NCBI GenBank assembly: GCA_000002445.1
Contig: CM000207.1
Span: 1,632,001 to 1,696,000 of the forward strand
Direction: 5' to 3'
DNA from: Trypanosoma brucei
Taxonomy: Eukaryota
Length of the DNA stretch: 64,000 nucleotides
Numbering within the stretch: the stretch's first letter is position 1; each line of letters opens with the position of its first letter. Both the position numbers and the translations under genes were made by a program. Of this stretch, positions 1 through 64,000 are shown in pieces. The notes under the pieces were generated by a model, which saw only the letters and a program-made list of their open reading frames with translations, searched no databases and was not told the origin of the DNA.

Positions 1-32
1 ATTATACACCTGACGTCAAGTGAAAAAAACTC

Positions 33-117
33 GGCGCGTCAGAAACAATATTAGCGTCACGGGTTCTGTTCAGATGTTGCTGTTAATTTGTTATATTAGG
101 TATTCATCACACGCACC
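33..117 (-). ncRNA. Box C/D snoRNA candidate (85 nt)
   Basis: Minus-strand RNA reads 5'-GGUGCGU-GUGAUGA-...AACAGCAACAU-CUGA-...GCUAAUAUUGUUU-CUGA-CGCGCC-3'. It has a canonical C box (GUGAUGA), an internal D' (CUGA), a 3' D box (CUGA) and a 6-bp terminal stem (GGUGCG/CGCGCC). It lies in the same orientation as the transcription unit. Confidence 0.6.
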
Positions 118-135
118 TACTCGCCGAACTGCTAA

Positions 136-241
136 CCCCACACGTCAGCTCGGAGCGAAAGATAGAGTTCACAGTTGCATCGACATAGTGTGTTTCCGTT
201 CCGCCTACGCGGTATCGGAAGCTCTTTCATCAGTGGCGGGG
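136..241 (-). ncRNA. Box C/D snoRNA candidate (~105 nt)
   Basis: Minus-strand RNA reads 5'-CCCCGCCA-CUGAUGA-...-CUGA-CGUGUGGGG-3'. It has a C-like box (CUGAUGA, non-canonical first base), a D box CUGA about 85 nt downstream and a terminal stem (CCCCGC/GUGGGG). Confidence 0.45.
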
Positions 242-710
242 AACGACGGATGGGGGATAAACACTTAACAGAGGGGAAAATGTGCATGGAATAGGTAATA
301 CAATAAGAGAAGGGGGAAGTAAACAGGGAATCACGGAAGTAAGGTTCAGTGCAGGTCTGTGTTATGGTGTCCTCACAGGTTCTCGGTGCAATTTGAACAT
401 ATTGTACATCGTCACCCACTACATTCCCTCTCGACTACCCCGCCACTCACAACATTATACTGCCGCCCACATTAGCCATTCCAAACTCACTGCGGTAATG
501 TATCCTCGTGTGTGCTTGCGTGTATATGTGTATATATGTGTATGTGTATGGAGTCGCGCCCAAGTGCCCGAGGTTGAGTACCTGAAGGACACGATAGCCA
601 TCAGACCCGAAAGGTGATTTGTGTTGTATAGATCCCTCATGAATATGACGTCGGAACATGTTTGGACGCTCAACTAGTTTCCATCATCGGCCACACACAT
701 ACACAAACAT

Positions 711-760
711 ACAAGCACACACACATACACACACTCACATATATATATATATATATACAT
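711..760. repeat. Compound (CA)n(TA)n microsatellite inside repeat unit (also 2449..2500)
   Basis: Contains acacacacatacacacactcac followed by (at)n. Copy B has one extra CA and a T-to-C change, so copy number is unstable. Confidence 0.8.
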
Positions 761-1770
761 ACACGACAAACCTCCGCACACCCAAACACTTACTCAGAAG
801 TCAAACAGACAAAATTAACTGATGTCAGCATCAAATAAATTCAGCTGAAACACGGATTTGACAGACTCATCATTGACACAAAACAAGGTAAGAGCAACAC
901 CACCAAACAGTTCAGAGCAGGAATAAGAAGGAGGGCGGCATGTACATATGTGTGTGGGGTAATGTTGGTGTAATGGGGAAAAGGTGAGAAAGTTACCGTA
1001 CGCCTCGGACGCAGGACGCACGCGGCTGGAATGTTGTGCGGCGCCCCAGAAACTATCGTAACACTCGTGCTCAATCCATGTTCGGGTGTGTGTCATAAGA
1101 CCGTCGTAAGTGGTTTATCGTCATGGGCAAAGTACAAGGTGTATCCGCAGTGACCAAAGAGACAATGCAGAATCTGGCAAAGAGAAAGGGCGAAAGCCAA
1201 GCAATAAGGGTGGTTTCAAATGTAAAACAAGGAAAAAGGGAGGGGAGGGGGGTGACAGTAACCACACACATGGTATGATAACGTGCCACGACGAAACCAA
1301 ACACCATCAGCCGGGGAAAGAAGAATATTCTTTAAATGGGTTATTGTCATTCAAATACACTCAGAGACTCCAGTCCATTGATGTCATCAAGTAGCGCGTT
1401 TACGACAGGTTAGGTGTACCGCAAAGCAACTCTCGGAGCGCACCAAGATGGCCTACGGCATGCAATCACAAAACGGCCGCTCCATGGCTAAAGCCCCTTT
1501 TTCATTTTTGTTGTCCATAAAAACACTGAAGGGAGAAAACAGAGGAAGGAGAAGGTAACAATATCAAACAAGAGAAGAGTGTGCACTAACCAATAACCTC
1601 CGTTATAATTCTCGGACCACGTGAGTGTGCAAACAAGGACACAGAAATGTTAGCCCAAGACACAACTCCAATGTGGGCCTTCCCCTACGGTTACTGCCCC
1701 AACACATAATTGTAATTATAATAATAACCATAATCATAATTATACACCTGACGTCAAGTGAAAAAAACTC

Positions 1771-1855
1771 GGCGCGTCAGAAACAATATTAGCGTCACGG
1801 GTTCTGTTCAGATGTTGCTGTTAATTTGTTATATTAGGTATTCATCACACGCACC
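1771..1855 (-). ncRNA. Box C/D snoRNA candidate (copy in repeat unit B)
   Basis: Identical to 33..117 at an offset of +1738. Confidence 0.6.
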
Positions 1856-1873
1856 TACTCGCCGAACTGCTAA

Positions 1874-1979
1874 CCCCACACGTCAGCTCGGAGCGAAAGA
1901 TAGAGTTCACAGTTGCATCGACATAGTGTGTTTCCGTTCCGCCTACGCGGTATCGGAAGCTCTTTCATCAGTGGCGGGG
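1874..1979 (-). ncRNA. Box C/D snoRNA candidate (copy in repeat unit B)
   Basis: Identical to 136..241 at an offset of +1738. Confidence 0.45.
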
Positions 1980-3985
1980 AACGACGGATGGGGGATAAAC
2001 ACTTAACAGAGGGGAAAATGTGCATGAAATAGGTAATACAATAAGAGAAGGGGGAAGTAAACAGGGAATCACGGAAGTAAGGTTCAGTGCAGGTCTGTGT
2101 TATGGTGTCCTCACAGGTTCTCGGTGCAATTTGAACATATTGTACATCGTCACCCACTACATTCCCTCTCGACTACCCCGCCACTCACAACATTATACTG
2201 CCGCCCACATTAGCCATTCCAAACTCACTGCGGTAATGTATCCTCGTGTGTGCTTGCGTGTATATGTGTATATATGTGTATGTGTATGGAGTCGCGCCCA
2301 AGTGCCCGAGGTTGAGTACCTGAAGGACACGATAGCCATCAGACCCGAAAGGTGATTTGTGTTGTATAGATCCCTCATGAATATGACGTCGGAACATGTT
2401 TGGACGCTCAACTAGTTTCCATCATCGGCCACACACATACACAAACATACAAGCACACACACACACACACACACTCACATATATATATATATATATACAT
2501 ACACGACAAACCTCCGCACACCCAAACACTTACTCAGAAGTCAAACAGACAAAATTAACTGATGTCAGCATCAAATAAATTCAGCTGAAACACGGATTTG
2601 ACAGACTCATCATTGACACAAAACAAGGTAAGAGCAACACCACCAAACAGTTCAGAGCAGGAATAAGAAGGAGGGCGGCATGTACATATGTGTGTGGGGT
2701 AATGTTGGTGTAATGGGGAAAAGGTGAGAAAGTTACCGTACGCCTCGGACGCAGGACGCACGCGGCTGGAATGTTGTGCGGCGCCCCAGAAACTATCGTA
2801 ACACTCGTGCTCAATCCATGTTCGGGTGTGTGTCATAAGACCGTCGTAAGTGGTTTATCGTCATGGGCAAAGTACAAGGTGTATCCGCAGTGACCAAAGA
2901 GACAATGCAGAATCTGGCAAAGAGAAAGGGCGAAAGCCAAGCAATAAGGGTGGTTTCAAATGTAAAACAAGGAAAAAGGGAGGGGGGGTGACAGCAACCA
3001 CACACATGGTATGATAACGTGCCACGACGAAACCAAACACCATCAGCCGGGGAAAGAAGAATATTCTTTAAATGGGTTATTGTCATTCAAATACACTCAG
3101 AGACTCCAGTCCATTGATGTCATCAAGTAGCGCGTTTACGACAGGTTAGGTGTACCGCAAAGCAACTCTCGGAGCGCACCAAGATGGCCTACGGCATGCA
3201 ATCACAAAACGGCCGCTCCATGGCTAAAGCCCCTTTTTCATTTTTGTTGTCCATAAAAACACTGAAGGGAGAAAACAGAGGAAGGAGAAGGTAACAATAT
3301 CAAACAAGAGAAGAGTGTGCACTAACCAATAACCTCCGTTATAATTCTCGGACCACGTGAGTGTGCAAACAAGGACACAGAAATGTTAGCCCAAGACACA
3401 ACTCCAATGTGTCGCATTTTTTTTCGTAATATAGTTTTTGAAAGTTTATTCAAATTTTTTGGAAGAAGGCTGAGTTGTTGCAGGTTCTTTACCTATGATA
3501 GGTCATATTGCTGATTATATTTTTTGTTCAATTGTTTTTTGTGTATAGAATGATTTCTCCTTTTTTATTTTTTTTCACCAAGTGGCTTGATAATTTTGGT
3601 GGAACCAACTGTTTTTTTTTTTTTCGCATGATATATTGTTAATAAGTTGAAACTCAAAAGTAAATGAGTAGGGTAACCATTATTTTGTGATAACTGCACG
3701 TAGCTTCGCTATAGTTGAAGCATCGATGTGCCCTTTTTCATTACTTTTTTTTTTACGTTTCTTGCATTGTTTAGCAATTGAGTATCGATTTTGTGTCCGC
3801 TTCCGATATTACTTTGGCAGGGTCAGTGATGTGGTTTAACAAAAAGGAAAAAATCAGCTGAATGGTGTTGTTTACTTGTTTGATGCCATTACCACTTGTT
3901 TTTTATTTTCGCTGTTGCATCATATCGCAGCTGTTCTCGCTGCCGTTTGATTATCACTCTCTTGATGTAGTTGGTAGTAACGTTT

Positions 3986-4381
3986 TCACATCCTGTAATC
4001 TCTTCTGTTTTCGTTTGATGCGTTGTTGTTTGTGTCGTAACTGTTTGAATAGTATGCGTCTGTCCCATATTCCCTGTTTTGGTTGCTGGAAAAGTCATAA
4101 GTTGGGTATTGCGATGTTTGCTGATTGTTTGATGGGTTATTATTTGCCGCTTCCTCCTTTTTGTGTTCGTTGGACGTGTTTCCATTGTCATTAGATTCTG
4201 TTCTGCCTTTAGCGCTTTGGGCCACCCCCGCAGCTTGCCGACGGGCGACAGACCTCTTATGAATCAAACAACCGACTATCCACAGAGCGGTCAGACCGAT
4301 ATAAACGGCGATTGTGATGAGGTATTTATACCACTCCCCCCCTTCCTTCTTCTCCTCTGGTTGTTGTTGTTGTTGTTCCAT
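3986..4381 (-). CDS. Hypothetical small membrane protein (131 aa): acidic/Q-rich N-terminus, one TM helix, N/S/Q/Y-rich tail
   Basis: ATG at 4379-4381 (minus). One clear hydrophobic helix (YLITIAVYIGLTALWIVGCLI) followed by basic residues HKRSVARRQ. Same orientation as the unit, but low-complexity composition makes coding uncertain. Confidence 0.3.
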   Translation of the reverse strand: MEQQQQQPEEKKEGGEWYKYLITIAVYIGLTALWIVGCLIHKRSVARRQAAGVAQSAKGRTESNDNGNTSNEHKKEEAANNNPSNNQQTSQYPTYDFSSNQNREYGTDAYYSNSYDTNNNASNENRRDYRM

Positions 4382-4710
4382 GGCAACGCTAAGTCACTAG
4401 TGGGTTTTTTTTTGAAAAAGATTTCTATCGTTGGTCCTCGATAGGTTCGCCCTCCCCCCTACGTATTTCTCAACACTATTGTTGTTGTTGTTGTTACCTA
4501 CACTCTAAACACCTGCCAAATAAATGAACACGAGTAACCTCAGATTCAATGTGGTTTATCCTTCGCTTACGATAAAAAAAAATTGATGGAAACACTATGT
4601 AAAAGACACGGTTGAGAGCAAGTGAGAAGTACAGCGGAATCGGGTGGAAAATGATGCAACAACAACAGCAGCTTTACTTACGCGCCAAAACTCTGGTCCA
4701 AAAATAGACA

Positions 4711-4734
4711 ATATATATATATATATATATATAT
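4711..4734. repeat. (AT)n microsatellite
   Basis: atatatatatatatatatatatat. Confidence 0.85.
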
Positions 4735-5041
4735 GACTGAGTGACACTGTCTAACCTCCAATGAAGAGAAAAAGAGGGCACAAACCCAACAGCGGCGAGC
4801 ACGCGCAATGGAGCAAATGCAGCATAACTGCGCTCAGACACGAGAACAACCAAACACGGTATCGCACGTGGAGAAAATTCAGATGCCTAAACGAGCGAAT
4901 TGTTACCGAAGGCGATAAAAAAGCGAGGAGGAGGAGAGAAAAAAAAAACGGGAGAAGGCACAAAAACACGAGACATTGATCGTGCAATGAGAATCAACAC
5001 TCCGCACCTTCCTCCAATAAAAGTCTTTTGCCGCGTCGCAA

Positions 5042-5569
5042 TCAGTCCTGCTTCTTGTCGGGATTAATAGCTTCGGCTTCACTAGCAAGAGGCGCTTCCC
5101 TTAAAGAGTAAACAACGTATACCGTCATTATCACTATAGTAGAAAATACCGCCATCAAACCGCCGCAGGTTCCCGGATCAACATCCGCAAAGGGAGCAAC
5201 AATATGCATGCCGATGAGGAGGATTAAAATAGGAACAGTTAGCATGAGCACCGAAAACAAGAGAAAGACAGACGCAACCCGTTGGTTATGCGGCATTCTC
5301 ATATTTTGTGCAAATAGACGGAAACCCGCTGCCTTATCCTTCAATGGACGAAATGCAGCCCTATTAAGTTCCTCACGTGCCTCCTTGGACATGCGCAGAG
5401 TCTCCTTTGTTGACGGCTCATCGCCACTTTCGGCGTTATCACCGTTTAATAGAGAACTGTAGAGCTCTTTTCTAATATACTCACGTTCCCGATGCTCCTC
5501 TTCCTGAAGAGTCCGTAACGTGTCAGCACCTCCCTGAGGCTGCGGCCTCTCATCGTCAGCTCCGCTCAT
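5042..5569 (-). CDS. Hypothetical membrane protein (175 aa): soluble N-terminal region plus two C-terminal TM helices
   Basis: ATG confirmed at 5567-5569. A polypyrimidine tract (minus strand) lies directly upstream at 5570-5660. Two hydrophobic helices at the C-terminus. Confidence 0.6.
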   Translation of the reverse strand: MSGADDERPQPQGGADTLRTLQEEEHREREYIRKELYSSLLNGDNAESGDEPSTKETLRMSKEAREELNRAAFRPLKDKAAGFRLFAQNMRMPHNQRVASVFLLFSVLMLTVPILILLIGMHIVAPFADVDPGTCGGLMAVFSTIVIMTVYVVYSLREAPLASEAEAINPDKKQD

Positions 5570-5660
5570 TTCCCCTCTGACATTATTATTATTATTATTT
5601 CAAAATTTAGGAAAAAAATGTGACGGAAAAGAAGGAAAAAGTGGGGAGATGTAAATTGTA
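5570..5660 (-). promoter_or_regulatory. Polypyrimidine tract / putative trans-splice acceptor region for the 5042-5569 gene
   Basis: The plus strand is purine-rich here (ggaaaaaaatgtgacggaaaagaaggaaaaagtgggga), so the transcribed strand is pyrimidine-rich, immediately 5' of the ATG. Confidence 0.45.
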
Positions 5661-6059
5661 ACAGAAGCAGTGGTTGCTAATGATTAAAAAACTTGAGAAC
5701 TAGAGGGGAAGTTTGATACCACAATCTCATAATAACACAAAGAGGTGGGGGAAATAACAAAATAATAACGAAATTAATACTCTACATCCGCTCGAGCTAG
5801 AGCTCCATACCCTTTCTTTCCTTCCAGGGGCATGAAACAAAAATCACCACATGATTGGCTGACACGGTAAACGCAACAAGGATTTAGCAAGCAAGTGCGG
5901 AGAGGAGGATATGCACAATATGATAATAGTTTCAACCAACGGAATCACTTTCTTTTTTTTTTCCGAAGCAACAACACACTACCCCACGAAACGGCACTAC
6001 AAACTGCAGCTTTTCTTTTTCGTCGAGCAGGTGGTAAACGTTCGATCAGTTGTCCACCT

Positions 6060-7889
6060 CTATGAATTGTCTTCTATGAATCCAGCGTCAGGCAACCTCA
6101 CATCCACCGCTGCGAGCGTTGAGAGGCTGTGTGAAGAAGTGACAGAGAGGCAAATACCCTCGTCAATCGCGTTGTCATCAAGGCGTTCCACAAGCACCTC
6201 ACATGTTGAAACTGTGGATGGCAGAAGGAATGGCACACACAAAATTGAGTTTGATATTTTGTAAGTAGTACATGAACAACTTACTACAAGGGACAAGTCT
6301 CGTAATACCCCCTTGCTAATGTTTTGAATCTTTGCCCTAATCCTAAATACCGGGCCAAGGCCTTGAACGGATGTGATCATACGAACAGAATTGCCAAGCA
6401 TGGGTACTGCAGGGGCGGCAGTTTTCTTCGGTGATACCGCCGGTTTGTGAGTATCTGAAAGTAGAGAGAGATATGCCTTCGCTGTTGTTAGGCGTAACAT
6501 AGTTAAATCACGCTGGAACAAGCGGTGCATGTCAATGCTGTAGGCACGTTCCCTCTCTGCTTGTGCCACAAAAACATTTGTAAGGGGGGGGACAGGAATA
6601 GGAACGTCCTGTTCTCCCGGTGGTCCAGAATCCTGATTTCGCTTGCATTCGAAGGACGCGTTTCTATGTAACATCTCCACCACAAGGGTGCCGTTTTGCA
6701 TAACAAGTATAAGTGCGGCATCTTCGCGCCCGTATCGTCCAAACTTCATGGCTGTTACCCTTCCGTACACTTGAGCCTCATGCAACAACGTTTTACCCAC
6801 GTATACCCGAACCATACCACTCTTTAACGCCACAATGACCCCGCGAGCTTTGCCTGACGCAGAATCAAGTAGTGTAGCGATGCCTGTTATCGGAGAGGGA
6901 AGGAAGACACGCATCTCACACTTCCCCTTAAGTTTATAATACGAGAGCGTGTTTTGTGTTGTCGCAACTGCCACGAGATTTTCACAGAGTGCAATTTGCA
7001 CGATAGCACCATCAGAATGAATAGAATAATCCGCTAATTCACCATTTTTCACTGTGTACACACAACCATCGCGGCAGGCCACAACGATGCGGTAGTCAAC
7101 ACGAAACGAGCCAAGGGACACGATGCACGTTGGAACACCGGGTAGTCGCACCCGGTGATGAACTCCCGTAAACTTCTCGGCCAGTACATATATATGACGC
7201 GTTTCTGTACCAATAACAAGGCAGCTACGGCCACCATCCTCTACACGGTCTAACGAAAGGGAACTTATGCACGTCACTACATCCTGCTCACTAAGGGGCT
7301 TAGTCTTATGGTATTGCACAAAACGTTCCCGCTCCTCCGTCCCCTGCAGTGCTAAGAGATCCGCTGACCGTGTTGACAGCTTCACGCCCGCCATCCGCCG
7401 CTCCTTCAACCTCGTGCACGCTTCTGCTGCAGAAATATTACCATTGCGAAGTTGCTCCCACACGGAAACATCGACCTCATCCAGTTCTACACACGGTACG
7501 GTAAAGCGGTACAGCGGCTTCATCTTACGGTACATGAAAACGTCTGGTCCGCAGGAAACTGCAATGACAGGAAGGTGTTGATCATCACCAGCTTCAGCAA
7601 AAACCACAGTAATCGCAGAGGGAACCGCTGAGAGCCGAATCTCTTCCGAAAGAGATGTACCGTCATATATCTTCAAAGTTTTGGAGGCGTCCGCCACAAT
7701 CAGCTTATTGTCACCGTTACCATAGATGTCGGCAACCTCAACGCAATTTGAGAACGCCTGCAAACCTGCTAAACGGTCACGAAAGGCAAAGATCCAGAAC
7801 TCTTTCTGTTGATTCTTTTCGGCATGATTCCTACCTAACTGCTCCCGACGCATGACTATGAACAGTCTATCCAAGGAAAAGAAAGGCAT
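6060..7889 (-). CDS. BBS1: Bardet-Biedl syndrome protein 1 (BBSome subunit BBS1) homologue, 609 aa
   Basis: ATG at 7887-7889. Strong similarity to BBS1 over its length (CRDGCVYTVKNGE, KFGRYGREDAALILVMQNGTLVVEMLHRNASFE, VQGLGPVFRIRAKIQN match conserved BBS1 blocks). Size is similar to human BBS1 (~593 aa). Confidence 0.8.
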   Translation of the reverse strand: MPFFSLDRLFIVMRREQLGRNHAEKNQQKEFWIFAFRDRLAGLQAFSNCVEVADIYGNGDNKLIVADASKTLKIYDGTSLSEEIRLSAVPSAITVVFAEAGDDQHLPVIAVSCGPDVFMYRKMKPLYRFTVPCVELDEVDVSVWEQLRNGNISAAEACTRLKERRMAGVKLSTRSADLLALQGTEERERFVQYHKTKPLSEQDVVTCISSLSLDRVEDGGRSCLVIGTETRHIYVLAEKFTGVHHRVRLPGVPTCIVSLGSFRVDYRIVVACRDGCVYTVKNGELADYSIHSDGAIVQIALCENLVAVATTQNTLSYYKLKGKCEMRVFLPSPITGIATLLDSASGKARGVIVALKSGMVRVYVGKTLLHEAQVYGRVTAMKFGRYGREDAALILVMQNGTLVVEMLHRNASFECKRNQDSGPPGEQDVPIPVPPLTNVFVAQAERERAYSIDMHRLFQRDLTMLRLTTAKAYLSLLSDTHKPAVSPKKTAAPAVPMLGNSVRMITSVQGLGPVFRIRAKIQNISKGVLRDLSLVVSCSCTTYKISNSILCVPFLLPSTVSTCEVLVERLDDNAIDEGICLSVTSSHSLSTLAAVDVRLPDAGFIEDNS

Positions 7890-8249
7890 AAAACGCTAAT
7901 AATAACAATCATTATTATTATTATTATTATTGTTCATATTATTTCGTTTGGATGGAACGCACAGTCCTCAACTTGGGGAAAGCTACATAAAAACTGAACC
8001 GGAGAAATAACAGTGTGAACTTGGACAAACAGACAAGCGCAATACCAGTTTGGGAAACCCGCCGTGGGTAACTTTCCCTATTCCACGACCAAGCGTCACC
8101 AGCGCTCACGCACTGCTACGAAGTCTCACATCCCAACAGACGCCTACCGTCGTGTGACACACCACCCACCAGCAGCTGATGTTACATAACGGCAACCGTA
8201 CACCCACGCAACTGCCGGCACGCTTTCGTCCTGCACAAACCATGACCCT

Positions 8250-9230
8250 TCAGTGCGCGTCGACGTTGATGCTGGGAGTGCATACAAGCTTCTTTGAAAG
8301 TAGTCCCAGTTGGTAGCACCTCGCCATATCCGTAGGCTGTTGGGCTGGCGTAACGGCCGACACGACATTACACGCCTCGGTGCCTACGGCTGAGTAGCCC
8401 TCCACTGCTACATCGTAACAAACACCGCCAATCTCCATGATCATACGCCCGCTTTTATACACTTTAATTTCTCCCACCTTTCCAGGAGGAAGGTTAGAGA
8501 GCCGAAAGGGTGGGTCCGCCTGGAATCGGGGTAACTGAAACCACACAAGTTCACCCACATTGCGGCGCCCAACGTCCGCCTCAACGTCAAGAGCATTGGC
8601 AGAAGCATGAAGAACATCACGATCGAAGCGCAAGTTGTCCTGTCGGCTGCTCTTCAATTCCTTTTCATATCCTTTTAGGAAGGCAATGCCATCATTCCCC
8701 GTCTCCGCCACCGGCACCTTCACATCACCCTCGACAGAAAACTCCGCCTCATGCTTCGGCTCTGCAGAAACATTGCTGTCCAGTGGGGTTGGACGATAAA
8801 CGGTTGTTGCGGGGTTCTCCGACTCCATCTCAAGTACTGAAGACATGGTGTTCTCCGGAAGGTGCTCCGACGTGGGGGGCAAATTTGAGAAGTCACGCGT
8901 GAGTGCCCTGACGGCAGCTGCTGCAACGGCCACACGACCGAATCCTCGCAAACGCTCACTGCCACCGGGGGTTGCAGCACCTGCGTTGTGAAGTGCTCCT
9001 GAGGGTGCAGAGGACACACCGTTTGCGACATGTTGTTGTGCGGAATACAGTTGCTGTTCTCGTTCCTTCTGCTCCTGCTGAAGTGCAGCCTCCTGTTGAA
9101 GTCGCAAGCGCTCCAGCTGCACAAAACTCAGGTTGTCTAAAGCTGTGGGGGATTCCGATACGTCGGGTTCTTCCTTAGCTCGGACAATATGCCGTGGCTT
9201 AAACTTAAGGTTGGGGACCTTAGGTGGCAT
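8250..9230 (-). CDS. DNA-directed RNA polymerase III subunit RPC4-like protein (326 aa)
   Basis: The C-terminal block PPGKVGEIKVYKSGRMIMEIGGVCYDVAVEG resembles the RPC4 family signature. The track ORF starts at a GTG (9240-9242); the first ATG is at 9228-9230 (MPPKVPNLKF...). Confidence 0.5.
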   Translation of the reverse strand: MPPKVPNLKFKPRHIVRAKEEPDVSESPTALDNLSFVQLERLRLQQEAALQQEQKEREQQLYSAQQHVANGVSSAPSGALHNAGAATPGGSERLRGFGRVAVAAAAVRALTRDFSNLPPTSEHLPENTMSSVLEMESENPATTVYRPTPLDSNVSAEPKHEAEFSVEGDVKVPVAETGNDGIAFLKGYEKELKSSRQDNLRFDRDVLHASANALDVEADVGRRNVGELVWFQLPRFQADPPFRLSNLPPGKVGEIKVYKSGRMIMEIGGVCYDVAVEGYSAVGTEACNVVSAVTPAQQPTDMARCYQLGLLSKKLVCTPSINVDAH

Positions 9231-10082
9231 CGCGCCCGACACTCAGTGGTCTGATGTTGCGGGGAAAATAGGTGTCGAGGGAGAAAGGAGAGAGTGTAGG
9301 TACTTCAATAACGACACGCTCTTCTTTACTGGCTGCCATCCCATGTGCCCAACAAGAAGGGAAGAGGAGAAACAGGGGTAGGGGGAAATGGAACCTTACT
9401 GTTCTTTTTGGAGGACTTTAATTAAACAGCCTTTCCACAAGCAGATAAAACATTTTAAATACCAAAATAACTCTGTTAAGCGTCAACTGACATTACCGCG
9501 GCCTCTACGTCGTTCGGTGTGTATGTTCGTCACAATGGGAGAGTGGAGAGGGATACAGTGCCACTAATGTGTTGCATGAAGCATCGCTCCAGACCTTGTG
9601 TAGGGTCGTGTGGAAAACCAACAGTCCCACCATGGCACCAGAACCCAAATTGTCAAACATTGGAGACTACTTCCCTTCTCCTCCCCTTACACGCACACCA
9701 TTCGGTACACTTCCGCTGCCGTATTTTTTTTCGCTTCGGATTCACCTCCCCATCAGCTGGTGTTCGCCGTTTGCATTCTCGTTCTCTTTTTAAATGACGA
9801 GTCTGACAACCGCACCAAACGATAAAACCAAAGAAAGAAGCGAAGCAAGGGTAAACCCGTAATCATTCTATATATATATATATATATTTGACATTCCATA
9901 ATTCACAATCCCTTCCCTTTAATTTATTGCTTTCGGGAGGGTGGTATCAATGGCACGTACATACACATTGAAAGGAATTAAAACAACAAACAAAAGGCCA
10001 ACAGCAAGAGGTATTAGTTACCGACAACCCACAACCACCCGCACACAGATACCGTGCGCTACAATTCCCCTTTACTAATACC

Positions 10083-11549
10083 TCATAGACTGAGGTCACC
10101 GTCGAAGGAGCTAAAGCCAGCCAACAAAAAAAGTGGGTAGAACGGTTTGAAGCGGATGCTGTTGCACCAATTCCACGCGCTTGTTAATCGGCCATCAACG
10201 CAGCTTCCTGCGTCATCCATGTTATCACCTCCACTGCCATCAAAACCGTGTCGAAAGAAATCACGAAGAATAGCCAGTTTAGCTCCAGTTGGGCTACCCC
10301 AAATCTCTTTTACGTACGCCTTGTGCTCGGGGCTCTCCTCCAGTTTGTCTATATGACTAACAGTTCGAAGGATGGGTATAATTATTCGAGACACCTGACC
10401 ATATTTGTCAATAAAGTGAAAGGCATTCGGCACCTGGTCATCACCCAAGTGGATGCGCTCGGAGCCCACCCATTCACCTAGCTCTTTCTTCGTTTCCTGC
10501 ACAACTTCGTGAATTGCATTGTACAGATTTGGCGCTTTTTGCACGCGCTGATAACCCTGGCCGGTGGAGCGAAACTCATAAGGTTCATTTGGGTTTAACA
10601 TGTCTTCCTCCGCAATTGTCCACAATGAAAACATGCGGCGGCAAATGTTTTTCCAGAGAGAGAGGCTCTGTAATACAAAGAAATATTGACGTCTATGGTT
10701 GTGAGTGAGCCGACTTCCGCCTTCCCCTTCTACAATATTCAAATCTGTAGCTTCTGTCACATTGTTCGGTGAAAAGTGCTGGAGCAAAAGATTCAGTAAC
10801 TCATTGGTGCTTTCTACATTTTCATTTGCGAACTGGTTAGCGTCATTGAGACTCCGGATGGCTATCTCCACCTCGTCCTGCGATCTCCCGGATTTCCTAC
10901 TATATTCCTTTACGACAGAGCTGACGGTTACATCCTTCCGGCGCAGCGCCTCGTTGAGTTTGCTTCTCTTTTTCATGAAAGGTACCGGTGTAATGCACAG
11001 CGGCAGACGTTTGTCCTGCAGCATATCCTCCACACCCAAGTAACTGCAGTAACGCCCGACAGTGATGATTCTCTCTGCAACTGGGAAACCCAGCGCCTCC
11101 TTCACATTCTGGTTCTGCACTGCATCCTGAATCATATACAAGAACTTGACGTAGTCTGTTCTAATGAGATCTGGATTCATCATTTTGTATCGACGATATG
11201 TTTCCACGGCGGACTGAATATCTCTTGCGAACGGTGTGAAATCCTTGTCTCTATAAAGGGCCCCTCCCTTCTCAACATCCAAACCAACAATAAGACCACT
11301 GAGTGCGCTCGTAACTTCCTTGACGATAACGCTGTCCCTCTTGTTACCTTTCAGAGTAGATTCGTTGTCAACCTTATCCGTGTAATGGGAAGCCATGACA
11401 ATGCCCCGCATGAGTCGCTGCACCTTGCGCTCTTTGGGGTTAAGGCGCAGGGGAATGTAATCCGCGTGAGCAATCGGCTCGGGCATAAGGTCATAGTCTG
11501 CCCCGGTGTTACCGTTAACACTATTGGAACGAAGCCCAAAGAGGTTCAT
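10083..11549 (-). CDS. Conserved hypothetical protein (488 aa)
   Basis: Long uninterrupted ORF with ATG at 11547-11549, in the unit's orientation and with complex composition. No family confidently recognised. Confidence 0.65.
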   Translation of the reverse strand: MNLFGLRSNSVNGNTGADYDLMPEPIAHADYIPLRLNPKERKVQRLMRGIVMASHYTDKVDNESTLKGNKRDSVIVKEVTSALSGLIVGLDVEKGGALYRDKDFTPFARDIQSAVETYRRYKMMNPDLIRTDYVKFLYMIQDAVQNQNVKEALGFPVAERIITVGRYCSYLGVEDMLQDKRLPLCITPVPFMKKRSKLNEALRRKDVTVSSVVKEYSRKSGRSQDEVEIAIRSLNDANQFANENVESTNELLNLLLQHFSPNNVTEATDLNIVEGEGGSRLTHNHRRQYFFVLQSLSLWKNICRRMFSLWTIAEEDMLNPNEPYEFRSTGQGYQRVQKAPNLYNAIHEVVQETKKELGEWVGSERIHLGDDQVPNAFHFIDKYGQVSRIIIPILRTVSHIDKLEESPEHKAYVKEIWGSPTGAKLAILRDFFRHGFDGSGGDNMDDAGSCVDGRLTSAWNWCNSIRFKPFYPLFLLAGFSSFDGDLSL

Positions 11550-12554
11550 TGCTTGACGTCGTCAGCCTTCCAGATAAATGTATATGTATATATGTATTTT
11601 TGGATATATATATATATATATAATGTTTGGCTGATGGTGTTGTGAACAACCCGCCTTCTTCCCACCCCTGCTTACGGGTTATCCCAATACGTTCCAATTG
11701 CCTTGCCTTTACTTTGCTCTCCCTATTTTCCTCTCTACTTACTGTTTCCTCCTTGTTTTACCCAGTGATCAAATTCACTTAATATATCCCTCCCCTCCCA
11801 CGGTTCTGCTTCGTCACCAAATACCGCCCTTTGCAGTCTGTAAGTGCACGAGTGGCAAAATAGTGAACGGATGCAATATATAACCGAATATTTAAATGTA
11901 TAAAGATGTTTTCTTATTTACCTTTTGTGCTGCAGAGCACTCGAGTCAGGCAAACCGGCAACCGCCGTCGAAATCCTTTACTAAACAAGTTAAAGAGAAA
12001 ATTAGACCCACCCGCTTACAAGAGTATAATATTGAAAAGCGTGCGAAAAACGCATTGGGAGCGTGAAGTATATGAGGAATATAAGAAAAATCAGCATGAA
12101 ATCACAAAAAGAGTGCAAAAATGGAAGGAAAAGAGATTATAAGCATGAATCAAGAAACGCAACAACAGGGGACGGTGAGTGAGGTGATGGATCAGGCAAA
12201 AATAAGTAATTCTTTTAAAAAAAAAAAAAAGGGACCTCAAATTAGAAAGTCCGTGGTATTAACCGCTGTAAATGGAGGTGGCCTTAGTGGCAATATAGTC
12301 CCCTCGCAATATACTAACAACAGAACAGTACGCCATCTGCGCGATGTCAAGCAGGGTGACTGCAGGCAGGCGCACAAATAGGTCCCGACCGCCCGGAGAC
12401 ACCGCTACCCCGCACAAACAGACGCACACAATTATATATTATGCACTGCTGCACCTCGTCTAACCCCTTGCCTCTGCATCCCTAGCGGAGTTAACGTGGA
12501 CGACGGTTGCAAAGGGATTTCCCAAGCGCAATCTCTGCCAACGTGGTGGTCGGC

Positions 12555-14411
12555 TCAAAGCATGATCGACTCCACCAGTCCACCAGCCACAGTTTCACCA
12601 TCCTGCTGCAGCACGAAACGACCCAAAGAACGACACACTTCCGCGGGTTCCAAAGCAACCTTCCGCTCGGCCCTAAATACGATAATCGCCTGTGTTGACT
12701 TGGGAATGCACTTCACCATGCCAGATGACCAGTTTCCACAGCGGTCCATTTTGGAAACAAGGACCAGAACTTGGAGTTGCACCGTTAATGCGTGGCACAC
12801 CATCGTAAAACGGGCACCGGGCAAGATGGACTTCTGTAGTGTGGTGTATGTTTGTATGCGCGCCTTGAAATCTGTTGAGCAGCGTGTTGCGTCACCACTA
12901 CCGGCTTTGCATCCCACACATCCCGGTCCAAGACCCACAAGAGAAGAGGCGGTGTCAATCACAATTGTGTCGCCCGCAAAAGCGGCGGGGACGAGCCCAC
13001 CCATTGTAGGTTTTTCTATGGATCGAACTTGCACCTTCACATCTGCCGGAACGAACAGCAACTTCTCCCCTTTCTGCACATTTCCGCATTCCACCTTGCA
13101 AAAGATCCTCGAATCTTGTACGTCCTGCACACTCAGTCGTAGCAGAGTGCCCATCATCCTACTTTCTAGCGGACATTGATCAAGCAGCACCACCAACGAC
13201 GGCCCTTTATACCAAGGTGTCAGCCCCACATCAACGACGTTGATGTTTGTTCCCTGAATACCACTAACTGGGCAGAAGCCAGCGACCGCATCTTCCTTGA
13301 AGTGAACCTGCTTCAACAGGTATTTGAGCTCGCGAACAACGAAATCATAGCGCTCTTGGCTGTAACCAACCGAATCCATTTTGTTCACAGCTACAACTAT
13401 GTGCCCCACGCCCAGCATCTTCAGTATCACAAGATGCTCTTTCGTCCCATGAGCAAGTCCCACCTCAAACTCGGAGGTGCCTGCAGTCACAACGAGAAGT
13501 GCTGCATCAGCCTGTGCTGCACTGCTCATCATATTAAGGACATAATCCTTGTGACCGGGCGCATCTAGAACGTGGATGCGACGATGCTCCGTCTCAAAGC
13601 AGTACGACCCCGCGTCGATTGTTACGCCACGTCGACGTTCCTCCTCCGATTGATCGAGTAACCAGGCAAATTTAAACGACTCCTTCTTCATTTGGCGAGC
13701 GTTCTTCTCGTTACGGTCCACCTCTGACTGTGTGACCTTCCCCAGCATCAACAACAAATGCCCGATGGTTGTGCTCTTGCCTGCATCAACATGACCAGCG
13801 ACGATAAATGTGCAATCCAGTTTGCTTGGGTCAGGAGCTATTTCCTTGACCATGTCCTTCTTACCTTTATGTTGTTGTTGCTGCTGCTGCCGTTGTTGCT
13901 GCAGCTGCGCTGAGGAGGGGGAAAAATCAACTGCTGCTCCGATCTGTTCCTTGGTGGAAGCCGTCATACTGGTTTCTCGCTTTGCAGTTGATCCCACCTT
14001 TAGCGACCGACCTTTACCAGGAATTGGAGTTGATACGGCAGGGCGCACAACAGTTGAAGTCACTGCACTTACTGCCTGGCACACGTCGTAATTACACGCG
14101 CGCAACGCCTCGACGGCACGCGGCGTATCACACCTGCACGTACCGTTAGTTGTCAACAACTGCTCATAGAAGCCCGGTAAAAGCGTTTGGAGCAACTCAT
14201 AATCAACGTCTTGCTTATCTAAACGGTGAATATCCGACTCCTCTGGTTTTTGACCCTCCAAATTATCCGTTCTGCTGACACCAGCGGGTTGCTGCGCTTC
14301 CTCACCTCCATAATAACCCTCCCCCTCCTCATAGTAGTAATCTTCTTCTTCGTAGTAGTCGTCATCCATGTAGTCATCCAGTTCATTGTAAAACTTCCTG
14401 TGGCGATTCAT
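12555..14411 (-). CDS. EF1-alpha-like translational GTPase of the HBS1/eRF3 subfamily (618 aa) with Tyr/Glu/Asp-rich N-terminal extension
   Basis: G1 GHVDAGKST, G3 DAPGH, G4 NKMD and EF-Tu-like domains II/III present. The N-terminal ~200 aa are low complexity (DDYYEEEDYYYEEGEGYYGGEE, poly-Q). ATG at 14409-14411. Confidence 0.75.
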   Translation of the reverse strand: MNRHRKFYNELDDYMDDDYYEEEDYYYEEGEGYYGGEEAQQPAGVSRTDNLEGQKPEESDIHRLDKQDVDYELLQTLLPGFYEQLLTTNGTCRCDTPRAVEALRACNYDVCQAVSAVTSTVVRPAVSTPIPGKGRSLKVGSTAKRETSMTASTKEQIGAAVDFSPSSAQLQQQRQQQQQQHKGKKDMVKEIAPDPSKLDCTFIVAGHVDAGKSTTIGHLLLMLGKVTQSEVDRNEKNARQMKKESFKFAWLLDQSEEERRRGVTIDAGSYCFETEHRRIHVLDAPGHKDYVLNMMSSAAQADAALLVVTAGTSEFEVGLAHGTKEHLVILKMLGVGHIVVAVNKMDSVGYSQERYDFVVRELKYLLKQVHFKEDAVAGFCPVSGIQGTNINVVDVGLTPWYKGPSLVVLLDQCPLESRMMGTLLRLSVQDVQDSRIFCKVECGNVQKGEKLLFVPADVKVQVRSIEKPTMGGLVPAAFAGDTIVIDTASSLVGLGPGCVGCKAGSGDATRCSTDFKARIQTYTTLQKSILPGARFTMVCHALTVQLQVLVLVSKMDRCGNWSSGMVKCIPKSTQAIIVFRAERKVALEPAEVCRSLGRFVLQQDGETVAGGLVESIML

Positions 14412-17384
14412 ATTATTCCACTTCCTACGCTGCTGTACTTCCCCTCCCTCTACCGACAGTACCGCAAATCAACTAATTTTGTTGCGTAAATTATATATAT
14501 ATATATAAGCAAAGACCGCACACAAGAGCAGCGTAAGTGTGAAAAAAAAGAGAAATAAGGGAAAAGACAGATGGAGTTTGTAGTGACTATTGCAGAACCC
14601 CAAGTTCTTTCCGCAGAAGCAGCAACCGCGATAAAAACATTTTCTTTTTTTTTTCATATTGTGTTTAGTTTTTTTTTGGAATAACCGCTGCGACGATTTC
14701 TCCTTCCTTTTACTCTTTTTGTTATTTCATGGTGAATTGGAAAGAGGGAGGGAGCAGATCGCACTTCTTAGCCAACCTCCCACCCAATCCCCATTTTCCT
14801 TTTTTTTTTCCCTCTCGTTACTCCTCTTGACTTTTTTTGTTATTTCACCGTTTTACTTTTATTTTTTTTTTTTGTTTGCTTTTCTTTTAGTTCCTTCAGA
14901 AGCACCTTAATGTTCCTTTCCTCATACCATTTCCTTCACCTTTTTTTTCTTTCTCTCCGACTCCTTCAGCACACTTATTGTATTAATAATAATAATAATA
15001 ATAGAGGCAGCATCCTCGCCCTCTCCCCAAACCCCACAAAGGACCGTTCACACAAATGCACGTCCACACACACACAAACGAATATAAGGAGGTAAATAGC
15101 CCTCATTCCTTTTTTTTGTTTGTTTCCTTCCTTTCATCTTCTTTTGTTCCTTTCGCCCATTTCATTCTTTCCTTTCCATTATGCACTACACGATGCCCTC
15201 GCATTGGCGGCGCAACACGTCACTCATTTTCTTCCTTTTCTCCTGGCGCCCCTTCCTTTTTTTTTTCCTTCATTCATCTCCGGATTCACTCCTCTGCTCG
15301 TGGCACTGGTACTCAACACTTTGAAAGGAAGAATGACGAGGGGAATCATTTCATGGTGAAACAAAAGAAAATAAGAGGGATAAAAGAAAAAACAGCGATT
15401 ACCCCACGGGCTTCACTTCACTTCACTTCGCTCCCTTTCCTTCTGTCTGGTCGTACCGTTGCGCTTTCGCTCTCATTTATTGTTTATCATTACCATTATC
15501 AACACCACTCTAACCACTACTCCCAATTCCCCACCACTCACCACCAACCTCCTTTTGCCGTTACATCAAACAATAAAGAAAAGGAAAAGCACGAGGTAAA
15601 GTGGAAGAGGGGAATTAAAAACAGAGGAGAGGTCTGAAATGGTTGCCAAAACCCCATCAGTACGATATAATGATAAATAAATGAAGGAATAATTGAGTAC
15701 AGTAACCGATGCCATATCATATGAAAGGGACAAGTTTGGCAGGGGAGAAGACAAATGGCGTGGAGGGAAGTTGACAAATAAAAAGGTAGAAAATGAACGT
15801 CACAGAGAATCCCGTTTGGGCGTTCCTTTTTTTTCCCCCCCCCTCTCCTAACCTTTCCCTCATTAATCTCTACCTTTCTATCTTTCTTTCATATGTGCAC
15901 GAAGGGATTATTGCGGTTTCCGCCTACGCCAATCACAGGGCGACGGCGTATGCATTCCCTCCCTTCCTCCCGCGATCAAATGTTCCCTCTATCTTCAGAC
16001 TTTCTCCTCTCAAGATAAACGCCTTGTTTCCCCCCCCCCTTTTTTTTAAAAAAAAAGAAAACTCCCGTTTCTTCTCTCCCTCTTTTCGCACTGATGCTCA
16101 TTTTCCCGCATGCCGCGCCAACTCCGAGGGATCATTTTCCTTTTCTTTCTGTTTTTATACTTTCTCCTCTCATCTCCTTCCCCTCCCCCTTACCGTCACA
16201 ACATTCCCAAATTAAAAATAAATTAATCAAACATGCTCGGCGAAGAGTGTTGTAGAAACAGCGAGAGAATATATTGTAAGAACGAGACGGCAGAGGAAGA
16301 AAGACATATTTGAACGCAAGGAAGTAATACGAAGGGGAAAAGCACGCACCTACGGGAAACAATACAAAAACAGGAGCTGCTAAAAATAAAATAAAATAAA
16401 ACAAGCGAACAAAAACAGAAAAACGAAGGAGGGAGTCGTATATGGAAAGAGAGAAAATGTGTGTTCATTCCACCATCTCATGCACTTCCCACTCCCTTCT
16501 CATCCCTCTCTCCCCTCTTTCTGTTCCCATCCTCTCTTATGTCCAGCCTCTTTTCTTCTTTTACTTCGGTTATTTTTCCAGTTTTAGTTTGCCCTTCTTC
16601 GTTCCTTTTATTTCGCTCACGTATACAACATATCTTCCCATTTTCCCTTCACTTTCTTTCCCTCTTAACGGTGAAAGCCACCGGAGCTCCCATTGCTTTA
16701 TCATCTTTTTTTTTTCTGTTGTTTTTCTCTTGGTCTCTTCCAATTTCTCATACAATTTTAAAAAGAATGTGTGTTTGCAAGTCTGCAGTTAAATAATATA
16801 ACGCCTCCTCTCGACTAACCGCAGCAGCCACCACACTCTCTTTAATGTATTTTATATGATTTCCCACTCAATTAAGGTCCACCCCATTTCCTTTTCACAT
16901 TGTCACCAATACTCCCTCCTTTTTCTTTTTTACTTCCTTTCCTTTTCTCACTCTTAACATTTGCTGGAATCAGTCACATTACATACTGTTTCGTACCCGA
17001 CGGAGACTCAGGGGCAACAACAACAAAAAAAAAAAGAAAGGTGAAGGAAAGTGGAAGAGGGCGAAAAAGAGTGGCGAAAACAAAATAAAGAAAAGATTTT
17101 CCTGCTGACACATCCCAAAACAACTTCATAAATTTTCAGTCTAAACGAGCGATGGCGGTCGTACCTGAATACCGCCAAGAGCACCCCACTTCTTTTGTTC
17201 CATTGCTTTCACACATATATATACACACAGTATTTCTCTCTTTTCTTATGTCTGCCTAACCCTTCTCATAAGTACTCATACGCGTGTGCGCTGAAGCGTA
17301 CGCGTTGTCTTCCCTTTTTTTCTTCAACCTTTTCCTTCCATCTCCCGTTCGACTCTCCGCTCGCACGCTGCAGTGATGCTGATC

Positions 17385-19052
17385 CTACATGCCAATGTGA
17401 CGGTTGAGCACGTCGAGGGCCTCCTGCACCTTCGTGTCAAGCAGACTGTGGTTGTCTAGCAGGTTGAGGATCTCGCTGTTATCCATCTCCAACAACATGC
17501 CTGTAACCTTCGCGGCGAAGGAGGGATTGTTTCGTACAATGTAGTTGTACAGCCGCTCGCCCAGCACATTCTTTTGCTGATCTGGAGTCATGCTGGCAAG
17601 TACTGTGGAGAGGTTCTGCCCCTGAGCAACCGGAGGTTGCGGAATTTGTGGGTGCGACTGTTGCTGTGGGGCCATCATGGATTGCATGGGCGGGCGCTGT
17701 GGTCCCGGGCGGGCGCGGACTTGGTTCATGGGTGTCGGTCCCATTGGTCGCATCGGGCCACCCATGCCCATGGTGGAAGGCATCATTGGCATGCGCGTGT
17801 TCATGAAGTGCATACCATTGAACATCGCCGGGGGATTCATGAAACTGAGCTGTGGTCCCATCATACCACCCATCAGGCCACCCATAGGCGGTTGACGCAT
17901 GCGGGGCTGTTTGTTCCGCATGTCTTCGAGTGTCTGCCGGCGGGCGTCCTTGCGGAGGGCGTAACTCACAAACAGAGGGCGAGGGCCCAACGCCGTGCTA
18001 CCGTGTAGTTCCTGGATAGCCTGAGCCGCGGAGCTTTGTTCCTTGAAGGAGACGAAGCCGAAGCAGCGGGACACCTTCGTTGCTTTGTCCATCATCACAC
18101 TGACAGATACAGTCTCGCCAAAGGGATCGAACAACGCCTTCAGGCGTTCGCTCGTGACGGTATCGTCAAAGTTCTTCACATACAGGTTCGGGTATTTGCT
18201 GTGCTGCTGCTGGCGCTCCCGGCGAAGGCGTTCGCGCTCCCGTTTGCGCTCCTCCCTGGAACGGAAGCGGCAGACACTTAACTTCATGCCTTCCTTTGCG
18301 AGGGGGCTTTCCTTATCATCCAACTCCTCCACGGCCTTAGCGGCAGCTTCGTGTGTGGCATAGGCAACATACCCGAAGCCGACGGTCGGCCTGCCGGCGA
18401 GATCGCGCACCTTCGCGGAAGTCACCTCACCAAAGGGAGAAAACACCTCCTTCAACTTCTCATCGTCCACGGAGGGGTCAAGGTTCTTTACGTAGAGGTT
18501 CGTGTACTGTTTCAGCTGCTCTTCGCGGTGGTGGGGTTGGTAGCGTTCCACGGTAATGGCACAGTCGTCAATGGAAACCCCATTCAACTCCCGGACGGCA
18601 TCAACAGCGGATTCCTCCTTTTCGTAGGAGATGCGGGCATACCCGCGTGATTCTCCTTTTTCATCAGTGGCAAGCCCGATGGCAGTAAGGCGACCGTACT
18701 TGGAGAACATCTCCTTCAGCGCGTAGGTGTCCACGGTGGGAGGGAGTTTTTTCACTATGATGTTCGTCACGCCGCTACGGCGTTTCGAAGGGTCGCGCTG
18801 GATTTTGGCGATACGGATGTGCTTCGTACCCAACTTCACACCGGCCTGGTCAAGCGCCTTCTCAGCATCGGCAGGGTTCTGGAAGTTCACGTAGCCGTAG
18901 CCAAGTGACTTTTGGGTGACGGAGTCCACACACACGCGGACAGAGGCAACGGGCCCGACACGAACGAAATGGTCGTAGAGTTTCTGTTCATTCAGGTTGG
19001 GGTCCAAACCTCCCACCCAAATGGAGGGGCTCGCAGCAGCAAATGCAGCCAT
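17385..19052 (-). CDS. PABP2: Poly(A)-binding protein (4 RRMs + C-terminal MLLE/PABC domain), 555 aa
   Basis: RRM RNP motifs (LYVKNL..., GFGYV, GFGFVSF), a Met/Pro/Gln-rich linker and a C-terminal PABC block (LGERLYNYIVRNNPSFAAKVTGMLLEMDNSEILNLLD). ATG at 19050-19052. Paralogue assignment (PABP2 versus PABP1) rests on remembered synteny only. Confidence 0.9.
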   Translation of the reverse strand: MAAFAAASPSIWVGGLDPNLNEQKLYDHFVRVGPVASVRVCVDSVTQKSLGYGYVNFQNPADAEKALDQAGVKLGTKHIRIAKIQRDPSKRRSGVTNIIVKKLPPTVDTYALKEMFSKYGRLTAIGLATDEKGESRGYARISYEKEESAVDAVRELNGVSIDDCAITVERYQPHHREEQLKQYTNLYVKNLDPSVDDEKLKEVFSPFGEVTSAKVRDLAGRPTVGFGYVAYATHEAAAKAVEELDDKESPLAKEGMKLSVCRFRSREERKRERERLRRERQQQHSKYPNLYVKNFDDTVTSERLKALFDPFGETVSVSVMMDKATKVSRCFGFVSFKEQSSAAQAIQELHGSTALGPRPLFVSYALRKDARRQTLEDMRNKQPRMRQPPMGGLMGGMMGPQLSFMNPPAMFNGMHFMNTRMPMMPSTMGMGGPMRPMGPTPMNQVRARPGPQRPPMQSMMAPQQQSHPQIPQPPVAQGQNLSTVLASMTPDQQKNVLGERLYNYIVRNNPSFAAKVTGMLLEMDNSEILNLLDNHSLLDTKVQEALDVLNRHIGM

Positions 19053-19100
19053 GATTTCTCTGGTTGTTCCCTTTCCTGGTTTATATTTTTAATAAACTCT

Positions 19101-19102
<2 letters not shown>

Positions 19103-19134
<32 letters not shown>

Positions 19135-19140
19135 GTGTAT

Positions 19141-19172
<32 letters not shown>
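19103..19172. repeat. Two (AT)n blocks flanking a palindromic ACACGTGT core (hairpin-capable inverted repeat)
   Basis: (at)14-acacgtgtatag-(at)15. tatacacgtgtata is a perfect palindrome and AT repeats are self-complementary, so this is a ~70-bp structure 50-120 nt upstream of the PABP ATG. Confidence 0.8.
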
Positions 19173-19176
<4 letters not shown>

Positions 19177-21969
19177 ACAAGTACCTTGTTCTCTTAACTT
19201 TATTTACTTTCTTCTTCCCCTCTCCCTTTGAAGGTCTATCAACTAAGTGGCACTGGATACCTTTTGTTTGCTCTTCCTTACTTTTGTGTTTTTTTTGTTA
19301 GCTACTATATTTATTTTTATTTTTGTTATATTTTTTTAGAGGCTGGACAAAGACTATCACACCAGGGGGGTGTGAAAATACCAAAGAAGAAAAAAAGAAA
19401 GCAACATATAGCGAAGTTGAAAGCAAAAAAAGTCATTGCGAGAAAAGCAGCAGCGGAGATAATAATTTAATGCACCCAAACGCACATACAGGTAAATGTA
19501 CGCGCGTCTGCCCGTATCTCTGCAACTCGCACAGCGCATGCTCGTATTTCATGAATCCTTTTTTTCATATGACCATTAGTTCAGCACTCGCTCTGTGTAT
19601 CTCTGTATGAATATGCATAAATAAATAAATCAAAACAAACATATAAATACATGCACATGCGCATATATACATATACATGCTTGTGGTTTTGTTTGTTTGA
19701 ACAGATAGGGGAGAATAAAATGGTAGAAAATGTGAAATTGGGCACCTCCTCCTTCTCTTCACCCGTTTTTTTCCTCTCCTTCATAGCACTCAGGGATAAT
19801 CGCGCCGCAACAGACAAGAACCTGTGGTATAAATAAGAACAAACGAAAAAGGAGAAGGCTTGGAAAATAATAGGAAGAGGTTAAAGGGGAAAATAATAAC
19901 AATGTCACAAGAGGCAGAACCACGATCGGGAGCAAAGGTGACAACCACGCAAGCGAATAAAGAAATGAGAGAGTTTAGCCCCCCCCCTTTTGCTCCTTAA
20001 CCTTCCCTTCATTCTTTCATGTTTCATTTATTTTGTTGTTGTTTATTTTCTCTCCCTCACTCTATCCTTCTTTCATTTTCTTCGAGGAGGAGAAGGAGGA
20101 AGGAGATTATGTCCAGTTCTCTTTTTTTTTTTTTTCCTTCTCCCCTTCCTTCTCTTTTCTACTGTAGCTTTCTCAAATCTGTTTTCACAACGGTTCCACA
20201 GAAGATGGGTGGTGCTTGCTCTGATATGCGCGGCGCTGAATCAATCAATGCGTCGGTGAAACGGACAGTAGAATGTAAGAAAGAGAGAAAGAGAGCGAGT
20301 AAAAGAATAGAGATAGGGAATGGGATTTGAAATACCGACAAAAAAGAAACAAAGAAAAAAAACATTCAGACTCACCACATAAATATTTATGAAAAACAAT
20401 CACCGATTTCATTATCCCTCCACACACACACACACGCATCTGGGTAATGCATACAGCAATGGGGGAAATGAAAGAGAAGAGAAGAAACAACGGGAAAGAT
20501 GAATCAAACAAAAAAATAAATTAATAATAACCCCAACGGAACACAAAAAAATTGTTGCGAACTCGTTGGTGGTCTGGCATGGGAGTTAATGTGAACCACA
20601 GCGAAGGTGGGAGCAACCTAAAAGGGCTAAGACAGGGAAACTCACACGGGCGTGGTCAACGAACAAGGAGGGGGAAAGACATTTGTTGTCAAGTAACAAT
20701 GAAAAAACAGTAATAATAATAATAATAAACAAAAGCAAATAAGGCAGCGGCTCCTGCGGTAATTAATGTGGTTACAGTTTTGTTGAATTTTGTTCATCAT
20801 CTTTTCCCCACACCCCTTTCCCCCCCACCTCCTCTCCACCTCTTGTGTCCTCTGGTCTCTTCACTTCCCTTAAGCCATCGCACCCTACCTCAACTCACTA
20901 CTCTCTCCTTCTTCATAGTTCTTATCTCAAAATGCAAAAAAAAATGCACAAACACAAATGTGAAAGGAGATAAAAGAGAGGACGAAAACAAGTAACATAC
21001 ATAAACACACACGCGCCTAAAAGCATAAGCAGGAACATGGCCCCCTTCATTTTCATTGTCCCTTCTTTCTCTCCTTCTCCACGATCCACCGTCCTCAGCT
21101 TCGTTACACACCCTTCAGCACACTAAAGGCACATGCGTACACATACATTACATACATGTACATACACACAAATACTTCATTCCTCACATACATCATATAC
21201 ATATATATATGTATATTTGTAGACACGCGCCCTCGGTGAATGACGCGCAGCGGCTAAACTGCAAAATTGTGTCTGTACGCTAAATTCCCTCCCCGTAACC
21301 CTCCTCTTTATCACCCCCCCCCCAACACAAACACCTTTCCTTGACACTTTGATGCATACACAACAAATGCCCTATTCCCTTCTCCCCATAGGTATTCCTT
21401 CTTGCAACGCTTTATTCCCCCAGGGGTACATGTTTTACCCATAACTTACGCACCGCTAACAGTGGCACATTTTCTCCAATTATTTTTGTCTTCCCTTCGC
21501 TGCAAAGTTCCTACACCCTGCCACCTACTTGCCTGCCTATTACGTTTCCTCTGAGCTTAATACTGGTGTATGCTCGTCTACAGCTACCACAAATGGCATC
21601 CACACAACCGATTCACCTTTCAATTTTGTGGGTTAGTCCAAAAACGCACGTAAAAAAAACCGCAAACCAAACACCCTATACACACACGACAGACTCACCC
21701 TCACACACACCACTTAATATGACAGCTCCTACATGGTCATCTCAATCCTTTTCGTCTCTCTCTCGCCCTTATCATTTTTTTAATCACTATCACTACCCCA
21801 TTACCAGTTCATCAATTCATCGGTAACGCTGAGTAGTTCTTCCACTACCACACGACAGGTATGGCACCGTAATGCACATTGTCACGGGGCCGCCGAATGC
21901 CAAGGAATGCACATCACTAATCATATTGACTTACCCCTCGTGGCACGTAGCTGAGGGCAATAACACCTG

Positions 21970-22887
21970 TCAGTAACCCAAAAGCCTCGGGTTCGGCGTG
22001 CCGTCGGGGGAAAGTCTTGTAGACATATCATCCCCGCTCATCTCCACGTATGGCGCTGTGTCTGTCCTGCAGTTCATGAGAGCTGAAGGAGCGCGGGCCG
22101 ACGAACCCCTGCTCGCGTTGCACAATAACACGGTATCGGGCGATTGTCTCACGTCCGTCAGTTCCTTAGCTGGGCCCACAGCGCGGAAAGCTGCAGAGAT
22201 GGCCGGACGTTTCCTTCTCGCAGTAGAGTCCACCACCCGCGGCCTCCCTGTTGCAGCGGCAGAAGAAACAGCTGTTGGAGTGGTCGTGGGGGATGGCTGT
22301 GAACGAATGCTCACTGCCCTCATGACGCTGGACGTATTCCGACGAGGTGTGCCATCAGGGACCCTAGTAAGCGACAGTGACGTGCCCCGCAGTACCTTTT
22401 CGGGAGAAATAGACCGTCCAGCCCGCACTTGCCGCGTGGGTTTGTTGTGCCATGTACTCCCGTTTCGCTGGGGAGTGCGACTTTTGGGCCGCTCTCTGCT
22501 GGCTACCCGAATGCCCTTGCTTTCGCAGATCACCTTATGTATGTGTGCACGTTGAGCATTGTCTTCCCACATACGACTCCAAAACAGATCCGTCTGCTTC
22601 GGGGTACAAGGGGGTTGGGGAAAAGAGCCTGTTGTGCGCCCAGGTGAGAACAAGGCGGAGCTACGCAGCGGTGATATCTTCATCCCCTTTTCTTTTCCAG
22701 TGATGCTACAAGCGATATCGCCGCTTGCGTGCTTTTGTGTGCCGTTGCTGTCGGTGCTGAGGCCCTTGCAGAACCGAGACCGTTCCGCACTACCGCGTCG
22801 CAATGCGGAGGCTGGATACTCACGCCGCAAAACAGGTGTGACACGACGGTCTGGAGTATTCTGCCTTGATGATGCCAGCGTGGACAT
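21970..22887 (-). CDS. Hypothetical Ser/Arg/Pro/Thr-rich protein (305 aa)
   Basis: ORF in the unit's orientation. The track start is a TTG; the first ATG is at 22885-22887. Low-complexity basic composition. The overlapping plus-strand ORF 21998..22555 was judged spurious. Confidence 0.4.
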   Translation of the reverse strand: MSTLASSRQNTPDRRVTPVLRREYPASALRRGSAERSRFCKGLSTDSNGTQKHASGDIACSITGKEKGMKISPLRSSALFSPGRTTGSFPQPPCTPKQTDLFWSRMWEDNAQRAHIHKVICESKGIRVASRERPKSRTPQRNGSTWHNKPTRQVRAGRSISPEKVLRGTSLSLTRVPDGTPRRNTSSVMRAVSIRSQPSPTTTPTAVSSAAATGRPRVVDSTARRKRPAISAAFRAVGPAKELTDVRQSPDTVLLCNASRGSSARAPSALMNCRTDTAPYVEMSGDDMSTRLSPDGTPNPRLLGY

Positions 22888-23565
22888 TGGTTGTTTGAAC
22901 AATTGGTGCAGTAACCACGTTCCCTTCGCTACTTCCCTGTTGCCCTCCTTTGGGATTTCTTCGCTTCAAGAAAAAGAGGTCTCCTGACTCTCTTCTACTC
23001 GTGTTTCTTTCACCCCCGCCTTTATCGCTACGGTAACACAGCACTGTAAGAACCCGCAACCTCTGCCAAATATTTGAACACCTTCCGCTTGGGCTGAACA
23101 ACAAGCTACGTCCGGGACACCGCAGCAATGTGGAATGGGTTGAGGCGACAGTCGCAATTCCTCTCCCCTGTTGCACTCTTTCTTTTTCGGTTTTATATTT
23201 CTTTGTTTGCTCTTCCGAATATTATGAATTTGTTGTTGGTACTTCTCACCTTCCTCCCTTAAACCACCGAAACACAACCTCAGATTCCTTTACCTTCAAG
23301 TGTATTTGGTAATCTGACAAGAGCAGACCTAAACCAAAAAAAAAAACCGGCAATAGGATGTAGAAAAGAGCAGATGAAGGCATCAACATCACCAAATATT
23401 TGCAATGACGATAATTAAAAAACCTACCCCTGTGTGAAGTCAGTAAGTTAACAGGAAAGCGAAACGCGGCCCCTGGAGAGCGCTGTCACACGTTTCCACT
23501 GCTCGGGACTATGCTCCCACTACCGCAAGCTCCCGTTTTCCCAAGTAACAGTGCAAGTGAGAATT

Positions 23566-25503
23566 TTATATCCCGCTCATCGCCAAACGGACAGCGACAT
23601 TGGAAAGATGAGGCATGCTCCACATCGAACAAAGCGTTTCCATGGCGCTGAAAGCCCACCCGGTTACCTCCGCGCCTGTGTTAGGTGTCTTGTTGCAATG
23701 TGGAAGAAGCAAAGCAAAGTACAAACGCCCTCCATCCATGTCCTCGTAACTCCGTAGGACGTAAAAGGCGGAGTTACTATCGCCAACAAAGTACATCCTT
23801 CTCCCCGGTGACTTAAGCGCCTGCAGTGCTACAGATTGGATTAACGCCCTTTCCTGCTCAAGGCGCTTTTCCGCATCATCGGATAACCGTCTTTGCGGGA
23901 ACACACAGTTTACCACCCAGTGCTCCAGCTGCTTCATTTCACTATCTTCATTGGCCTGTCCCCCGCCGTTGGAACGTTCCTTGGCTGCAGAAACTGTCAT
24001 GTTAGATGTGATAGCACCAAAATTGTAGTGGTGCCGGTACCATGCACGTTTCCCAGGTCGCCGTGTGCAGTCGCTCACTAAGAGGAAAGTTGTCCCGTTT
24101 CGTTCGCGTGTTATACTCAAAAGCAATTGCACCAAGCACCGGCAGCCCCTCGTTAGCACAAAGTCGCAATCTGATCCCAATACAGGAGATAAACATAAAC
24201 CAAAAGGTGGTGTCAACTTTACTGGTATCTGACGCGGACCGTCGTCGCTACGGCGCCGAAATGAATTACCGCGCCAAGCCTCTAAACCGGCCATTAATAA
24301 GTCATAGGGGCTGGTGAAACGGAGCTGGCGGCCAGAATTCCGAACCGCTGCTGGCGGTCCGCTCGTTGATGCACCGTTTTGACGCGCATTTTTTTCTTTT
24401 TCTCCCTCACTTTTCGCCACACTTTCACCTTCTGGTAAAGGTGTAACGTTTGAGGATGGAATCTGACACTCATTTTCCACTCTGTTCTGCTCATCGATGG
24501 CCGGTGAGCCACCCTTCAATCGATCACGGGACGTGGGCTCTTTCTTATGGGAAAAGGATGTTAAGCAGTTTCTGAATAGAAATGAGAGTCGGCTTTGCAG
24601 ACCCCACACGATGTTCAACATTATCCATATGAATGGACACCGCATATGGAACAGGGCGGGTAACGCAAAAGCTTTAGAGGAAGTAGAGTTCGACTGCAGA
24701 GATCGCGGAAATTTGCAGACCACCTGACTCTCAAAATTGTGGTAATGAGAAAGTTCCGCAAGGCGACTCGGAGTAAGCAAGCCTAATTCCTCCCACAACT
24801 TCTGCTGCTTCGCCATCTCCCGCTGCATCGTTCGGGCCATGTGCACGTAACGAACAGCAACCATTACGTTCACGCACCGAAAGGAGTTCTCCACTATCTC
24901 AGCCACGCACCGCAGGAGCTCGATCCGCACTGCGAGGGTGTGTTGTAAAATATAAAGGAAGTACGTGAAACTCGGTGCTTTCCCCAACTCAATCTCCGCA
25001 AGAGTTCGCTGAGAGCCCTCTTTCGCGTCCTGCATCCACTTCAGGTTGGCCGCAGTGCTTACCTCCGACCAATGTACCGCAAACACGTGGGGCGGGAACT
25101 CCGCACGACCCCCCGATGAATATGTCGCCCCGAATAATCGTAACCATAACCTTCTGAACTCATTGAGATGGTTAGTGTACGATATAGCGGCCACAGCATC
25201 TTCGCCTCGAAGAAAGCTACCATCGGCAGCCTCTAACGACTCACCAAGTTTCTTCCAGTTATCCTGACAAACGTTAAGTGCCCCATCAAATGCCTCGGTA
25301 GACCCACTTAGGGCGCGTGACAGGCCGATAAGGGACGATACGGCTTTGTCGACAATGGCAGGCAAGTAGCGGAGGTGTGACCCTCGTCGCCGAGCCTCCT
25401 GTGGGCCTGCAAGACTTAAAATTGCCTCTTGGGCAACGTCTAGCATTCCAGAGTGAAACAAGCTCATCTTTACATTTTTATGGACATTTACCTTATCGCT
25501 CAT
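23566..25503 (-). CDS. Conserved hypothetical protein (645 aa)
   Basis: Long ORF with ATG at 25501-25503, complex composition, in the unit's orientation. Confidence 0.65.
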   Translation of the reverse strand: MSDKVNVHKNVKMSLFHSGMLDVAQEAILSLAGPQEARRRGSHLRYLPAIVDKAVSSLIGLSRALSGSTEAFDGALNVCQDNWKKLGESLEAADGSFLRGEDAVAAISYTNHLNEFRRLWLRLFGATYSSGGRAEFPPHVFAVHWSEVSTAANLKWMQDAKEGSQRTLAEIELGKAPSFTYFLYILQHTLAVRIELLRCVAEIVENSFRCVNVMVAVRYVHMARTMQREMAKQQKLWEELGLLTPSRLAELSHYHNFESQVVCKFPRSLQSNSTSSKAFALPALFHMRCPFIWIMLNIVWGLQSRLSFLFRNCLTSFSHKKEPTSRDRLKGGSPAIDEQNRVENECQIPSSNVTPLPEGESVAKSEGEKEKNARQNGASTSGPPAAVRNSGRQLRFTSPYDLLMAGLEAWRGNSFRRRSDDGPRQIPVKLTPPFGLCLSPVLGSDCDFVLTRGCRCLVQLLLSITRERNGTTFLLVSDCTRRPGKRAWYRHHYNFGAITSNMTVSAAKERSNGGGQANEDSEMKQLEHWVVNCVFPQRRLSDDAEKRLEQERALIQSVALQALKSPGRRMYFVGDSNSAFYVLRSYEDMDGGRLYFALLLPHCNKTPNTGAEVTGWAFSAMETLCSMWSMPHLSNVAVRLAMSGI

Positions 25504-25739
25504 CAGCTAGTGTATTGCTTCCTTAGCGGCTCAACAAGGATGCAGCGAGCAGGAAGAAACGCGATAAGCACAAGGACCAAAAACCGGCTTATGTTTTGAA
25601 AACCAAAATAACACGTTACGTCGCTCCACCACGCACCCGTGCAATGTCGCGGGCTAGTGCAGGCGAAAGTGCAAAAAGGGGGGAATTTCTCCCATACCTC
25701 GACAGAACCATCATACCTCCCCTCCCGTCAGTTGGTGTC

Positions 25740-26288
25740 TTAACTCTTCCGAGAGGGTCGTGTGCTCACCAGGTTGTCATAGATACTTCGAACCCACGGA
25801 TGCTTAATTTTTTCCCCCGAAACATAAAACGAATCAAAGTTTAACTCAGGATGTGTCTTCTCGTATGCATGCGCCTGCGTCACCATTTCCAAGAGATCAA
25901 TGTCTCTGAGAAAGCGTGCCTCTGGGGTTCCCTGAGTTTCGTACTCTTCCCATAATTCCTGTAATTCCTTTTCCAAAGGGGAGTCATGCGGGAGGAGTCC
26001 TCTAAGGTGCAATATCGCCTCCTTTTCCCTCTTGTGTTTCTCTGCAGCCGGAACACCCATTTTGGGAGAGATGTCACCAATTATACTCTCACCAACATCG
26101 TGACAGAGCGCCATGCGTACAAGCCTGTCCCTATTGAGGGATGAGTCCGGGCACATCATACACAAAAGGGCAGCACGGTACATGTGATCAGAAACGGACT
26201 CGGGCTGATGGACACCGGTTTCCACCCAACCAGTTCGCATCGTTTCTTTCAGCTTCCCAACCGTGTGGAGGAATTCGATCGTGTCCAT
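25740..26288 (-). CDS. HD-domain phosphohydrolase (HDDC2 / YfbR-like 5'-deoxynucleotidase family), 182 aa
   Basis: HD motif block (SVSDHMYRAALLCMM, ALCHDVGESIIGDISP) is typical of HDDC2. The track start is a TTG; the first ATG is at 26286-26288 (MDTIEFLHT...). Confidence 0.8.
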   Translation of the reverse strand: MDTIEFLHTVGKLKETMRTGWVETGVHQPESVSDHMYRAALLCMMCPDSSLNRDRLVRMALCHDVGESIIGDISPKMGVPAAEKHKREKEAILHLRGLLPHDSPLEKELQELWEEYETQGTPEARFLRDIDLLEMVTQAHAYEKTHPELNFDSFYVSGEKIKHPWVRSIYDNLVSTRPSRKS

Positions 26289-26772
26289 CTCTCGTACGGG
26301 AAGTAACCTCAACTACACACATGAAACAAGGAAAAAGAAGAACACCAGTATCCAAAACAAACAATTGCATAGCGAAAGCAAACACCTGAAACTGAGTCAT
26401 AAACCTGCAAGTAATGAAGTAAGTAATGCGGCAGCAGACACAGCACAATCCCACAGGGAAACTGATCGCAAATGGGCCACCACTCAGGACACCGAGCCGA
26501 CGAAGCAGTATTTAGGCGTTACGATCGTAATCCCAACTACGATAACTCACATACTCCCGCCACCGAACGAGGCGGAAATAGTGCCAACGACAACAACAAT
26601 AATAATGGTGATAGATGAGGGAACGAGAGAATAGCAGGCCACAGCGCTTGCACACCAACAGTCAAACTCGTTTTTCTTGTCTTTCTGACTATCGCGATGC
26701 TGAACTCACACGTCAAGGGGTAACCACACATTTTTTAAATCCAGCTTCCTTTGTTTTGCTTACCCAGTGCAA

Positions 26773-26794
26773 ATATATATATATATATATATAT
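26773..26794. repeat. (AT)n microsatellite
   Basis: aaatatatatatatatatatatatat. Confidence 0.85.
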
Positions 26795-26811
26795 CAATAA
26801 TACCGACAACC

Positions 26812-28188
26812 TCATGTGAAGGACACGGGTCTCCCGTGAGAATCGAGGAGAGGCTCGTCATAACCGAGAGCTTTGCGAAGTGTTACACCCTTGAAGGATT
26901 TCATAGACCGCAAAAGTTTTCCATCGGCGCCATCGTACACAACCATCATGCCATCCCCTTCCCTTGCGGTGGGAGGTGCGGCAGCGAATTCAATGTGGAC
27001 GTCGGAATGGAACTCATCCATGAAGGACCACTTTTTGATTCGCTCGAAGATCTCCCGATTTGGTTTACCTCCTTCAATAACGACATCGATTTGGGTGAGC
27101 TTTTCCGAAGCCCCAAGTACACGGCGCCATTGCGGGCGGTCCGTCGTGCGCACGAAAACGTTAATTATGGTCTCGTAGTCACATAGCAAGAGGTGAAGCT
27201 CCAGTTGCGCCACCTGCGGTATCTTTGGGCGTCTCAGCAGCAGCTTTGCCGCTTCCGCAGGCTCCACACGCCTCATTACGAGCTTTCGTGTATCAAACCC
27301 GCAGCGAAGAGTACGATCATAAAGATCCTCTACGACATCACCAGATTTACGTTTTAAATCCGTATTGCGATCTTTGGGGCGCAGACGCTTTTGTTTCGCG
27401 AGCTCCACCATCTCAGGGTACGTAAGGAACTTGCTAGTACGTTGTCCGGGGTTAACCAATATACCGAACTGCGATGATGATAACGCTATGGTGGCGAGCG
27501 CACTTAGGTGGTGAATGGACCCAACCGCGGTGACGGGAAAGGGAAGCTTACAGAACTCCTCGTAGCGTGTACCCATTCGAGGTACTGGAAACCAGCACGA
27601 CTCAAATGCATCTACCCGACCAAAGTAGTGATCAAGATATTCCTCCATTGAGAAAACTGGAAGGACAAGCATCCCGTTCGGCATTTCCATCAGTACGGGA
27701 AGTCGCTTCTCTTCACATTCATCTAGATTAATCCATAACTTCTTTCCCTTGGGGAAGACATCCGTCGCATCCTTCTGCAGTTCACAGCACATCTCTGTGG
27801 TACGAAGGAAAAGATACACTTCCTGCCAACCCTCATGATCAGGCCCCTCATTGTGGACGGTGTCCAGTGCGGCTCTCAATCGGTCCAGTTTCGCGTGATT
27901 CCTCATAAATTGATTGCTCACCATAATTTCTTTTGTCATATGCATCCGCTGTTCCTCTGGAACATAAGGGGGGTCATCTGGAGTAACGTTGTGCGCGTCG
28001 GCGCCGAAGAGTGTCATCGCGTCTTTCAGTCGGTCCGGCACAGGAGGTTGAGCTCGGTAACCTTTATTTGGAATACGACCCTGAAAACGCCGTTGAGACG
28101 CGACGGCGGAATTTATAGTGGTAGCAGCAACTACTTCGCATCGGACGGTGCTGTAAATAGATGAGGTCAGCAGAGCGCACCGGTGCAT
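26812..28188 (-). CDS. Conserved hypothetical protein (458 aa), possibly organellar
   Basis: The track ORF begins at a TTG (28270-28272); the first ATG is at 28186-28188 (MHRCALLTSSIYSTVR...). Basic, hydroxylated N-terminus. Confidence 0.55.
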   Translation of the reverse strand: MHRCALLTSSIYSTVRCEVVAATTINSAVASQRRFQGRIPNKGYRAQPPVPDRLKDAMTLFGADAHNVTPDDPPYVPEEQRMHMTKEIMVSNQFMRNHAKLDRLRAALDTVHNEGPDHEGWQEVYLFLRTTEMCCELQKDATDVFPKGKKLWINLDECEEKRLPVLMEMPNGMLVLPVFSMEEYLDHYFGRVDAFESCWFPVPRMGTRYEEFCKLPFPVTAVGSIHHLSALATIALSSSQFGILVNPGQRTSKFLTYPEMVELAKQKRLRPKDRNTDLKRKSGDVVEDLYDRTLRCGFDTRKLVMRRVEPAEAAKLLLRRPKIPQVAQLELHLLLCDYETIINVFVRTTDRPQWRRVLGASEKLTQIDVVIEGGKPNREIFERIKKWSFMDEFHSDVHIEFAAAPPTAREGDGMMVVYDGADGKLLRSMKSFKGVTLRKALGYDEPLLDSHGRPVSFT

Positions 28189-28598
28189 GTGAACCCGTAC
28201 CACCCCCGCGATCACAGCGTCGAAACGTTTTCCGTTACAGTTGACTCGGGAAGCACACCGCTGCTGGTGCAAAATACCTAAAAGAAAATATTCAAAAAAA
28301 AGAATATGAAATAATGATGTGCAAGCAAATAATCATAGTGAACACCAGTGAGTAAGTGATAAAGAAAAGCAATAAAAGTTGTACGTGCCTTCGCGTAAAG
28401 GGCCAAACTACGATGGAGCGCAACGTGTGGGTCCAGTTTACAGCTGTAAAGAGATTGGAGAGAGAGAATATAGATGGAAAATCACTCTCCGGGCACATGT
28501 TGACTTCCTCTCCGCCTTTTGCGTGCCGTACCGCTCGGTGATCCAAATCTTCACCAAAACACACACGGTGGGTAGTCCTTGGATAATCGACTGGGCTG

Positions 28599-28868
28599 TC
28601 AAGTATTATGCAAATCCCTCTTCCGCGTAGGGTCCACTGCCCGCTCGAGTAGCATGCGCTCTACCCGTACAGGAGATGCATTCTCCACTATTGAAAGATA
28701 TTCCAAATGGTCACGATGCAAAATAATCGTAGCTGCTGTGTCACGGTGCTGATACCGCAACCAGTCATCTTTGGTGCATTCGAGTGTGAGCGTTCCTTCA
28801 TTCTTCAGCAGCGCCTGCTCAATGTGAGGCTGGTAGGTTAGGCCGGGTCGCACAAAAGGATCGCCCAT
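28599..28868 (-). CDS. Small hypothetical protein (89 aa)
   Basis: The track start is a GTG; the first ATG is at 28866-28868 (MGDPFVRPGLTYQ...). Non-repetitive composition, in the unit's orientation. Confidence 0.35.
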   Translation of the reverse strand: MGDPFVRPGLTYQPHIEQALLKNEGTLTLECTKDDWLRYQHRDTAATIILHRDHLEYLSIVENASPVRVERMLLERAVDPTRKRDLHNT

Positions 28869-30252
28869 AGAAACACCCGCGCCCGAGAATGGTGTGGTTA
28901 CGGGAGTATGCAACACTGGATAAATAAATAAATGGATGTAGAAAAGAGAAGGAAATGGTAGTCAACATCATTCCATCACCGAAAGAAGGAATTATAGTTC
29001 GCTACTGCAGGTAGATGTGTTTTCGCTTGACCGTATACGCACACGCTCATATTTACAATATTTGGTTGCAAAACAACGTGGAATAAGCAGCCTATTTCCC
29101 ACAGTGTGAAAACACCGTATACTATACGAAGATATTTACACAATTCTCCCCCCCCCAAAAAAAAAAAACTTGCGCGCAACATACGGCAACAACAATCAGA
29201 AACTAAGCTCACTTTACTCTATGGTTCGGCAACGGGATGCTTAACGAAACACCCGCTCAACGCTTTGGTTTTTACAAAGAAAGGGGGGTATCCTGCCGAC
29301 AAACCACTTGTAGCGGTACACAATAATGGAGTACACCAACAATGGTTCAAGTATTGGTGCTGCACGGAATATCCGCGACACACACACACACACACACACA
29401 TTATTTTATCTAGAGTGTTTGAAACACATCGATTATGTGGATTCTGATCTTTCACACATGTTTGTCCCTTTTTATTTGAACCACCACTCCCTGTGATAAC
29501 ACGCACACAACCTTTACCTTCGTGGGTTCCCCCCCCCTTCAGTCAAATAACAACCGTTGCATATTGCCAACTCCCAGGGGTCTTGTATGGTATCTTCAAA
29601 CCTTGGCACATGTCATCCGCAGCCCGATTCCTCGTCTGCAATCATACACAATCGCAACCACTTCTCCCTACAACAACAGTGCCCACATCAGAATGCCTAT
29701 CATTCCCATCACTGCAAAATTAACTCAAAAACAACACAGTAAAGTTACCAGCCCATGTCGCAAGTTGAAGACGGGCTACATGCGAGAGAGAAAAAAAAAA
29801 CTACGACTTTCGCGGAATCTGCCACCACAAGCGCTGATCCCCCCGCCCCCCCCCCCAATGCTTCCAAAAGCATATTACATATAATTCCCTCCGGGTTGAA
29901 TGCCCGTGTCGCGGCATCTCCGGGTGGGTACATCTGAGCTGCAGCTCACATTCCCGCATGCGAGACGGTTCCACGGTTGAGGTCCATACCTCCGTTCCAA
30001 GTGGAAAGAAATCTCCGCTAAATTCTTCACGTCCACAGCAGCAAGTCCTGTAGACCCAGCTGTAAAGTAACGCTACTCCCTTCACCCAGAAGAGGCCTCC
30101 GGACCCAGCAAACGGACGTCCTGAGGTAAAAGGGATACCCCATCGTCAACCTCCCCATATTAAAAAGTAAAAGTAAAGGATACAATCTTAATGGTGGCCT
30201 AAAACTTTACAAAATACGCATACCGCAACCTCAGGAACATCGGGGCCCGGGC

Positions 30253-31260
30253 TCAACGACGCCTTGAAGAAGACGAGCCCCGAGAGCTTAGCCGGCGACG
30301 CCCTGATACAGTTGTCCGCCCTGAGGGCAGGAGAGGCTCCTTTGCCGCTGCATCCTTTTTCCTGTCGCACTCTTTCTGCCAATTATACAGCCGCCGGACT
30401 AACCGATCCGCCCTTCGGGGCGAAATTGAAAAACCACTAATCACCCTCCTTTCCTCTCTCTGTTGGATAATCTGCCTTCGCAGTTGTTGCCTCACAAGCC
30501 TGCAGCCCCCTTCAAAGCAGAGGCGATCACCCACGTCTGTAAACGGGTCGTCTTTGCGAAGTTTGTCTGCCAACGTCATTGAGTTAGCGGTAAGTGTGGG
30601 ACGAAACGTACAATCAGAATCAGACTTCATCAGTATCACCTGCTCACGCATACGTCTTTTTTCAATGGCCCTGCTTTGTACCTCCTTATAGCATTCATGC
30701 GGCGGCCTGTATCCGCCCGCGCACAGCAGCCTCGACGTTGACGTTATCTTGGGCTTGAATGTTAGTTTATCCTCCTGTTCCTTCAACTTCCTCTCGCTCT
30801 CAGCCCTCTTTTCAGCAATGTGCTTTAGCTGAGCCATCGCAAGAGCGTAAAGCCGCGACCCAGCATTTGTTGCAACAGGTGAAACGCTACGCGAACCGGT
30901 TGAGGGCTCTCCGCCGTGCCCATTTTTTCGCTCCACGTACTTGCTTTGTGCCCTCGCCTTCGAGGCGGTGGTGGGAAGTAACAGATGGCTAAATGCCGCA
31001 GGATCCGAGCGTCTGGCATGTTTCCGTAGTGGTGTGGGTTCCTCTCGCGGACTCGGCGGGGCACGCGCAACCCGCTCCTTACGCAGCGGTGTAGGATTCG
31101 GCACACTGGCCCTCCTAGTTGAAGCACGGCCAAACTTTTGGGTTCCAGAACGAGTTCGAGAGAAGCGACCCCCGTCGCCACCCCATTCATCTATGTAACG
31201 AGTATCATTGTCATCCTTGTAATCGATGGAAACTGAACGACGGTTCACCAAGATACTCAT
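30253..31260 (-). CDS. Hypothetical basic protein (335 aa) with Arg/Ser-rich termini and repeated T-F-K/R-P motifs
   Basis: ATG at 31258-31260. Contains LTFKPKIT and CTFRPTLT motifs and a coiled-coil-like middle. Confidence 0.5.
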   Translation of the reverse strand: MSILVNRRSVSIDYKDDNDTRYIDEWGGDGGRFSRTRSGTQKFGRASTRRASVPNPTPLRKERVARAPPSPREEPTPLRKHARRSDPAAFSHLLLPTTASKARAQSKYVERKNGHGGEPSTGSRSVSPVATNAGSRLYALAMAQLKHIAEKRAESERKLKEQEDKLTFKPKITSTSRLLCAGGYRPPHECYKEVQSRAIEKRRMREQVILMKSDSDCTFRPTLTANSMTLADKLRKDDPFTDVGDRLCFEGGCRLVRQQLRRQIIQQREERRVISGFSISPRRADRLVRRLYNWQKECDRKKDAAAKEPLLPSGRTTVSGRRRLSSRGSSSSRRR

Positions 31261-31729
31261 GGCGCCTCACTCCAGGAAATATCCGTGCAGTAAAGTGGGC
31301 AGAAACCCCTACCTGATATAATCACCAGGTCTGTTGGTGTCCTTTGCAAGGCTCAGACGCATACAAATTGGGGAAGATTGCGTCCGTCGAATGTGAAGCA
31401 AAAGCAGCCAAAAAAAAACAACTCTACAGTCAGAAGCTATAGAAAGTGTAATGCCCTCAAACAATCGTACAGTTAAACGTATGCAACATTTCATATGGTT
31501 GTTGCATACGAGCAACCCCTTAGGAAGGGAGTGATGGCTTTTACTTCTTACTTTTTATTATTCTCTTAACTCAAAGGGAAAGAGAAAATTTATACGTCGG
31601 AAAACACCTCTTTAACACACCTTTCTCCATTCAAATAATGAAACTCTCACTTCGACCGCGCTGGATGCCCACACTACCCTGGTCATTTCTTTTTTTTTTT
31701 CACAACCGCCACTCTTCAATGAGCACATG

Positions 31730-32762
31730 TTAAGCGATGTCATCATCACCCTCATCGCACGACTCCCACTCGGGTTCATCCAAATCCCCCTCCTCATCGC
31801 CGTTGTCATCATTAGCAACCACCTCATCGTCCTCTGGTTGCAAAAGTTCAATGGGATTTGGATGATCCATGTCGGGAATCTGCTCCACAGCCGCGGGACC
31901 ACCCATTTCCTCTACTAAAACACCAATGGCTGTGTCCACCTCCTGCAATGCATCCGCATCACCGCCCGAGAGCGTCAACAAGACACGCGCACGACGGAGT
32001 AGGCGAGCCGAATCGATGTAACGTTGGCGAAGCCGCGCTGCTTCCCCAAGGAGGAACCAAATGTAGGGATTGTTCTCACCCATATGAAGGACCTCAAGCA
32101 AGAAACGATACGCGTCTGGGGGTGATACCTGCATGAGCAGGCGGCCAAGCTCCACCTTTGATTCATACGTTGGCTGGTGCACTTCACTAAGAGAGTGTGT
32201 TAATTCAACCGCGCGTCGAAGTGACTGTAGTGCTTCCTCAGGTCGTGACTGACTGAGCCGCAGTGACGCCTGAAGCTGATGAGCCTCCACGCTTCGAGCG
32301 TTGGATCTCATCGCTTGCTCAACTGCTTCCTCACAACGCTGCTCAGCCCCCGAAGTATCGCACAAATCCGTCAGGAAGAGCTCGGCAATGGCACAGTGAA
32401 CAGTTGATAGCGTTTCCATTAGGGCCTCTCTCTTCTTCTTCTCTACACGCATGCAACTCCGTTTGAATCACGGGAAGGGCACGCTGGTAGTATCCCAGCG
32501 CCTCTTCACCCTCGCAAAGCTGAGCGAGGTTTAGGTACTTCACGTGACCGCGTTGTGGGTCAACTTCAATGGCATGACGCAACATCTCCTTCGCACGGTG
32601 AACATCTTGCACGTGATAAATCATCAAGTCCGCGTACGCCTCGAGAACATCAATGTTGTTTGGCTCTCTTGTCAACGCGACCTCGTAGAATTCTTGTGCA
32701 GCGCCTACATTCCCCACATCCGTTGCGCTCTGGGCCAGAGCTAAGAGGGTCTTGACATCCAT
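31730..32762 (-). pseudogene. TPR-like repeat protein with acidic C-terminus; reading frame broken by an apparent 1-nt indel (or sequencing error) near 32425-32452
   Basis: Two overlapping minus-strand ORFs (32343..32762 and 31730..32452) in different frames. Both parts read as helical TPR-like sequence, and the frames cross inside a GA-rich run (gagaagaagaagagagagg). After the shift the first frame becomes junk and terminates. Confidence 0.5.
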
Positions 32763-33301
32763 GTGTTTGCTATCGCCCTCAAGAGCACCGGTTACCGAAA
32801 AGTAGTGAAAAGACTGCCACTGCTCTCCCCCAAGGGAGCGTGCGCAGCTACACTAAGGCTTCGGGGACGATGTAAGTAGATATATATATGTATATATGTA
32901 ATGACAACGAAAAAAAAAAAGTAGAGAGAGAGAGAGAAGGCAGTGGTTGGTATGCTATAAACCAAATAAAAAGTTTCATAGAGGGGGGAAGGGATGGGCG
33001 TCTATATCAAGAGCGGTATGAAACCGCGTTTACGTCTCGTTTTGCAAAGCGCAGCCCGCCTGCAGCTTTACGTATCTACACACATGCATATCTACACATG
33101 TATATATATACATGTTACATATACGCACCCAGCCTGCTGCATCCTGTGTTAATGCACCACACGCGCGCGCCCGAAGTGATGGTACATGTTACGACTATAC
33201 GCGCACCACAAAAACACTTCCTTCTCTGCATGTGTTTCGGATGCAAACGTTTTATGCTTGGCCCGCCCCTAATACTGCAGCGAAGGCGAAGTTCTGCCTT
33301 G

Positions 33302-34108
33302 TCAGTCGTCACTGTCCAACTGAGCAAACTGTTCTGCCAACAGAAGTCGATCGAATATGTGGAGCAGTTCCTCTTCATAGTTTACCTCGTGGCGCTCGTT
33401 AAGCTCAGCTTCAACCCGTAAAATCCGAAGGTCACGAGTTGTGAGATGGTAAGGTGCGCAGCGCAGTACATCCATATACTGGTCAATTGATAGCAAAGAA
33501 GTATCGGATCGGTCAGCGAAGCGTAAAAGTTTCAAAAATTCCTGCTGCACGTCAATCCTTGAAAGCCCATGTACAGTGGTATCCTCGCGGTTGCTCACCT
33601 GAAAGTTGTGCTCGGTACTCCAAACGAAACGCAACGCTGGAAACGACTCACACGCGAACTCTGCATAGTTCACTGGTTCCTTCTCAACCAGTTGCGTGGC
33701 CGTCAGAACATAGAGAGCTTGGGGAAGAGTTAATCCGTATGATTTGAGTAAAGCCTCCTTAATCGCCTTCACGGGTAGAACCCCATTGTTTTCGCTATCA
33801 TGTTCAACAAACATATCTATATATTGCTGCAACCGCTCCCCATATTCCTCCTCTTCCTCCTCCCGTGTGTTGGGTCGTGATTCGAGGTGTGGCAACGCTG
33901 GTGCCGTCATACGATGCTCTCCGGCAGGTTTTGCGTCCATCTCACGTGCTAGTCGTTTGAAGTAGTTGGCACTCCACTGCAAAATATCTTCCGGTTGCTC
34001 CCGTAGCACCTCGCGGGCATATTCCTTCAATACCCCAGGAAACTCGGGTGGGAGGTGTTGACGCGGTTGATAACGATTGGCTAATGTGCGCTCACGGAAT
34101 GTTTCCAT
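33302..34108 (-). CDS. RIIa (PKA regulatory-subunit dimerisation/docking-like) domain protein with a possible EF-hand (268 aa); likely flagellar
   Basis: N-terminal LPPEFPGVLKEYAREVLREQPEDILQWSANYFKRLA is a classic RIIa fold signature. DMFVEHDSENNGVLPVKAIKEAL resembles an EF-hand loop. The track start is a TTG; the first ATG is at 34106-34108. Confidence 0.6.
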   Translation of the reverse strand: METFRERTLANRYQPRQHLPPEFPGVLKEYAREVLREQPEDILQWSANYFKRLAREMDAKPAGEHRMTAPALPHLESRPNTREEEEEEYGERLQQYIDMFVEHDSENNGVLPVKAIKEALLKSYGLTLPQALYVLTATQLVEKEPVNYAEFACESFPALRFVWSTEHNFQVSNREDTTVHGLSRIDVQQEFLKLLRFADRSDTSLLSIDQYMDVLRCAPYHLTTRDLRILRVEAELNERHEVNYEEELLHIFDRLLLAEQFAQLDSDD

Positions 34109-35130
34109 CGTACCCAAAGTGGAAAAAAGAAAAAGAATAGAAGAATAAAGAAACTATTACTACCTCTTTCCTCCCTTTGCCTTTCTTTTCTTATTTTTTT
34201 TCCACTGGTGTTGAAAAGAACTCGCAGCAAAAGCGTGAAACGCAGGGGTCTCTTGATTCCCTTCGGTGTGGGCCTCCTCCACTACTCTAACTATTATTTA
34301 TTCTTTGAATGGCACCTTTTTTGTACACTCGCTTCTTCTTGATTGCTAGAAATAAACCAAGCGCCAAAGTGTTCTAGTGCGTTGTACTTGGATGGTATCG
34401 CTCTGGATACCACAAGAAAAAAAAAGTGGGAAAGCGTGAGGTGGGTTGGCGAAAAAAATAAAAAAAGAAGAGAAAAAAAACAAAGTGCGGAGAAGTCAAC
34501 TGCGACAAGTGTCGAATGCATAAAGTCGTCAACAGAAAAGAAAAAAACAGAGACAAGGGCAAAGAACTGCGCACGCGCACGCGCACAAGCTGCACAAACA
34601 GGCATGCGTGTAGTGGTAGTAGTAAAACTATACGAGTTAATTGCGGCAATGTCTGCCCCGGAGGCCGTGAACCAACCACCAAATTAGGAGGAAGGAGACG
34701 GAAGAAGAAGAAGAAAAGACAGTGTCGTGGAATTCAGAATTCAGCAAAACACAAACGGGGGGAAAATTAGACTACACTAAAGATAAAAAAAAAGATGTAA
34801 GTGTTTAGCCGCGGCCATGTATACGACTCTTCCCACTGTTGGATAAGGAGGTTGATGTGTAAAGTGGTCTATGGGGTTATTTTTCAGTTGCTATAGGCCT
34901 CTCATCCGCTGCTGTTCCTTTTTTGCTCTTTTACTTCACACGATTTAGGAGCATATGTATACATGCGTCAAAGACTGCTTGCGGCTAATACATTCAAAGA
35001 AATGTCTCATGGTTCAACGAATGATAACCGCAACTCGCAGACCCACACATGAAATGCGACAGCAGACGGAAACGGAAAAAAAAATAAAAAAAAAGAGAGG
35101 GCTATCTGTAATTCTTTACGTACATCACTT

Positions 35131-38100
35131 TTACACGCCACCGTAGAGCATCTGGTTGAGTTCCTCCGAAAGGGGGAATTTTTCCTCATCAAGCACCTCA
35201 CAAACTCCATTACTGCGCACAATAAACTTTCTGTTGTCATCCAGCCACCGTAACTCGTATTTCCCGCCTACAAACACCTGCACAGCCCCGTTGGAGAGCA
35301 TAAAGCCACTCATAGAGTTTTCCATATGGAAGCGGTACCAGCGAACAAATACAAAGGGATCACCATTGCATTGAAATGCTGTTTGTGGTGGGCAATAAAC
35401 AGACATAATACCGGGAGACCGCCGCTGTTTTAACATATGTGTGTCGTGGGTTTCGACCAATTGAAGGACATCGTAGATCTTCTTCTCCTCATTCAATGCT
35501 TGTGCCAACGACAAGATACGCGCCACGTCATTATCTTCCTCGATATCAACACGATCTACGACGTATACGATGTGTTCCAACACTGACAGCACAGCTGAGT
35601 GCACAGAAAAACTATGGTTGAAAAATGTAACACCAGTACGTCCCGGCTGAATATGATATGTGACAGCGACTGAGTCGCCTCCTTCTTCCTCCATAGGATA
35701 AAAGTGGTAGTAGCGTATCCAATCACCGTTAAGCAGCATGTGACGTTCCTCAGGTGTGGGTGGGACACTCCGAGACCCGACAGAGAGACGCTCCATCGGT
35801 TTCCATTCACCACTTAGCGTGCGGGGTATTCCTTCGAACCTCCTTGGCGGCGGTACAACTTCCGATTTACTCATTGACAAACGCTCTGCCTTCCTCCGCG
35901 CCACAATTCCCACTACCTCAGCCGCCGGCTCTCGAGACCTCTTGCGTTCCAGTGCTGGCACCGATGCTCGTCGTTTCGGCCGACCACGCTTCGGACTGAC
36001 TGGTTTCACCTCCAACCGACTTTTTACACCAGTCCTAGCAGCTTCGGTTGGAACACTACGACTGCGACGCCCCTGAGATCTCCCCCTTGGCTTGTTCACT
36101 GTAGCTGCATCATTTAGCCTCTTCACGCACGAGCAACTGTGCCTGCGAAGCGCACCTGAACTGGCAAACTCCCTGCCGCAGGCGTCGCAGGTGTAATTAT
36201 TGGCATACTCCTCGTAACATTTTGGACACATGTCCCTACCGCATTGGCAGTGAAAGAAGTACATACTTGATCCAACTGGTTCGAATTCAAAACAGCAGAC
36301 ATCACATACGAAGCCGTACCTGTACTTCTTGTTTGCGCGACCCATTTCCCTGAATGTATGCGGGTGAGTGGCGGACTTTCGCTGCTCTTTCTCCAACCAC
36401 ACCATATGCTCTCGATCAAATAACTCCGTCACGACAGTGGATAGCCGGGTCACCATGCATGAATGCTCTAAGAGTAAAAGCGACGTTTTGACGTTTCGCA
36501 CAGCATTCTCCATGGTAACAAATCCTGATACAACCTCCGCCCCATTCCCCTTCTTTTTACGGGCCGTAACAGTGCTGCCTCGCCTTGCCCCAACTCCATG
36601 GCTATTGTTCCCTCCCCCTCGTTTGGTATCAACCGTATGTTCAATAGGCGATGTGCTCCGTTGCACAGTGCCATTTGCACTTTTTGGCTTGGGATCTCTT
36701 TTCCCCACGAGATTTATACCCTTCGCTCGATCCACATTGTTCGAACGAGGTTGACGCCCCTGTGGTGAGCGCTGGCCGATATTCAATCCTGTTTTCGTCT
36801 CTTCTTTGCCCTCCGCCTCCAACAATACCAATGAGGCTGCGGCACTGCCTGTAGGGAAATCCGCATTTCCACGGCCTTCCGTTGTGCAAGGAACAGGCGT
36901 TACTGTCCTACTTCTTGCATTCACGCGAGAGTTTGCACGTGACGCTGACGAAGCCGCGGCCCTAGCGGATCTCGACCTGCTCCGTTTCAGGCTCCTCTCT
37001 GTTTCCTCGGCTATAACAGACGAAATCTCACGAATAGGCTTTTTCACTTTAGGGTCGGGCCTTACATCGTAGACTTGATGTATCGGCACACCACCCACCG
37101 ATAACTCCTCCCTAGCGACGAATTTCAAAGACGAACGGTGTCCCTCCTCCGTCTCTTCCTCGTCAGAACCTCTTATTCTGCTTTCTGTGAGGCTTGCGTT
37201 CACATCGGCACTTCGCTGCTCGACAGCACGCAGCAAATGAGACTCATCGTGCGAAAGTAGAAAATCATCCTCCACGCCGAGGAAAGTAGTTACCACCCTT
37301 GGGGTTGCTCTGCGCCTATCGCCCCATTCCGGTCTCATGAGGAGAGCGTTGATATCTGGACGATTTTGTGGATCAGGGACAAGGACGAAGTCCACAAGTC
37401 CCCGTAGCTTCCTGGAGACGCTACAACCACTAGGCCACGACCATTCAGCGGCAGCGACACGACGAAGCAACTCAGCGTTTTCCTTCGGTATTTCGTGGGA
37501 CTGCTTGTCATTCGGAGAGGCGTCGGTGGGTATGGCAGCAGTGTTATGCATATTGGTGTCAGCAGTTCTCTCTGTCATCCGCGGGGCACCTGTGGAGGCA
37601 TACGGATTCCGTTGTGCGAAAATTGAAAAAAGCACCATTCCCACAGACCACACATCTGCTGCCGCACCAACGCTAACTCTCTGATCCCTGTGTAAAGCGT
37701 TATGAGCCATCTCCGGGGCCATGAATGCGATAGTGCCAGCGACTACATCTCCAGGAGGAGGGTTCCACACAGACGTCGCAAGTCCAAAATCTATGAGTTT
37801 TAAGTTACCATCCAAATCGAAGACAAAATTCTGAAGTTTAACATCCCTGTGGATGCAATGTTGTTCATGGACGTACGCCACTGCTTGCACTACTTGGTAT
37901 GCAACGAACAACTTGTCCGCCTCATCTGTTAGACACTTTGACAGAAGGAAGTCATGCAGTGTGTGTGGGAAACACAATTCCATCCCCACAGCCATGAGGT
38001 CCCCGGACTTATTCAATGCACCAAATAAAAACCGTGGCAGCAGGAGTTTTCCTTTTGTGCAGACCCTTCCAAGCACTTCCAGTTCCTGCTTGAGCCGTGT

Positions 38101-38307
38101 AACCTTTCCTGTTGTAATCTTTAATGCCAATCTCGGATATTCATCACAAGAGGCTCTGTAAACGGTGCCAAAAGAACCTTGTCCAATGCGTTCGCACGCC
38201 TCCAGGGATAAACACTTTCCTTGAGATGAATCACGAGAAGGCAATCGCACCCTCACAGCACGCACGCAGCCCTCCTCGTACAATATTTGTTCTACTGTGC
38301 CAATCAT
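35131..38307 (-). CDS. Large Ser/Thr protein kinase (1058 aa) with polo-kinase-like catalytic domain, central C2H2-like zinc finger and two C-terminal polo-box-like repeats
   Basis: Kinase motifs IGQGSFGTVY, LALKI, HRDVKLQNFVF, IDFGLA, FMAPEM. Cys/His cluster YTCDACGREFASSGALRRHSCSC. C-terminal WIRYYHF...VTFFNHSF and VRWYRFHMENSMSGFMLSNGAVQVFV resemble polo-box 1 and 2 (compare Plk1 [24 protein letters not shown]). The track start is a TTG; the first ATG is at 38305-38307. Confidence 0.75.
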   Translation of the reverse strand: MIGTVEQILYEEGCVRAVRVRLPSRDSSQGKCLSLEACERIGQGSFGTVYRASCDEYPRLALKITTGKVTRLKQELEVLGRVCTKGKLLLPRFLFGALNKSGDLMAVGMELCFPHTLHDFLLSKCLTDEADKLFVAYQVVQAVAYVHEQHCIHRDVKLQNFVFDLDGNLKLIDFGLATSVWNPPPGDVVAGTIAFMAPEMAHNALHRDQRVSVGAAADVWSVGMVLFSIFAQRNPYASTGAPRMTERTADTNMHNTAAIPTDASPNDKQSHEIPKENAELLRRVAAAEWSWPSGCSVSRKLRGLVDFVLVPDPQNRPDINALLMRPEWGDRRRATPRVVTTFLGVEDDFLLSHDESHLLRAVEQRSADVNASLTESRIRGSDEEETEEGHRSSLKFVAREELSVGGVPIHQVYDVRPDPKVKKPIREISSVIAEETERSLKRSRSRSARAAASSASRANSRVNARSRTVTPVPCTTEGRGNADFPTGSAAASLVLLEAEGKEETKTGLNIGQRSPQGRQPRSNNVDRAKGINLVGKRDPKPKSANGTVQRSTSPIEHTVDTKRGGGNNSHGVGARRGSTVTARKKKGNGAEVVSGFVTMENAVRNVKTSLLLLEHSCMVTRLSTVVTELFDREHMVWLEKEQRKSATHPHTFREMGRANKKYRYGFVCDVCCFEFEPVGSSMYFFHCQCGRDMCPKCYEEYANNYTCDACGREFASSGALRRHSCSCVKRLNDAATVNKPRGRSQGRRSRSVPTEAARTGVKSRLEVKPVSPKRGRPKRRASVPALERKRSREPAAEVVGIVARRKAERLSMSKSEVVPPPRRFEGIPRTLSGEWKPMERLSVGSRSVPPTPEERHMLLNGDWIRYYHFYPMEEEGGDSVAVTYHIQPGRTGVTFFNHSFSVHSAVLSVLEHIVYVVDRVDIEEDNDVARILSLAQALNEEKKIYDVLQLVETHDTHMLKQRRSPGIMSVYCPPQTAFQCNGDPFVFVRWYRFHMENSMSGFMLSNGAVQVFVGGKYELRWLDDNRKFIVRSNGVCEVLDEEKFPLSEELNQMLYGGV

Positions 38308-38760
38308 ATCCAAAAAATGCAAGTGTACTATCTCCCTTGCGCTTTACTGGTAATATATAATTAATAAATAAAGAACAAGAGGGGGAAAAAAGGAGAGTAA
38401 CCAAAAACAATGTAACAACAACAAAGGAAAGGAAAGGAAATTTACCAATGACTGTGTTATTGTTCCTTCTTTTTTCTTTCTTCTTTTTTTCTTGATCCTT
38501 TTCTTTTTTTTCTTCTCGTGCGTGTGGCAGTGAACACAATTGTTTATTGATGTGAATTGCGAAAAGCAACAACAACAACTTCAGCAGATAGGTGGAAAAC
38601 CGGTCACAAAAGTAGAGTGCAAAGGGGTGAGAAGTTACCCGCTACTAATCCCCGAGCTGTAAAAAAAAAAAAAAGCAACGGAGTATAATTTTCGAAGGAA
38701 AAAAGCACCAGGAGTCACGAAATAAACAAAAATAAAAATATATATATATATGCAACACCA

Positions 38761-39099
38761 TCACAAACTCTCAGAGAACGACGGATGCGCTGCTGCACAG
38801 ATAAATTCATCCCGCACCTTCTCATCTGTCAGGCACTGTAAGAAATATAATATTTTCACCGATTTTAGTTTCTTCCGCATTGCAGCAGTCGCCGAATATT
38901 TATGCAGCACTTCCCGAAGATATGATTGGACTTCTTCATTTAAAAGCGACGAGCAAAGCGCTGCACCGCTAGTAGGCATGAGCGAATGCGACACAATCAA
39001 ATGAATAGCACGCGCATTGGAGAAACATTCATTTAAAAGTTTAAGTTCGTTTTGCTCCCTTGTGATATCAGCGGATGCTTCAGCAGGAATATGTTCCAT
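38761..39099 (-). CDS. Small hypothetical protein (112 aa)
   Basis: ATG at 39097-39099, in the unit's orientation, non-repetitive. Confidence 0.4.
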   Translation of the reverse strand: MEHIPAEASADITREQNELKLLNECFSNARAIHLIVSHSLMPTSGAALCSSLLNEEVQSYLREVLHKYSATAAMRKKLKSVKILYFLQCLTDEKVRDEFICAAAHPSFSESL

Positions 39100-39147
39100 A
39101 CCCTTATGTTTTTATTTCCTATCCAACACACATATATGTGCGTATTA

Positions 39148-39157
<10 letters not shown>

Positions 39158-39215
<58 letters not shown>
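39158..39215. repeat. (TA)n microsatellite, about 29 units
   Basis: Uninterrupted tatata... run directly upstream of the 38761-39099 gene. Confidence 0.9.
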
Positions 39216-39218
<3 letters not shown>

Positions 39219-42115
39219 TAGTAATAGATCTAAAGCACTCGAGTTGTATGCCCATTGCGGTGACGCATCATATGGGTGAAGAGATAAAAATTAAAAAAAA
39301 AAAATAAAGAAAAGAAAAGAAGGTAAAAGTGCGATGAAGATCAAAACATAAAAACTACAAAAAATAAAATAAAAGCGTTTCACTCAGCACATAAAGGGTA
39401 CGAGACAGTCAGACAATACGCAAAGGCGATGAATTTGAAGGTGATCAAACTTTGTCGATGAGTTTCCTTTGGTTTGGTTTTTTTAAAAAAAAAAACAAAG
39501 TCAAATAGAAAAAATGGAAAGGAAGGGAAAAAAAAAGGAATAGGAGTACGAAGCATCAGAAAGGAACATTAAAACCAAACAAACAAATTTCTTCCCTTGC
39601 ATGTGTACACGTGCCCAGCACAATAGATAATTAGTATTGGAAAAGAAAAATAGCGGGACAACTGAGACGAAACAACCAAAGGCACTCAGCAACCCGCTTG
39701 TCACAAAGTTGCAGTGAGAAAAGAGTTAATTGACAACAACAAAAAAAAAAAAAACAGCACCCCAAAACAACACCAACAACAACAGAAAAATAAAAAAAAA
39801 ACATGAAACAACAAAAGACGAAACTATACGCCATTTGATGCGGCGTCACGGCTACTGCTAAAAGAAACAAAAGAAATCACACTATAATTCAGGCGTAAAA
39901 AAGAAAATGTCAAAAACAGACATATCACCAAAAACTACACCGATCCCTCTCCTGCCAGAGCCCATTTTTTTATACGATCTTCAGGGGAGCGTAAACATAA
40001 TCTTAAGAAAAAAAAAAGGAAAAAAGTGTTAGTGTTAAACATGAAAAAAAAGAAAAAGAGCAGCAACAACAACAAATGAAAAGACGTTTAAAGTATGTCT
40101 CCCATGTTTCACTGTGTGCCACATATCTTTCATTTTCTTCTTCATTTCCTCCTACACGCGCAAGACAAAAACAAACGAAAACAAAAAAAAAACAAACACA
40201 TTCGAAGAAAAAAAAGAATGAGGAAACAAACAAACATTCACATATCCCTCTAAAACAAGGGTTAGGGTGAGACACCCCCGCCCCCTCCCAAAAAAAAAAA
40301 AACATTTAACACCTATGCGTTATTTTAGTTTCATCTCCCACCTCCTTCAATATGCATATGCATATCACCTCTTTATTTAATTGTTTCTACACCCCCTTTT
40401 TTTTTTTACATATTTCCATTGTCGCCATTACACACACGCATACGCATACGCCTATATATATATATATATATATATATTATATTTCACTTCTTTTTTGCCT
40501 CTTTTTTCATCCTTCTTTTTTCCAAAAAGGAAGTTGATTTGAATCATTCATTTTTCGTTGTTTTCCCCCTTTATTTATTTCCCCCTTCTCATTCTTCAGT
40601 GAGACGTATACGCAACGAAAGTTAAGTGCAGCTGATGAGTTAATGAACACACTGCTGTGAAGAGAGACAGACACACACACAAGCGCAGATAAGAGTGAAA
40701 AAAATGAAAATAAATGAATGAAAATAAGCAAAAGGAGGGAAAGAAAAAGAAAAAAGAAAAAATTTCTTGCATGCGTAAGACGAGTACATAGACGCACAGA
40801 CACATGATGTCAAAATGTAGCGCGGATGAAGGAGGCATCCGCAACAACAAAAAAAAATATATATATATATATTCATTGCAGGAATATACAACAAGGGGGA
40901 AAATCGGAAATTGTAAACTAAAACAAAAATCACCACTTTTCATTTTTGTTCCCCCTCCCCTTTCTTTCTTTTTCTCTCCCTTCTTTTCTTCTTTCCTCTT
41001 TTTTTTTTTTTCGCTCACCGTCACTAATTAAAACAACACCTCCCGCACACGGACACATCCCTCTCCCTCTTCCCCTTCCACCGATTGGATGCAAAAATTA
41101 AAATAAAATAAAACGTAAATAAGTAAGTAACAAATTTTTAAAAAAATGAGACGGAAAGGCAGACGGGAAATTGAATGCAGAAAGGGTGAAAAATAAAAAT
41201 AAAAATAATAGTAATAGTAACAATAAAGATAATAATGATAATCATCATCATCACAATAATCATCCCACCACTAAGCAAAGAAGAAAAAAAAGGTACGTAA
41301 CAACGCTTGAAGGAAAACAACAAAAAAAGTAGGATGGAAGAGTTTAAGGAAAGGAAAGGTAAGGTAAGACTGGATTCCGTGCAATTACACTCAAAAGTGC
41401 ATAAGCAAGCAAACAAACACACATAAATAAATATGTGTATATGCGCGTAAAGGACAAGAACATCTTTTACTTCATTCCTCTCGCTGCTTCCTTATATTAG
41501 AAAAGGTTAACAGCGATTCCTCTTCTTTTTGCTTTTCTCTTTCCATCCCCGCCCCGCCTCCTCTGTTTTTTTTTTCCTTCTTCTTTAATAGGCTTAGGCA
41601 TTTGTTTGGTGGTATTTGTGGCATTTCCCCACGCCGCTTCATATTGTTTGTTTTGTTTTGAAAAAAAAAAAAGTGGAAAATTATCAAAAGTAATAGAACG
41701 TGTAAGTGGCTAATGTCGAAAGACAGAAGCGGGTCGGAACAACAACAAATCATAAGGCCAAATAACCAGCTGTTTGATCATTTAACCCAACCCGAAACAT
41801 ATATATTTACTTATTTATTTTATATATGTGATATTTACATCTATATGCAACGAAAAGAAAAAGAAGCAGAGCAACCGGAAGAAACAAATAAACGTAGGAG
41901 GCATAAGCGCATCCTCTCCTTCCACTGTTTTCTCTCCAGATTCTTTTCATCCTTTGGATTTTTTTGGATTCTCCTCCATTCTCATTTTCTTTCCTTCTTC
42001 TTCCCCTTTCCCCCCCCCATTAACTTAAAAAAAAGAGAAACAAAGACCTCCCCTACCCCATTTCATGTCTTCACTCTCAGTCCCCTCATTTCGTTTGGTA
42101 ATTGAAGTGTATACT

Positions 42116-42979
42116 TTAGATGTTAAAGAAAACCCCCCACGTTTTAATAATACTAGCGTTGATGGCCTCATTTGTAGGCATCTTGAGATGACGTTGCAGG
42201 CAATGTCCCTCTCCTTCTAAACTTACCGCCGTCACTTTGGTCCCCAAAACGATATTGGGCCCAACAGTGCAATGAGGCAGCGGGCACCGCGACGATCCCG
42301 CTCGACTCCGTTTGACGCAACCGGACGGCGCTTTAGGCGGGATCCGCTTCCCAACACGCGGCCGGGGAGGTGATGGTTTTGACTGACATTCCTCCTCCTT
42401 GTCAGCAGGCATATTTGCAAAAAGAGATGCAGCGCGGGAGTCATAACTTCTTTCTTCACTTCCATGCGTCCATGATACTTGATTCCGCCTTACCGCATGA
42501 TGGTGTCCACGCACCGCACGGAATGCAGAGCCCTGTTGATAATCTTGCGCAAGAGACGGCCCCAGTGAGCCCATTGGGGAATCCCGCTTGTCGCATGGAT
42601 GGGAACATGGCGGCATCGTCGGCTGACTGTAAGCTGATGGGCTACTCGCAGAATTTAGTGAACTCGTGGTAGACGAAAAAAATGGCTGTGGAGACCTCAC
42701 CACCGGAGCAACCGCCTCCACATCCCGCCCTTTTTTTTGCATTAGCGTCTGCCGCTGTATGGCACTAATAGCGTCAGCATATCCCAGGTCATACAGATAT
42801 CGACGTGCAGGGTCGCTGAGAACATCATACGCATCTTTCACTTCGCTGAAATTCCTTGATTGATCAGCATCGGTGCGATCAGGATGACACAACAAGGCAA
42901 ACCGCTTGAACGCCTCCCTTATTTCTTTGGCTGTGCATGATGGATGAAGGTTTAGTACAGCGTAGTAATCCACGAACAT
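42116..42979 (-). CDS. DnaJ/J-domain protein (287 aa)
   Basis: N-terminal J domain with HPD motif (DYYAVLNLHPSCTAKEIREAFKRFALLCHPDR...YDVLSDPARRYLYD). The track start is a GTG; the first ATG is at 42977-42979 (MFVDYYAVL). Confidence 0.8.
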   Translation of the reverse strand: MFVDYYAVLNLHPSCTAKEIREAFKRFALLCHPDRTDADQSRNFSEVKDAYDVLSDPARRYLYDLGYADAISAIQRQTLMQKKGRDVEAVAPVVRSPQPFFSSTTSSLNSASSPSAYSQPTMPPCSHPCDKRDSPMGSLGPSLAQDYQQGSAFRAVRGHHHAVRRNQVSWTHGSEERSYDSRAASLFANMPADKEEECQSKPSPPRPRVGKRIPPKAPSGCVKRSRAGSSRCPLPHCTVGPNIVLGTKVTAVSLEGEGHCLQRHLKMPTNEAINASIIKTWGVFFNI

Positions 42980-44032
42980 CCCACACAGGATCACACAGCT
43001 TCGCTCTAATTATTTACTCTCTCTCTTTTTCACACGCACACACACACGCACGCGACCTCACGGAGCGACGATTCGGACGCGTTTGCTGTGCCAAGCCGTT
43101 ACCGACAGCGTCTGGTGTTGAGATGCGTGAAATTTTTTAAATTCTTCGTACACCTCGCGTCCGCCCGCACCGCGCTCGCCTCCAGCGGAACTTTTTACCA
43201 ACCGCTTAAGGGATGTTGCAAGTGCTTGTCACGTCTAGTGCTCGTTTACTCTTCTTGTTAAAATATGTATGACCGTTGAACACACGGCACAAACCCAGTG
43301 GTGACCTTGCCGATAAGAACTGCTGTTACTGCGGCAATGGTGAAGGATTTCTAGAGTGTAAACGTATCGCGACAAAGCCGCTAAGGCAAATGAAAATTTT
43401 ACCTATTTGAAAGTAAAATAAATGTACAAGTGTTGGAAATGCCCACAATTACTTTCCTAGCCTTTTGGTAACCACGGACGTGTATGATCAATTACCTAAT
43501 CAAAAAGTTCAAACTTTAAATAAGCGTAGGTATATATTTGTACCCAGCGTTGAATCCTAGAATTTGTAACATTTACAGGGGTAAAGACGATTTTGAAAGG
43601 AAAGGCATGTCACAGATTAGGCAAAGGAAAGAGAAATGTTGTGTGCACCAACCCAATCGCAGGAAGGGCTTGTGCAAACACACACACGCACACAGGGAGA
43701 GAAGCTCAACGGTCATTTTTGTTTTCCTCTTTTATAAAAGTAAAGGAAATAAAGTCAAAACCTTTTAATTAGCACTCCTGTTACTCGAACCATCTGCACA
43801 CAAAAAAACGTACAACCTCCCTCCCGCTTGAGGCCCACAGTGTGTAACCGATTGCCACACGGTAAAAACAGGAAACTGCGCAGTCAGTGAAGAAACAATT
43901 TAGCACAGGAACTCTTTCCTTTTGTGGTTGTTGACACGTATCGCGTTATTCTTATCACTCCCTGTCTAATGAACTTGAAGCGACGAGAAAGAATCAACAA
44001 CAACACAATTGACAACAGGCATTAATCCAACC

Positions 44033-46138
44033 TCATTTCACTGCCCGGCGAACCCGCTTTGCCTCTTGCCGTTCCCGAGAACTCATCAGTGCATTTTCAA
44101 TAGCATCTACACCCATGATGGCATCGACGGTACGACCACTGACCTCACCTCTGCGTTCCTTCTTTACGTAGTAGCTGTCCTTTAGAAGTTCATCAATCTC
44201 CACTTGCTTCATCGTACGACTGCGCTCCCCACGGGACATTTTCGCTAATTTGAGAGCCTCCAGCTTCTCGTTGCGCTCTGTACGGTGTCGCTTAGCGGAA
44301 GCTTCACCATGTTCGTCTTCGTCACCCTCTACACGTCGTCTCTTTTCCTCCCGTTCCTGTGTCTCACGTTCTCGCTTCTCACGAGTTTGCTGATTTATGA
44401 TCTCCATGATATCCGTGAGTTCTTCCTGAAGCGGAATTTTTAGAATGCGCATGTGCTTGATTTCTCCACAGTTCGGAACTTTGAAGAGGGCAAAACTATG
44501 TGTGAGGTCAGTGAGGTCGATCAACTGGAGTTGGAATATATACCTACACTCGTGTTCCTTGTAGGCACGAATAAACGAGACAAAGGCGCGCGCCGCAAGG
44601 TCCAATATCTTTTTGTTTTCCTGCTGTCGAACGGCCCTCCGAAGTTCGAGAATGGCCGGGCTCTCGCACAAATCTCCATGCACTTCCTTCCTCGTCCGCC
44701 GCGTAGTTGCACTTTTCGCATTTCGCTCCTCCTGAAGCATTGCGCGGCGCTCCTTGCGACTCATTCGTTGCTCCTTCTGGGCCCTGTGGAGGGACTTTCT
44801 TTTCTCCTGCAGTGAACTTGTGAGCGTACGCCTAACATTCATTTCCTCAACTACCTTCTGAGCCTCACCGATGTCATCCTTTTCCTCATTGTATGGGAGT
44901 AATGAAACATTCTGCAGCTTCATGAACGCAACATACTCCAACTCGTGAGGCATAAGAAACACGAGAGTTTCACCCTGGCGTCCCATTCGGGCTGTGCGTC
45001 CGATACGATGGATGAACGTAGCGGGGTCAACTGGCGGGTCGTACTGCACAACTACGCCAACCTCCGGAATGTCTAAACCGCGCGCCGCCACATCTGTACA
45101 CACGAGAACGCAACGATTTCGCTTTGTGACGGCGCGGTGAACACGCTGCCGCTTCTCCAGTTTCATCTGCCCATGAAGAGCAAAAACATTGTCAGCATCG
45201 TCCTTCAGCAGAATGCCAACAAGGCACGCATAAAGCCAGTCCACGCTGGCGCAGGTCATCACGTACACAATCACCTTCTGCTCTCGCCGCTTGCTGAGGA
45301 ACTCCAGTAGACGATCAAGTTTCTCCGATGCCCTCGTAAATGTGTAGTAGTTTGACAGCAACTCTGGGATTTGTGGTTTCGCTGCATTCGTCATTGCCGA
45401 ATTAAGCGAGTTCACACGCACAGCAACAGACACGGGGTTCCGCATGCCTGCGCGAGCCAACTCCGCTAATTCCTTTGTTTGCGTGGCGCTAAAGAGCCCA
45501 GTACGCCGCTGCTTCGGGAGCCGCTTGAGTATTGCGTCAAGTTTTGCCTTGAAGCCAAATTCAAGCAACCTATCGGCCTCATCCAATATGAGGAGCTCAA
45601 AAGACGTAAGGTTGAAAAGGCCTGAGTGCTTTGAGGAGACCAACAACTCATAAAGCCTTCCTGGTGTCCCAATTAAAACATTACCACCGGTCCTACTAAA
45701 CATGTCAACATCCAACTTAATGTCACGACCACCAATGTAGCACTGGCATGAGTATTTAGGCAACCCATTTTTGCCACCTAGGTAGTCGTACGATACATAG
45801 TGCAACATCTTTTTAGCCAGTTGGTGCACTTGCTGAGCAAGCTCACGGGAAGGAAGCACTATAACGGAAACAACCGCGTCCTTGCGATCCTTGCACACTT
45901 CCACCACACGATCGTACTGCAGCATTTCTAAGCATGGGATCAAATAAGCCAAAGTTTTCCCGCTTCCAGTAATGGCTTCAACCACAACATCGTAGTTACC
46001 CAAAAGCAGTGGAATGGTGCGTGCCTGAACAGGTGCCATATATCGAAACCCTGCGCATTCCGTTAGATAAGACATCGTCGCAGGGCGCAACGTCACGCCC
46101 TTCATGTCCTTCCACTCGCTGCTGCTGACACCGCTCAT
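44033..46138 (-). CDS. DEAD-box ATP-dependent RNA helicase (701 aa) with Lys/Glu/Arg-rich C-terminal extension (Spb4/DDX55-like)
   Basis: Q-motif/motif I (GFRYMAPVQARTIPLLL...TGSGKTLAYLIP), motif II DEAD (LILDEADRLL), motif III SAT (LFSATQT), motif VI HRIGRTAR. The track ORF runs into the upstream pyrimidine tract; the helicase-like sequence begins at the ATG at 46136-46138 (MSGVSSSEW...). Confidence 0.85.
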   Translation of the reverse strand: MSGVSSSEWKDMKGVTLRPATMSYLTECAGFRYMAPVQARTIPLLLGNYDVVVEAITGSGKTLAYLIPCLEMLQYDRVVEVCKDRKDAVVSVIVLPSRELAQQVHQLAKKMLHYVSYDYLGGKNGLPKYSCQCYIGGRDIKLDVDMFSRTGGNVLIGTPGRLYELLVSSKHSGLFNLTSFELLILDEADRLLEFGFKAKLDAILKRLPKQRRTGLFSATQTKELAELARAGMRNPVSVAVRVNSLNSAMTNAAKPQIPELLSNYYTFTRASEKLDRLLEFLSKRREQKVIVYVMTCASVDWLYACLVGILLKDDADNVFALHGQMKLEKRQRVHRAVTKRNRCVLVCTDVAARGLDIPEVGVVVQYDPPVDPATFIHRIGRTARMGRQGETLVFLMPHELEYVAFMKLQNVSLLPYNEEKDDIGEAQKVVEEMNVRRTLTSSLQEKRKSLHRAQKEQRMSRKERRAMLQEERNAKSATTRRTRKEVHGDLCESPAILELRRAVRQQENKKILDLAARAFVSFIRAYKEHECRYIFQLQLIDLTDLTHSFALFKVPNCGEIKHMRILKIPLQEELTDIMEIINQQTREKRERETQEREEKRRRVEGDEDEHGEASAKRHRTERNEKLEALKLAKMSRGERSRTMKQVEIDELLKDSYYVKKERRGEVSGRTVDAIMGVDAIENALMSSRERQEAKRVRRAVK

Positions 46139-46500
46139 CGCCACAGCAGGAATCCCTACGAGATATAAATCAAAAAAAAAAAGCGAAAAGAAGTAAGGGA
46201 ACACAGAATATACAAAACTGTAGGAAATGGTATCGTTTATAACCAGAGAATAAAGGTGAACCAAATGCAGAGGAGAGAAGGCAAGTACACGACAGACGAA
46301 ACGATAATGCGAAGGAAAAAAAAACAAAGAGAAAAACGAAGGTACATCTTCACAAGTAAATTTTCGCTTGCCGAACACACTAACCAACTCGGGAATTTTC
46401 CACCCCACTGCAACGACCATCACCACAACCACACCCACAGTACGACGCTCACATGAAGCTAATAGAAACTTTATGCAAAGAGTACAATACACCAACCAAA
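46139..46500 (-). promoter_or_regulatory. Polypyrimidine tract / trans-splice acceptor region upstream of the DEAD-box helicase
   Basis: The plus strand is purine-rich (aaaaaaaaaagcgaaaagaagtaagggaacacag...), i.e. pyrimidine-rich on the transcribed strand. This accounts for the spurious F/L/S-rich N-terminal extension in the ORF track. Confidence 0.5.
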
Positions 46501-46814
46501 CACATATATATCACACCACCTCTGTAAGAAATTTAAAGAAGCTCCTAGCATCGAGAAAAATCACGAAGTTGCAACGTGCTCCGAGGTCCCAACAGGCAGG
46601 AAGTCAAACAACAGAAACAAATAAAGACAGAGAGAAAACGAGCAAGGATCGGGTAATAGGGGCGACACACACGCGGACGTAAGAAAATAGTGTAACTATT
46701 TACCATGCAAAGCTAAATTGCAAAAAAAAAAGGAGCGACGTCCTATGATGCAAAGGCATATAATATATGAAAATTGTAACCAGGTAGAATTGGACGGCAC
46801 ATTAAGTCACATCG

Positions 46815-47927
46815 CTAAATTAGCTGTTCTCTATGGCGAAGCACATCTTGTATGAAGGCATTAACCGTCTCTCCGTACCCGGGAATAAGCGGAAGGGTGT
46901 TGTGGTCCCCTTCAGGATATTCGACAAACCTACGACTTCTTGTGCTGAAAGTCTTGGAGTATAATTTCTTCATCTGCAGCGGAGGTACCACATTGTCCTT
47001 CAGACCAGAGAGAAACAGCATCGGTGCACATATCTTCTGCACGGCGTCAATACTGCGCCACTTAATATGGAGGCAAAGCGGCTTAACATAGTATTCGAAC
47101 AAGGATAACAGCAAGAACGAGAAACATGGTTGAGCACCGTTAAGTGCGTGCCTCACCATCTCGGAGGCCATATCGCCAATGGAAGTAAATGTATTTTCCA
47201 CTATGACGCCTGCGATATGCTTCGCGTTGTGGGGTTCAGCAGCCAAATGAATAGCAACTGCACCACCCAGACTAGTCCCCATAACGAAAATACGGTCAGC
47301 TGGAATGTGTGGATGACAAAGCAAATAATCCAAGCATGCCTGCGCATCCAACATAACACCCTCTTGTGTTGGGGATACCGAGTCACTCTGACCATATCCC
47401 CTATAGTCTACCATGAGTACCGCACATCGGCATTTGGTGGATAACATGGCCGCGATGGGTATGCGGTGGCCGACGTTACCCGCGTTACCGTGAAAATACA
47501 AAATTGAGCACTGCGGATGTGCAGATCCGGTACCGGACCCCTCAAGACGCTCCAAGAAGGGGGGATTCGGATTACTGCGGTCCGAAGCTGCTGATAGAGG
47601 TGGAACTCGTAGCATATATCCCATTCTCTCCTCCATGTCATGCTGCTGCCGTGGCCTCTCTTGCAACTCCATTGGTGGCCACATAATAAATCCGCGCAAA
47701 GTTAGACCGTCCGCCGTGCGTATATGCACCTGCTCTGAGTTCCTATATCCCCTCTCCAGGGGGCTGTCACAAACAAACGTGCTACCCGCTGGTACGTTGG
47801 GGAAGTATAAGAAGTGGTTCTGGCTCTCACGCATTCGATAACCCACCGCCGCAAGAAAAATGGTAGAGACCAAGAGGGCGACAAGAACCCACATGAGTAG
47901 CGTTACTGCAACCCGCTCAGCGCTCAT
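46815..47927 (-). CDS. Alpha/beta-hydrolase, ABHD13/Bem46-like (370 aa) with N-terminal TM anchor
   Basis: FHGNAGN, GxSxG nucleophile elbow (GTSLGGAVA) and a hydrolase-fold C-terminus. N-terminal hydrophobic helix. The track start is a GTG; the first ATG is at 47925-47927. Confidence 0.75.
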   Translation of the reverse strand: MSAERVAVTLLMWVLVALLVSTIFLAAVGYRMRESQNHFLYFPNVPAGSTFVCDSPLERGYRNSEQVHIRTADGLTLRGFIMWPPMELQERPRQQHDMEERMGYMLRVPPLSAASDRSNPNPPFLERLEGSGTGSAHPQCSILYFHGNAGNVGHRIPIAAMLSTKCRCAVLMVDYRGYGQSDSVSPTQEGVMLDAQACLDYLLCHPHIPADRIFVMGTSLGGAVAIHLAAEPHNAKHIAGVIVENTFTSIGDMASEMVRHALNGAQPCFSFLLLSLFEYYVKPLCLHIKWRSIDAVQKICAPMLFLSGLKDNVVPPLQMKKLYSKTFSTRSRRFVEYPEGDHNTLPLIPGYGETVNAFIQDVLRHREQLI

Positions 47928-49446
47928 CACAGTTTGAAGTGAAAGAAATAATGTACAAAACGCGGAGCAGCGCGCAAAAAAAAAAAAGTCTCCGATGGAA
48001 AGGTCAAGCCTCCTCTGCTCTCAAATTCTACGGGCCAAGGGTGAATGTATCTGAAGAAGATTAAGCGATCACCCGCAACACCCCTTCAAACACGTTGAAC
48101 ACACCGAACAGTAAAACAACGCGGGGTAAATTCCACTGTCCCACGTAGGCTTGCAGTCCTGTACTCTTCGTAGAGTATGGGACTCTGCAGACAGCAGGCC
48201 GAAATGGAAGGAACTACAAGGAGAAAAACCTTCAATAATTCACACCTTAAGCACCCCGGAGATTGGCTTTTAACCTTTAAAAAGTAAGATCCCCACAGTT
48301 CAAAAAAAAAAATCCCCCTTGGGGAACGATATGGTGTAGTTGAAAAAGAAAAAAAGAAAGACAAAATGAGATTAAAGGGGAAGAAAGTAACTTGCTTGCG
48401 AAATGGCATCACCAAAGTCTGCGTAGCATTCCCCACGTTCCAAACACACACGCACACACACACACACACAAAAGGAAGCAAAAATATATATACATTTATA
48501 TTAGCGCCACCCCTCCCTCGTTGCAAGAAAGCGACGCAAATTCCCCCCACCCTCCTCGCCTCTTTTATTTTTATTTTATTTTTTTGCCTTTTCTTTTTTT
48601 TATTTTCTTCTTTTCTCTCTACTAACCGATATTCCATCCTCCCGATGCGTGGGAAACTGGTTGCTTGTAGATGTTAGGCAGAAGACTTTGTTTGTATTAC
48701 GATCATATGGGGCCTCCCTCCAACTTGGAATTATTTGGAGTTGCAGGAACAAACAGAAGGGTGCCATCCACGTGTGTGTGCGCGTGTGGAATGTGAGAAA
48801 AACGTACGAATAAAGCAACGTGAAAAGTTATTTATGAAGCATTTCTGTTCTCCAAATCACCCTCTCAATTCCCACATCTCAGTAGCGTCCGTTTGCGTTC
48901 TTTCAACTGGGAGGTGATGACAAAAAATAAAAAAAACTCAGAGAGGGAAAGAGGAAGAACACACTAGGAAAATTCATAGCAATAAAAAAAAAAAACGTTT
49001 CTGTTAGAGGTGCTTAAAATACCTCCAAAAGAAATAAAAAACAGAGATCCGAAAAAGTGGTGCAGTTCCCCACGCCCTGATCCATGTTCCACCACCCGCA
49101 CGTTGGTGCTTGTCGTTAAACGACTCTCGGTGAAGGCACACCCTATTCCTCAACGTAGCTCGCACCAAAAAAAAAAATGCATTTATGCGTCGTGCAACTT
49201 TTCCTTCTCCCCTTCCCTCAATTTCGCCCAGTACTTCGTACCCTTTTTATATCTTCGTCCCCCTCAATCATCCTTCCAACCTCATTTCCTCCTTGCATAT
49301 ATATATATATATATATATACACGTATTCTTCCTCCTCCTCCTCTCTATCACGCGTTGTTTGAGAAAATAACCTTCACTCACTCCTACATATCTTTCTTTT
49401 TTTTCTTCACCCTTGTCAATCCTTCATACCCTTACACCATGCACAA

Positions 49447-50109
49447 CTAGCACGCACAATCGCTTTTCTTTGTACTAGGCCTTTGTTGGCCCAATCTGAT
49501 GGATTGCGGCAACGCCACCCCCTCTTCCGCAGTAGCTTTCTTTGCTAGCGCAGCTTTACTTACCGTTAAGAACGCCTCTTCCACGCCCACATTTGCCTTT
49601 GCTGATGCTTCAAAGTATTGAATGGATCCCATCGTTTCCTCCCCAGCAGCTGCACCTAAAGAGGCATCACCACCTTCCCCATTTTTTAGTGATTCACACC
49701 AGGCTTCTGCCGTGCGACTGGTCACCTGCCGGCGCTCCGTCAGGTCCGATTTGTTGCCAATCAGCACACATTCCCGCTGGCCCGCTTGAGCGCGAAACTC
49801 TTCCAACCACGAATTAATGTGAGAAAAGGATTCCGAATCGGTAAGGTCAAACACAAGAACACATGCGTCAGCTCCACGATAAAAGGCAGAGCCAAGTGAC
49901 TGGAAACGCTCCTGCCCAGCTGTGTCCCATATTTGCAATGTGACAAGTTTGCCATCGATCTCCACATCCCTCGTGAGAAAATCTGCACCTATCGTCGCCT
50001 TGTACCGGTTGTCAAAGTTTTTATTCACATATTGATGCACCAACGCAGTCTTTCCGACACCGCTATCCCCAAGAATAATTATCTTCAGCAACTGTCGGTT
50101 TGGAGCCAT
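49447..50109 (-). CDS. RAB7: Rab7 small GTPase (220 aa)
   Basis: LLKIIILGDSGVGKTALVHQYVNKNF...YKATIGADFLTRDV, WDTAGQERF, GNKSD and a C-terminal CAC prenylation motif; closest to Rab7 among the Rabs. ATG at 50107-50109. Confidence 0.85.
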   Translation of the reverse strand: MAPNRQLLKIIILGDSGVGKTALVHQYVNKNFDNRYKATIGADFLTRDVEIDGKLVTLQIWDTAGQERFQSLGSAFYRGADACVLVFDLTDSESFSHINSWLEEFRAQAGQRECVLIGNKSDLTERRQVTSRTAEAWCESLKNGEGGDASLGAAAGEETMGSIQYFEASAKANVGVEEAFLTVSKAALAKKATAEEGVALPQSIRLGQQRPSTKKSDCAC

Positions 50110-50413
50110 CTTTCTTTTCCCCCCTCCTTCCTTCCCTTTTTTTTGTTGTTGTTATTATTCTTGTTTCCTTCGGTTCCTTCAATTCAATGTTTCCGCACCC
50201 TCCTCCCTAAATTCACCCGTAGACCCAACGCTCCGGCACAAACGTAAGAGGCACTTGCACTCTACCTTTCCCTTTTAAAGAAAAAAAAAATCTGTAGTTT
50301 GCGGTGTTTAAATCCCTAAAAGTTGCGTTTCCAATAATATTTGTATTTTCTTTTCTTCCTCTGTGTTGTTTCTGCACCTTCCCTTTGGTGCAACTCACCT
50401 TGTCACCTTTTCA

Positions 50414-50415
<2 letters not shown>

Positions 50416-50445
<30 letters not shown>

Positions 50446-50447
50446 AC
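50416..50447. repeat. Compound (AT)n(TG)n microsatellite
   Basis: atatatatatatatatatatgtgtgtgtgtgt. Confidence 0.85.
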
Positions 50448-50865
50448 GTGTATATGTGTTTTTGCTTTTTTTTCCTTTTTTTTTGTGTGTTTCTCACCAG
50501 CACTTGGGTGATTTTGCTTCAATATGGGGCTAACGTCAAAGTAGTTTAAAGGCACGAGGGCAATTCAACAACGTACACCACACGAAAGTGATACCAAAAG
50601 GTGGGGAAAAGTGTTGATACAAAACCACAAGAAATAAATAAAGCAAAACAAGAAGAATGAGATGGAGGAAAATAATAATAATAACAATAGTAATAACAAT
50701 AGTAGTAATAATAATAGTATATATGGATTGCGTAAAGAAGAGAATTGGAACAAATCAAATAAAAGAAAGGGCGACGACAGCAGGTAGTCTCTGCCACCTT
50801 CCCTCTCACTTACATGAAAACACACACACACACACATGCATACGCATATAAGCGCAACCACCAAC

Positions 50866-50891
50866 GGCAGAAGCAGCAGCAGCAGCAGCAG
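50866..50891. repeat. (AGC)n trinucleotide microsatellite
   Basis: aagcagcagcagcagcagcagaagg, in the Rab7/PKA intergenic region. Confidence 0.85.
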
Positions 50892-53800
50892 AAGGATAAT
50901 TAATGTGCTGGTGTGGTGGAGGAAAGAAAGAAAGAAAGAAAAACTACATTAGTAGTCGATTCGAGTGGTGAGAAAACAGAAGTTTAGCCACAAAGAATCC
51001 CCGTGAGGGGTGTCCCGCAGGTTACAGCCACGGTCATAATAGTAATAATAGTAATAATAATAAGTCTTGTCACTGTCTTGTGCACATGCACACATGGATG
51101 CACATTCACGCATCACCGCATAAACGTGTAAATATACCTAAATACAAATACACGTACCTCTGGCTACGAGGACAGGGAGTACGCGACAAAACCAGAATGA
51201 TAATAAAGAAAAACACACACACACAAAAAAAAAAAAAAGCCCACCCCCTCCACACACACACATTCAAAGAAAATGACAAATATAAAGACAAAAACAGAGA
51301 AAGAAGAAGTAGCCAAATGAATCGGGTGGCGACGGAGTGAAGAGGCAGTATGGCAATTTTCATATTACTTTTTCATTTTTTTTACCTTAACCCCCTTGTA
51401 GTCTTCTATGCTATCACTGTCAACCTTCTTTTATTTGCTTTTTTTATTTGTTTTCTTTACTTCTTGTTTATTTCTTTATTACTTACTTTCTTTCTTTATA
51501 TTGCATTGCCTCACTCGCAATTTGAGGATAGACAGATAGAGATAGAGATAGAGATAAAGAGAAGGAAAGGAAAGGAAAGAAGGAGAGAAACAAAAATGTT
51601 TACACTTTCCTGCAACCTCTTATGCGTCACCCCTCTTACTTAACTTGGCAAACAAATATTTGCAGTTAATGTTCTATTTTATTCACACGTTGAACTTACA
51701 CATTTTGCTCCATCATCCCAACACACGCCCCACCCCTTTCTCCTCCTCCTCCTCCTCCAATCTGAAGTCACTTAATTAACTAAAAATAAAAAAAAAGTAG
51801 CACCAACCAAACGCTAATTTCTTCTATCTCTCTTTTTTTTTATTATTATTCTTTTCTTTTACCATCCTTTTTCTTTTTTTCTTCTTCCTTCTTTTTATCT
51901 TGAATTTTCAATTTCATATAAAAGCTCGGTAGTCGTTTGCTCGTCCCACCGGCGCCAGAGCACTATTATCCCCACCAGAAGCAAACCAATCAAAACAAAA
52001 CAATTTAAAAGGAAAAAAAAAGACTCGGGTTAAACGAAGGAATCAAATAAAAAAAACAATAAAATCAGCGGCAGAAGAAAAATAATAACAGTAATGACAA
52101 TAACAACAGCAGTTATAACAATAATATAAACAAAAAGGAAATGATGAGAAAGTTTGGAAGCATCATACCCACACGCAAATATACCGGCGTTGCTTCAGAG
52201 AGGGGAAAAAAAAAGAAAGAAACAGTAAGGAAGAGAAGAAATAAACATGAATGTACCGCGTCACGAAAACCGAAGCCGAGGAATTTACGAAACAAAAAAA
52301 AAAAAGAAAACAAAAAAAGAAAAAAAGGGGAAAAAATTGTCTATTTGCACGCACAAATACCCCTTATATATAAATATATAAACACACAAATTTATATATT
52401 TATATTCACCCGGAACAACAGCAACCACGCTATCCGCGTAAAAAAAAAATGTGTTAAAAGATTAGGAAACAGCACCGAAGGGAGAAAAAGAAGAAGGGAA
52501 AGAAGGTAAAAAAAAAACACATAAACATAAACACAAAAAAATTAAGGGTAGGGAAAAAAAAAGCAAGAGGAAGAGGAGACGGCAACCGATTGTGAGGTGC
52601 CACAAATATGACAACGCGAACGCGGGGCAAAAAAAAAAAAAAAAGAAAATCACAAGGAAAAAAACTAAAAATAGAGAAGAGAAAAAAAAGAGAAACATAA
52701 AAATACATTATGATAACAAAATACTTAGATATGTATTTTGTTACACTCATTACTTCATGCGCAATGCCGAACCCAAATTTAACGGGGATGCAAATCCCGC
52801 CAACATTCCGTATTGGAGGATTACCGAAGGGGGAAAAAAATCACAAAAAACCAAACGAACAAAAAAAAGAGAAAGAGAGAGAAAGAGTAGAACAAAACAA
52901 AAGACTACACGCCCGTATATATCTATATATCTATATATACATCCGTGCATTTATATATATCTATATACTTTTATATTTTTAAAAAAAAACACATTACACA
53001 ATTAAAATTAAGCTATAAATCGCTCCTTCGCCGCGCGACTTTCCTCCCCCCTCCCCACCCAAATTTGTTTCCCCCGCCTCTTCGAAACCGCACACCACAG
53101 GGGGGAAAAGTTAAAAAAAAAAGGGAAGAAATCCAAAATAATCACAAGAAGGAAATCATAACATCGTCCCTGCTTTTCTTCTCCCACGTCAACATCACCA
53201 CCACTACGTATAAAATTGAGAGGCACCAGAAAAATAATGCCCAGAACCCAACTGGCGCTCAAACACAAATAACAACGGCTTTTATAATTTCACTCTCTTT
53301 TTTTTTCTTTCTTCCTTCCTCCCCAAGTCATTCCATCAAGAATTAAAGAAAAAAACATAACCTTCTTTCCTCTTTTTGGTCTTCCTCACCCACACCGGTT
53401 TTATAATTCACACACTAACATTATAAAATCATTTCCATACACGGACGCCACACGTCCAGTTGGTGCAAATAATAATAATACCACTCTCACGCACCTCCTT
53501 CCTCATCCCAAAACAACAAAAAACAAAAACAACTTAAAGAAAAAGAAAAAGAAAAAAAAGGAGAAACAAGTAGACAAGAGTTGCTAATCAGCAATGGAAA
53601 TAGCTTTGAAAATCAAAAGAATGGATGGGCAAATTAAAGAAGAAAAGGAGACTTGTAAATAACACCAAGCGTACCCCCCCCCCACCCATCCCCACAAATT
53701 AGCGTGGAACGCTCCCTCACAATCATCAAAATAAGGGAAAACAGAGTAAATTAAAAGTATGAAAGAAAAAAGAAAAGAAAAATGAATAAAACTACAATAG

Positions 53801-53951
53801 AACGAAAAGAACTCAAAGCGATACAAACATCTACGGCAACGCGAGACATGACTGGAGTGGAAACAGCAGCGGAATTGTCATTCTACGTTAACCTCCTCTC
53901 CTGTCTCGAACTTATAACAGCACCGCAAGTCAAAGCCATGCATACACACAC

Positions 53952-54962
53952 CTAAAACCCACGGAACTCCAATTGTTGTGATGGTGCTAACGGGGGCAAC
54001 CGCTTATCCCCACTCTCGGGATACGACTCAAAGTTACTTGTGTCGCCGGGGCTCTTCACTTTTACAGGAATGGGAGCGTGATAATGACGTCCATAGAGTT
54101 TCTCCCAATTCGCACCACGGAAGAATGGGTGATTCTTCACATCAGCTACGCCATCCTTCAGCGTGCCCAACCGTTTCGTGTGATCCGTTTGCAATAAACC
54201 CTTTACGAGATCCCGCGCACGGGAGTCAAACCAATTGGGGAATTTGAACCGGCCCGCAAGAATCTTTTCATACGTCCGAATTGGGGTTTCATCAAAAAAG
54301 GGAGGATGGCCAGCTATGAATTCATACAGCAAAACACCCATCGTCCACCAATCCACAGCCTTCCCATGTCCTTTGCTCTGAATTACCTCAGGTGCAAGAT
54401 ACTCAGGTGTCCCACATAACGTATAGGTACGATCCGTCACCTTCTTAGCAAAACCAAAATCAGTCACCTTGACGTGTCCCTTCCCATCAAGTAGCAGATT
54501 CTCAGGTTTCAAGTCACGGTAGATAATGTCCTTCGAGTGTAAATATTCAAAGGCCAACACAAGCTCCGCATGATAGAACTTCGCTACGTCATTCGGGAAA
54601 CGGCCTGCGGAACGAAGGTGAGTAAATACCTCACCACCTACCACAAATTCTAGAACAAAGTAGACGCGGTTCTCATCCTGGAAGGAACACATCATGTTCA
54701 CAATGAAGGGGTGTGACAACTCCATTAGAATTTGCTTCTCTTGGTTCAGGTGTTGTACCTGCTTCATCTTTAGTATCTCACGCTTCTTTAGACATTTTAT
54801 TGCATAATACTCCCCCCTGCTCTTCAGTTTTGCAATGCGCACGCGACCAAACGAGCCGGTCCCTAGCGTGTCACCCATTTCAAAGTCACTCAGCTTCCAT
54901 CCCGATGTGTCAGGTTTGGTAAACACATACGTTTGCGGTTCCGTCGACGTGGCTACAGGCAT
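53952..54962 (-). CDS. PKAC: cAMP-dependent protein kinase catalytic subunit (AGC kinase, PKAC), 336 aa
   Basis: GTGSFGRV, AIK, HRDLKPENLLLD, DFGFAK, GTPEYLAPE and a C-terminal hydrophobic-motif tail. The track ORF is extended at the N-terminus by pyrimidine-tract translation; the kinase-like sequence begins at the ATG at 54960-54962 (MPVATSTEP...). Confidence 0.9.
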   Translation of the reverse strand: MPVATSTEPQTYVFTKPDTSGWKLSDFEMGDTLGTGSFGRVRIAKLKSRGEYYAIKCLKKREILKMKQVQHLNQEKQILMELSHPFIVNMMCSFQDENRVYFVLEFVVGGEVFTHLRSAGRFPNDVAKFYHAELVLAFEYLHSKDIIYRDLKPENLLLDGKGHVKVTDFGFAKKVTDRTYTLCGTPEYLAPEVIQSKGHGKAVDWWTMGVLLYEFIAGHPPFFDETPIRTYEKILAGRFKFPNWFDSRARDLVKGLLQTDHTKRLGTLKDGVADVKNHPFFRGANWEKLYGRHYHAPIPVKVKSPGDTSNFESYPESGDKRLPPLAPSQQLEFRGF

Positions 54963-55210
54963 CCGCACTACCAGTACCTGCTCAAGCTCTGTCAAAAAAG
55001 AATAATGTATAAATAAATGTAGACTTACGTATGCAACAAAATAGCTTATTTTTGTGGAGAAAACAAAAACGGAAAGAGGAGTAAAGGGTTCTTCGACAGT
55101 ATTCAAAATATAAAAAAGTAACACCAACAGCAGAAGAAGGAAAGGCAAAAGGGAGAACAAGAGTGCGCCCGTGACCTCCCTCCGATATTCATTGAAATTC
55201 TGTAACAATG
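54963..55210 (-). promoter_or_regulatory. Polypyrimidine tract / trans-splice acceptor region upstream of PKAC
   Basis: The plus strand is purine-rich (aaaacggaaagaggagtaaagg...cagaagaaggaaaggcaaaagggagaacaagag), i.e. a pyrimidine tract on the transcribed strand. Confidence 0.5.
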
Positions 55211-55316
55211 TAAAAATTTGGGAGGTGTTTCCCCTTTAAACGACAAGCCGACCCCTCCACCACCGAGAGGGGGAAGAGATGAAGAATTATGCACCAACTA
55301 TGTTATATATTGCCTT

Positions 55317-56240
55317 TTACGCCATATTACCTTTAAGATAGCTGTAGAACCCCATTGTTAAAGCAGCGTTGGGCGCAGCAAATGTCACTCTGATCGGTAA
55401 GCCCTTCCACAGCGCACATACACCCTCGCTCTTAACAATAGCACACAATCCATCTAATAACCCCTTGTAACGGAAAGGAAATCCGTAAACGGCAGTTGGC
55501 TTTCCATTGACGGAGAGAACTGCCCGCTGTACCTGCAAGCGTGTCTTCACTAATTCCAGAGGGTTTGTTACGACGCAGGCGACAATATTCCCCATACCTC
55601 CTGCACAGAGTGAAGAAGAAAATGTTCCTAATGACATGTGCTCGTTGAGAACATTCTCAAAAACTTCGTAGCAACCAAAGTATACTGCCGAGTAGGGTCC
55701 GAAGGATGCCAATGTTGACCAATAACCCTTATATAAACCTCGCACACCTTCGTAGCGAGCGACAGTGCGGATGGCGTCCCAGTTGCCTTTGTATCGCCCT
55801 TCTACAAACGACGACTGCGCCTGCAGCCGTTCCTTCGTTACGTCAATAGGAACCCAAAAGATACAACTGACCGACTCGGCAAAGAGTCCACAAATAAGAT
55901 GAATAAATGAAGAAGGTATGGTGCTAAGAAAGGAAGAGGAATGGCTTGCACTCACATATCCCTGAAGGAAATCTCGAGACCACGTGTATGTTGTTAGATA
56001 CAGTGCAGTTCCCGGTGCAGAGCCAACAATCGCTACGCCCGCACCACGGTAGAAGGCACCTGGCCCTTCACGCCTCCAAATAGAACTCGCGACATGCCGC
56101 AGTGATCCCTTCGAATTTACATGAAGGGAACTGCTGCTATCTCCAAAGAAACCCGTGAAGGTCACAGTTTTAGCCGTATCGAGAGGATGACAAACCGCTC
56201 GGGCCATCACGCCAGCAAGAGCGGAGCATATTACATCCAT
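55317..56240 (-). CDS. Mitochondrial carrier family (SLC25) protein, 307 aa
   Basis: Three tandem carrier repeats with Px[DE]xx[KR] signatures (PLDTAKT, PIDVTKERLQ, PLELVKTRLQ) and six predicted TM helices. ATG at 56238-56240. Confidence 0.85.
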   Translation of the reverse strand: MDVICSALAGVMARAVCHPLDTAKTVTFTGFFGDSSSSLHVNSKGSLRHVASSIWRREGPGAFYRGAGVAIVGSAPGTALYLTTYTWSRDFLQGYVSASHSSSFLSTIPSSFIHLICGLFAESVSCIFWVPIDVTKERLQAQSSFVEGRYKGNWDAIRTVARYEGVRGLYKGYWSTLASFGPYSAVYFGCYEVFENVLNEHMSLGTFSSSLCAGGMGNIVACVVTNPLELVKTRLQVQRAVLSVNGKPTAVYGFPFRYKGLLDGLCAIVKSEGVCALWKGLPIRVTFAAPNAALTMGFYSYLKGNMA

Positions 56241-59200
56241 ACTTGTGGCCTCTCCTAATGTGCCCTATTGCCTTGTAGTTTCCTCTCTTCCTTCCTTCTT
56301 TCTATTTGCGAGATGTCTGAAAAGGGGGACAAAAAACAAAGAAAAATTTAAAAAATTATGAAAGAGGCAATAAAAATAATAACAACACTAGTAATAGTAA
56401 CAACGATAGTAATAATAGCAACAATGATTATATAAGGGACAGAGGACCGCCAACACTCACTTATTACTGCCTCCCACAAACAACTAAGCGGATGGAACGA
56501 AGAAGAAGAAGAGTTAACCCATCGAATGACAGATGAGAGACAAAATTGTCCACCCCTTTGTACGCAGAAGAGAGTGCGGGCACTTGATGAAATAAATGAA
56601 AAATAACAAGAAATGAAGGACAACAATTCACCCATCCATCCCGACTTGAGGCCCTCAATTTATTTAACCCACCGCCGTTGAGTTCATAAATATAGGGATA
56701 CCCGGTAAAAAGAAGTAAAACGGAAGCAAGAAGGGGAAACCCTCCCTTTCATTCCTTCCTTCTTGTTTCTTGTTAGTCCTATTCCCTTTTTTTTCTTTTA
56801 TTTTTTTTTAATTTTCCTTTACATTGTGCTGAATTGAATTAGGAAGAAGGAAAGGGAAGGGAAAGGAAGGGGAAGGAAGAACATAAATTGTTGTGGCACT
56901 TTAAGCCACTCTGTTTAGTTTGCAGCCCCAACATCCTCTGTCCCTTTGTAAACTCCCCACTACGCACAAACACAGAATCAACTCGACACCAACAACAAAA
57001 CACTCAAAAAAAAAATACAAAAAAAAGGCAAGACCAGCGCCCCCGAGTGCCTCACCCCCTTTTGCGTGTGTTTGCGTGTGCGTTTTTTTTTTCTTTTTTG
57101 TTTTTCCCGTTTCTCTTTCTTTTTTTTTTCCTGTGTGTGTGTGTGTGTTTCTTTTTTTGCTGTTTTTTTTTTTTTGGCTCCCCCTCCCTCTCCCCAGAAG
57201 AAAAAAGAAGAAGAAGATGTTGACTCATCACATCGATTAATTCGGCGTTTTACCCTCCTTTACTACCTTTTTCACTTTGGATATCGCCCCAACTGAAATC
57301 AATTCTCTCAACGGAGAGAAAAACAAAAACAAAAAAACAAAAAAATTCCCTACCGCACGCACGCCTTTCCTCCGCTTTACCGCGGTCGCAAAGTTACACA
57401 AAACACAACAAATGGAACAAAACAAAAAAAAAGTAACCGCCTCCTCATATATCCCTTAAGAAGAAGTACGAAGGCATGAAGTGAATAGTTGGGAAGGAGG
57501 GGAGGGGAAATAGAGTGAGAAAAAGTAAAATGAAAAAAAAAATTAAGAAAGCTAAGACCAATGGAAAAGCAGTAACAAAAAGAAAGAAAAAAGAAGAGAG
57601 AAAGAAAAAAAAGAGAAAAAAAAGAGAGAGAGAAGGCTCCCAACCCCTTCTAAATGCCGGCCGGTGCAAATGCACATGAAAAAGAAAAAGAAAGTCATAA
57701 TGAACAGTTGCAGTTGAATGAGCAGCGCCAAGAAAATGAATGAAGTAAATGCATCACACGCGCACAAATATATAAATTAATTAATATATGTTCAAATAGC
57801 AGCATGCCTCACAATTGCCTTCGGAGCCGCCTTCAGGAAAAGGGGGAGAATGGAAGAAAAAGAAATTAAAAACAAAGGCGGGGAAAACAATCAAATAAAA
57901 TAGAAGAAAAAAAAAGAAGAAGTGATATTGTAACAACATGGAGAGAGAAGATAAGAGAAGATTTAAAAAAAGAAAAAGAAAAGAGGGATAAAAAAGAAGA
58001 GGAAAAAACTGAAGACGGAGAGACGAAAGAGAATTTTTTTTAAAAAAACAAACAAACAAACAAACAAAACTGAAATCAATAGAGAAAAAGACCCGCAACG
58101 CGTATAAAAAAGAAAAAGAAAAAGAAACTTTGATGGATGCAAATGCTATCAGCGCGGGGTGCGAATGTAGCGATGACTACTCATTGTCGTGGCGGACAGC
58201 ATCGCAACCTCTGCTGCTTCAGTTTGTTTGACTAATAGAAGAAAAGATGAAAAGATAGATTTTTTTTTAAAAAAAAAGAAACACTGCGGTGAAAAAGAAG
58301 TCATTAATATAGAGGCAATCACATCTCCACCTTCCGATCCTTAGGTTTCTGTTCACACACACACACACACATGCGCCCCAAAATTGAAATAACAGTTTGG
58401 ACGAAGGGGATGTGAAACATAATGAAAAAAAAAAAAGAAACGTACAAAAAACGTATAATTTTCTGCGGGATCACAATATTACGTTCTTTCAGTCTTTTGT
58501 CTTTTTTCTTCTAGCTCAGCTATTATTTTTTTCTTCCTTAAAAACTCTCTTTCTTCCTTTTTTTTTAATTCCTGATGCTTAATGCTTCTTTATTTATGTA
58601 TCTGTCACGTATCTGTCTCTTGATATTTATAAATTCTTTAGCATTTGAAAGCATTTGTTAGGAGCCCATCGTCCACATTGGCAACATCCCGCGCCATCCT
58701 TCACGCAGCAAACTGACAGATATATAAATAAATACAAGTAAATAAATAAACGCATATGTAAATATAAATATTGATATGTATCCGCCAGCACTATTTAGTA
58801 ACCGTGTCTGTGTTCATGCTACCAACAATAAACGCCCGTACACACGCCTCAACATCATTCCGCCAAGGCGATGAAAAGAAAAACAATAATAAAAGTAGAA
58901 TTGGAAGGAAAAAAAACAAACAAACAAACAAACAAACAAAAAGAAAGAAAGAACAGACAGAAAGGTAAAAGGTAAAAGAAGAGCAGCACAACGTTCTATC
59001 CGAGTAACGCCAACTTGTACATTTATGTACCTCCCATTGGTATCACTCAACAGCGACCATCGCGCATGGAAAAGGGGAGAAAGTAGTGAAGGAATGAGAG
59101 AGATTTCTTTTTTAAAAAAAAAAAGGAAGGGGAAAAGAACGAACTGCTAGTAAAATACCCCGCAGTGTAGCAGCAACGAAATCAGATCTGAAACAAACTA

Positions 59201-59759
59201 AAAGAGGCATACGTGAAAAAGAAAAAGTAACTCGTTGCATAAACGAATCGTTCGTCCTGCTCCCCTCACCGCAATTTTTCTCGCAAAAAAAAAAAAAAAA
59301 GTTGAATCCCACGCGTATTTTTTTTTAATTGTATAACTCTATAAAGGTAGATACAGTTATAAATGGGTAGTTGCTTTCTTTTCCTCTTTTTTGCTTTCTC
59401 TTCCTCATCCTTCCCCACACACCACGTCCCTCTCCCCACATCTCCTGTTTTAAACTTGAATGAGCGACTACGGTGTTATCACATGAAACAAGCAGCTCCT
59501 CATTATTAACGATAGCGCTGACAGAAAATATTTAAAACGAACATGAGGCCGCTACTCCCTCAAGTTACAAAAAAAAAATCAAAAACTCACCTTTAAATAG
59601 CGAGTTATAAAGACCCAGCCACCAAAGCATACGTGTGCACGCAAACCTGTGTGCAACAGACCCCCTCACTGACAGGATTTACCTGTTGAATGGTTCAAAC
59701 CCACAGCCACCGATTTGCCATAGAATCTCAAAGTTTTCTCCATCTCTCCATTTTGCAAG

Positions 59760-61397
59760 CTAGCGGCGCTGGTTGGGCTGCTTCGCCTGCTGCTGTTGTG
59801 CGAAAAGCACTTGTGTGCCGGGAGGAAAACCTGTGGCACCCACAGTGTATGGTGCCGTACCATCCGCGGGGCGGTAAAACATCATCGGTTGCTGAGCCTG
59901 ACTAGGCACAAAACCTGCAACATAATGGCCGGGCATGGCCGGCTGCGCGTAATACGGTGCTCCTTGAGCGCCACTCACAATTATTGGAACGGGTTGAGGG
60001 ACGCCAGTTTGACGGTGCTGCGGCTGCGGTGGAGCTTGCACCAGTTTTTGCATTTGTTGTGGTGCAACCTTCTGAACGGGAACCCCCCACGGCATTTGGA
60101 CAGGCTGTTGCTGCGGCCGTTGTTGCTGTGGGACATGTGCAGGTAGTTGGGTTGTCGACATTTGTGGCGGCGTCATATGGCCGGAAACCGAAAGTAACGG
60201 TGGGGCCCCTGTGACGGGTACAGCACTTCCTGGCATTTGAGACATGACCGCTGCCTGCGGCTGAGTCTGTGGGCGACCCAAACTTTGCTTCACCTGCATG
60301 AGTAACTGCTGCTCCAGGGCTGTTGCCTCAATAGGTTTACTTTCCACCTCCGGTTGCCTGCTCACCTTCTGCTCGCTAATGAGTCTCTGCTCCAAATCGT
60401 GAGCGTTCCACGTGCGGGGTTGGTTTGACGCCGATGTCTCGGTGGGTTGTGTAGCTGGCGCACGGGCACTCGTAGCAGCACCCGCTTCCACCGAAGGCGC
60501 TGCGGGTACCGAGTGCAAAACTGCTGGTTGCATCGATGGCTGTGTTGGCACCGCGCCCGCATGCTGGGTCGGTGCTGTCGACGGAACACCTAAGGACAGA
60601 CTACCGGTCAAAAGTGAATTCATACCTACATTGGCGGAAGGATTCTTACGTTCAAGCGCCGCATCAACGCCGGTGGGCTTCGAAGCTTCCACATTGTTCC
60701 ACACAACGTTACCGCTCGCTGGGACCATGGACGGCAAGGCCCACGGGTCTTTGACCTGATTCAAAGAGGCACTTGTCAGGGGTTCTGATATTGCCTGCAC
60801 CAGAGGAGCAGAGGTAGGGTTTGTATCCTGGAAACCAGAGTTTGCCCCAGAGAAGAAGCGTGACTTGGCTACTTTCTTCCCCCCCTCACCACTTGGTGCT
60901 ATGCTAACCATCAACCGTTCTATCTCATCGTCAACCTCTGCCTTTACTTCAGTTCTGGAGGGGGAAGAGGGACCCCATTTGTTGGTGTCGTTTTTGCCCT
61001 CATCCTTTGAAGAGGCTGCAGCGTCACTCCTTTGCTTCTCCCTCTCCATGGTTTCCTGCAGTGCCTGCTTCTTAATGGCATTCCGCTCCAACTCATACTT
61101 GTACCCCTCTTCGAATGCTTCCTGATCCCTGCTTCCCCTCCAAGAACGGGATGGGGGAGCAAAGCGTTCGCTGTTTGTTGCCCGCTTCGATGCTGGCCCA
61201 AGCGCTCCATTTTTCGAGTCGGATGACTTTTGACCGGTGGCGTCGTGGCGGGTTCCATCCGGCGAAGAGGACTGCACGGGGCACTCCGTTTCGATTATGC
61301 TGAATTTCTGTAGTACCTCCTCGCTCAAGGTGAATTCTTCTGGTCTCGGTGCAAGTGAGAGAAGTTCAGGGCGAGTGTATCGAATTGTAGTTCTCAT
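59760..61397 (-). CDS. 4E-IP: Gln/Pro-rich protein with N-terminal Y-x4-L-phi eIF4E-binding motif; candidate 4E-interacting protein (4E-IP), 545 aa
   Basis: The N-terminus MRTTIRYTRPELLSLAP contains YTRPELL, fitting the YxxxxL-phi eIF4E-binding consensus. The rest is a low-complexity Q/P/A-rich tail. The track start is a TTG; the first ATG is at 61395-61397. Assignment is by motif and remembered synteny. Confidence 0.6.
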   Translation of the reverse strand: MRTTIRYTRPELLSLAPRPEEFTLSEEVLQKFSIIETECPVQSSSPDGTRHDATGQKSSDSKNGALGPASKRATNSERFAPPSRSWRGSRDQEAFEEGYKYELERNAIKKQALQETMEREKQRSDAAASSKDEGKNDTNKWGPSSPSRTEVKAEVDDEIERLMVSIAPSGEGGKKVAKSRFFSGANSGFQDTNPTSAPLVQAISEPLTSASLNQVKDPWALPSMVPASGNVVWNNVEASKPTGVDAALERKNPSANVGMNSLLTGSLSLGVPSTAPTQHAGAVPTQPSMQPAVLHSVPAAPSVEAGAATSARAPATQPTETSASNQPRTWNAHDLEQRLISEQKVSRQPEVESKPIEATALEQQLLMQVKQSLGRPQTQPQAAVMSQMPGSAVPVTGAPPLLSVSGHMTPPQMSTTQLPAHVPQQQRPQQQPVQMPWGVPVQKVAPQQMQKLVQAPPQPQHRQTGVPQPVPIIVSGAQGAPYYAQPAMPGHYVAGFVPSQAQQPMMFYRPADGTAPYTVGATGFPPGTQVLFAQQQQAKQPNQRR

Positions 61398-62811
61398 TGT
61401 CAACCCTACCTTGATTCGATCACTAGTTAGTTCTCTGTTAATTTCTTTTTTCTTTTTTTTTCCTTTTTTGGAGGGGCAATTCTTTTTCCTTTTTGTTTGC
61501 CTAAACCCGTTCCCCTATATCGCTATTCAGATACAATGTTATACCACTTCTCTGGGTTTATCACACTGCTATTATTAGTAACAGAAATAGGTTCTTCTTA
61601 TTCCTTTCACCCGAAAAAGATAAATAATCAACCCAGAGGACGTCCCTGATCCTGTCGTGTGGGTCGCCGCTGATCCTACTTTTTTTTTCTTCTTTCACAA
61701 AAATTCCCCTTCACCTGATTTTTTTTAATATTTCACCTTTTTGTCGGTGATTGATTGTTTTTTTTTAATTTTTGTTGTCTTGTTGTTGTTGTTGTTGTTT
61801 TTTTTTTTTGCTTAATTTCTTTTTTCTCTTTCAATTTAACTTTTTTTTCCTTTTCTTTTTGTTTCTATCTTTTTAACAGTAAAAATAATGATTTAACAGG
61901 AGAGCGAAAATTATCTTTCCTTCTTTTCGTGGAAAGTTCGGGTCAAAGTAAGTTTCGTTCAGTTAGGCGATCAGACAATCGCTTGGCGGTATACTTTAAA
62001 AAAAAAACGTTTGCGTTGAGGAACTGAGTCCAGTAAGAACACACATAAATACAAAGAACAAGTTAATGAAGAAAGAAAATGGAAGATGAAAGTGCAAATA
62101 TGAATGTAAAGATGGTGTGCGAACAGCAACAAAATGGTGGAAACGAAAAAAGAAAAGAAAAAGAAATGTGGGGTGATAGTGTATATACAAATGGAAACAT
62201 ATCAGGAAGGGGGAAAAAATTGCGACAATAGTAGTAAGAGTATTGGCGCCCAGATGACACACCCGACCACATACTTATTGATTACTCCGCTGGTACCGCA
62301 AACGCACAGACGCGCACCAGTGTATGTTTTATTACGCGCAAGGTTTCCTTTTGACATCCTCTTTTTTTACGACCGCACCACCACACACGGGTCGCATGGT
62401 AACAGTTAATACCCAATAATCGGCACTGCACTCGCGGTAACTCTTGAAAAGAGGCGGGCCGCGGCACGGCCGCAAGGTGCGTATTTAACGCGGTAGTAAA
62501 AAGGGGGAGAAAAGGGAGAAAAGCAACAGAACGATGTGCCTCACGTGCAACTCGCTGCCTAAGCGGGAGAGAGAAGCGTTCCCGGAAACACGATACTGGA
62601 GCAGCCTCCTCCAGGTTGGAAAGGAGAAAAGATTCAGTAAATAAACAAGAAGCGCAATAGAGAAATGAAAGATAGATAGATAGAAAGGGTATGTTAAATT
62701 TCATTTCTATATACTTTGCCGCATATCCAGTGATTCACTCCATTCTCTTCTTTCACTTCATCGCCATTACCGTCCCTGCACAACCGCAACCACAACTACA
62801 ACCACACCACA

Positions 62812-64000
62812 TTACAACACAATGGGATGATCCGCCGTCCCCAACCGCAAACCTCTGCCAACATCACCATCCTGCGACGCCCTACTTCCATAGTCTCCAA
62901 CGTTACCCCCCACCCTCCCTCGTCTGTAAACAACAAACGCCTCCCCGTCATCGGACGAGTCGGCGCCAAGTTCCGCCAAACCAAAAAAGGAATCGCTGGA
63001 CCCGCCGCATGCAACTACAGGCTTGAGTGGTTTATTTACATCATTGCTGCTCTCGTCGTCATCGTCAAGAACGACATCTACAACACCACTAACACTCTTC
63101 TTAGGTACCCACCGAAATGGAACATAGTCTTCATCCGTTTCCGCTGTGCTTGCCGTGTGAACTGCAGCTTTTGCCTCCCTGTCGTTCCTGACAAGTTGAA
63201 GGTACGCGGGGCATTTCTCACCTGCTTGTTGCAAGCACCGCAGCAACACGGTGTCAACGCGGATGTCACGGGGTGCAAGCGGTGAGTCACAAAGTGGGCA
63301 GTTCCAGTAACATCCACTGTGACAACCCTGAAGAAAGGAGCGACAGTCAAAGCATTGAAGGTGAGCACAATGGGCACCACGGATTGGAATGCTAATGCGT
63401 GCTTGAGAAATGGGACACTTCGTTGTGATGACGGGGTTGTCCACTACCATCTCATCTTTTGACATTTCCTCGTCCTCTAACACGCTACGGTACATGGCGT
63501 ACAAACTAGCATCGCGCATATTCTGCGGGTTGCATAACGGCGTAACGATACTATTCATCACCTCATCTTGTGGTACCAACTGAACTACCAACAATGCCAC
63601 CTGACTAACGTACTCCTTTGAGGTCACAACAAATCCAAGCTCCTGAGTGTGGCAATTTCTATTCAAAAATTGTGTTATATCCAAAGGAAGAAGGGTTTTG
63701 GTTACTTCCTTCCGCCGCTCGGGCCACCGCCGCCTCCACATTGTCATGACCGCTTGGCCGTTCACTGTTACCGCAATTTCCTTTATTACCGGCCACGACA
63801 TGGGAATAAATGGCGGCCGGAAGGGTACCACGTGCAGACGAAGCCGTCTTGACGCCACTCCCTCCAAATACTGCTGAGGAACTTCAAAAGAGTGATTGGC
63901 GCTACCAAAACACAGCTGCGTTTTCATTACTACGTGTAGCACACGGTGGAAAGGGGAACTGACTTCGTTTATGGCTTCAACGGGAAGGTTGTCGTCAAGC
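62812..64000 (-). CDS. SIZ1: SP-RING (MIZ-type zinc finger) SUMO E3 ligase, PIAS/Siz-like; 5' end runs off the window
   Basis: CPISQARISIPIRGAHCAHLQCFDCRSFLQGCHSGCYWNCPLCD matches the SP-RING consensus (compare PIAS [44 protein letters not shown]). The reading frame stays open from 63942 to position 64000; the track's M at 63942 is a GTG. Confidence 0.7.
   Translation of the reverse strand, partial: LDDNLPVEAINEVSSPFHRVLHVVMKTQLCFGSANHSFEVPQQYLEGVASRRLRLHVVPFRPPFIPMSWPVIKEIAVTVNGQAVMTMWRRRWPERRKEVTKTLLPLDITQFLNRNCHTQELGFVVTSKEYVSQVALLVVQLVPQDEVMNSIVTPLCNPQNMRDASLYAMYRSVLEDEEMSKDEMVVDNPVITTKCPISQARISIPIRGAHCAHLQCFDCRSFLQGCHSGCYWNCPLCDSPLAPRDIRVDTVLLRCLQQAGEKCPAYLQLVRNDREAKAAVHTASTAETDEDYVPFRWVPKKSVSGVVDVVLDDDDESSNDVNKPLKPVVACGGSSDSFFGLAELGADSSDDGEAFVVYRRGRVGGNVGDYGSRASQDGDVGRGLRLGTADHPIVL

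What the first reader, a model, noticed from the sequence alone, without database searches (positions are those of the whole stretch)
1..3411. Non-coding ~1.74-kb head-to-tail tandem repeat that looks like a reiterated snoRNA gene cluster
Two copies of a 1738-bp unit are more than 99% identical and have no credible ORF. On the transcribed (minus) strand each unit carries at least two elements with full box C/D snoRNA architecture, plus weaker ones. In trypanosomatids, snoRNA genes are known to lie in tandemly repeated clusters inside polycistronic units and to be processed from the read-through transcript. This locus fits that picture and probably continues left of the window. If these are real snoRNAs, their guide sequences and rRNA 2'-O-methylation targets are unassigned here.
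Basis: partly seen in the sequence, partly recalled or inferred. Interest (0 to 1): 0.75.

Follow-up and report, generated by a model that had tools for sequence, protein, structure and literature searches.

The report
Known T. brucei TB9Cs2 snoRNA cluster

Summary
Window 1-1675 and 1739-3411 are head-to-tail copies (period about 1738 bp, 3 mismatches and 2 small indels) with no credible ORF. It is the TB9Cs2 snoRNA cluster of T. b. brucei TREU927 chromosome 9. Rfam finds TB9Cs2H1 once per unit on the minus strand, and four published TB9Cs2C3/C5 primers match exactly. The flanking BBS1 protein is identical to the TREU927 protein. Each unit holds nine snoRNA genes on the minus strand, in the order H1, H2, C7, C1, C2, C3, C4, C5, C6. 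All seven C/D elements carry 10-13 nt of perfect antisense to real kinetoplastid-like rRNA, ending one nucleotide before a D or D' box. The +5 rule reproduces the published methylated bases, their spacings (26, 17, 11 and 103 nt) and the published T. brucei LC-MS fragments. H1 fits Psi680 and the H2 candidate fits Psi1248. The array is syntenic and tandem in T. b. gambiense, T. vivax, Leishmania donovani and Leptomonas, and present in T. grayi and T. conorhini. Conservation between T. brucei and T. vivax is confined to the nine elements. All differences between the two copies lie in spacers. The window cuts the array, which has about 3.5 units in T. b. gambiense. Novelty: already known. Interest is low.

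The parts
1..3415 (-). Tandem snoRNA gene array, TB9Cs2 cluster. It shows 1.96 units of about 1738 bp. The 5' end in the direction of transcription is at 3415/3411, and the array is cut by the left edge of the window.
   Evidence: repeat; Rfam; published primers; orthologous arrays
1610..1679 (-). TB9Cs2H1: single-hairpin H/ACA-like snoRNA with an AGA box. Its pocket fits LSU-beta Psi680.
   Evidence: Rfam RF01554, 86.8 bits. The pocket pairs UGAGU[UU]GACUCCAGU with the 3' arm 14 nt from AGA, and the site lies 21 nt after the C7 Gm site, equal to 680-659. LC-MS fragment UYUG. Conserved in 6 species.
3346..3415 (-). Outermost (first transcribed) copy of TB9Cs2H1. Its first 4 nt are GCGA instead of GGCC because the repeat boundary lies inside the gene, and two basal stem pairs are lost.
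   Evidence: Rfam 70.5 bits with two non-canonical pairs. The same variant occurs in T. b. gambiense at L130 14469-14538, 70.5 bits.
1431..1497 (-). Probable TB9Cs2H2: hairpin plus AGA. The 3' pocket arm CUUGGUGC pairs with GCACCAAG immediately 5' of LSU-alpha Psi1248. The second copy is at 3167-3233.
   Evidence: site lies 219 nt after the C5 site; published difference is 220; arms and AGA invariant in 5 species; LC-MS fragments AAGY and YG; coordinates
1304..1390 (-). TB9Cs2C7: box C/D. The D guide targets LSU-beta Gm659 and the D' guide targets Um685. The second copy is at 3040-3126.
   Evidence: G2678 and U2704 in L047, 26 nt apart; LC-MS GG(Gm)GAAAGAAGAC and AC(Um)CCAG; both guides invariant across species
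1002..1126 (-). TB9Cs2C1: long box C/D snoRNA of about 120 nt. It has C box AUGACGA, D' AUGA and D box CCGA. The D' guide targets LSU-beta Cm1413. It is published as an abundant rRNA-processing snoRNA. The second copy is at 2742-2866.
   Evidence: AGACCGUCGU; conserved from the C box to CCGA, which reads CUGA in Leishmania; LC-MS AGA(Cm)C; function
791..875 (-). TB9Cs2C2: box C/D. The D' guide targets LSU-alpha Am743 and the D guide targets Cm760. The second copy is at 2531-2615.
   Evidence: A664 and C681, 17 nt apart; LC-MS G(m1A)(Am)AC and U(Cm)A(Am)ACAG
598..689 (-). TB9Cs2C3: box C/D with C box AUGAUGG and D' CCGA. The D' guide targets LSU-alpha U914 and the D guide targets Gm925. The second copy is at 2336-2427.
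   Evidence: the published C3 primers bracket it; U819 and G830, 11 nt apart; LC-MS ACCC(Gm)A(Am)AG; function
343..416 (-). TB9Cs2C4: box C/D with C box GUGACGA. The D guide targets SSU Gm1895. The second copy is at 2081-2154.
   Evidence: GCAGGUCUGUG; LC-MS CA(Gm)G and A(Gm)GU; only the D guide is conserved
142..235 (-). TB9Cs2C5: box C/D. The D guide targets LSU-alpha Gm1028. It is also published as an srRNA1/3'ETS processing factor. The second copy is at 1880-1973.
   Evidence: the published C5 primers bracket it; G933, which is the C3 site plus 103 nt; LC-MS G(Gm)AGC
36..111 (-). TB9Cs2C6: box C/D. The D' guide targets SSU Um714. The second copy is at 1774-1849.
   Evidence: UGUUGCUGUUAA; LC-MS U(Um)G and (Um)GC; D' guide invariant, D-side guide not conserved
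692..760 (.). (TG/CA)n-(TA)n microsatellite in the C2-C3 spacer. A second CA-rich tract lies at about 498-552. These are spacer sequence, not genes, and they account for unit-length differences.
   Evidence: the CA indel and a mismatch between copies fall here

Best explanation
Window 1-3415 (minus strand) is the 5' part of the TB9Cs2 snoRNA gene array of Trypanosoma brucei brucei chromosome 9. Each unit of about 1.74 kb encodes nine small nucleolar RNAs in the order H1-H2-C7-C1-C2-C3-C4-C5-C6. Shown here: the repeat itself, the identity of the locus, the box architecture, the antisense elements next to D/D' boxes, the pocket fit of H1 and (for the 3' arm) H2, and the evolutionary conservation restricted to the nine elements. 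Taken from the published model, not tested here: the array lies in the sense orientation in a long RNA polymerase II polycistronic unit, is transcribed as a precursor that is trans-spliced and polyadenylated, and the individual snoRNAs are cut and trimmed out of it. The seven C/D RNAs assemble with the fibrillarin (NOP1) snoRNP and direct 2'-O-methylation of the rRNA nucleotide paired to the fifth position upstream of box D or D'. The targets are SSU Um714 and Gm1895; LSU-alpha Am743, Cm760, U914/G915, Gm925 and Gm1028; and LSU-beta Gm659, Um685 and Cm1413. The two single-hairpin AGA-box RNAs assemble with CBF5 and direct pseudouridylation (H1: LSU-beta Psi680 and, as published, Psi518 in helix 69; H2: LSU-alpha Psi1248). 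C1, C3 and C5 additionally act in trypanosome-specific LSU rRNA processing. Tandem reiteration probably serves gene dosage.
For: Identity of the locus. Rfam RF01554 (TB9Cs2H1) matches at 86.8 and 70.5 bits, once per unit, on the minus strand. The four published TB9Cs2C3/C5 silencing primers match exactly, with sense primers on the minus strand. The window's BBS1 protein is identical to XP_827351.1 of T. b. brucei TREU927, on a 3.06-Mb contig.

rRNA complementarity. A 22-base pattern built only from the two guides of one element retrieved at least 120 metagenome contigs. The six long ones checked are complete eukaryotic rDNA units. All seven C/D elements have 10-13 nt of perfect antisense ending 1 nt before a D/D' box. 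Stretches of 11 nt or more number 27 observed, 0 for reverse-complemented snoRNAs, and a mean of 2.5 (maximum 9) for shuffles. The +5 rule gives the published base at every site and the published spacings of 26, 17, 11 and 103 nt. The predicted contexts match the T. brucei LC-MS fragments.

H/ACA elements. H1 pairs around the U 21 nt after the C7 Gm site (Psi680), 14 nt from AGA. The H2 3' arm pairs next to the U 219 nt after the C5 site, where the published difference is 220. Both hairpins have invariant arms and AGA box across 5-6 species, with variable apical loops.

Conservation. Syntenic arrays occur downstream of BBS1-VMA21 in T. b. gambiense, T. vivax, L. donovani, Leptomonas, T. grayi and T. 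conorhini. T. brucei/T. vivax similarity is confined to blocks that coincide with the nine elements. Boxes and assigned guides are invariant while unassigned halves drift. All differences between the two copies fall in spacers.

Context. All 18 ORFs of 250 aa or more are on the minus strand. Published function and expression.
Against: Nothing contradicts the identification. There are limits. No T. brucei rRNA sequence was available, so complementarity was tested on environmental rDNA whose kinetoplastid origin is inferred, plus short published T. brucei LC-MS fragments. The H/ACA pocket scores alone do not exceed shuffled controls, so H1/H2 target assignment rests on positional coincidence with the published Psi map. 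The 5' pocket arm of H2 could not be paired convincingly with the surrogate rRNA. H1 pairs only weakly (about 3+3 bp, estimated by hand) with the published Psi518 site. C1 and C2 lack a terminal stem of 3 bp or more, and C1 has a non-canonical D box (CCGA). Expression, processing and RNA ends were not testable here.
Confidence: 0.97

Rival explanations
1. The repeat is a non-functional satellite or a degenerate mobile element, and the box-like motifs are chance matches.
For: Short C (UGAUGA) and D (CUGA) motifs are frequent by chance. The unit contains microsatellites. Several sub-threshold Rfam hits are clearly spurious, such as the mir-297 hits on CA/TA repeats.
Against: There is an Rfam hit well above the gathering score. 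Guide-rRNA complementarity is far above controls and sits in the exact position relative to the boxes. Targets coincide with experimentally mapped modifications. Conservation across deeply divergent trypanosomatids is restricted to the nine elements while spacers diverge. No similarity to retroelement proteins was found in any ORF.
Confidence: 0.01
2. The two copies are an assembly artefact (a duplicated contig end or a mis-joined repeat) rather than a real tandem array.
For: Repeats like this break assemblies. The GCA_001457755.2 contig stops about 440 bp into the array, so copy number in any assembly is uncertain.
Against: The copies differ at 3 substitutions and 2 indels, so they are not a literal duplication. 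Independent assemblies and species show the same head-to-tail organisation with their own unit lengths: T. b. gambiense about 1673 bp with 3.5 units, T. vivax about 1584 bp, L. donovani 1339 bp, Leptomonas 1503 bp. The literature describes these clusters as repeated.
Confidence: 0.01
3. The region is protein-coding, with one of the 82-111-aa ORFs being a real gene, and the snoRNA-like elements are incidental.
For: Ten ORFs of 82-111 aa overlap the repeat.
Against: The ORFs lie on both strands, many start with GTG, and none has a Pfam hit below E = 0.09. No gene is called in the orthologous region of T. b. gambiense or T. vivax. The cross-species conservation pattern follows snoRNA boundaries rather than reading frames.
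Confidence: 0.005

Closest known systems
TB9Cs2 snoRNA cluster of Trypanosoma brucei (Liang et al. 2005, RNA 11:619; Michaeli et al. 2012, PMC3273796; Chikne et al. 2019, PMC6411936; Rajan et al. 2023, PMC10662448)
   Same: It is the same locus. The chromosome matches (TREU927 chromosome 9 by exact protein identity). Rfam TB9Cs2H1 hits it. The published primers match exactly. The element count is the same, C1-C7 plus H1 and H2. Every predicted target is identical to the published one.
   Different: Nothing substantive differs. Minor points seen here are not stated in the texts I could read. The outermost H1 copy has an altered 5' end. C1's D box is CCGA. The +5 rule on C3's D' guide gives U914, as in the 2019 paper, rather than G915, as tabulated in 2023.
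Reiterated snoRNA clusters of other trypanosomatids (Leishmania major, Leptomonas collosoma; cited in PMC3273796 references 13 and 14)
   Same: These are mixed C/D and single-hairpin H/ACA-like genes in units of 1.3-1.7 kb, repeated head to tail in the sense orientation inside Pol II polycistrons. The orthologous arrays found here in L. donovani and Leptomonas pyrrhocoris share H1, H2, C7, C1, C2 and C4.
   Different: The element order and content differ. The Leishmania unit carries an extra TB9Cs4H2-like H/ACA gene (RF01558). C5 and C6 (and C3 in L. donovani) were not detected in the repeating unit at the blastn thresholds used.
Yeast and vertebrate methylation-guide snoRNAs acting on the same conserved rRNA sites (the review PMC6562600 gives TB9Cs2C5 = snR60 and TB9Cs2C3 = snR39b)
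   Same: They have the same C/D architecture, the same +5 rule and the same conserved rRNA target regions.
   Different: The genomic organisation differs: independent or intronic genes in yeast and vertebrates, against tandem polycistronic arrays here. Trypanosomatid H/ACA RNAs are single hairpins with an AGA box rather than double hairpins with H and ACA boxes.

Membership tests
TB9Cs2 cluster (T. brucei chromosome 9, snoRNA cluster 2) | Contains the TB9Cs2H1 sequence and structure | tested here: met
   Rfam RF01554 matches at 86.8 bits (1679-1610) and 70.5 bits (3415-3346), against a gathering score of 45
TB9Cs2 cluster (T. brucei chromosome 9, snoRNA cluster 2) | Published TB9Cs2C3 and TB9Cs2C5 primer sequences are present | tested here: met
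   All four primers from PMC6411936 Table S1 match exactly in both copies, with sense primers on the minus strand
TB9Cs2 cluster (T. brucei chromosome 9, snoRNA cluster 2) | Located on T. brucei chromosome 9 | tested here: met
   The flanking BBS1 protein is identical to T. b. brucei TREU927 XP_827351.1 on a 3,057,547-bp contig. The region is syntenic with T. b. gambiense chromosome 9, FN554972.1.
TB9Cs2 cluster (T. brucei chromosome 9, snoRNA cluster 2) | Seven C/D and two H/ACA members with the published targets | tested here: met
   Seven C/D elements were found, and their +5 targets reproduce the published bases and spacings. H1 and an H2 candidate were also found.
Box C/D methylation-guide snoRNA | C box (RUGAUGA) near the 5' end and D box (CUGA) near the 3' end | tested here: met
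   C2, C5, C6 and C7 have a canonical C box. C1 (AUGACGA), C3 (AUGAUGG) and C4 (GUGACGA) have one mismatch. The D box is CUGA in six elements and CCGA in C1, where Leishmania has CUGA.
Box C/D methylation-guide snoRNA | Short terminal stem bringing the C and D boxes together | tested here: inconclusive
   A stem of 3-6 bp is present for C3, C4, C5, C6 and C7. C1 and C2 have fewer than 3 contiguous pairs under my simple criterion.
Box C/D methylation-guide snoRNA | At least 10 nt of antisense to rRNA directly upstream of D or D', with the modified nucleotide opposite position +5 | tested here: met
   All seven elements meet this. There are 27 stretches of 11 nt or more, against 0 for the reverse-complement control and a mean of 2.5 for shuffles. 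The +5 nucleotides equal the published Nm sites.
Box C/D methylation-guide snoRNA | Expressed as a stable RNA of about 70-125 nt bound by fibrillarin/NOP1, NOP56, NOP58 and Snu13 | not testable with these tools
   Published RNA-seq, primer extension and snoRNAi exist for members of the cluster
Trypanosomatid single-hairpin H/ACA-like (AGA-box) snoRNA | A single hairpin of about 65-70 nt followed by an AGA box | tested here: met
   H1 has an MFE of -21.2 kcal/mol and H2 an MFE of -22.7 kcal/mol, each a single hairpin ending in AGA. Consensus folds are conserved in 5-6 species.
Trypanosomatid single-hairpin H/ACA-like (AGA-box) snoRNA | A bipartite pocket complementary to rRNA around a U, 14-16 nt upstream of the box | tested here: inconclusive
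   H1 shows 5+9 bp around the U corresponding to Psi680, 14 nt from AGA. H2 shows 8 bp on the 3' arm next to the U corresponding to Psi1248, 14 nt from AGA, but its 5' arm is unclear on the surrogate rRNA. Scores do not exceed shuffles, so support comes from coincidence with published Psi positions.
Reiterated trypanosomatid snoRNA cluster inside a Pol II polycistron | Head-to-tail repetition of a unit carrying mixed C/D and H/ACA genes, in the sense orientation relative to flanking genes | tested here: met
   tandem repetition; all 18 ORFs of 250 aa or more are on the minus strand
Reiterated trypanosomatid snoRNA cluster inside a Pol II polycistron | Transcribed as a polycistronic precursor that is trans-spliced, polyadenylated and processed | not testable with these tools
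   Stated in the literature; no transcript data are available here

The most novel reading that the evidence does not exclude
The most novel reading the evidence does not exclude concerns H1 and has two versions. In the first, the outermost H1 copy (3415-3346) is a distinct isoform or a defective by-product with its own fate. Its 5' four nucleotides differ and two basal stem pairs are lost, and the same variant is kept in T. b. gambiense. In the second, H1 has a further, unreported interaction with the universally conserved LSU sequence GAGUGUG-UA-ACAACUC. That site gives 7+7 perfect base pairs in all five rDNA units examined, 17 nt from the AGA box, and no pseudouridine is reported there. Neither version is supported beyond sequence coincidence. 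The 7+7 match is equalled by 3 of 40 shuffles.
Probability: 0.05. Interest if true: 0.25.

Novelty: already known. Interest (0 to 1): 0.1.

Why it matters
For discovery it matters little. The cluster, its nine snoRNAs, their rRNA targets and the processing roles of C1, C3 and C5 are published, and knock-out of H1 could not be obtained. What the work does show is that a tool-free reading of raw sequence recognised a real snoRNA array. The check also yields a coordinate-level annotation of both copies, places the array boundary inside the first H1 gene, and shows that the array is syntenic and reiterated from Trypanosoma to Leishmania with conservation confined to boxes and used guides.

Tried and rejected
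1. Liang et al. 2005 (PMC1370750), the original catalogue, is not held. The supplement of Michaeli 2012 that contains all the snoRNA sequences is not held either. Names for C1, C2, C4, C6, C7 and H2 were therefore assigned by target.

2. An unconstrained H/ACA pocket search was uninformative, because shuffled sequences scored as high. The geometry-constrained version is still not significant on score alone.

3. A third hairpin with an ACA box at 602-545 (MFE -19.5 kcal/mol) was rejected as a snoRNA. It has no canonical rRNA pocket above background and is not conserved in T. vivax or other species.

4. I first read TTGA (about 1071) or CTGG (about 1046) as C1's D box. That was rejected after the three-species alignment showed conservation through to CCGA/CUGA at about 1010.

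5. Reaching past the left edge of the window in TREU927 itself failed. Exact look-ups of BBS1 and VMA21 found nothing. The 131-aa ORF led only to a contig that ends about 440 bp into the array. T. b. gambiense was used as a proxy.

6. A suspected second repeat at 14.3-17.5 kb, prompted by two equal-length spurious ORFs in T. b. gambiense, turned out to have no repeat and no RNA family hit.

7. Sub-threshold Rfam hits (SNORD96, snoR38 and SNORD126 over C6 and C2; mir-297 and mir-3149 over microsatellites) are generic C/D resemblance or low-complexity noise.
Full report
**Observation**

The tandem repeat is real. The repeat finder reports 300-nt blocks repeated at spacings of 1736-1740 bp. A local alignment pairs window 1-1675 with 1739-3411 over 1671 columns, with 3 mismatches and two indels: CA at 2455-2456 and GGGA at 1243-1246. 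The window therefore shows 1.96 units, and the array runs off the left edge. ORFs in the repeat are at most 111 aa, lie on both strands, often start with GTG, and have no credible Pfam match.

**Identity of the locus**

A gathering-threshold Rfam scan of the whole window gives only two hits. Both are to RF01554, 'Trypanosomatid snoRNA TB9Cs2H1', on the minus strand, one per unit: 1679-1610 at 86.8 bits and 3415-3346 at 70.5 bits. The name points to cluster 2 on chromosome 9 of Trypanosoma brucei.

The literature search found seven papers that use the name. Table S1 of PMC6411936 lists silencing primers for TB9Cs2C3 and TB9Cs2C5. All four match the window exactly in both copies, with the sense primers on the minus strand.

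The flanking ORFs are all on the minus strand and are as follows.

| Window position | Product |
|---|---|
| 12555-14411 | Hbs1-like GTPase |
| 10083-11549 | DUF2009 |
| 8250-9242 | RPC4 |
| 6060-7889 | BBS1 |
| 5042-5569 | VMA21 |

The BBS1 protein is identical to XP_827351.1 of T. b. brucei TREU927, on a 3.06-Mb contig. The region is 98.8% identical to T. b. gambiense chromosome 9. All 18 ORFs of 250 aa or more in the 64-kb window are on the minus strand. The array therefore sits in the sense orientation inside one directional gene cluster.

**What the published cluster contains**

Published tables list seven C/D members (C1-C7) and two H/ACA members (H1, H2).

| snoRNA | Published targets |
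|---|---|
| C1 | LSU-beta Cm1413 |
| C2 | LSU-alpha Am742/743 (plus neighbouring sites shared with other snoRNAs), Cm760, Am762 |
| C3 | LSU-alpha Gm915 (Um914 in the 2019 paper), Gm925 |
| C4 | SSU Gm1895 |
| C5 | LSU-alpha Gm1028 |
| C6 | SSU Um714 |
| C7 | LSU-beta Gm659, Um685 |
| H1 | LSU-beta Psi518, Psi680 |
| H2 | LSU-alpha Psi1248 |

C1, C3 and C5 have been silenced and shown to affect LSU rRNA processing. Knock-out of H1 could not be obtained.

**Anatomy found in the window**

On the minus strand I find seven C/D-type elements per unit. Five pass a strict filter: C box with at most one mismatch, exact CUGA, and a terminal stem of 3 bp or more. The other two, C1 and C2, have weaker stems, and C1 has a variant D box. 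A fold scan for hairpins followed by AGA or ACA recovers H1 and a second AGA hairpin at 1497-1431.

| Element | Copy 1 (minus strand) | Copy 2 (minus strand) |
|---|---|---|
| H1 | 1679-1610 | 3415-3346 |
| H2 | 1497-1431 | 3233-3167 |
| C7 | 1390-1304 | 3126-3040 |
| C1 | 1126-1002 | 2866-2742 |
| C2 | 875-791 | 2615-2531 |
| C3 | 689-598 | 2427-2336 |
| C4 | 416-343 | 2154-2081 |
| C5 | 235-142 | 1973-1880 |
| C6 | 111-36 | 1849-1774 |

They include 2-3 nt beyond the boxes, and the true RNA ends were not mapped. All nine sequences are identical between the copies, except for the first four nucleotides of the outermost H1. Every other difference between the copies lies in a spacer.

**Test of rRNA complementarity**

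The window contains no rRNA, and no T. brucei rRNA was available. I therefore built a pattern solely from the two guides of one element, spaced as the published Am743 and Cm760 are: GAAACACGGANNNNNNAGTCAAACAGAC. I scanned the metagenome collection with it. It hit at least 120 contigs. The six long ones I checked are complete eukaryotic rDNA units with SSU genes of 2.06-2.19 kb. Their kinetoplastid origin is inferred, not shown.

Against these units, every one of the seven elements has 10-13 nt of perfect antisense ending one nucleotide before a D or D' box. Stretches of 11 nt or more number 27, against 0 for reverse-complemented snoRNAs and a mean of 2.5 (maximum 9) for 50 shuffles.

I then applied the +5 rule on locus L047. 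My script was one nucleotide off for two D' boxes, and the values below are corrected for that.

| snoRNA | Guide | Predicted base (L047) | Spacing in L047 | Published spacing |
|---|---|---|---|---|
| C7 | D, D' | G2678, U2704 | 26 | 685-659 = 26 |
| C2 | D', D | A664, C681 | 17 | 760-743 = 17 |
| C3 | D', D | U819, G830 | 11 | 925-914 = 11 |
| C5 | D | G933 | 103 after the C3 site | 1028-925 = 103 |
| C1 | D' (AUGA) | C3370 | - | - |
| C4 | D | SSU G1750 | - | - |
| C6 | D' | SSU U663 | - | - |

The published LC-MS oligonucleotides give real T. brucei rRNA sequence around the sites, and they agree with every predicted context:

- GG(Gm)GAAAGAAGAC
- AC(Um)CCAG
- G(m1A)(Am)AC
- U(Cm)A(Am)ACAG
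- ACCC(Gm)A(Am)AG
- G(Gm)AGC
- AGA(Cm)C
- A(Gm)GU
- U(Um)G

**H/ACA-like elements**

Pocket-search scores are not better than shuffles, so I do not count them as evidence on their own. The hits with canonical geometry are informative by position.

- H1 pairs UGAGU[UU]GACUCCAGU, with its 3' arm 14 nt from AGA, around the U that lies 21 nt after the C7 Gm site. That corresponds to Psi680, and the LC-MS fragment is UYUG.
- The 3' arm of the 1497-1431 hairpin (CUUGGUGC) pairs with GCACCAAG immediately 5' of a U followed by G, 219 nt after the C5 site. The published difference is 220, and the LC-MS fragments are AAGY and YG.

Numbering transfer between L047 and T. brucei is exact elsewhere. The H69 U lies 141 nt before the C7 site, equal to 659-518, and Psi1258 lies 10 nt after Psi1248. 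Across 5-6 species, both hairpins keep the AGA box and pocket arms invariant while the apical loops vary. I call 1497-1431 the probable TB9Cs2H2. Its 5' arm pairing remains unresolved on the surrogate rRNA.

**Comparative evidence**

I used BBS1 orthologues as anchors and fetched the downstream regions.

- T. b. gambiense has the same array at L130 14473-20386. It has about 3.5 units of about 1673 bp, starts with the same altered H1, ends just after C2, and is followed by a Syja_N gene.
- T. vivax has at least 3.6 units of about 1584 bp with the same element order.
- L. donovani (unit 1339 bp) and Leptomonas pyrrhocoris (unit 1503 bp) have tandem arrays with a partly different order. L. donovani has an extra TB9Cs4H2-like gene.
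- T. grayi has the T. brucei order, and T. conorhini shows the array at a contig end.

Between T. brucei and T. vivax, blastn similarity is limited to blocks that coincide with the nine elements. Per-element alignments show that boxes and assigned guides are invariant. The unassigned halves, C4's D' side and C6's D side, are not conserved. The three-species alignment of C1 shows conservation from AUGACGA through to CCGA, which reads CUGA in Leishmania. C1 is therefore about 120 nt long.

**Mechanism**

Shown here are the gene content, the strand, the guide-target geometry and the conservation. Taken from the literature are the following: Pol II polycistronic transcription, trans-splicing and polyadenylation of the precursor, processing into individual snoRNAs, methylation by the C/D snoRNP, pseudouridylation by the CBF5 snoRNP, and the rRNA-processing roles of C1, C3 and C5. 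That reiteration serves gene dosage is my inference.

**Verdict**

Both the observation and the interpretation hold, but the locus is the published TB9Cs2 cluster, and its guides and targets are already assigned and in part experimentally validated. Novelty: already known. Interest: low.

Noticed in passing
window 3346-3415 (-); L130 14469-14538: The repeat boundary falls inside the first H1 gene. The outermost copy starts GCGA instead of GGCC, which breaks two basal stem pairs (Rfam 70.5 against 86.8 bits). The identical variant is present in T. b. gambiense.
   Followed up: partly
window 1002-1126 (-); alignment A1: TB9Cs2C1 is unusually long, about 120 nt. Its 3' box is CCGA in T. brucei and T. 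vivax but canonical CUGA in L. donovani. The 3' half, GGGGCGC...GCGUGCGUCCUG, is highly conserved, which fits its published role as a processing snoRNA.
   Followed up: partly
window 598-689 (-), D' guide of C3: With D' = CCGA, the +5 rule points to LSU-alpha U914, as in the 2019 paper. The 2023 table assigns Gm915 to C3, while its LC-MS data report no modification detected at 915.
   Followed up: partly
window 1610-1679 (-) against the H69 region of LSU (L047 LSU 2537): H1 fits Psi680 well (5+9 bp). At the other published target, Psi518 in helix 69, I find only about 3+3 bp in canonical geometry. This was estimated by hand, not by a script.
   Followed up: partly
window 1610-1679 (-) against L047 LSU U1312 (about LSU-alpha 1408 by offset): H1 also shows 7+7 perfect pairs with the conserved LSU sequence GAGUGUG-UA-ACAACUC in all five rDNA units, 17 nt from AGA. 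No pseudouridine is reported there, and 3 of 40 shuffles score as high.
   Followed up: partly
L134 17368-17440 and repeats (L. donovani): The orthologous Leishmania array contains an extra H/ACA gene matching Rfam TB9Cs4H2 (83.6 bits) between C1 and H2-C7, and the element order differs from Trypanosoma. C3, C5 and C6 were not detected in its repeating unit at the blastn thresholds used.
   Followed up: partly
L009 (GCA_001457755.2 contig CZPT02001527.1); L130: One Trypanozoon assembly contig ends about 440 bp into the array, so assemblies break or collapse here and copy number is uncertain. T. b. gambiense shows about 3.5 units ending right after C2, about 300 bp before a Syja_N (Sac1-like phosphatase) gene.
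   Followed up: yes
L133, L137, L138 (T. theileri, T. grayi, T. conorhini): In these trypanosomes, two genes (a nucleotide-diphospho-sugar transferase, PF03407, and an old-yellow-enzyme-type oxidoreductase, PF00724) lie between VMA21 and the snoRNA array. In T. brucei, T. vivax and Leishmania the array follows VMA21 directly. In T. theileri only a weak C2-like match was seen within the fetched range.
   Followed up: partly
window 545-602 (-): A stable hairpin (-19.5 kcal/mol) followed by ACA lies immediately 3' of C3. It is not conserved in other species, has no convincing rRNA pocket, and is judged not to be a snoRNA.
   Followed up: yes
window 3986-4381 (-): A 131-aa ORF lies between VMA21 and the array. 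It is called as a gene in T. b. gambiense and is identical in GCA_001457755.2, but it has no Pfam family, and its sequence is asparagine- and glutamine-rich. Whether it is a real gene or part of the precursor's 5' region is unknown.
   Followed up: no
window 692-741, 2430-2479, 498-552: (CA/TG)n and (TA)n microsatellites sit in the C2-C3 and C3-C4 spacers. They carry part of the variation between copies and between subspecies in unit length (1738 against about 1673 bp), and they draw spurious miRNA-family hits in Rfam.
   Followed up: yes
window 14300-17500: A 3-kb gene-free gap lies between the Hbs1-like GTPase and the RRM/PABP-like gene. I checked it for another repeat or RNA gene because of equal-length spurious ORFs in T. 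b. gambiense, and nothing was found.
   Followed up: yes

What the first reader, a model, noticed from the sequence alone, without database searches (positions are those of the whole stretch)
33..117. Strong box C/D snoRNA candidate with terminal stem, C, D' and D boxes
The minus-strand RNA is 5'-GGUGCGU-GUGAUGA-(32 nt)-CUGA-(29 nt)-CUGA-CGCGCC-3'. The C box is canonical, D' sits about 32 nt downstream and D about 65 nt downstream, and six terminal base pairs (GGUGCG/CGCGCC) close the molecule. This arrangement is unlikely by chance, and it recurs identically at 1771-1855.
Basis: seen in the sequence. Interest (0 to 1): 0.7.

Follow-up and report, generated by a model that had tools for sequence, protein, structure and literature searches.

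The report
Known trypanosome C/D snoRNA, TB9Cs2C6
The candidate is a real box C/D small nucleolar RNA gene, almost certainly the already catalogued Trypanosoma brucei snoRNA TB9Cs2C6, which directs 2'-O-methylation of one uridine (Um714) in 18S ribosomal RNA, so it is correct but ordinary.

Summary
The minus strand of 33-117 is an 85-nt RNA with a canonical C box (GUGAUGA), two CUGA boxes (D', D) and a 6-bp terminal stem. An identical copy lies at 1771-1855. The spacers are 30 and 27 nt, not 32 and 29. Chance gives about 0.01 such arrangements per window.

The window is the T. brucei chromosome-9 snoRNA cluster TB9Cs2. Rfam finds TB9Cs2H1 twice, and nine published T. brucei primers for TB9Cs2C3 and C5 match exactly. 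The cluster is a 1738-bp tandem repeat carrying seven C/D and one or two H/ACA-like genes, all on the minus strand.

The 12 nt upstream of D' (UUAACAGCAACA) pair perfectly with UGUUGCUGUUAA. A published primer shows this sequence in T. brucei 18S. The fifth-nucleotide rule selects a U. Published RiboMeth-seq lists SSU Um714 (stoichiometry 0.84), guided by TB9Cs2C6. The six other C/D genes of the repeat map by target to C1-C5 and C7, which leaves C6 for this gene.

The D-box guide (UAAUAUUGUUU) found no credible rRNA target. T. brucei rRNA itself was not available, so that guide remains unassigned.

Verdict: interpretation supported, already known, low interest.

The parts
33..117 (-). Box C/D snoRNA gene, copy 1 (85 nt), identified as TB9Cs2C6
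   Evidence: Sequence read. Motif arrangement is far above chance. D' guide target found. Literature assignment.
1771..1855 (-). Box C/D snoRNA gene, copy 2, identical to copy 1
   Evidence: Exact identity shown. It is part of the 1738-bp tandem repeat.
104..110 (-). C box GUGAUGA (RNA positions 8-14)
75..86 (-). D' guide UUAACAGCAACA (RNA positions 32-43). It forms 12 perfect Watson-Crick pairs with 18S UGUUGCUGUUAA. The fifth nucleotide upstream of D' (A40) faces the target U.
   Evidence: Duplex shown. The T. brucei 18S sequence comes from primer 18SqRv in PMC11894013.
70..73 (-). D' box CUGA (RNA positions 45-48)
54..60 (-). Degenerate C' box candidate GUGACGC (RNA positions 58-64; 5 of 7 matches to RUGAUGA)
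   Evidence: Read directly from the sequence. This is an inference, not independently tested.
43..53 (-). D guide UAAUAUUGUUU (RNA positions 65-75). No credible rRNA target was found, so it is unassigned.
39..42 (-). D box CUGA (RNA positions 76-79)
112..117 (-). 5' half of the terminal stem, GGUGCG
33..38 (-). 3' half of the terminal stem, CGCGCC
1..3415 (-). TB9Cs2 snoRNA cluster: two tandem units of about 1738 bp. In order of transcription each unit carries H1 (1610-1679), a probable H2 (1431-1498), C7 (~1300-1395), C1 (~1040-1130), C2 (~790-878), C3 (597-694), C4 (342-~418), C5 (141-237) and C6 (33-117). The second unit lies 1736-1740 bp further on, depending on small spacer indels.
   Evidence: Rfam RF01554 hits; repeat structure; exact published primer matches; guide-to-rRNA mapping; hairpin scan for H2.

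Best explanation
The 85-nt minus-strand RNA is a box C/D snoRNA of Trypanosoma brucei, most likely the catalogued TB9Cs2C6. It is encoded once per unit of the tandemly repeated chromosome-9 cluster TB9Cs2. Shown here: a canonical C box, D' box and D box with a 6-bp terminal stem; same-strand position 23 nt downstream of TB9Cs2C5; and a 12-bp perfect duplex between the D' guide and 18S rRNA UGUUGCUGUUAA, which puts the second U of GUUGC opposite the fifth nucleotide upstream of D'. Inferred from established C/D snoRNP biology: the C/D and C'/D' motifs form kink-turns bound by SNU13, NOP56, NOP58 and the methyltransferase NOP1 (fibrillarin). The guide duplex places that uridine in the NOP1 active site, and it becomes 2'-O-methylated (SSU Um714). 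Also inferred from what is known of trypanosomatid snoRNA clusters: the RNA is cut out of a polycistronic precursor together with its cluster neighbours. The second guide, upstream of the D box, has no assigned target.
For: The motif arrangement occurs twice in the window against 0.01 expected. Rfam finds TB9Cs2H1 at 1610-1679 and 3346-3415 on the same strand. Nine published T. brucei primers for TB9Cs2C3 and C5 match the window exactly, twice each. They place C5 at 141-237, directly upstream of the candidate. The D' guide has a single 12-bp perfect Watson-Crick match in a complete kinetoplastid-like rDNA unit, at SSU U678 of L017. The same 22-nt rRNA sequence is in T. brucei 18S according to primer 18SqRv for Tb927.2.1452. 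Published RiboMeth-seq lists SSU_714 as a U with score 0.84, guided by TB9Cs2C6. Its listed neighbours SSU_680 (U) and SSU_721 (A) match the bases at -34 and +7 in L017. The other six C/D genes in the unit map by guide complementarity to the published targets of C1, C2, C3, C4, C5 and C7. The spacings agree: C3 and C5 share an offset of 59, the two C2 sites are 17 nt apart, and the two C7 sites are 26 nt apart. Only C6 remains for this gene. Box-adjacent 11-mer complementarity to rRNA occurs 15 times in the window against about 2 expected, and 14 of the 15 are in the two repeats. All nine differences between the repeats lie in spacers, never inside a snoRNA gene.
Against: I could not obtain the published TB9Cs2C6 sequence or the full T. 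brucei rRNA sequences; the two key papers, Liang 2005 and Rajan 2020, are not held. The name and the number 714 therefore rest on elimination and on base and spacing consistency, not on direct sequence identity. The D guide has no convincing target. No Rfam family reaches its gathering score at this locus; the best is SNORD96 at 22.7 bits against a threshold of 43. The overall fold energy is no better than shuffled sequence (z = -0.18), which is normal for C/D snoRNAs and is neither support nor refutation.
Confidence: 0.88

Rival explanations
1. It is a genuine C/D snoRNA of the TB9Cs2 cluster but carries a different published name, or is an unnamed extra member. TB9Cs2C6 would then be another gene, and the match to SSU Um714 would belong to a redundant guide.
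For: The name was assigned by elimination and target matching, not by sequence identity. The bounds of C1 and C4 are only approximate.
Against: A scan of the whole unit found exactly seven box-adjacent guide regions with rRNA complementarity. Six of them fit the published targets of C1-C5 and C7. No other element in the unit pairs with the SSU U site. The transcription order C1 to C5 followed by this gene fits the name C6.
Confidence: 0.06
2. Its main role is pre-rRNA folding or processing, acting as a chaperone through base-pairing that includes the unassigned D guide. Methylation of Um714 would be secondary. This is what has been reported for its neighbours TB9Cs2C1, C3 and C5.
For: Three members of the same cluster affect trypanosome-specific LSU processing. 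The D guide has no methylation target in the rRNAs tested. If the listed C5 silencing primers were used as a pair, they span window 23-502 and would include this gene.
Against: The papers read do not list C6 among the abundant processing snoRNAs. The D' guide meets the methylation rule exactly at a highly methylated site. No complementarity to spacers could be tested.
Confidence: 0.05
3. It is a chance co-occurrence of short motifs, or a dead gene copy carried along in a repeat.
For: The boxes are short, and the overall fold energy equals that of shuffles.
Against: The expected number is 0.01 per window. The guide makes a 12-bp perfect duplex in the correct register; I calculate roughly 4e-4 for one guide in one register against about 6.2 kb of rRNA. 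The gene lies on the same strand inside a known snoRNA cluster. It is invariant between repeats while the spacers vary.
Confidence: 0.01

Closest known systems
TB9Cs2C6, a box C/D snoRNA of Trypanosoma brucei (catalogued by the Michaeli laboratory; listed as guide of SSU Um714 in PMC9283944 Table 2)
   Same: It lies in the same cluster (TB9Cs2), on the same strand and in the expected position after C5. Its D' guide selects an SSU uridine whose sequence context and neighbouring Nm sites fit Um714.
   Different: No difference is known. Sequence identity could not be checked because the papers carrying the sequence are not held.
Neighbouring cluster members TB9Cs2C5 (snR60-like, LSU-alpha Gm1028) and TB9Cs2C3 (snR39b-like, LSU-alpha Gm925)
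   Same: They share the compact C/D architecture, the repeat unit and the minus strand, and are probably part of the same precursor.
   Different: They target LSU rRNA and have reported roles in srRNA1 and LSU processing. The candidate targets SSU, and no processing role was found in the papers read.
Rfam C/D families SNORD96 (RF00055), snoR38 (RF00213) and snoZ266 (RF00332)
   Same: They give weak full-length alignments that reflect the generic C/D layout.
   Different: The scores of 18.9-22.7 bits are far below the gathering thresholds of 43-45, with E-values of 0.7-8.5. The candidate is not a member of these families.
Yeast snR77 / human SNORD65 (18S Um578/Um627) and yeast snR47 / human SNORD36 (18S Am619/Am668)
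   Same: They guide methylation in the same 18S region, from the 530 loop to the following helix. By my own alignment from memory of yeast 18S, T. brucei Um680 corresponds to yeast Um578 and T. brucei Am721 to yeast Am619. This fits the bases found in L017.
   Different: On that same alignment, Um714 corresponds to yeast U612. To my knowledge yeast U612 is not methylated, so the site would be specific to trypanosomatids or at least absent from yeast and human. This rests on recollection and was not tested here.

Membership tests
Box C/D snoRNA (methylation guide) | C box RUGAUGA near the 5' end | tested here: met
   GUGAUGA at RNA positions 8-14, window 104-110 minus strand.
Box C/D snoRNA (methylation guide) | D box CUGA near the 3' end | tested here: met
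   CUGA at RNA positions 76-79, window 39-42 minus strand.
Box C/D snoRNA (methylation guide) | Short terminal stem that brings the C and D boxes together | tested here: met
   GGUGCG pairs with CGCGCC: 6 bp including one G-U. The stem is closed in the minimum-free-energy fold.
Box C/D snoRNA (methylation guide) | Internal D' and C' boxes | tested here: inconclusive
   D' is a canonical CUGA at positions 45-48. The best C' candidate, GUGACGC at 58-64, matches only 5 of 7 consensus positions. Degenerate C' boxes are common, but this one was not tested independently.
Box C/D snoRNA (methylation guide) | At least 10 nt of complementarity to rRNA ending next to D or D', with the target opposite the fifth nucleotide | tested here: met
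   The D' guide forms 12 perfect Watson-Crick pairs at positions 2-13 with 18S UGUUGCUGUUAA. This is the only such match in the L017 rDNA unit, and the sequence is present in T. brucei 18S. The D guide does not meet this criterion.
Box C/D snoRNA (methylation guide) | The predicted target is an experimentally mapped Nm site | tested here: met
   PMC9283944 Table 2 lists SSU_714, a U, with RiboMeth score 0.84. The bases at -34 (U), 0 (U) and +7 (A) agree with the listed sites 680, 714 and 721. T. brucei numbering was not verified on the full 18S sequence.
Box C/D snoRNA (methylation guide) | A stable RNA of about 85 nt is expressed and bound by NOP1, NOP56, NOP58 and SNU13 | not testable with these tools
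   Literature only. PMC3273796 reports that 79 C/D snoRNAs are expressed in procyclic T. brucei. No locus-level data could be read here.
TB9Cs2 cluster of T. brucei / TB9Cs2C6 | Lies in the tandemly repeated chromosome-9 cluster that carries TB9Cs2H1, C3 and C5 | tested here: met
   Rfam RF01554 scores 86.8 and 70.5 bits. Nine published primers match exactly. The repeat unit is 1738 bp.
TB9Cs2 cluster of T. brucei / TB9Cs2C6 | Guides SSU Um714, and the other named members are accounted for by other genes | tested here: met
   C1, C2, C3, C4, C5 and C7 are assigned to other genes in the unit by their targets and spacings. Only this gene pairs with an SSU uridine.
TB9Cs2 cluster of T. brucei / TB9Cs2C6 | Sequence identical to the deposited TB9Cs2C6 | not testable with these tools
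   Liang 2005 and Rajan 2020 are not held. A full-text search for the sequence found nothing.
Rfam SNORD96 / snoR38 / snoZ266 | Covariance-model score at or above the family's gathering threshold | tested here: not met
   Scores are 22.7, 22.7 and 18.9 bits against thresholds of 43, 45 and 43.

The most novel reading that the evidence does not exclude
The D-box guide (UAAUAUUGUUU) is a true orphan guide. It would act on something other than mature rRNA, for example a T. brucei-specific pre-rRNA spacer, an snRNA, the SL RNA or an mRNA. Alternatively it supplies accessory pairing that helps 18S folding near Um714. The snoRNA would then have a second, undescribed function.
Probability: 0.12. Interest if true: 0.3.

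Novelty: already known. Interest (0 to 1): 0.08.

Why it matters
It matters little as a discovery. The gene belongs to a snoRNA cluster that has been catalogued and partly dissected experimentally in T. brucei since 2005. The result does show that the first-stage reader can recognise a genuine C/D snoRNA from raw sequence. It also gives a clean positive control: box layout, terminal stem, a guide in the correct register and a mapped Nm site all agree. The one small open point is the unassigned second guide.

Tried and rejected
1. Rfam at gathering thresholds gave no C/D family at the locus. With permissive E-values only generic sub-threshold C/D hits appeared (SNORD96, snoR38, Z266), so membership of those families was rejected.
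2. Tandem Repeats Finder found nothing because the 1738-bp period exceeds its limit. The repeat was shown with the repeat finder and BLAST instead.
3. I first guessed that the candidate was TB9Cs2C5, because a C5 'silencing construct' primer overlaps it. The C5 1-20 sense primer and the antisense primers place C5 at 141-237, so this was rejected.
4. Full-text searches for the snoRNA sequence found nothing. Liang 2005 (DOI and PMC1370750) and Rajan 2020 (PMC7549662) are not held. PMC3273796 has no supplements held.
5. I searched for a D-guide target in one complete and 28 partial kinetoplastid-like rDNA loci. Only 9-11 bp runs with two or more G-U pairs (one locus had 10 bp with one), and none at a consistent, credible site. 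A recurring weak site about 175 nt downstream of the D' target has 6 A-U and 3 G-U pairs and mismatches at positions 1-2. I rejected it as a guide target.
6. Thermodynamic folding gave z = -0.18 against shuffles, which is uninformative for this RNA class.
7. There are no tRNA genes in the window.
8. I ran no further search on naming the organism, because the exact primer matches and the Rfam TB9Cs2H1 hits already identify it.

Full report
**Observation**

The minus strand of window 33-117 reads 5'-GGUGCGU GUGAUGA (30 nt) CUGA (27 nt) CUGA CGCGCC-3', 85 nt in all.
- The C box occupies RNA positions 8-14, D' positions 45-48 and D positions 76-79.
All else is as stated.
- G1-G6 pair with C80-C85: six pairs, one of them G-U. 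The minimum-free-energy fold closes this stem.
- The copy at 1771-1855 is identical.
- I searched both strands of the window for the whole arrangement: RUGAUGA, an internal CUGA, a terminal CUGA and a terminal stem of at least 5 bp. Only these two copies were found, against 0.01 expected per window in 300 Markov randomisations.

**Where this is**

Rfam, at its curated thresholds, finds the trypanosomatid H/ACA-like snoRNA TB9Cs2H1 (RF01554) at 1610-1679 and 3346-3415. Both hits are on the minus strand, scoring 86.8 and 70.5 bits.

The first 3.4 kb of the window is a tandem duplication of a unit of about 1738 bp at 99.5% identity.

Supplementary Table S1 of Chikne et al. 2019 (PMC6411936) lists primers for TB9Cs2C3 and TB9Cs2C5. 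All nine that I tested match the window exactly, once in each repeat. The window is therefore the TB9Cs2 snoRNA cluster of Trypanosoma brucei chromosome 9, or of a near-identical strain.

The primers labelled 'TB9Cs2C5 (1-20 nt)' and 'antisense 76-96' place C5 at 141-237 on the minus strand. The candidate is therefore not C5. It is the next gene downstream, 23 nt after the 3' end of C5.

All 18 ORFs of at least 250 aa in the window also lie on the minus strand. This fits the polycistronic organisation of trypanosomatid genomes.

No T. brucei rRNA is in the window, and none of the tools hold it. I took two routes.
- A published qPCR primer for the T. brucei 18S gene Tb927.2.1452 is 18SqRv, CCCTTTAACAGCAACAGCATTA (PMC11894013). 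It shows that T. brucei 18S contains 5'-UAAUGCUGUUGCUGUUAAAGGG-3'. Generic Trypanosoma 18S primers contain the same core.
One of them, L017, carries a complete rDNA unit with a 2218-nt SSU, a 5.8S and an LSU.

Results for the two guides:
- **D' guide.** UUAACAGCAACA (RNA positions 32-43, that is positions 2-13 upstream of D') forms 12 consecutive Watson-Crick pairs with UGUUGCUGUUAA. This is the only such match in the whole L017 unit. The nucleotide opposite the fifth position upstream of D' is the second U of GUUGC.
- **D guide.** UAAUAUUGUUU found nothing better than 9 bp with 3 G-U pairs in L017. It had no consistent site across the 29 loci.

**Is that U a known Nm site, and what is the gene called?**

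Table 2 of Rajan et al. 2022 (PMC9283944) gives RiboMeth-seq stoichiometries for T. brucei rRNA. It lists SSU_714 as a U with score 0.84 in procyclic cells, guided by TB9Cs2C6. The neighbouring entries are SSU_680 (U) and SSU_721 (A). In L017 the bases 34 nt upstream and 7 nt downstream of the predicted target are U and A, so the pattern fits.

I then mapped every box-adjacent guide in the repeat unit against L017 rRNA and compared the results with the same table:

| D or D' box at window position | Target in L017 | Published gene and site |
|---|---|---|
| 604 | LSU G866 | C3, LSU-alpha Gm925 |
| 148 | LSU G969 | C5, LSU-alpha Gm1028 (same offset of 59 as C3) |
| 349 | SSU G1842 | C4, SSU Gm1895 |
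| 844 and 797 | LSU A706 and C723, 17 nt apart | C2, LSU-alpha Am743 and Cm760 |
| 1096 | LSU C3467 | C1, LSU-beta Cm1413 |
| 1310 and the CUGA near 1362 | LSU G2743 and U2769, 26 nt apart | C7, LSU-beta Gm659 and Um685 |

Six of the seven published C/D names are thus taken by other genes. The one remaining name, C6, has an SSU uridine as its target, and this gene pairs with an SSU uridine. The order on the transcribed strand (C1, C2, C3, C4, C5, then this gene) also fits the name.

I conclude that the candidate is TB9Cs2C6. This is an inference by elimination and by target. The papers that print the sequence are not held, and a full-text search for the sequence found nothing.

**Strength of the guide evidence**

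Perfect 11-mers complementary to L017 rRNA that end 0-2 nt before a CUGA occur 15 times in the window, against about 2 expected. Fourteen of the 15 are the seven guides in each of the two repeats, all on the minus strand.

All nine differences between the two repeats within their shared 1675 bp fall in spacers. None falls inside a snoRNA gene.

**Mechanism**

Shown here: the box layout, the terminal stem, the guide duplex and its register, and the position in the cluster.

Inferred from established C/D snoRNP biology:
- The C/D and C'/D' motifs fold into kink-turns bound by SNU13.
- NOP56, NOP58 and two copies of NOP1 (fibrillarin) assemble on them.
- The 12-bp guide-rRNA helix places the nucleotide opposite position 5 in the NOP1 active site, giving Um714.

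From the literature: the site is highly methylated. Its score drops slightly on NOP1 silencing (0.84 to 0.78, p = 0.04).

The best C' candidate (GUGACGC) is degenerate. It leaves an 11-nt, almost purely A/U spacer as the D guide. That is a weak guide, and I could not assign it a target.

From my own recollection of yeast 18S numbering, T. brucei Um680 and Am721 correspond to yeast Um578 and Am619. Um714 would then correspond to yeast U612, which I do not know to be methylated. If so, the site is one of the trypanosomatid-specific Nm positions. This was not tested here.

**Comparison and novelty**

The element is a textbook box C/D methylation guide and a member of a cluster described in 2005. 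Several members of that cluster (C1, C3, C5, H1) have been studied functionally. It matches no Rfam C/D family at threshold, which only means that Rfam has no model for it. Nothing about it is new.

The one loose end is the second guide. Its target could not be examined without T. brucei pre-rRNA and other small RNAs.

**Verdict**

The gene is already known, and interest is low (0.08).

Noticed in passing
window 23-42 (+) and 483-502 (-); also 1761-1780 and 2221-2240: Chikne et al. 2019 Table S1 lists two primers as the TB9Cs2C5 'silencing construct'. They bracket window 23-502. If they were used as a pair on genomic DNA, the 480-bp product would contain C4, C5 and the candidate C6, so the double-stranded RNA would not be specific to C5. 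In the same way, the C3 construct primers bracket 263-790, which covers C3 and C4, and the listed C3 northern antisense primer (342-361) lies at the 3' end of C4. The paper's methods say that 'mature snoRNA' was cloned, so the table and the methods may not agree.
   Followed up: partly
window 3346-3415 (-): Repeat homology ends at window 3411, four nucleotides inside the 5' stem of the second TB9Cs2H1 copy, which is the upstream one in the direction of transcription. Its 5' end reads GCGA instead of GGCC. This breaks two basal stem pairs and lowers the Rfam score from 86.8 to 70.5 bits. This boundary copy may be impaired.
   Followed up: partly
window 1431-1498 (-); second copy about 3167-3234: A 68-nt single hairpin ends in AGA and folds at -21.2 kcal/mol. 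It lies between H1 and C7 and has the layout of a trypanosomatid H/ACA-like snoRNA. It is probably the published TB9Cs2H2. It has no Rfam hit, and I did not check its pseudouridylation pocket against LSU.
   Followed up: partly
window 1-3411: All nine differences between the two 1738-bp repeats (3 substitutions and 2 indels, in spacers and microsatellites) lie outside the snoRNA genes. The window begins inside the cluster, so further repeats may lie beyond coordinate 1.
   Followed up: yes
window 498-552 and 688-760 (and 2236-2290, 2426-2496): (TG)n/(TA)n microsatellites flank the snoRNA genes. They produce spurious sub-threshold Rfam hits to mir-297 and mir-3149.
   Followed up: yes
window 6060-63942: All 18 ORFs of at least 250 aa are on the minus strand, the same strand as the snoRNA cluster. 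This is consistent with a single trypanosomatid polycistronic transcription unit that runs into the cluster. The proteins were not identified.
   Followed up: no
window ~54391 (-): An isolated 11-mer, AGTATCTTGCA, lies next to a CUGA and is complementary to L017 SSU rRNA. It falls inside a long ORF. About 2 such hits per window are expected by chance, so this one is probably not a snoRNA.
   Followed up: partly
window ~1040-1130 (-): The gene that I assign to TB9Cs2C1, an abundant snoRNA implicated in processing, has non-canonical boxes: AUGACGA as the C box and CUGG where a D box would be expected. The guide that matches LSU C3467 ends next to an AUGA rather than a CUGA. Its exact ends were not determined.
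   Followed up: no

What the first reader, a model, noticed from the sequence alone, without database searches (positions are those of the whole stretch)
136..241. Second box C/D snoRNA-like element immediately upstream of the first
The RNA is 5'-CCCCGCCA-CUGAUGA-...-CUGA-CGUGUGGGG-3'. It has a terminal stem (CCCCGC/GUGGGG with one G-U pair), a C-like box with an atypical first base and a D box about 85 nt downstream. It lies head to tail with the first candidate, 18 nt apart, as expected for clustered snoRNAs cut from one precursor.
Basis: seen in the sequence. Interest (0 to 1): 0.55.

Follow-up and report, generated by a model that had tools for sequence, protein, structure and literature searches.

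The report
Known T. brucei snoRNA TB9Cs2C5
The flagged element is real, but it is the already published Trypanosoma brucei box C/D small nucleolar RNA TB9Cs2C5, which guides one ribose methylation on large-subunit rRNA and helps process the fragmented trypanosome rRNA, so it is not new.

Summary
The motif is present as described, on the minus strand of window 136-241: CCCCGC stem, CUGAUGA, 78 nt, CUGA, GUGGGG stem. Four published primers for T. brucei snoRNA TB9Cs2C5 (Chikne et al. 2019, NAR, PMC6411936, Table S1) match the window exactly. They define a 96-nt RNA at window 237..142 (minus strand). An identical second copy lies at 1975..1880 in a ~1738-bp tandem repeat that also holds the Rfam-confirmed H/ACA snoRNA TB9Cs2H1. 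This is the chromosome-9 TB9Cs2 snoRNA cluster.

The 14 nt before the D box (UCUUUCGCUCCGAG) share an 11-nt core, at the same distance from the D box, with the snR60/Z15 Rfam consensus, human U80 and an Entamoeba snoRNA. All of these target the LSU guanosine equivalent to yeast 25S G908. That site is Gm1024 of T. brucei LSU-alpha, whose methylation falls when TB9Cs2C5 is silenced.

The literature also reports high abundance, psoralen cross-links to LSU-alpha, srRNA1 and the 3' ETS, and pre-LSU processing defects on knock-down.

Interest is low. T. brucei rRNA and orthologous trypanosomatid loci could not be examined with these tools.

The parts
142..237 (-). TB9Cs2C5 box C/D snoRNA, 96 nt as numbered in the literature (GCCACUGAUGA...GAGCUGACGU)
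   Evidence: 'Sense TB9Cs2C5 (1-20 nt)' GCCACTGATGAAAGAGCTTC matches window 237..218 (minus strand). The 'Antisense T7' and 'Biotin-antisense (76-96 nt)' oligos, ACGTCAGCTCGGAGCGAAAG, match 142-161 (plus strand). 237-142+1 = 96.
227..233 (-). C box CUGAUGA (first base C instead of the usual purine)
   Evidence: Read from the sequence. UGAUGA aligns to the C boxes of the Rfam SNORD74 and SNORD60 models in sub-threshold alignments.
145..148 (-). D box CUGA
   Evidence: Read from the sequence. It aligns to the D box of Rfam RF00309 snR60/Z15.
149..162 (-). Antisense (guide) element UCUUUCGCUCCGAG upstream of the D box. The C at window 153 is the 5th nt from the D box and should pair with the methylated G (LSU-alpha Gm1024, also numbered 1028).
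   Evidence: The 11-nt core UCUUUCGCUCC sits 3 nt from the D box, as in the RF00309 consensus GUCUUUCGCUCCUAUCUGA. The same core is in the human U80-R primer GATAGGAGCGAAAGACT and in E. histolytica Me-Eh-LSU-G1028 ...ATCTTTCGCTCCTATCTGA. PMC3542256 Table 4 equates TB9Cs2C5 with snR60 (G908) and U80 (G1612). Position arithmetic from T. brucei LSU-alpha primers is.
195..198 (-). Degenerate D' box CGGA
   Evidence: It aligns to the D' CUGA of the RF00309 model. The paper states that the D' box of TB9Cs2C5 is degenerate and that the nearby region pairs with the 3' ETS.
179..185 (-). C'-like box UGUCGAU
   Evidence: It aligns to the C' consensus UgAaGAU of RF00309. This rests on a weak, sub-threshold alignment only.
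194..220 (-). 5' domain that can fold on itself (UUCCGAUACCGC GUAG GCGGAACGGAA). It contains the degenerate D'. Published work reports that this domain contacts the 3' ETS and LSU-alpha.
   Evidence: The hairpin appears in the MFE and centroid folds of the whole RNA. It has -12.8 kcal/mol when folded alone. Its role is inferred from the paper.
236..241 (-). 5' arm of the terminal/precursor stem, CCCCGC
   Evidence: Positions 241-238 lie outside the published RNA.
136..141 (-). 3' arm of the terminal/precursor stem, GUGGGG
   Evidence: The arm lies just outside the published 3' end (142).
1880..1975 (-). Second, identical copy of TB9Cs2C5 in the next unit of the ~1738-bp tandem repeat
   Evidence: There are no differences between the two copies in any C/D snoRNA.
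32..118 (-).
   Evidence: Motif scan. Weak SNORD96 and snoR38 Rfam hits. Its order after C5 follows the serial numbering of Table S2. The name is an inference.
1610..1679 (-). H/ACA snoRNA TB9Cs2H1 of the same cluster. It identifies the locus.
   Evidence: Rfam RF01554, 86.8 bits against a gathering score of 45. A second copy at 3346-3415 scores 70.5 bits.

Best explanation
Window 237..142 (minus strand) encodes TB9Cs2C5, an abundant box C/D snoRNA of the Trypanosoma brucei chromosome-9 cluster TB9Cs2. The cluster is present here as at least two tandem ~1.74-kb units.

Biogenesis (established knowledge for trypanosomatid snoRNA clusters, not tested here): the cluster is transcribed as a polycistronic precursor in the same direction as the neighbouring protein-coding genes. 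Individual snoRNAs are then trimmed out. The flanking CCCC/GGGG stem probably brings the C and D boxes together for snoRNP assembly (inference).

Methylation (inferred here from comparison, confirmed functionally in the literature): the C box (CUGAUGA) and D box (CUGA) form the kink-turn that recruits the C/D core proteins, including the methyltransferase NOP1/fibrillarin. The 14 nt upstream of the D box pair with LSU-alpha around ...CGGAGCGAAAGA.... This places the G opposite the 5th nucleotide from the D box, so that G is 2'-O-methylated. The site is Gm1024 (Gm1028 in later numbering), equivalent to yeast 25S Gm908 (snR60) and human 28S Gm1612 (U80).

Processing (published experiments): the RNA also contacts srRNA1 and the 3' ETS. 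The 3' ETS contact lies near its degenerate D' box. Silencing causes accumulation of the 5.9, 5.1 and 3.9-kb pre-LSU species and loss of srRNA1 and srRNA4. It therefore has a dual role as a methylation guide and a processing chaperone.
For: Identity:
- Four TB9Cs2C5 oligonucleotides from PMC6411936 Table S1 match the window 20/20, at positions that give exactly the published 96-nt length.
- Rfam finds TB9Cs2H1 twice in the same repeat.
- Primers for TB9Cs2C3 also map within the repeat unit.

Anatomy:
- The C box, D box and 6-bp stem are confirmed.

Guide:
- The best Rfam sub-threshold hit on the element is snR60/Z15, with an identical 11-nt guide core in register with the D box.
- The same core is in human U80 and in the Entamoeba G1028 snoRNA.
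- PMC3542256 Table 4 lists TB9Cs2C5 as the T. brucei counterpart of snR60/U80.

Target position:
- T. brucei primers put LSU-alpha 980-999 at ...GACGTGCAA and 1070-1089 at UUUCCCUCAGGAUAGCUGGU.
- Using the spacing seen in the eukaryotic LSU fragment L003, A1020 and G1024 fall on GGU[A]UCG[G]AGCG.
- That G is the one opposite the 5th guide nucleotide. This matches the published Am1020 and Gm1024 sites.

Function and expression from the literature:
- RPKM is at the 89th-97th percentile.
- Gm1024 is reduced on silencing while Am1020 is not. Psoralen 'RNA walk' and chimera data show contacts to LSU-alpha, srRNA1/ITS3 and the 3' ETS. Pre-LSU precursors accumulate, and sr1 and sr4 are reduced.
- RiboMeth-seq tables assign LSUa_1028 G to TB9Cs2C5.
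Against: - No Rfam family reaches its gathering score on the element. The snR60/Z15 hit is 14.5 bits against 41, with E = 5.3 even in a 131-nt search.
- The fold is not more stable than shuffles (z = -1.06). This is normal for C/D snoRNAs.
- The first base of the C box is C, not a purine, and the D' box is degenerate.
- T. brucei rRNA was not available, so pairing to the real target was not checked directly. L003 was retrieved with a pattern derived from the guide, so its complementarity is by construction.
- The paper says the region directly upstream of the D box pairs with srRNA1, where the predicted Gm126 was not detected. The text I could read does not say which guide directs Gm1024. Assigning Gm1024 to the D guide is my inference.
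- The published silencing-construct primers bracket window 23-502. That interval also contains two neighbouring snoRNAs, so the processing phenotypes may not be specific to TB9Cs2C5.
Confidence: 0.95

Rival explanations
1. It is a chance co-occurrence of UGAUGA and CUGA with short flanking complementarity in non-coding DNA, and no RNA gene is present.
For: The motif definition I used occurs about once per 64 kb in shuffled sequence. No Rfam family passes its threshold on it. The fold z-score is unremarkable.
Against: Published primers for a named, northern-blotted and RNA-seq-quantified snoRNA match it exactly. It lies in a cluster with Rfam-confirmed TB9Cs2H1. Its guide core is shared with snR60, U80 and the Entamoeba snoRNA.
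Confidence: 0.01
2. The RNA is real but works essentially as a pre-rRNA processing or chaperone snoRNA, in the manner of U3, U14 or the trypanosome-specific TB11Cs2C1/C2. Pairing with srRNA1, ITS3 and the 3' ETS would be its important activity, and the Gm1024 methylation would be incidental or guided redundantly.
For: It is unusually abundant and co-sediments with ~90S early complexes. It cross-links to three pre-LSU regions, and its silencing blocks release of sr1 and sr4. Its D' box is degenerate, and the 28-nt 5' domain is longer than a normal guide.
Against: The D guide is the conserved snR60/U80-type methylation guide. Gm1024 drops specifically on silencing. The two roles do not exclude each other. 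The silencing fragment covers neighbouring snoRNAs, which weakens the processing evidence more than the methylation evidence.
Confidence: 0.25
3. The copy at 136-241 is a silent duplicate, and only other copies of the tandem array produce the RNA.
For: There are at least two identical copies in the window. Sequence alone cannot show which copy is transcribed.
Against: The two units are almost identical, flanks included: 9 differing positions in 1675, none in a C/D snoRNA. The array lies in one transcription direction with the upstream genes. Nothing distinguishes an inactive copy.
Confidence: 0.04

Closest known systems
TB9Cs2C5 (T. brucei C/D snoRNA). It was listed among T. brucei snoRNAs by 2012 (as LSU5 Gm1192 in the table of PMC3542256) and was characterised functionally by Chikne et al. 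2019, PMC6411936.
   Same: It is identical. All four published oligonucleotides match 20/20, and the implied length of 96 nt fits. The cluster context is the same: TB9Cs2H1 and TB9Cs2C3 primers map nearby.
   Different: Nothing detectable differs. Identity of the internal 56 nt between the primers is therefore inferred.
snR60 / Z15 / SNORD80 (U80) family, Rfam RF00309
   Same: It has the same D-box guide core, UCUUUCGCUCC, 3 nt from the D box. It has the same conserved target, the LSU G equivalent to yeast G908 and human G1612. The box order C-D'-C'-D is the same.
   Different: It scores only 14.5 bits against a gathering score of 41, and only model positions 33-90 align. The 5' half (the D' guide, which targets A817 in yeast; from my own knowledge) is not recognisably conserved. 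That half is replaced by a long, self-pairing domain reported to contact the trypanosome 3' ETS. The D' box is CGGA rather than CUGA. The published data add a processing role.
E. histolytica Me-Eh-LSU-G1028 snoRNA (PMC3542256)
   Same: The guide AUCUUUCGCUCC followed by 3 nt and CUGA is identical over 12 nt. The authors list it as the counterpart of TB9Cs2C5.
   Different: It is much shorter (61 nt) and has a canonical AUGAUGA C box. The rest of the sequence is unrelated.

Membership tests
Box C/D snoRNA (2'-O-methylation guide class) | C box (RUGAUGA) near the 5' end and D box (CUGA) near the 3' end | tested here: met
   CUGAUGA is at 233..227 and CUGA at 148..145. The first C-box base is C rather than a purine. 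The UGAUGA core needed for the kink-turn is intact.
Box C/D snoRNA (2'-O-methylation guide class) | Short terminal helix that brings the C and D boxes together | tested here: met
   CCCCGC/GUGGGG forms 6 pairs in the MFE and centroid folds. Only about 2 of these pairs lie inside the published 96-nt ends.
Box C/D snoRNA (2'-O-methylation guide class) | Antisense element of at least 10 nt next to D or D', with the modified rRNA nucleotide opposite the 5th position | tested here: inconclusive
   The guide UCUUUCGCUCCGAG matches the conserved snR60/U80 guide. Position arithmetic places G1024 opposite position 5. T. brucei rRNA itself was not available, and L003 was retrieved with the guide-derived pattern.
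Box C/D snoRNA (2'-O-methylation guide class) | Expressed as a stable small RNA, and the target methylation depends on it | not testable with these tools
   Literature only. RPKM is 87305, 76099 and 43341 in three libraries. Northern blots exist, and Gm1024 is reduced on snoRNAi. The RiboMeth-seq table assigns LSUa_1028 to it.
Box C/D snoRNA (2'-O-methylation guide class) | Association with NOP1/fibrillarin, NOP56, NOP58 and Snu13 | not testable with these tools
   Not examined here. The paper discusses that the degenerate D' may not bind NOP56.
TB9Cs2C5 (specific gene) | Sequence identity to the published RNA, and location in the TB9Cs2 cluster | tested here: met
   Primers map at 237..218 and 142-161, and the silencing primers at 23-42 and 483-502. 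TB9Cs2H1 is in the same repeat.
snR60/Z15/SNORD80 (Rfam RF00309) | Score at or above the family gathering threshold | tested here: not met
   14.5 bits against 41, E = 5.3. There was no hit at all in the 6-kb and whole-window searches.
snR60/Z15/SNORD80 (Rfam RF00309) | D-box guide for the LSU G equivalent to yeast G908 / human G1612 | tested here: met
   The 11-nt guide core is identical and in register with the D box. The published equivalence table agrees.
snR60/Z15/SNORD80 (Rfam RF00309) | D' guide for the second conserved site (yeast A817) | tested here: inconclusive
   Model positions 1-32 did not align, and the 5' domain is a different, self-pairing sequence. No rRNA was available to test pairing.
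Orthology across trypanosomatids | Conserved boxes and guide at syntenic loci in T. cruzi and Leishmania | not testable with these tools
   No trypanosomatid genomes are in the searchable collections. The Leishmania snoRNA papers were not held or had no supplements.

The most novel reading that the evidence does not exclude
The published silencing fragments for TB9Cs2C5 (window 23-502) and TB9Cs2C3 (263-790) each span two or three snoRNAs of the cluster. The pre-rRNA processing phenotypes attributed to TB9Cs2C5 could therefore be partly or wholly due to co-silenced neighbours (the TB9Cs2C4-like and TB9Cs2C6-like RNAs). TB9Cs2C5 itself might then be just an ordinary snR60/U80-type methylation guide whose long 5' domain is a structural hairpin. 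This would be a re-attribution of function, not a new kind of element.
Probability: 0.15. Interest if true: 0.25.

Novelty: already known. Interest (0 to 1): 0.08.

Why it matters
It matters little as a discovery. The element is a catalogued and experimentally characterised snoRNA. The value of this check is that it fixes the strand, the exact ends, the copy number in the window and the working parts.

One point of modest interest: the D-box guide is the ancient snR60/U80 guide, conserved from yeast and human to Entamoeba and trypanosomes. The 5' half has diverged into a trypanosome-specific domain linked in the literature to processing of the fragmented LSU rRNA.

Tried and rejected
- Rfam at gathering thresholds on the whole window found only TB9Cs2H1 (x2) and nothing on the element. 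Rfam at E <= 10 on 6 kb also found nothing on the element. Only a 131-nt search gave weak C/D hits. Of those, only the snR60/Z15 alignment was informative. The SNORD74, SNORD60 and SNORD26 hits merely align the boxes.
- Thermodynamic stability is not significant (z = -1.06). It is of no use as evidence either way.
- RNAduplex of the whole snoRNA against 600 nt of L003 gave a meaningless long duplex, no better than shuffles. I discarded it.
Five are chance matches in non-rRNA, apparently protein-coding DNA. One (L003) is a eukaryotic LSU fragment, not a kinetoplastid one. It served only for spacing arithmetic.
- Liang et al. 2005 (PMC1370750) and Eliaz et al. 2015 (PMC4829279) are not held. Supplements of PMC3273796, PMC9283944 and PMC13487219 gave nothing.
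- Comparing the two repeat copies as a conservation test has no power. There are 9 differing positions in 1675, all in spacers.
- I considered and rejected an H/ACA identity (no hairpin-hinge-hairpin, no AGA/ACA box), a coding region (no ORF of at least 120 aa lies below position 3986) and a microRNA (the mir-297 hits are TG/TA microsatellites in the spacers).

Full report
**1. Observation**

The reverse complement of window 136-241 reads 5'-CCCCGCCA-CUGAUGA-(78 nt)-CUGA-CGUGUGGGG-3'. So the described RNA exists, on the minus strand.
- The C-like box is at 233..227 and the D box at 148..145. Their starts are 85 nt apart.
- CCCCGC (241..236) and GUGGGG (141..136) form six pairs, one of them G-U. 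These are the outermost helix in the MFE and centroid folds.
- A second C/D-like element (GUGAUGA...CUGA...CUGA, about 118..32) follows on the same strand after 17 nt.
- A simple scan asked for NUGAUGA, CUGA 40-130 nt downstream of the C-box start, and a stem of at least 5 bp. It found six instances in the 64-kb window, all on the minus strand within the first 3.2 kb. Shuffled sequence gave 1.09 per window.
- One such motif alone would therefore not be convincing. The clustering is.

**2. Context**

- The first ~3.45 kb of the window is a tandem repeat with a unit of about 1738 bp. The two units differ at only 9 positions over the first 1675, none of them in a C/D snoRNA.
- The element recurs identically at 1874-1979.
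- Rfam at curated thresholds finds the trypanosomatid H/ACA snoRNA TB9Cs2H1 in each unit: 1610-1679 at 86.8 bits and 3346-3415 at 70.5 bits, both on the minus strand.
- All ORFs of at least 120 aa between 3986 and 11549 are also on the minus strand. The array therefore lies in one transcription direction with the upstream genes.
- That layout is the known arrangement for trypanosomatid snoRNA clusters processed from polycistronic precursors (established knowledge, not tested here).

**3. Identity**

The cluster name led to Chikne et al. 2019 (NAR 47:2609, PMC6411936). Its Supplementary Table S1 lists oligonucleotides that map as follows:
- 'Sense TB9Cs2C5 (1-20 nt)' GCCACTGATGAAAGAGCTTC matches window 237..218 (minus strand).
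- 'Antisense T7 TB9Cs2C5' and 'Biotin-antisense TB9Cs2C5 (76-96 nt)', ...ACGTCAGCTCGGAGCGAAAG, match window 142-161 (plus strand).
- All matches are exact, and 237-142+1 = 96, the published length.
- The silencing-construct primers for TB9Cs2C5 (23-42 and 483-502) and for TB9Cs2C3 (263-282 and 771-790) also map in the unit.

The element is therefore TB9Cs2C5.

**4. Working parts**

Restricting Rfam to 131 nt around the element gives only sub-threshold hits. The best one on the 3' half is snR60/Z15/Z230/Z193/J17 (RF00309; 14.5 bits, gathering score 41, E = 5.3). The score is not significant, but the alignment is informative:
- The consensus GUCUUUCGCUCCUAU-CUGA aligns to AUCUUUCGCUCCGAG-CUGA. 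That is an identical 11-nt guide core at the same distance from the D box.
- The model's D' CUGA aligns to CGGA (198..195).
- The model's C' UgAaGAU aligns to UGUCGAU (185..179).

The same guide core is found elsewhere:
- The human U80 reverse primer is GATAGGAGCGAAAGACT (PMC10743478).
- The E. histolytica snoRNA Me-Eh-LSU-G1028 ends ...ATCTTTCGCTCCTATCTGATT (PMC3542256).
- That paper's Table 4 equates Eh-G1028, yeast snR60 (25S G908), human U80 (28S G1612) and T. brucei TB9Cs2C5 (LSU5 Gm1192 in the numbering that paper uses).

The 14 nt at 162..149 are therefore the conserved methylation guide. The C at window 153 is the fifth nucleotide from the D box and should face the methylated G.

**5. 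Target position**

T. brucei rRNA is not in any searchable collection, so I used published primer coordinates.
- LSU-alpha 980-999 is GTAGCGATGCTGACGTGCAA.
- LSU-alpha 1070-1089 is the complement of ACCAGCTATCCTGAGGGAAA, that is UUUCCCUCAGGAUAGCUGGU.
- The single metagenome scan with a guide-derived pattern returned one eukaryotic LSU fragment, L003 (Rfam LSU_rRNA_eukarya, 80 bits). It reads ...GACGTGCAA-ATCGATAGTTAAACTTCGGTATCGGAGCGAAAGACTATCGAACCATC....
- Numbering from GTGCAA = 999 puts A at 1020 and the second G of UCGG at 1024. These are the two sites the paper reports: Am1020, guided by another snoRNA, and Gm1024, guided by TB9Cs2C5.
- From my own memory of human and yeast 28S/25S rRNA, the distance from that G to UUUCCCUCAGG is 46 nt. 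That again fits the start of the downstream primer at 1070.
- Caveats: L003's complementarity to the guide is by construction, and equal spacing in T. brucei is assumed.

**6. Function from the literature**

- TB9Cs2C5 is among the five most abundant snoRNAs in one library and at the 89th-92nd percentile in two others.
- It co-sediments with ~90S complexes.
- After psoralen cross-linking it contacts LSU-alpha, srRNA1/ITS3 and the 3' ETS.
- Silencing lowers Gm1024 but not Am1020. It causes accumulation of the 5.9, 5.1 and 3.9-kb pre-LSU species and reduces srRNA1 and srRNA4.
- The predicted Gm126 on srRNA1 was not detected.
- The authors describe the D' box as degenerate and suggest that the nearby domain pairs with the 3' ETS rather than guiding methylation.
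- A later RiboMeth-seq table assigns LSUa_1028 G to TB9Cs2C5 (PMC9283944).
- In my folds the 5' domain (220..194) forms its own hairpin of -12.8 kcal/mol, which includes the degenerate D'. This is compatible with a non-canonical role.

**7. Mechanism, with status of each step**

- Shown here: the boxes, the stem, the guide shared with snR60/U80, the cluster and repeat context, and the identity with TB9Cs2C5.
- Shown in the literature: expression, dependence of Gm1024 on the RNA, cross-links and processing defects.
- Inferred: that the D guide, rather than the 5' domain, directs Gm1024.
- Inferred: that the flanking CCCC/GGGG stem assists snoRNP assembly and precursor trimming.
- Inferred: that both copies are expressed.

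**8. Limits**

- No Rfam family covers the RNA at threshold.
- No trypanosomatid orthologues or T. brucei rRNA could be examined.
- The published silencing fragment for TB9Cs2C5 also covers the TB9Cs2C4-like RNA (about 415..343) and the downstream C/D snoRNA (118..32). The TB9Cs2C4-like RNA has the D guide ACACAGACCUGCA, which by my recollection fits the conserved 18S CAGGUCUGUG site listed for TB9Cs2C4. The specificity of the processing phenotype therefore deserves a caveat.

**9. Verdict**

The element is already known, and interest is low.

Noticed in passing
window 23-502 and 263-790 (minus strand): The 'silencing construct' primers of PMC6411936 for TB9Cs2C5 bracket 23-502. That interval also contains the TB9Cs2C4-like snoRNA (~343-415) and the downstream C/D snoRNA (32-118). 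Those for TB9Cs2C3 bracket 263-790, which holds C3 plus the C4-like RNA. The published RNAi may therefore hit several snoRNAs at once.
   Followed up: partly
window 343-362 (plus strand): The 'Antisense T7 TB9Cs2C3' northern primer (AGGTTCAGTGCAGGTCTGTG) maps to the 3' end of the C4-like snoRNA, about 240 nt beyond the 3' end of the RNA that starts at the 'Sense TB9Cs2C3' primer (675-694). The C3 probe would then span two snoRNAs, or the table has a mix-up.
   Followed up: partly
window 1676 / 3412: Homology between the two repeat units ends inside the 5' end of the H/ACA snoRNA TB9Cs2H1. The copy at 3346-3415 differs in its first few nucleotides and scores lower in Rfam (70.5 against 86.8 bits). 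This marks the upstream boundary of the array on the minus strand.
   Followed up: partly
window 793-878, 600-694, 343-415, 1307-1390 (all minus strand): There are further C/D snoRNAs in the unit.
- 878..793: AUGAUGA...CUGA...CUGA. The fifth guide nucleotides are U and G, which fits TB9Cs2C2 (targets A742/743 and C760).
- 694..~600: the 3' guide CUUUCGGGU-CUGA, as in the Entamoeba G926 snoRNA, indicates TB9Cs2C3.
- 415..343: TB9Cs2C4-like.
- 1390..1307: the fifth guide nucleotides are A and C, which fits TB9Cs2C7 (targets U and G).

All names are inferred from target bases only.
   Followed up: partly
window 498-552, 688-758 and their repeats at 2236-2290, 2426-2496: (TG/CA)n and (TA)n microsatellites in the spacers between snoRNAs give spurious sub-threshold mir-297 and mir-3149 Rfam hits. 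The only length differences between the two repeat units are a 2-bp indel in one of these microsatellites (~715) and a 4-bp indel in a G-rich spacer at 1243-1246.
   Followed up: no
window 1040-1300 (minus strand): This stretch of the repeat unit, between the 1307-1390 C/D snoRNA and TB9Cs2C2, has no gene assigned by me. Table S2 of PMC6411936 lists TB9Cs2C1 and TB9Cs2H2 for this cluster, and they may lie here.
   Followed up: no
L003 (metagenome contig Ga0209145_1138502): This is a eukaryotic LSU rRNA fragment with CGGAGCGAAAGA instead of the GGGGCGAAAGA I recall for yeast and human. It appears to lack the segment downstream of CAUCUAGUA. It comes from an unidentified, probably divergent, eukaryote.
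   Followed up: no

What the first reader, a model, noticed from the sequence alone, without database searches (positions are those of the whole stretch)
32400..32470. Frameshift in a TPR-repeat gene inside a GA-rich run
ORF 32343..32762 and ORF 31730..32452 are both TPR-like but overlap in different frames. The shift maps to gagaagaagaagagagagg (32425-32447). After it the first frame reads GPNGNAINCSLCHCRALPDGFVRYFGG and stops, while the second frame continues helical TPR sequence to an acidic C-terminus. The cause could be a single-nucleotide indel making a pseudogene, a strain polymorphism or an assembly error in a homopolymeric/GAA run.
Basis: seen in the sequence. Interest (0 to 1): 0.5.

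Follow-up and report, generated by a model that had tools for sequence, protein, structure and literature searches.

The report
Two-base deletion splits trypanosome Acl4 gene
A two-base gap in this copy of the Trypanosoma brucei genome cuts one conserved ribosome-assembly helper gene (the Acl4 orthologue) into two overlapping reading frames; every related strain and species has the gene whole, so this is an ordinary reference-specific lesion.

Summary
On the minus strand, ORF 32343..32762 (139 aa) and ORF 31730..32452 (240 aa) overlap in different frames, and both are TPR-like. They are two halves of one gene, the T. brucei orthologue of Acl4, the dedicated chaperone of ribosomal protein L4.

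T. b. gambiense DAL972, T. equiperdum OVI, T. b. equiperdum IVM-t1 and an independent read-assembled contig all encode one intact 344-aa protein. All other kinetoplastids found encode a single protein, mostly 330-365 aa.

The window lacks exactly two bases, GA on the coding strand, between 32443 and 32442. These are the third base of codon 107 and the first base of codon 108, at the start of a conserved RKKKKR patch. So the lesion is a 2-nt deletion, not a single-nucleotide indel.

The window carries no other private change in the coding sequence. The public T. b. brucei TREU927 model (XP_827367, 229 aa) is exactly the 3' ORF read from its second Met.

Nothing suggests programmed recoding or two real genes. 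I could not decide whether the deletion is a sequencing or cloning error or a real null allele on one haplotype of a heterozygous diploid. The finding is ordinary and of low interest.

The parts
31730..32762 (-). Whole disrupted coding region of the T. brucei Acl4 orthologue: 1033 nt here, 1035 nt (344 codons plus stop) in relatives.
   Evidence: In the CDS alignment with L001-L004 the window's only private difference is the missing GA. P0094 is named as the T. brucei Acl4 orthologue in PMC4598080. The best PDB matches by sequence and by fold are Acl4.
32343..32762 (-). 5' ORF, 139 aa: codons 1-107 of Acl4 (TPR helices 1-6), then 32 out-of-frame residues (EEEERGPNGN...YFGG) and a stop.
   Evidence: Residues 1-107 are identical to P0094. 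It starts at the first AUG of the transcript-like contig L001.
31730..32452 (-). 3' ORF, 240 aa, in the +1 frame: MRVE, then Acl4 residues 109-344 (the remaining TPR helices and a disordered acidic tail).
   Evidence: The model shows helices up to about residue 307 and pLDDT below 50 for residues 314-344.
32442..32443 (-). Lesion site. Relatives carry GA (TC on the + strand) between these two bases: TGTAG[GA]AGAAGAAGAAG. The missing bases are the third base of codon R107 and the first base of codon K108.
   Evidence: The placement is unambiguous: moving the 2-nt gap by one base does not reproduce the window sequence.
32425..32443 (-). GA-rich run. In intact alleles it encodes the conserved basic patch R-K-K-K-K-R-E at the start of helix 109-131.
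   Evidence: The basic patch is kept across most kinetoplastid orthologues.
31730..32419 (-). Public gene model of T. b. brucei TREU927 (XP_827367.1 / EAN77037.1 / Q38DT3, 229 aa, 'hypothetical protein, conserved'): the 3' ORF read from its second Met (METLSTVH...).
   Evidence: P0095 equals residues 12-240 of the 3' ORF exactly. Ten other ATGs lie upstream of this one in the mRNA-like sequence, so this model is an ORF-calling product and not a likely translation product (inference).
31527..32859 (-). Extent of the monocistronic, transcript-sized contig from another strain (L001, Logan ERR7929162, 1336 nt). It has a 97-nt leader with no ATG before the MDVK start and about 200 nt of 3' flank.
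   Evidence: That this contig is an mRNA is inferred from its size and boundaries.

Best explanation
This is one gene, the Trypanosoma brucei orthologue of Acl4. Acl4 is a TPR-solenoid chaperone that holds newly made ribosomal protein L4 by its long internal loop until L4 is built into the pre-60S particle.

In this sequence, which matches the T. b. brucei TREU927 reference for chromosome 9, the reading frame is broken by a private and very recent 2-bp deletion. The missing bases are GA on the coding strand, between window 32443 and 32442, at the start of an (AAG)4 run coding for a conserved RKKKKR patch.

Reading from the normal start would give a 139-aa stump: three TPRs plus 32 nonsense residues. 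The public 229-aa model is only the leftover downstream ORF.

The frameshift is not part of how the gene works. It is either an error of the Sanger-era reference or clone, or a null allele on the one haplotype that the reference records in a heterozygous diploid. I rate these two about equally likely. In both cases the parasite is expected to make normal full-length Acl4.

Shown here: single-gene identity, the exact lesion, its privacy to this sequence, and Acl4 homology. Inferred: L4 binding, and that the strain keeps an intact copy.
For: - Orthologues are single continuous proteins: 343 aa in T. congolense, 334 in T. vivax, 338 in T. cruzi, 337 in Leishmania, and about 60 more kinetoplastid sequences. 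The alignment is uninterrupted across the junction.
- Four Trypanozoon DNA sequences read TGTAGGAAGAAGAAGAAGAGAGAGG where the window reads TGTAGAGAAGAAGAAGAGAGAGG. They are DAL972, T. equiperdum OVI, T. b. equiperdum IVM-t1 and Logan ERR7929162.
- Across the five coding sequences there are only five SNP sites. Four are third-position and one is non-synonymous. The window has no private substitution, so there is purifying selection and no decay.
- The 120 nt around the site are otherwise identical to an allele that needs no frameshift.
- The TREU927 protein XP_827367 (229 aa) is an exact sub-sequence of the 3' ORF. The 344-aa protein is annotated in gambiense and equiperdum.
- Acl4 identity rests on three results. 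phmmer against the PDB gives C. thermophilum Acl4 (4ynv, 5tqb, 4ynw) at E = 1e-14, with the aligned stretch (residues 72-245) spanning the junction. An AlphaFold2 model has pLDDT 91.2, and its best Foldseek PDB match is 5tqb_B, Acl4 bound to RpL4, at E = 2e-12 and TM 0.69-0.70 over 334 columns. Pillet et al. 2015 name XP_011776831 (= P0094) as the T. brucei Acl4 orthologue.
- Such lesions are ordinary in these references. The DAL972 reference has its own private 1-nt frameshift in the neighbouring RIIa-domain gene.
- Carnes et al. 2015 report 1630 CDS indels between TREU927 Illumina reads and the reference. Of these, 58 are homozygous discrepancies, and the reference holds only one allele at heterozygous loci.
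Against: - No reads or independent assembly of TREU927 itself could be examined. It is therefore not shown that an intact copy exists in that strain.
- A 2-nt deletion that is not a simple repeat-unit slip is not the most typical Sanger base-calling error.
- The window's identity with TREU927 is inferred from the exact match of the annotated protein. It is not taken from a record name.
- The two homology searches meant to find the frameshifted allele in other datasets returned nothing at all, not even the known intact relatives. They are therefore uninformative.
Confidence: 0.85

Rival explanations
1. Fixed pseudogene. Both alleles of the sequenced strain carry the 2-bp deletion, so this strain has lost Acl4 function and lives without a dedicated L4 chaperone.
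For: - The lesion is present in the sequence, and the public annotation of TREU927 is truncated accordingly.
- By established knowledge, yeast acl4 deletion mutants are viable although slow-growing. Pillet et al. 2015 also report that Acl4 has been lost in several eukaryotic lineages.
Against: - There is a single lesion and no other private change in 1033 nt.
- The gene is under clear purifying selection in the group: 4 of 5 SNP sites are third-position.
- It is conserved across all kinetoplastids sampled.
- The nearly identical haplotype of T. equiperdum OVI is intact, with 2 mismatches in 5.5 kb.
Confidence: 0.1
2. Programmed +1 ribosomal frameshift, or transcriptional slippage in the GA-rich run, restores a full-length protein from this sequence.
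For: The two frames overlap by 110 nt in a purine-rich, repetitive stretch. A +1 shift anywhere in that overlap would give a 343-aa protein.
Against: - No orthologue and no sister strain needs a frameshift.
- The flanking sequence is identical to alleles with a plain ORF, so no dedicated signal has evolved.
- I saw no obvious slippery or stalling motif on reading the overlap. I ran no formal scan.
- A shifted product would replace the conserved basic RKKKK patch with REEEE or VEKKK.
Confidence: 0.02
3. There are two separate functional genes or proteins: an N-terminal 139-aa TPR protein and a C-terminal 229-240-aa TPR protein.
For: Both ORFs are open, and each has TPR-like Pfam hits. The 3' ORF is annotated as a protein in the public record.
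Against: - Every orthologue is a single chain.
- The break falls in a 3-residue loop between two helices of one continuous TPR solenoid.
- The 3' ORF has no transcript start of its own and lies behind 10 upstream ATGs.
- The last 32 residues of the 5' ORF are out-of-frame nonsense.
Confidence: 0.01

Closest known systems
Acl4 (assembly chaperone of RpL4; S. cerevisiae YDR161W, C. thermophilum Acl4; PDB 4YNV, 4YNW, 5TQB)
   Same: - It is an all-helical TPR solenoid of about 340 residues with a disordered acidic C-terminal tail.
- Acl4 is the best PDB match by sequence (E = 1e-14) and by predicted fold (TM about 0.7 over the full length).
- The identical-sequence gambiense protein was listed as the T. 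brucei Acl4 orthologue by Pillet et al. 2015.
   Different: - Identity to the fungal protein is only 23-25%.
- L4 binding has never been tested in a trypanosome.
- In this window the ORF is broken after codon 107.
Intact Trypanozoon alleles: T. b. gambiense DAL972 XP_011776831/CBH14565, T. equiperdum OVI SCU70877, T. b. equiperdum IVM-t1 RHW70515 (all P0094, 344 aa)
   Same: The protein sequence is identical on both sides of the junction. Gene order is the same: kinase, RIIa-domain gene, Acl4, a 335-aa gene, then SF3b10.
   Different: They carry TGTAGGAAGAAG... where the window has TGTAGAGAAG.... The window lacks 2 nt.
T. b. brucei TREU927 XP_827367.1 / Q38DT3 (229 aa, 'hypothetical protein, conserved')
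   Same: It is an exact sub-sequence of the window's 3' ORF.
   Different: It is a truncated model that starts at an internal Met (residue 116 of the full protein). It lacks TPRs 1-3.
Private frameshifts in reference assemblies, e.g. the 1-nt deletion in the RIIa-domain gene of the DAL972 reference
   Same: It is a single small indel in a short purine or A run, private to one Sanger-era reference, in a gene that is intact in the other strains.
   Different: It affects a different gene in a different assembly. There the lesion is a 1-nt deletion, not 2 nt.

Membership tests
Acl4 (dedicated RpL4 chaperone) | Continuous TPR / TPR-like alpha-solenoid covering most of the protein | tested here: met
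   Pfam TPR hits in both halves. The AF2 model of the intact allele has pLDDT 91.2 and 17 helices.
Acl4 (dedicated RpL4 chaperone) | Specific sequence and fold similarity to experimentally characterised Acl4, ranking above generic TPR proteins | tested here: met
   In the phmmer PDB search the top three hits are Acl4 at E = 1e-14. The next hit is an engineered TPR protein at 1e-08. The top two Foldseek hits are Acl4: 5tqb_B at E = 2.1e-12 and 4ynv_A at 2.3e-10.
Acl4 (dedicated RpL4 chaperone) | Orthology assignment by an independent method | tested here: met
   Pillet et al. 2015 list T. brucei XP_011776831 as an Acl4 orthologue, using OMA groups. XP_011776831 is P0094.
Acl4 (dedicated RpL4 chaperone) | Binds the long internal loop of newly made RpL4 and escorts it to the pre-60S particle | not testable with these tools
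   This needs co-purification or a binding assay with T. brucei L4.
Acl4 (dedicated RpL4 chaperone) | Intact ORF able to encode the full solenoid in this window | tested here: not met
   A 2-nt deletion after codon 107 brings a stop 32 codons later.
Programmed ribosomal frameshift gene | Frameshift requirement conserved in orthologues or sister strains | tested here: not met
   All relatives have a plain ORF.
Programmed ribosomal frameshift gene | Dedicated slippery site and stimulatory element at the shift site | tested here: inconclusive
   None was evident on reading the overlap, but I ran no formal scan. The flanks are identical to non-shifting alleles.
Decaying (unitary) pseudogene | Multiple disabling mutations or relaxed constraint | tested here: not met
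   There is one lesion only and no private substitution.
Reference sequencing / cloning error | Independent reads of the same strain disagree with the reference at the site | not testable with these tools
   No TREU927 reads or second assembly were reachable. Exact look-ups of the 139-aa and 240-aa ORFs found nothing, and the homology searches failed.

The most novel reading that the evidence does not exclude
The deletion is real and homozygous in TREU927. A fully fly-transmissible laboratory reference strain of T. brucei would then live without Acl4, showing that the dedicated L4 chaperone is dispensable in a trypanosome. Less likely still, the GA-rich run would support +1 recoding.
Probability: 0.08. 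Interest if true: 0.35.

Novelty: already known. Interest (0 to 1): 0.1.

Why it matters
The practical value is annotation hygiene. The widely used TREU927 gene model for this locus (229 aa, 'hypothetical protein, conserved') is a truncated remnant of the T. brucei Acl4 orthologue. Anyone using the TREU927 proteome for proteomics, orthology, tagging or RNAi design would therefore miss the first 115 residues and the likely function.

The model should be replaced by the 344-aa protein or flagged as a frameshifted allele. There would be a modest biological point about the dispensability of dedicated ribosomal-protein chaperones only if the lesion proved homozygous in the living strain.

Tried and rejected
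- **Search for the frameshifted allele elsewhere.** Two homologous-protein searches with the 139-aa frameshifted ORF, given as a DNA reference and as letters, returned 20 candidates. None scored, not even the 99%-identical P0001.
- **Exact look-ups.** The 139-aa and 240-aa ORFs are not in the protein collection. No encoding contig is on record for the 229-aa TREU927 model. No independent copy of the frameshifted allele was therefore found.
- **Literature.** Searches for Q38DT3, XP_827367, EAN77037 and the ERR79291xx run accessions found nothing. The strain behind L001 stays unknown.
- **Comparative genome papers.** The gambiense genome paper does not discuss this locus. The TriTryps pseudogene paper gives no locus-level information in its main text. 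The CDS indel tables of Carnes et al. 2015 are cut in storage. They would in any case miss the site, which lies 23 nt upstream of the annotated TREU927 CDS.
- **Programmed frameshift and two-gene readings.** I considered both and rejected them; the reasons are given under the rival explanations.
- **Alternative origin of the lesion.** A loss of one AAG triplet plus a 1-nt insertion would give the same sequence. It is less parsimonious than a single GA deletion.

Full report
**What is in the sequence**

On the minus strand, ORF 32343..32762 (139 aa) starts MDVKTLLALAQ... and ends ...ELHACREEEERGPNGNAINCSLCHCRALPDGFVRYFGG*. ORF 31730..32452 (240 aa) lies in the +1 frame. It reads MRVEKKKREALMETLSTVHC... 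and ends in an acidic tail...EWESCDEGDDDIA*. The two overlap by 110 nt around the purine-rich string gagaagaagaagagagagg (32443..32425). Both halves give TPR hits in Pfam, and a joined sequence scores above curated cut-offs.

**Organism and locus**

The window has 45.7% G+C. Its genes match Trypanosoma brucei-group sequences at 98.7-99.9% DNA identity. All real ORFs from 23.5 to 38.3 kb lie on the minus strand, as expected of a trypanosomatid polycistronic unit. The 229-aa protein annotated in T. b. brucei TREU927 (XP_827367.1 / EAN77037.1 / Q38DT3) is exactly the 3' ORF read from its second Met. I therefore take the window to be, or to be identical with, the TREU927 chromosome 9 reference. 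This is an inference, because the record itself was not retrievable.

**One gene, not two**

A search with the joined protein found 93 relatives. Sixty-seven are kinetoplastid orthologues, and all are single proteins, mostly 330-365 aa (range 311-406). Examples are T. congolense (343 aa, 81% identity), T. vivax (334), T. grayi (345), T. cruzi (338) and Leishmania (337). Their alignment runs straight across the junction. It shows a conserved basic patch (C-R-K-K-K/R-K/M-R/K) exactly where the window changes frame.

The cluster of the best hit holds three sequences:
- an intact 344-aa protein shared by T. b. gambiense DAL972, T. equiperdum OVI and T. b. equiperdum IVM-t1 (P0094);
- a one-residue variant from a read-assembled contig (P0001);
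- the truncated TREU927 model (P0095).

**The exact lesion**

DNA of all four relatives reads TGTAGGAAGAAGAAGAAGAGAGAGG. The window reads TGTAGAGAAGAAGAAGAGAGAGG. The window lacks GA on the coding strand (TC on the + strand) between 32443 and 32442. These are the third base of codon R107 and the first base of K108. The placement is unambiguous. The net change is -2, which explains the apparent +1 frame change.

A triplet loss plus a 1-nt insertion would give the same string but is less parsimonious.

Across the five coding sequences there are only five variable sites. Four are at third positions and one is non-synonymous, in L001. The window has no private substitution. The gene is under purifying selection in the group, and the broken copy has not begun to decay.

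**What the gene is**

phmmer against PDB sequences gives Chaetomium thermophilum Acl4 (4ynv, 5tqb, 4ynw) as the top three hits at E = 1e-14. This is well above generic designed TPR proteins, and the aligned stretch (residues 72-245) spans the junction.

An AlphaFold2 model of the intact allele, built from a 62-sequence alignment, is confident (pLDDT 91.2, pTM 0.84). It is one continuous helical solenoid up to about residue 307, followed by a disordered acidic tail. Its best Foldseek matches in the PDB are Acl4 bound to RpL4 (5tqb_B: E = 2.1e-12, TM 0.69/0.70 over 334 columns) and apo Acl4 (4ynv_A).

Pillet et al. 2015 (PMC4598080) explicitly list T. brucei XP_011776831, which is P0094, as an Acl4 orthologue. 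The expected function is to capture the long internal loop of nascent ribosomal protein L4 and escort it to the pre-60S particle. This is inferred from homology and was not tested here.

**Consequence of the lesion**

The break falls in the three-residue loop between helix 85-105 and helix 109-131. The transcript-sized contig L001 has a 97-nt leader without any ATG, so translation should begin at MDVK (32762). In this allele it would give a 139-aa stump with three TPRs and 32 nonsense residues. The annotated 229-aa model starts at the eleventh ATG and lacks TPRs 1-3. It is best seen as an ORF-calling leftover.

**Recoding and split-gene readings**

No relative needs a frameshift. The 120 nt around the site are otherwise identical to an allele with a plain ORF. 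A shifted product would turn the conserved basic patch into REEEE or VEKKK. I give programmed frameshifting about 2% and two real genes about 1%.

**Real allele or artefact?**

I could not settle this. No TREU927 reads or second TREU927 assembly were reachable. Exact look-ups of the two ORFs found nothing, and the two homology searches for the frameshifted product failed technically. Four indirect points bear on the question.

1. The nearly identical haplotype of T. equiperdum OVI is intact (2 mismatches in 5.5 kb). If the deletion is real, it is very recent.
2. In the same 13-kb comparison, the DAL972 reference has its own private 1-nt frameshift in the adjacent RIIa-domain gene. That gene is intact in the window and in T. 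equiperdum. Private frame-breaking indels are thus commonplace in these Sanger-era references.
3. Carnes et al. 2015 mapped TREU927 Illumina reads to the reference and found 1630 CDS indels. Of these, 58 were homozygous discrepancies. They also note that the reference records only one allele at heterozygous loci. Both reference errors and heterozygous indels therefore exist genome-wide.
4. A 2-nt deletion that is not a repeat-unit slip is not the most typical base-calling error.

My rough estimate is about 40-45% for a sequencing or cloning error and about 40-45% for a real heterozygous null allele. A real homozygous loss gets about 10%. In the first two cases the parasite still makes full-length Acl4.

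**Verdict**

The gene and its family are already known. The lesion is an ordinary reference-specific frameshift, and its main consequence is a misleading truncated gene model in a much-used reference proteome. Interest is low.

Noticed in passing
L006:3139-3944 (T. b. gambiense DAL972), corresponding to window 33302..34117 (-), site near window 33792: The DAL972 reference lacks one A of a short A-run in the RIIa-domain gene next door. Its gene span is 806 nt, and the frame breaks after ...FVEHDSE. The window and T. equiperdum encode an intact 268-aa protein. This is a second private frameshift in a conserved gene within the same 13 kb, but in a different reference assembly.
   Followed up: yes
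window 32880-32935 and 31688-31702: The (TA)n, (GA)n and T/A homopolymer tracts flanking the gene differ in length between the window and its relatives: one T at 32921, AT at 32890, and a poly-A length change in the 3' flank. This is ordinary microsatellite variation in the intergenic and UTR regions.
   Followed up: partly
window 29856-29878: A 22-nt stretch next to a G-run is present in the window but missing from the T. equiperdum OVI contig. That contig also has short N-runs nearby, at positions matching window 31723 and 29187, so this is probably an assembly gap in OVI.
   Followed up: no
window 23566..38322 (-): All substantial ORFs lie on the minus strand, as one polycistronic unit: a kinase of about 1058 aa, the RIIa-domain protein, Acl4, a 335-aa protein, a 458-aa protein, an HD-domain protein and a 645-aa protein. 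The relatives' gene calls place an 89-aa SF3b10 gene between the 335-aa and 458-aa genes. Gene order is identical in DAL972 and T. equiperdum.
   Followed up: partly
L001, L007, L008 (Logan runs ERR7929162, ERR7929164, ERR7929157): These contigs are each 1.3-1.4 kb, cover a single gene and differ from the window by about 0.5%. They look like RNA-seq transcripts of another T. brucei strain. That strain could not be identified from the literature.
   Followed up: partly
tool behaviour: the search for homologous proteins returned no scored hit for the 139-aa ORF, although 107 of its residues are identical to P0001, which the same tool had found earlier. Negative results from that tool for short queries should not be trusted.
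   Followed up: no

Follow-up and report, generated by a model that had tools for sequence, protein, structure and literature searches.

The window analysed here, a stretch of 64,000 nt, holds an uninterrupted open reading frame on the minus strand at 35131..38322 (ORF scan). With the ATG at 38307 as start the frame gives a protein of 1058 aa, and positions 35131–38307 then contain exactly the coding sequence and its stop codon. The original prediction, made from the letters of the DNA, had given these coordinates, and all the motifs quoted in it could be placed on the translation at the residues given below. A bacterial-code ORF finder had set the start at a TTG, position 38322, and this was rejected since the ATG at 38307 gives the same protein as in the database and the residue numbers used in the literature.

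The translation is 100% identical over 1058 aa to P0001, 'protein kinase, putative [Trypanosoma brucei brucei TREU927]'. A sequence search of PDB showed residues 847–1058 to be 100% identical to entry 8A0K, which was deposited by Ishii et al. 2022 as the divergent polo-box domain (DPB) of T. brucei KKT3, construct KKT3 847–1058 (PMC9727816). The published KKT3 landmarks K63, M109, W863, C668, C671, D692, C707, C710 and 771–780 all match the residues found here. From the full-length database identity, the identity to 8A0K and the fit of every published residue, the gene is almost certainly that of T. brucei KKT3, which belongs constitutively, and close to the centromere, to the unconventional kinetochore of kinetoplastids. 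The protein has the three domains of a KKT3, an N-terminal kinase, a central CL (centromere-localisation) or Cys-rich domain and a C-terminal DPB; everything about KKT3 that could be tested agreed with the identification, and no evidence conflicts with it. The features of the gene are the following.

35131..38307, minus strand: KKT3 coding sequence, 1058 aa plus stop; open reading frame, translation identical to P0001
37333..38196, minus strand: protein kinase domain, aa 38–325; Pfam Pkinase E=4.8e-38, 131.5 bits
36208..36375, minus strand: CL zinc-binding domain, about aa 645–700; phmmer match to 6TLY
36127..36195, minus strand: single C2H2-type zinc finger, aa 705–727, C707-x2-C710-x12-H723-x3-C727; aligns with the C2H2 finger of 6TLY
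35968..35997, minus strand: AT-hook / SPKK DNA-binding motif, aa 771–780, SPKRGRPKRR; named in PMC8178753
35134..35769, minus strand: DPB, aa 847–1058
35428–35751, minus strand: first polo box (PB1), about aa 853–960
35143–35346, minus strand: second polo box (PB2), about aa 988–1055

Orthologs of KKT3 with 46–55% local identity were found by database homologue search in Trypanosoma, Leishmania, Leptomonas, Phytomonas and others. The database name is 'kinetoplastid kinetochore protein 3 / KKT3' for the proteins of L. donovani and Novymonas, and several orthologs (among P0002–P0006) have the precomputed Pfam family PF26235. The protein does not differ from the characterised T. brucei KKT3 (PDB 8A0K; PMC4821238, PMC8178753, PMC9727816), they are the same. 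The gene is already known, named, crystallised and functionally dissected, and the locus itself holds nothing new. The original prediction read it as a second, divergent polo-box kinase; the structural side of this reading is supported, but not the novelty it implied, as the protein was published in 2014–2016 and crystal structures followed later.

The surroundings of the gene are typical in their strand bias; 20 of the 21 ORFs of at least 200 aa in the window lie on the minus strand, which is what one would expect of a polycistronic unit in a trypanosomatid. By Pfam the neighbours are BBS1, RPC4, a DUF2009 family protein, an HBS1-like GTPase, a PABP-like protein and a TPR protein, and further an SPB4-like DEAD-box helicase, an α/β-hydrolase, a Ras-family GTPase, a mitochondrial carrier and a zf-MIZ protein, while a DnaJ gene is situated upstream of KKT3 and an RIIa-domain gene immediately downstream. 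None of the Pfam-assigned neighbours in the window suggests a functional linkage with KKT3. A second protein kinase gene, of conventional type, is found at 53952–55208 (minus strand, 418 aa, Pfam Pkinase E=2e-71). Five ORFs of 310–645 aa without a Pfam match at E≤0.001 (21970–22902, 23566–25503, 26812–28272, 30253–31260 and 59760–61403, all on the minus strand) probably encode kinetoplastid-specific hypothetical proteins.

The RIIa (PKA-R dimerisation/docking) domain gene directly downstream occupies 33302–34117 on the minus strand. The EukProt gene model P0029 (1360 aa) combines the KKT3 kinase and a DPB (aa 749–942) with a Pfam RIIa domain that follows the DPB. This would mean either that the synteny is conserved and two genes were merged in the model, or that the genes are truly fused in that organism. 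On the other side, between KKT3 and the DnaJ gene, 38323–42115 is a region of 3.8 kb with a GC content of 0.35–0.37 and no ORF longer than 142 aa. An (AT)34 microsatellite was observed at 39148–39215 and a second (AT)n repeat at 19103–19177, adjoining the PABP-like gene; the low-GC region and the (AT)n stretches probably belong to long UTRs or to the sequence between genes. At the beginning of the window there are two copies of the H/ACA snoRNA TB9Cs2H1 (Rfam RF01554, described there as a trypanosomatid snoRNA), at 1610–1679 and 3346–3415 on the minus strand, scoring 86.8 and 70.5 bits. The 'TB9' of the name is taken here to stand for chromosome 9. They lie within a direct repeat of about 1738 bp (window 1–3415), in which the compared 300-nt segments were 96–100% identical. 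It looks like a tandemly repeated snoRNA cluster extending past the start of the window, and other snoRNAs that are unmodelled in Rfam may be present in it.

The kinase domain shows the motifs GQGSFG (42–47), K63, the gatekeeper M109, HRD (153–155), DFG (173–175) and APE (197–199), and as judged from the sequence its Pfam match is far above chance, so that a protein kinase had been correctly predicted. It had also been claimed that the catalytic domain resembles that of polo-like kinases (PLKs), and this did not hold. The two stretches quoted for the likeness, HRDVKLQNFVF (aa 153–163) and IDFGLATSV (aa 172–180), are present, but HRDxKxxN and DFG are motifs general to protein kinases. The top PDB kinase matches were MELK, STE20/MST/PAK, BRAF and SNF1, with 63.6–55.0 bits, and no PLK was found among the best 60 matches listed. 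The human PLK1 kinase domain (the sequence used is identical to PDB 2yac) gave 50.1 bits and E=8.6e-13, which is significant, yet under all 60 of the listed matches, and a specific PLK affinity of the kinase domain was for this reason rejected. In the literature the kinase of KKT2 and KKT3 is described as unaffiliated. KKT12 is phosphorylated by KKT3 in vitro, and kinase-dead (K63), analogue-sensitive and kinase-deleted alleles of KKT3 are viable in procyclic cells.

At the other end of the protein the relationship to PLKs is of a different kind. The polo-box motifs WIRYY (863–867), FFN (895–897), WYRF (990–993) and LSNGAVQVFV (1004–1013) are all there, and fold comparison shows that the DPB has the tandem polo-box fold, in which two β6α units form the polo-box domain (PBD). 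The PBDs of PLKs are the closest folds outside the KKT proteins, at a DPB identity of 12–15%. Two polo-box repeats had been predicted, and the motifs and the fold bear this out, while the sequence searches did not reach any PLK. Pfam POLO_box (PF00659) had no match to KKT3 at E≤10, nor to three KKT3 orthologs and one KKT2-like protein at E≤1, and a search of the whole PDB sequence set at E≤10 with a profile HMM built from 21 DPBs returned only 8a0k and 8a0j. When the same profile was compared by hhalign with the human PLK1 PBD (sequence identical to PDB 1q4o) the probability was 11%, and only a stretch in PB2 was paired, YVRWFR…LSNGxVQ in the DPB profile with YLRTWFRT…LSNGSVQ in PLK1. It is the very LSNG stretch in which a likeness to Plk1 had been pointed out beforehand. 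Since Pfam, the DPB profile and hhalign all fail or are marginal, the polo-box homology is established by fold comparison only and is beyond the reach of the sequence methods used.

The local likeness in PB2, the order of a kinase followed by tandem polo boxes, the PLK PBDs as nearest non-KKT folds, and the UniRef label 'Serine/threonine-protein kinase PLK' on the KKT2-like homolog P0045 of T. theileri could all be taken to mean that the protein is a bona fide second PLK paralogue, which like PLK1 would dock through its polo-box domain on phospho-primed substrates and then phosphorylate them. We regard this as very improbable. Apart from the silent POLO_box and DPB-profile searches and a kinase domain in which PLK1 ranks under at least 60 non-PLK sequences, the pincer that recognises the phosphopeptide in PLK1 is probably not conserved; the HTK motif (H538/K540) stands opposite a gap on the KKT3 side, in an hhalign alignment of low confidence, and the crystal-structure paper reports that some key residues for phosphopeptide recognition are missing from the DPB. 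The PB1 tryptophan W863 is conserved (cf. Trp414 of the PLK1 pincer). The functional data point the same way, as it is the kinase activity that is dispensable and the DPB that is essential. KKT3 falls outside the PLKs by sequence profile and by kinase affinity, and probably also by its phosphopeptide pincer.

What KKT3 has in common with PLK1, PLK2 and Cdc5 is the PLK-type domain order and the polo-box fold. It differs in carrying an insert of about 520 residues with the zinc-binding CL domain, and in being a structural component of the kinetochore, a role that PLK has in neither of the two kinetochore systems. It has been proposed that an ancestral PLK gained a Cys-rich domain and was then duplicated to give KKT2, KKT3 and KKT20. 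Descent from a PLK is a proposal resting on fold and domain order; the sequence support is marginal, and the kinase domain is without a clear PLK affinity.

The segments between the kinase and the polo boxes total about 520 residues and are interrupted by the folded zinc-binding domain. They had been predicted as a Ser/Arg-rich linker of about 600 residues; the composition is right, with R 12–20% and S 11% in the inter-domain segments, but the length is not, and the linker is not continuous. The zinc finger predicted inside it is borne out in part. The Cys/His cluster spans aa 648–727, and the central region matched 6TLY, the central domain of B. saltans KKT2, in phmmer with E=9e-4 and with the cysteines aligned. 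The 6TLY structure consists of a two-zinc CL domain followed by one C2H2-type finger, and the cluster of KKT3 likewise covers a zinc-binding CL domain, with a C2H2-type finger below the Pfam threshold behind it. Candidate ligands in the CL domain are H648, H650, C668, C671, H686, C687, C689, C694 and C697, together with an invariant D692. In an alignment of 43 KKT3/KKT2 sequences C668, C671, C687, C689, D692, C694 and C697 were invariant (43/43), and H648, H650 and H686 were conserved in 41–42.

The finger itself is less strictly kept. Its ligands C707, C710 and H723 are found in 42 of the 43 sequences, and the column of the fourth ligand is variable. The Pfam zf-C2H2 matches at aa 705–724 are sub-threshold (E=6e-4 to 0.08), and the gathering thresholds for classical C2H2 fingers were missed, with 19.8 bits against a cutoff of 27 for zf-C2H2_11 and 14.2 against 25.2 for zf-C2H2. 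A description of its zinc ligands was not found in the text of PMC8178753. The published mutants separate the two modules; C668A/C671A and D692A/E abolish the kinetochore localisation of KKT3, and growth is not rescued by the CL mutants C668A/C671A and D692A, whereas the finger mutant C707A/C710A localises normally, supports growth and is fully functional (PMC8178753). The variable fourth ligand of the finger, as compared to the invariant ligands of the CL domain, is consistent with this dispensability. The finger was also considered as the key functional zinc module, which was rejected from its sub-threshold scores, the unconserved fourth ligand and the functional mutant.

A C2H2-type finger at aa 705–727 and an AT-hook/SPKK motif at 771–780 could also be combined into a kinase that binds DNA sequence-specifically, the two elements recognising centromeric repeats and so specifying the position of the kinetochore. 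Such a role is extremely improbable and largely refuted by the published mutants. Not only is the C707A/C710A mutant normal in localisation and growth, but the fragment KKT3 594–728, which is without the AT-hook/SPKK motif, still localises; fragments 594–811 and 594–728 are each sufficient (PMC8178753). The finger also lacks a conserved fourth Zn ligand in KKT3 orthologs, and its C2H2 scores are under the gathering thresholds.

The identification as KKT3 also places the protein next to its paralogue KKT2, for which the DPB of T. congolense (8A0J) and the central domain of B. saltans (6TLY) are available. The KKT2-like proteins P0044 and P0045 show only 30% identity to KKT3 over 29% of the query. 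The kinase activity of KKT2 is essential, and that of KKT3 dispensable. The DPBs differ in their surface charge patterns and in their partners; in vitro KKT1C is bound directly by the DPB of KKT2 and not by that of KKT3, which recruits KKT2 instead.

KKT3 is essential and sits at kinetochores constitutively (localisation: PMC8178753), and its DPB is essential as well. The CL domain directs KKT3 to the centromeres, at all stages of the cell cycle. On the model of KKT2, it may do so by using its invariant Asp692 to bind histone H3 at the unmodified N-terminus. Binding of the H3 N-terminus has been shown for KKT2 only, and the authors of the preprint propose the same for KKT3 since D692 is conserved. 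According to this 2026 preprint the KKT2/3 CL has an overall fold similar to ZZ-type zinc fingers that bind the H3 N-terminus (p300 ZZ, PDB 6DS6), and shares the invariant aspartate of these domains; here D692 was the same in every aligned sequence. The AT-hook/SPKK motifs may supply extra DNA contacts. The C-terminal DPB is a module for protein–protein interactions, apparently independent of phosphorylation and essential for growth, which recruits KKT2, directly or indirectly, and in this way starts the assembly of the kinetochore. The N-terminal kinase is active and phosphorylates KKT12 of the KKT8 complex, but procyclic cells can do without this activity, and even without the whole domain.

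It is conceivable that the CL domain of KKT3 reads the unmodified (non-Nα-methylated) H3 N-terminus via Asp692 and helps to specify centromeres epigenetically without CENP-A, and that the conserved kinase has a life-stage-specific role. We hold this tentatively, with the balance tipping slightly against it, and both ideas are already hypotheses in the literature. KKT3 acts like a scaffold or receptor at the base of the kinetochore, unlike a canonical PLK.

The structural interpretation in the original prediction is supported as correct and perceptive. It can be seen as a positive control, in which an unaided reading of the DNA correctly picked up a relationship to polo boxes. This relationship escapes Pfam and profile HMMs, and it was established through sensitive profile searches and, later on, a crystal structure. 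The biological importance of the gene lies in the position of KKT3 at the base of a kinetoplastid kinetochore that works without CENP-A, and in T. brucei, Leishmania and T. cruzi the kinetoplastid kinetochore proteins have been described as targets for drugs.
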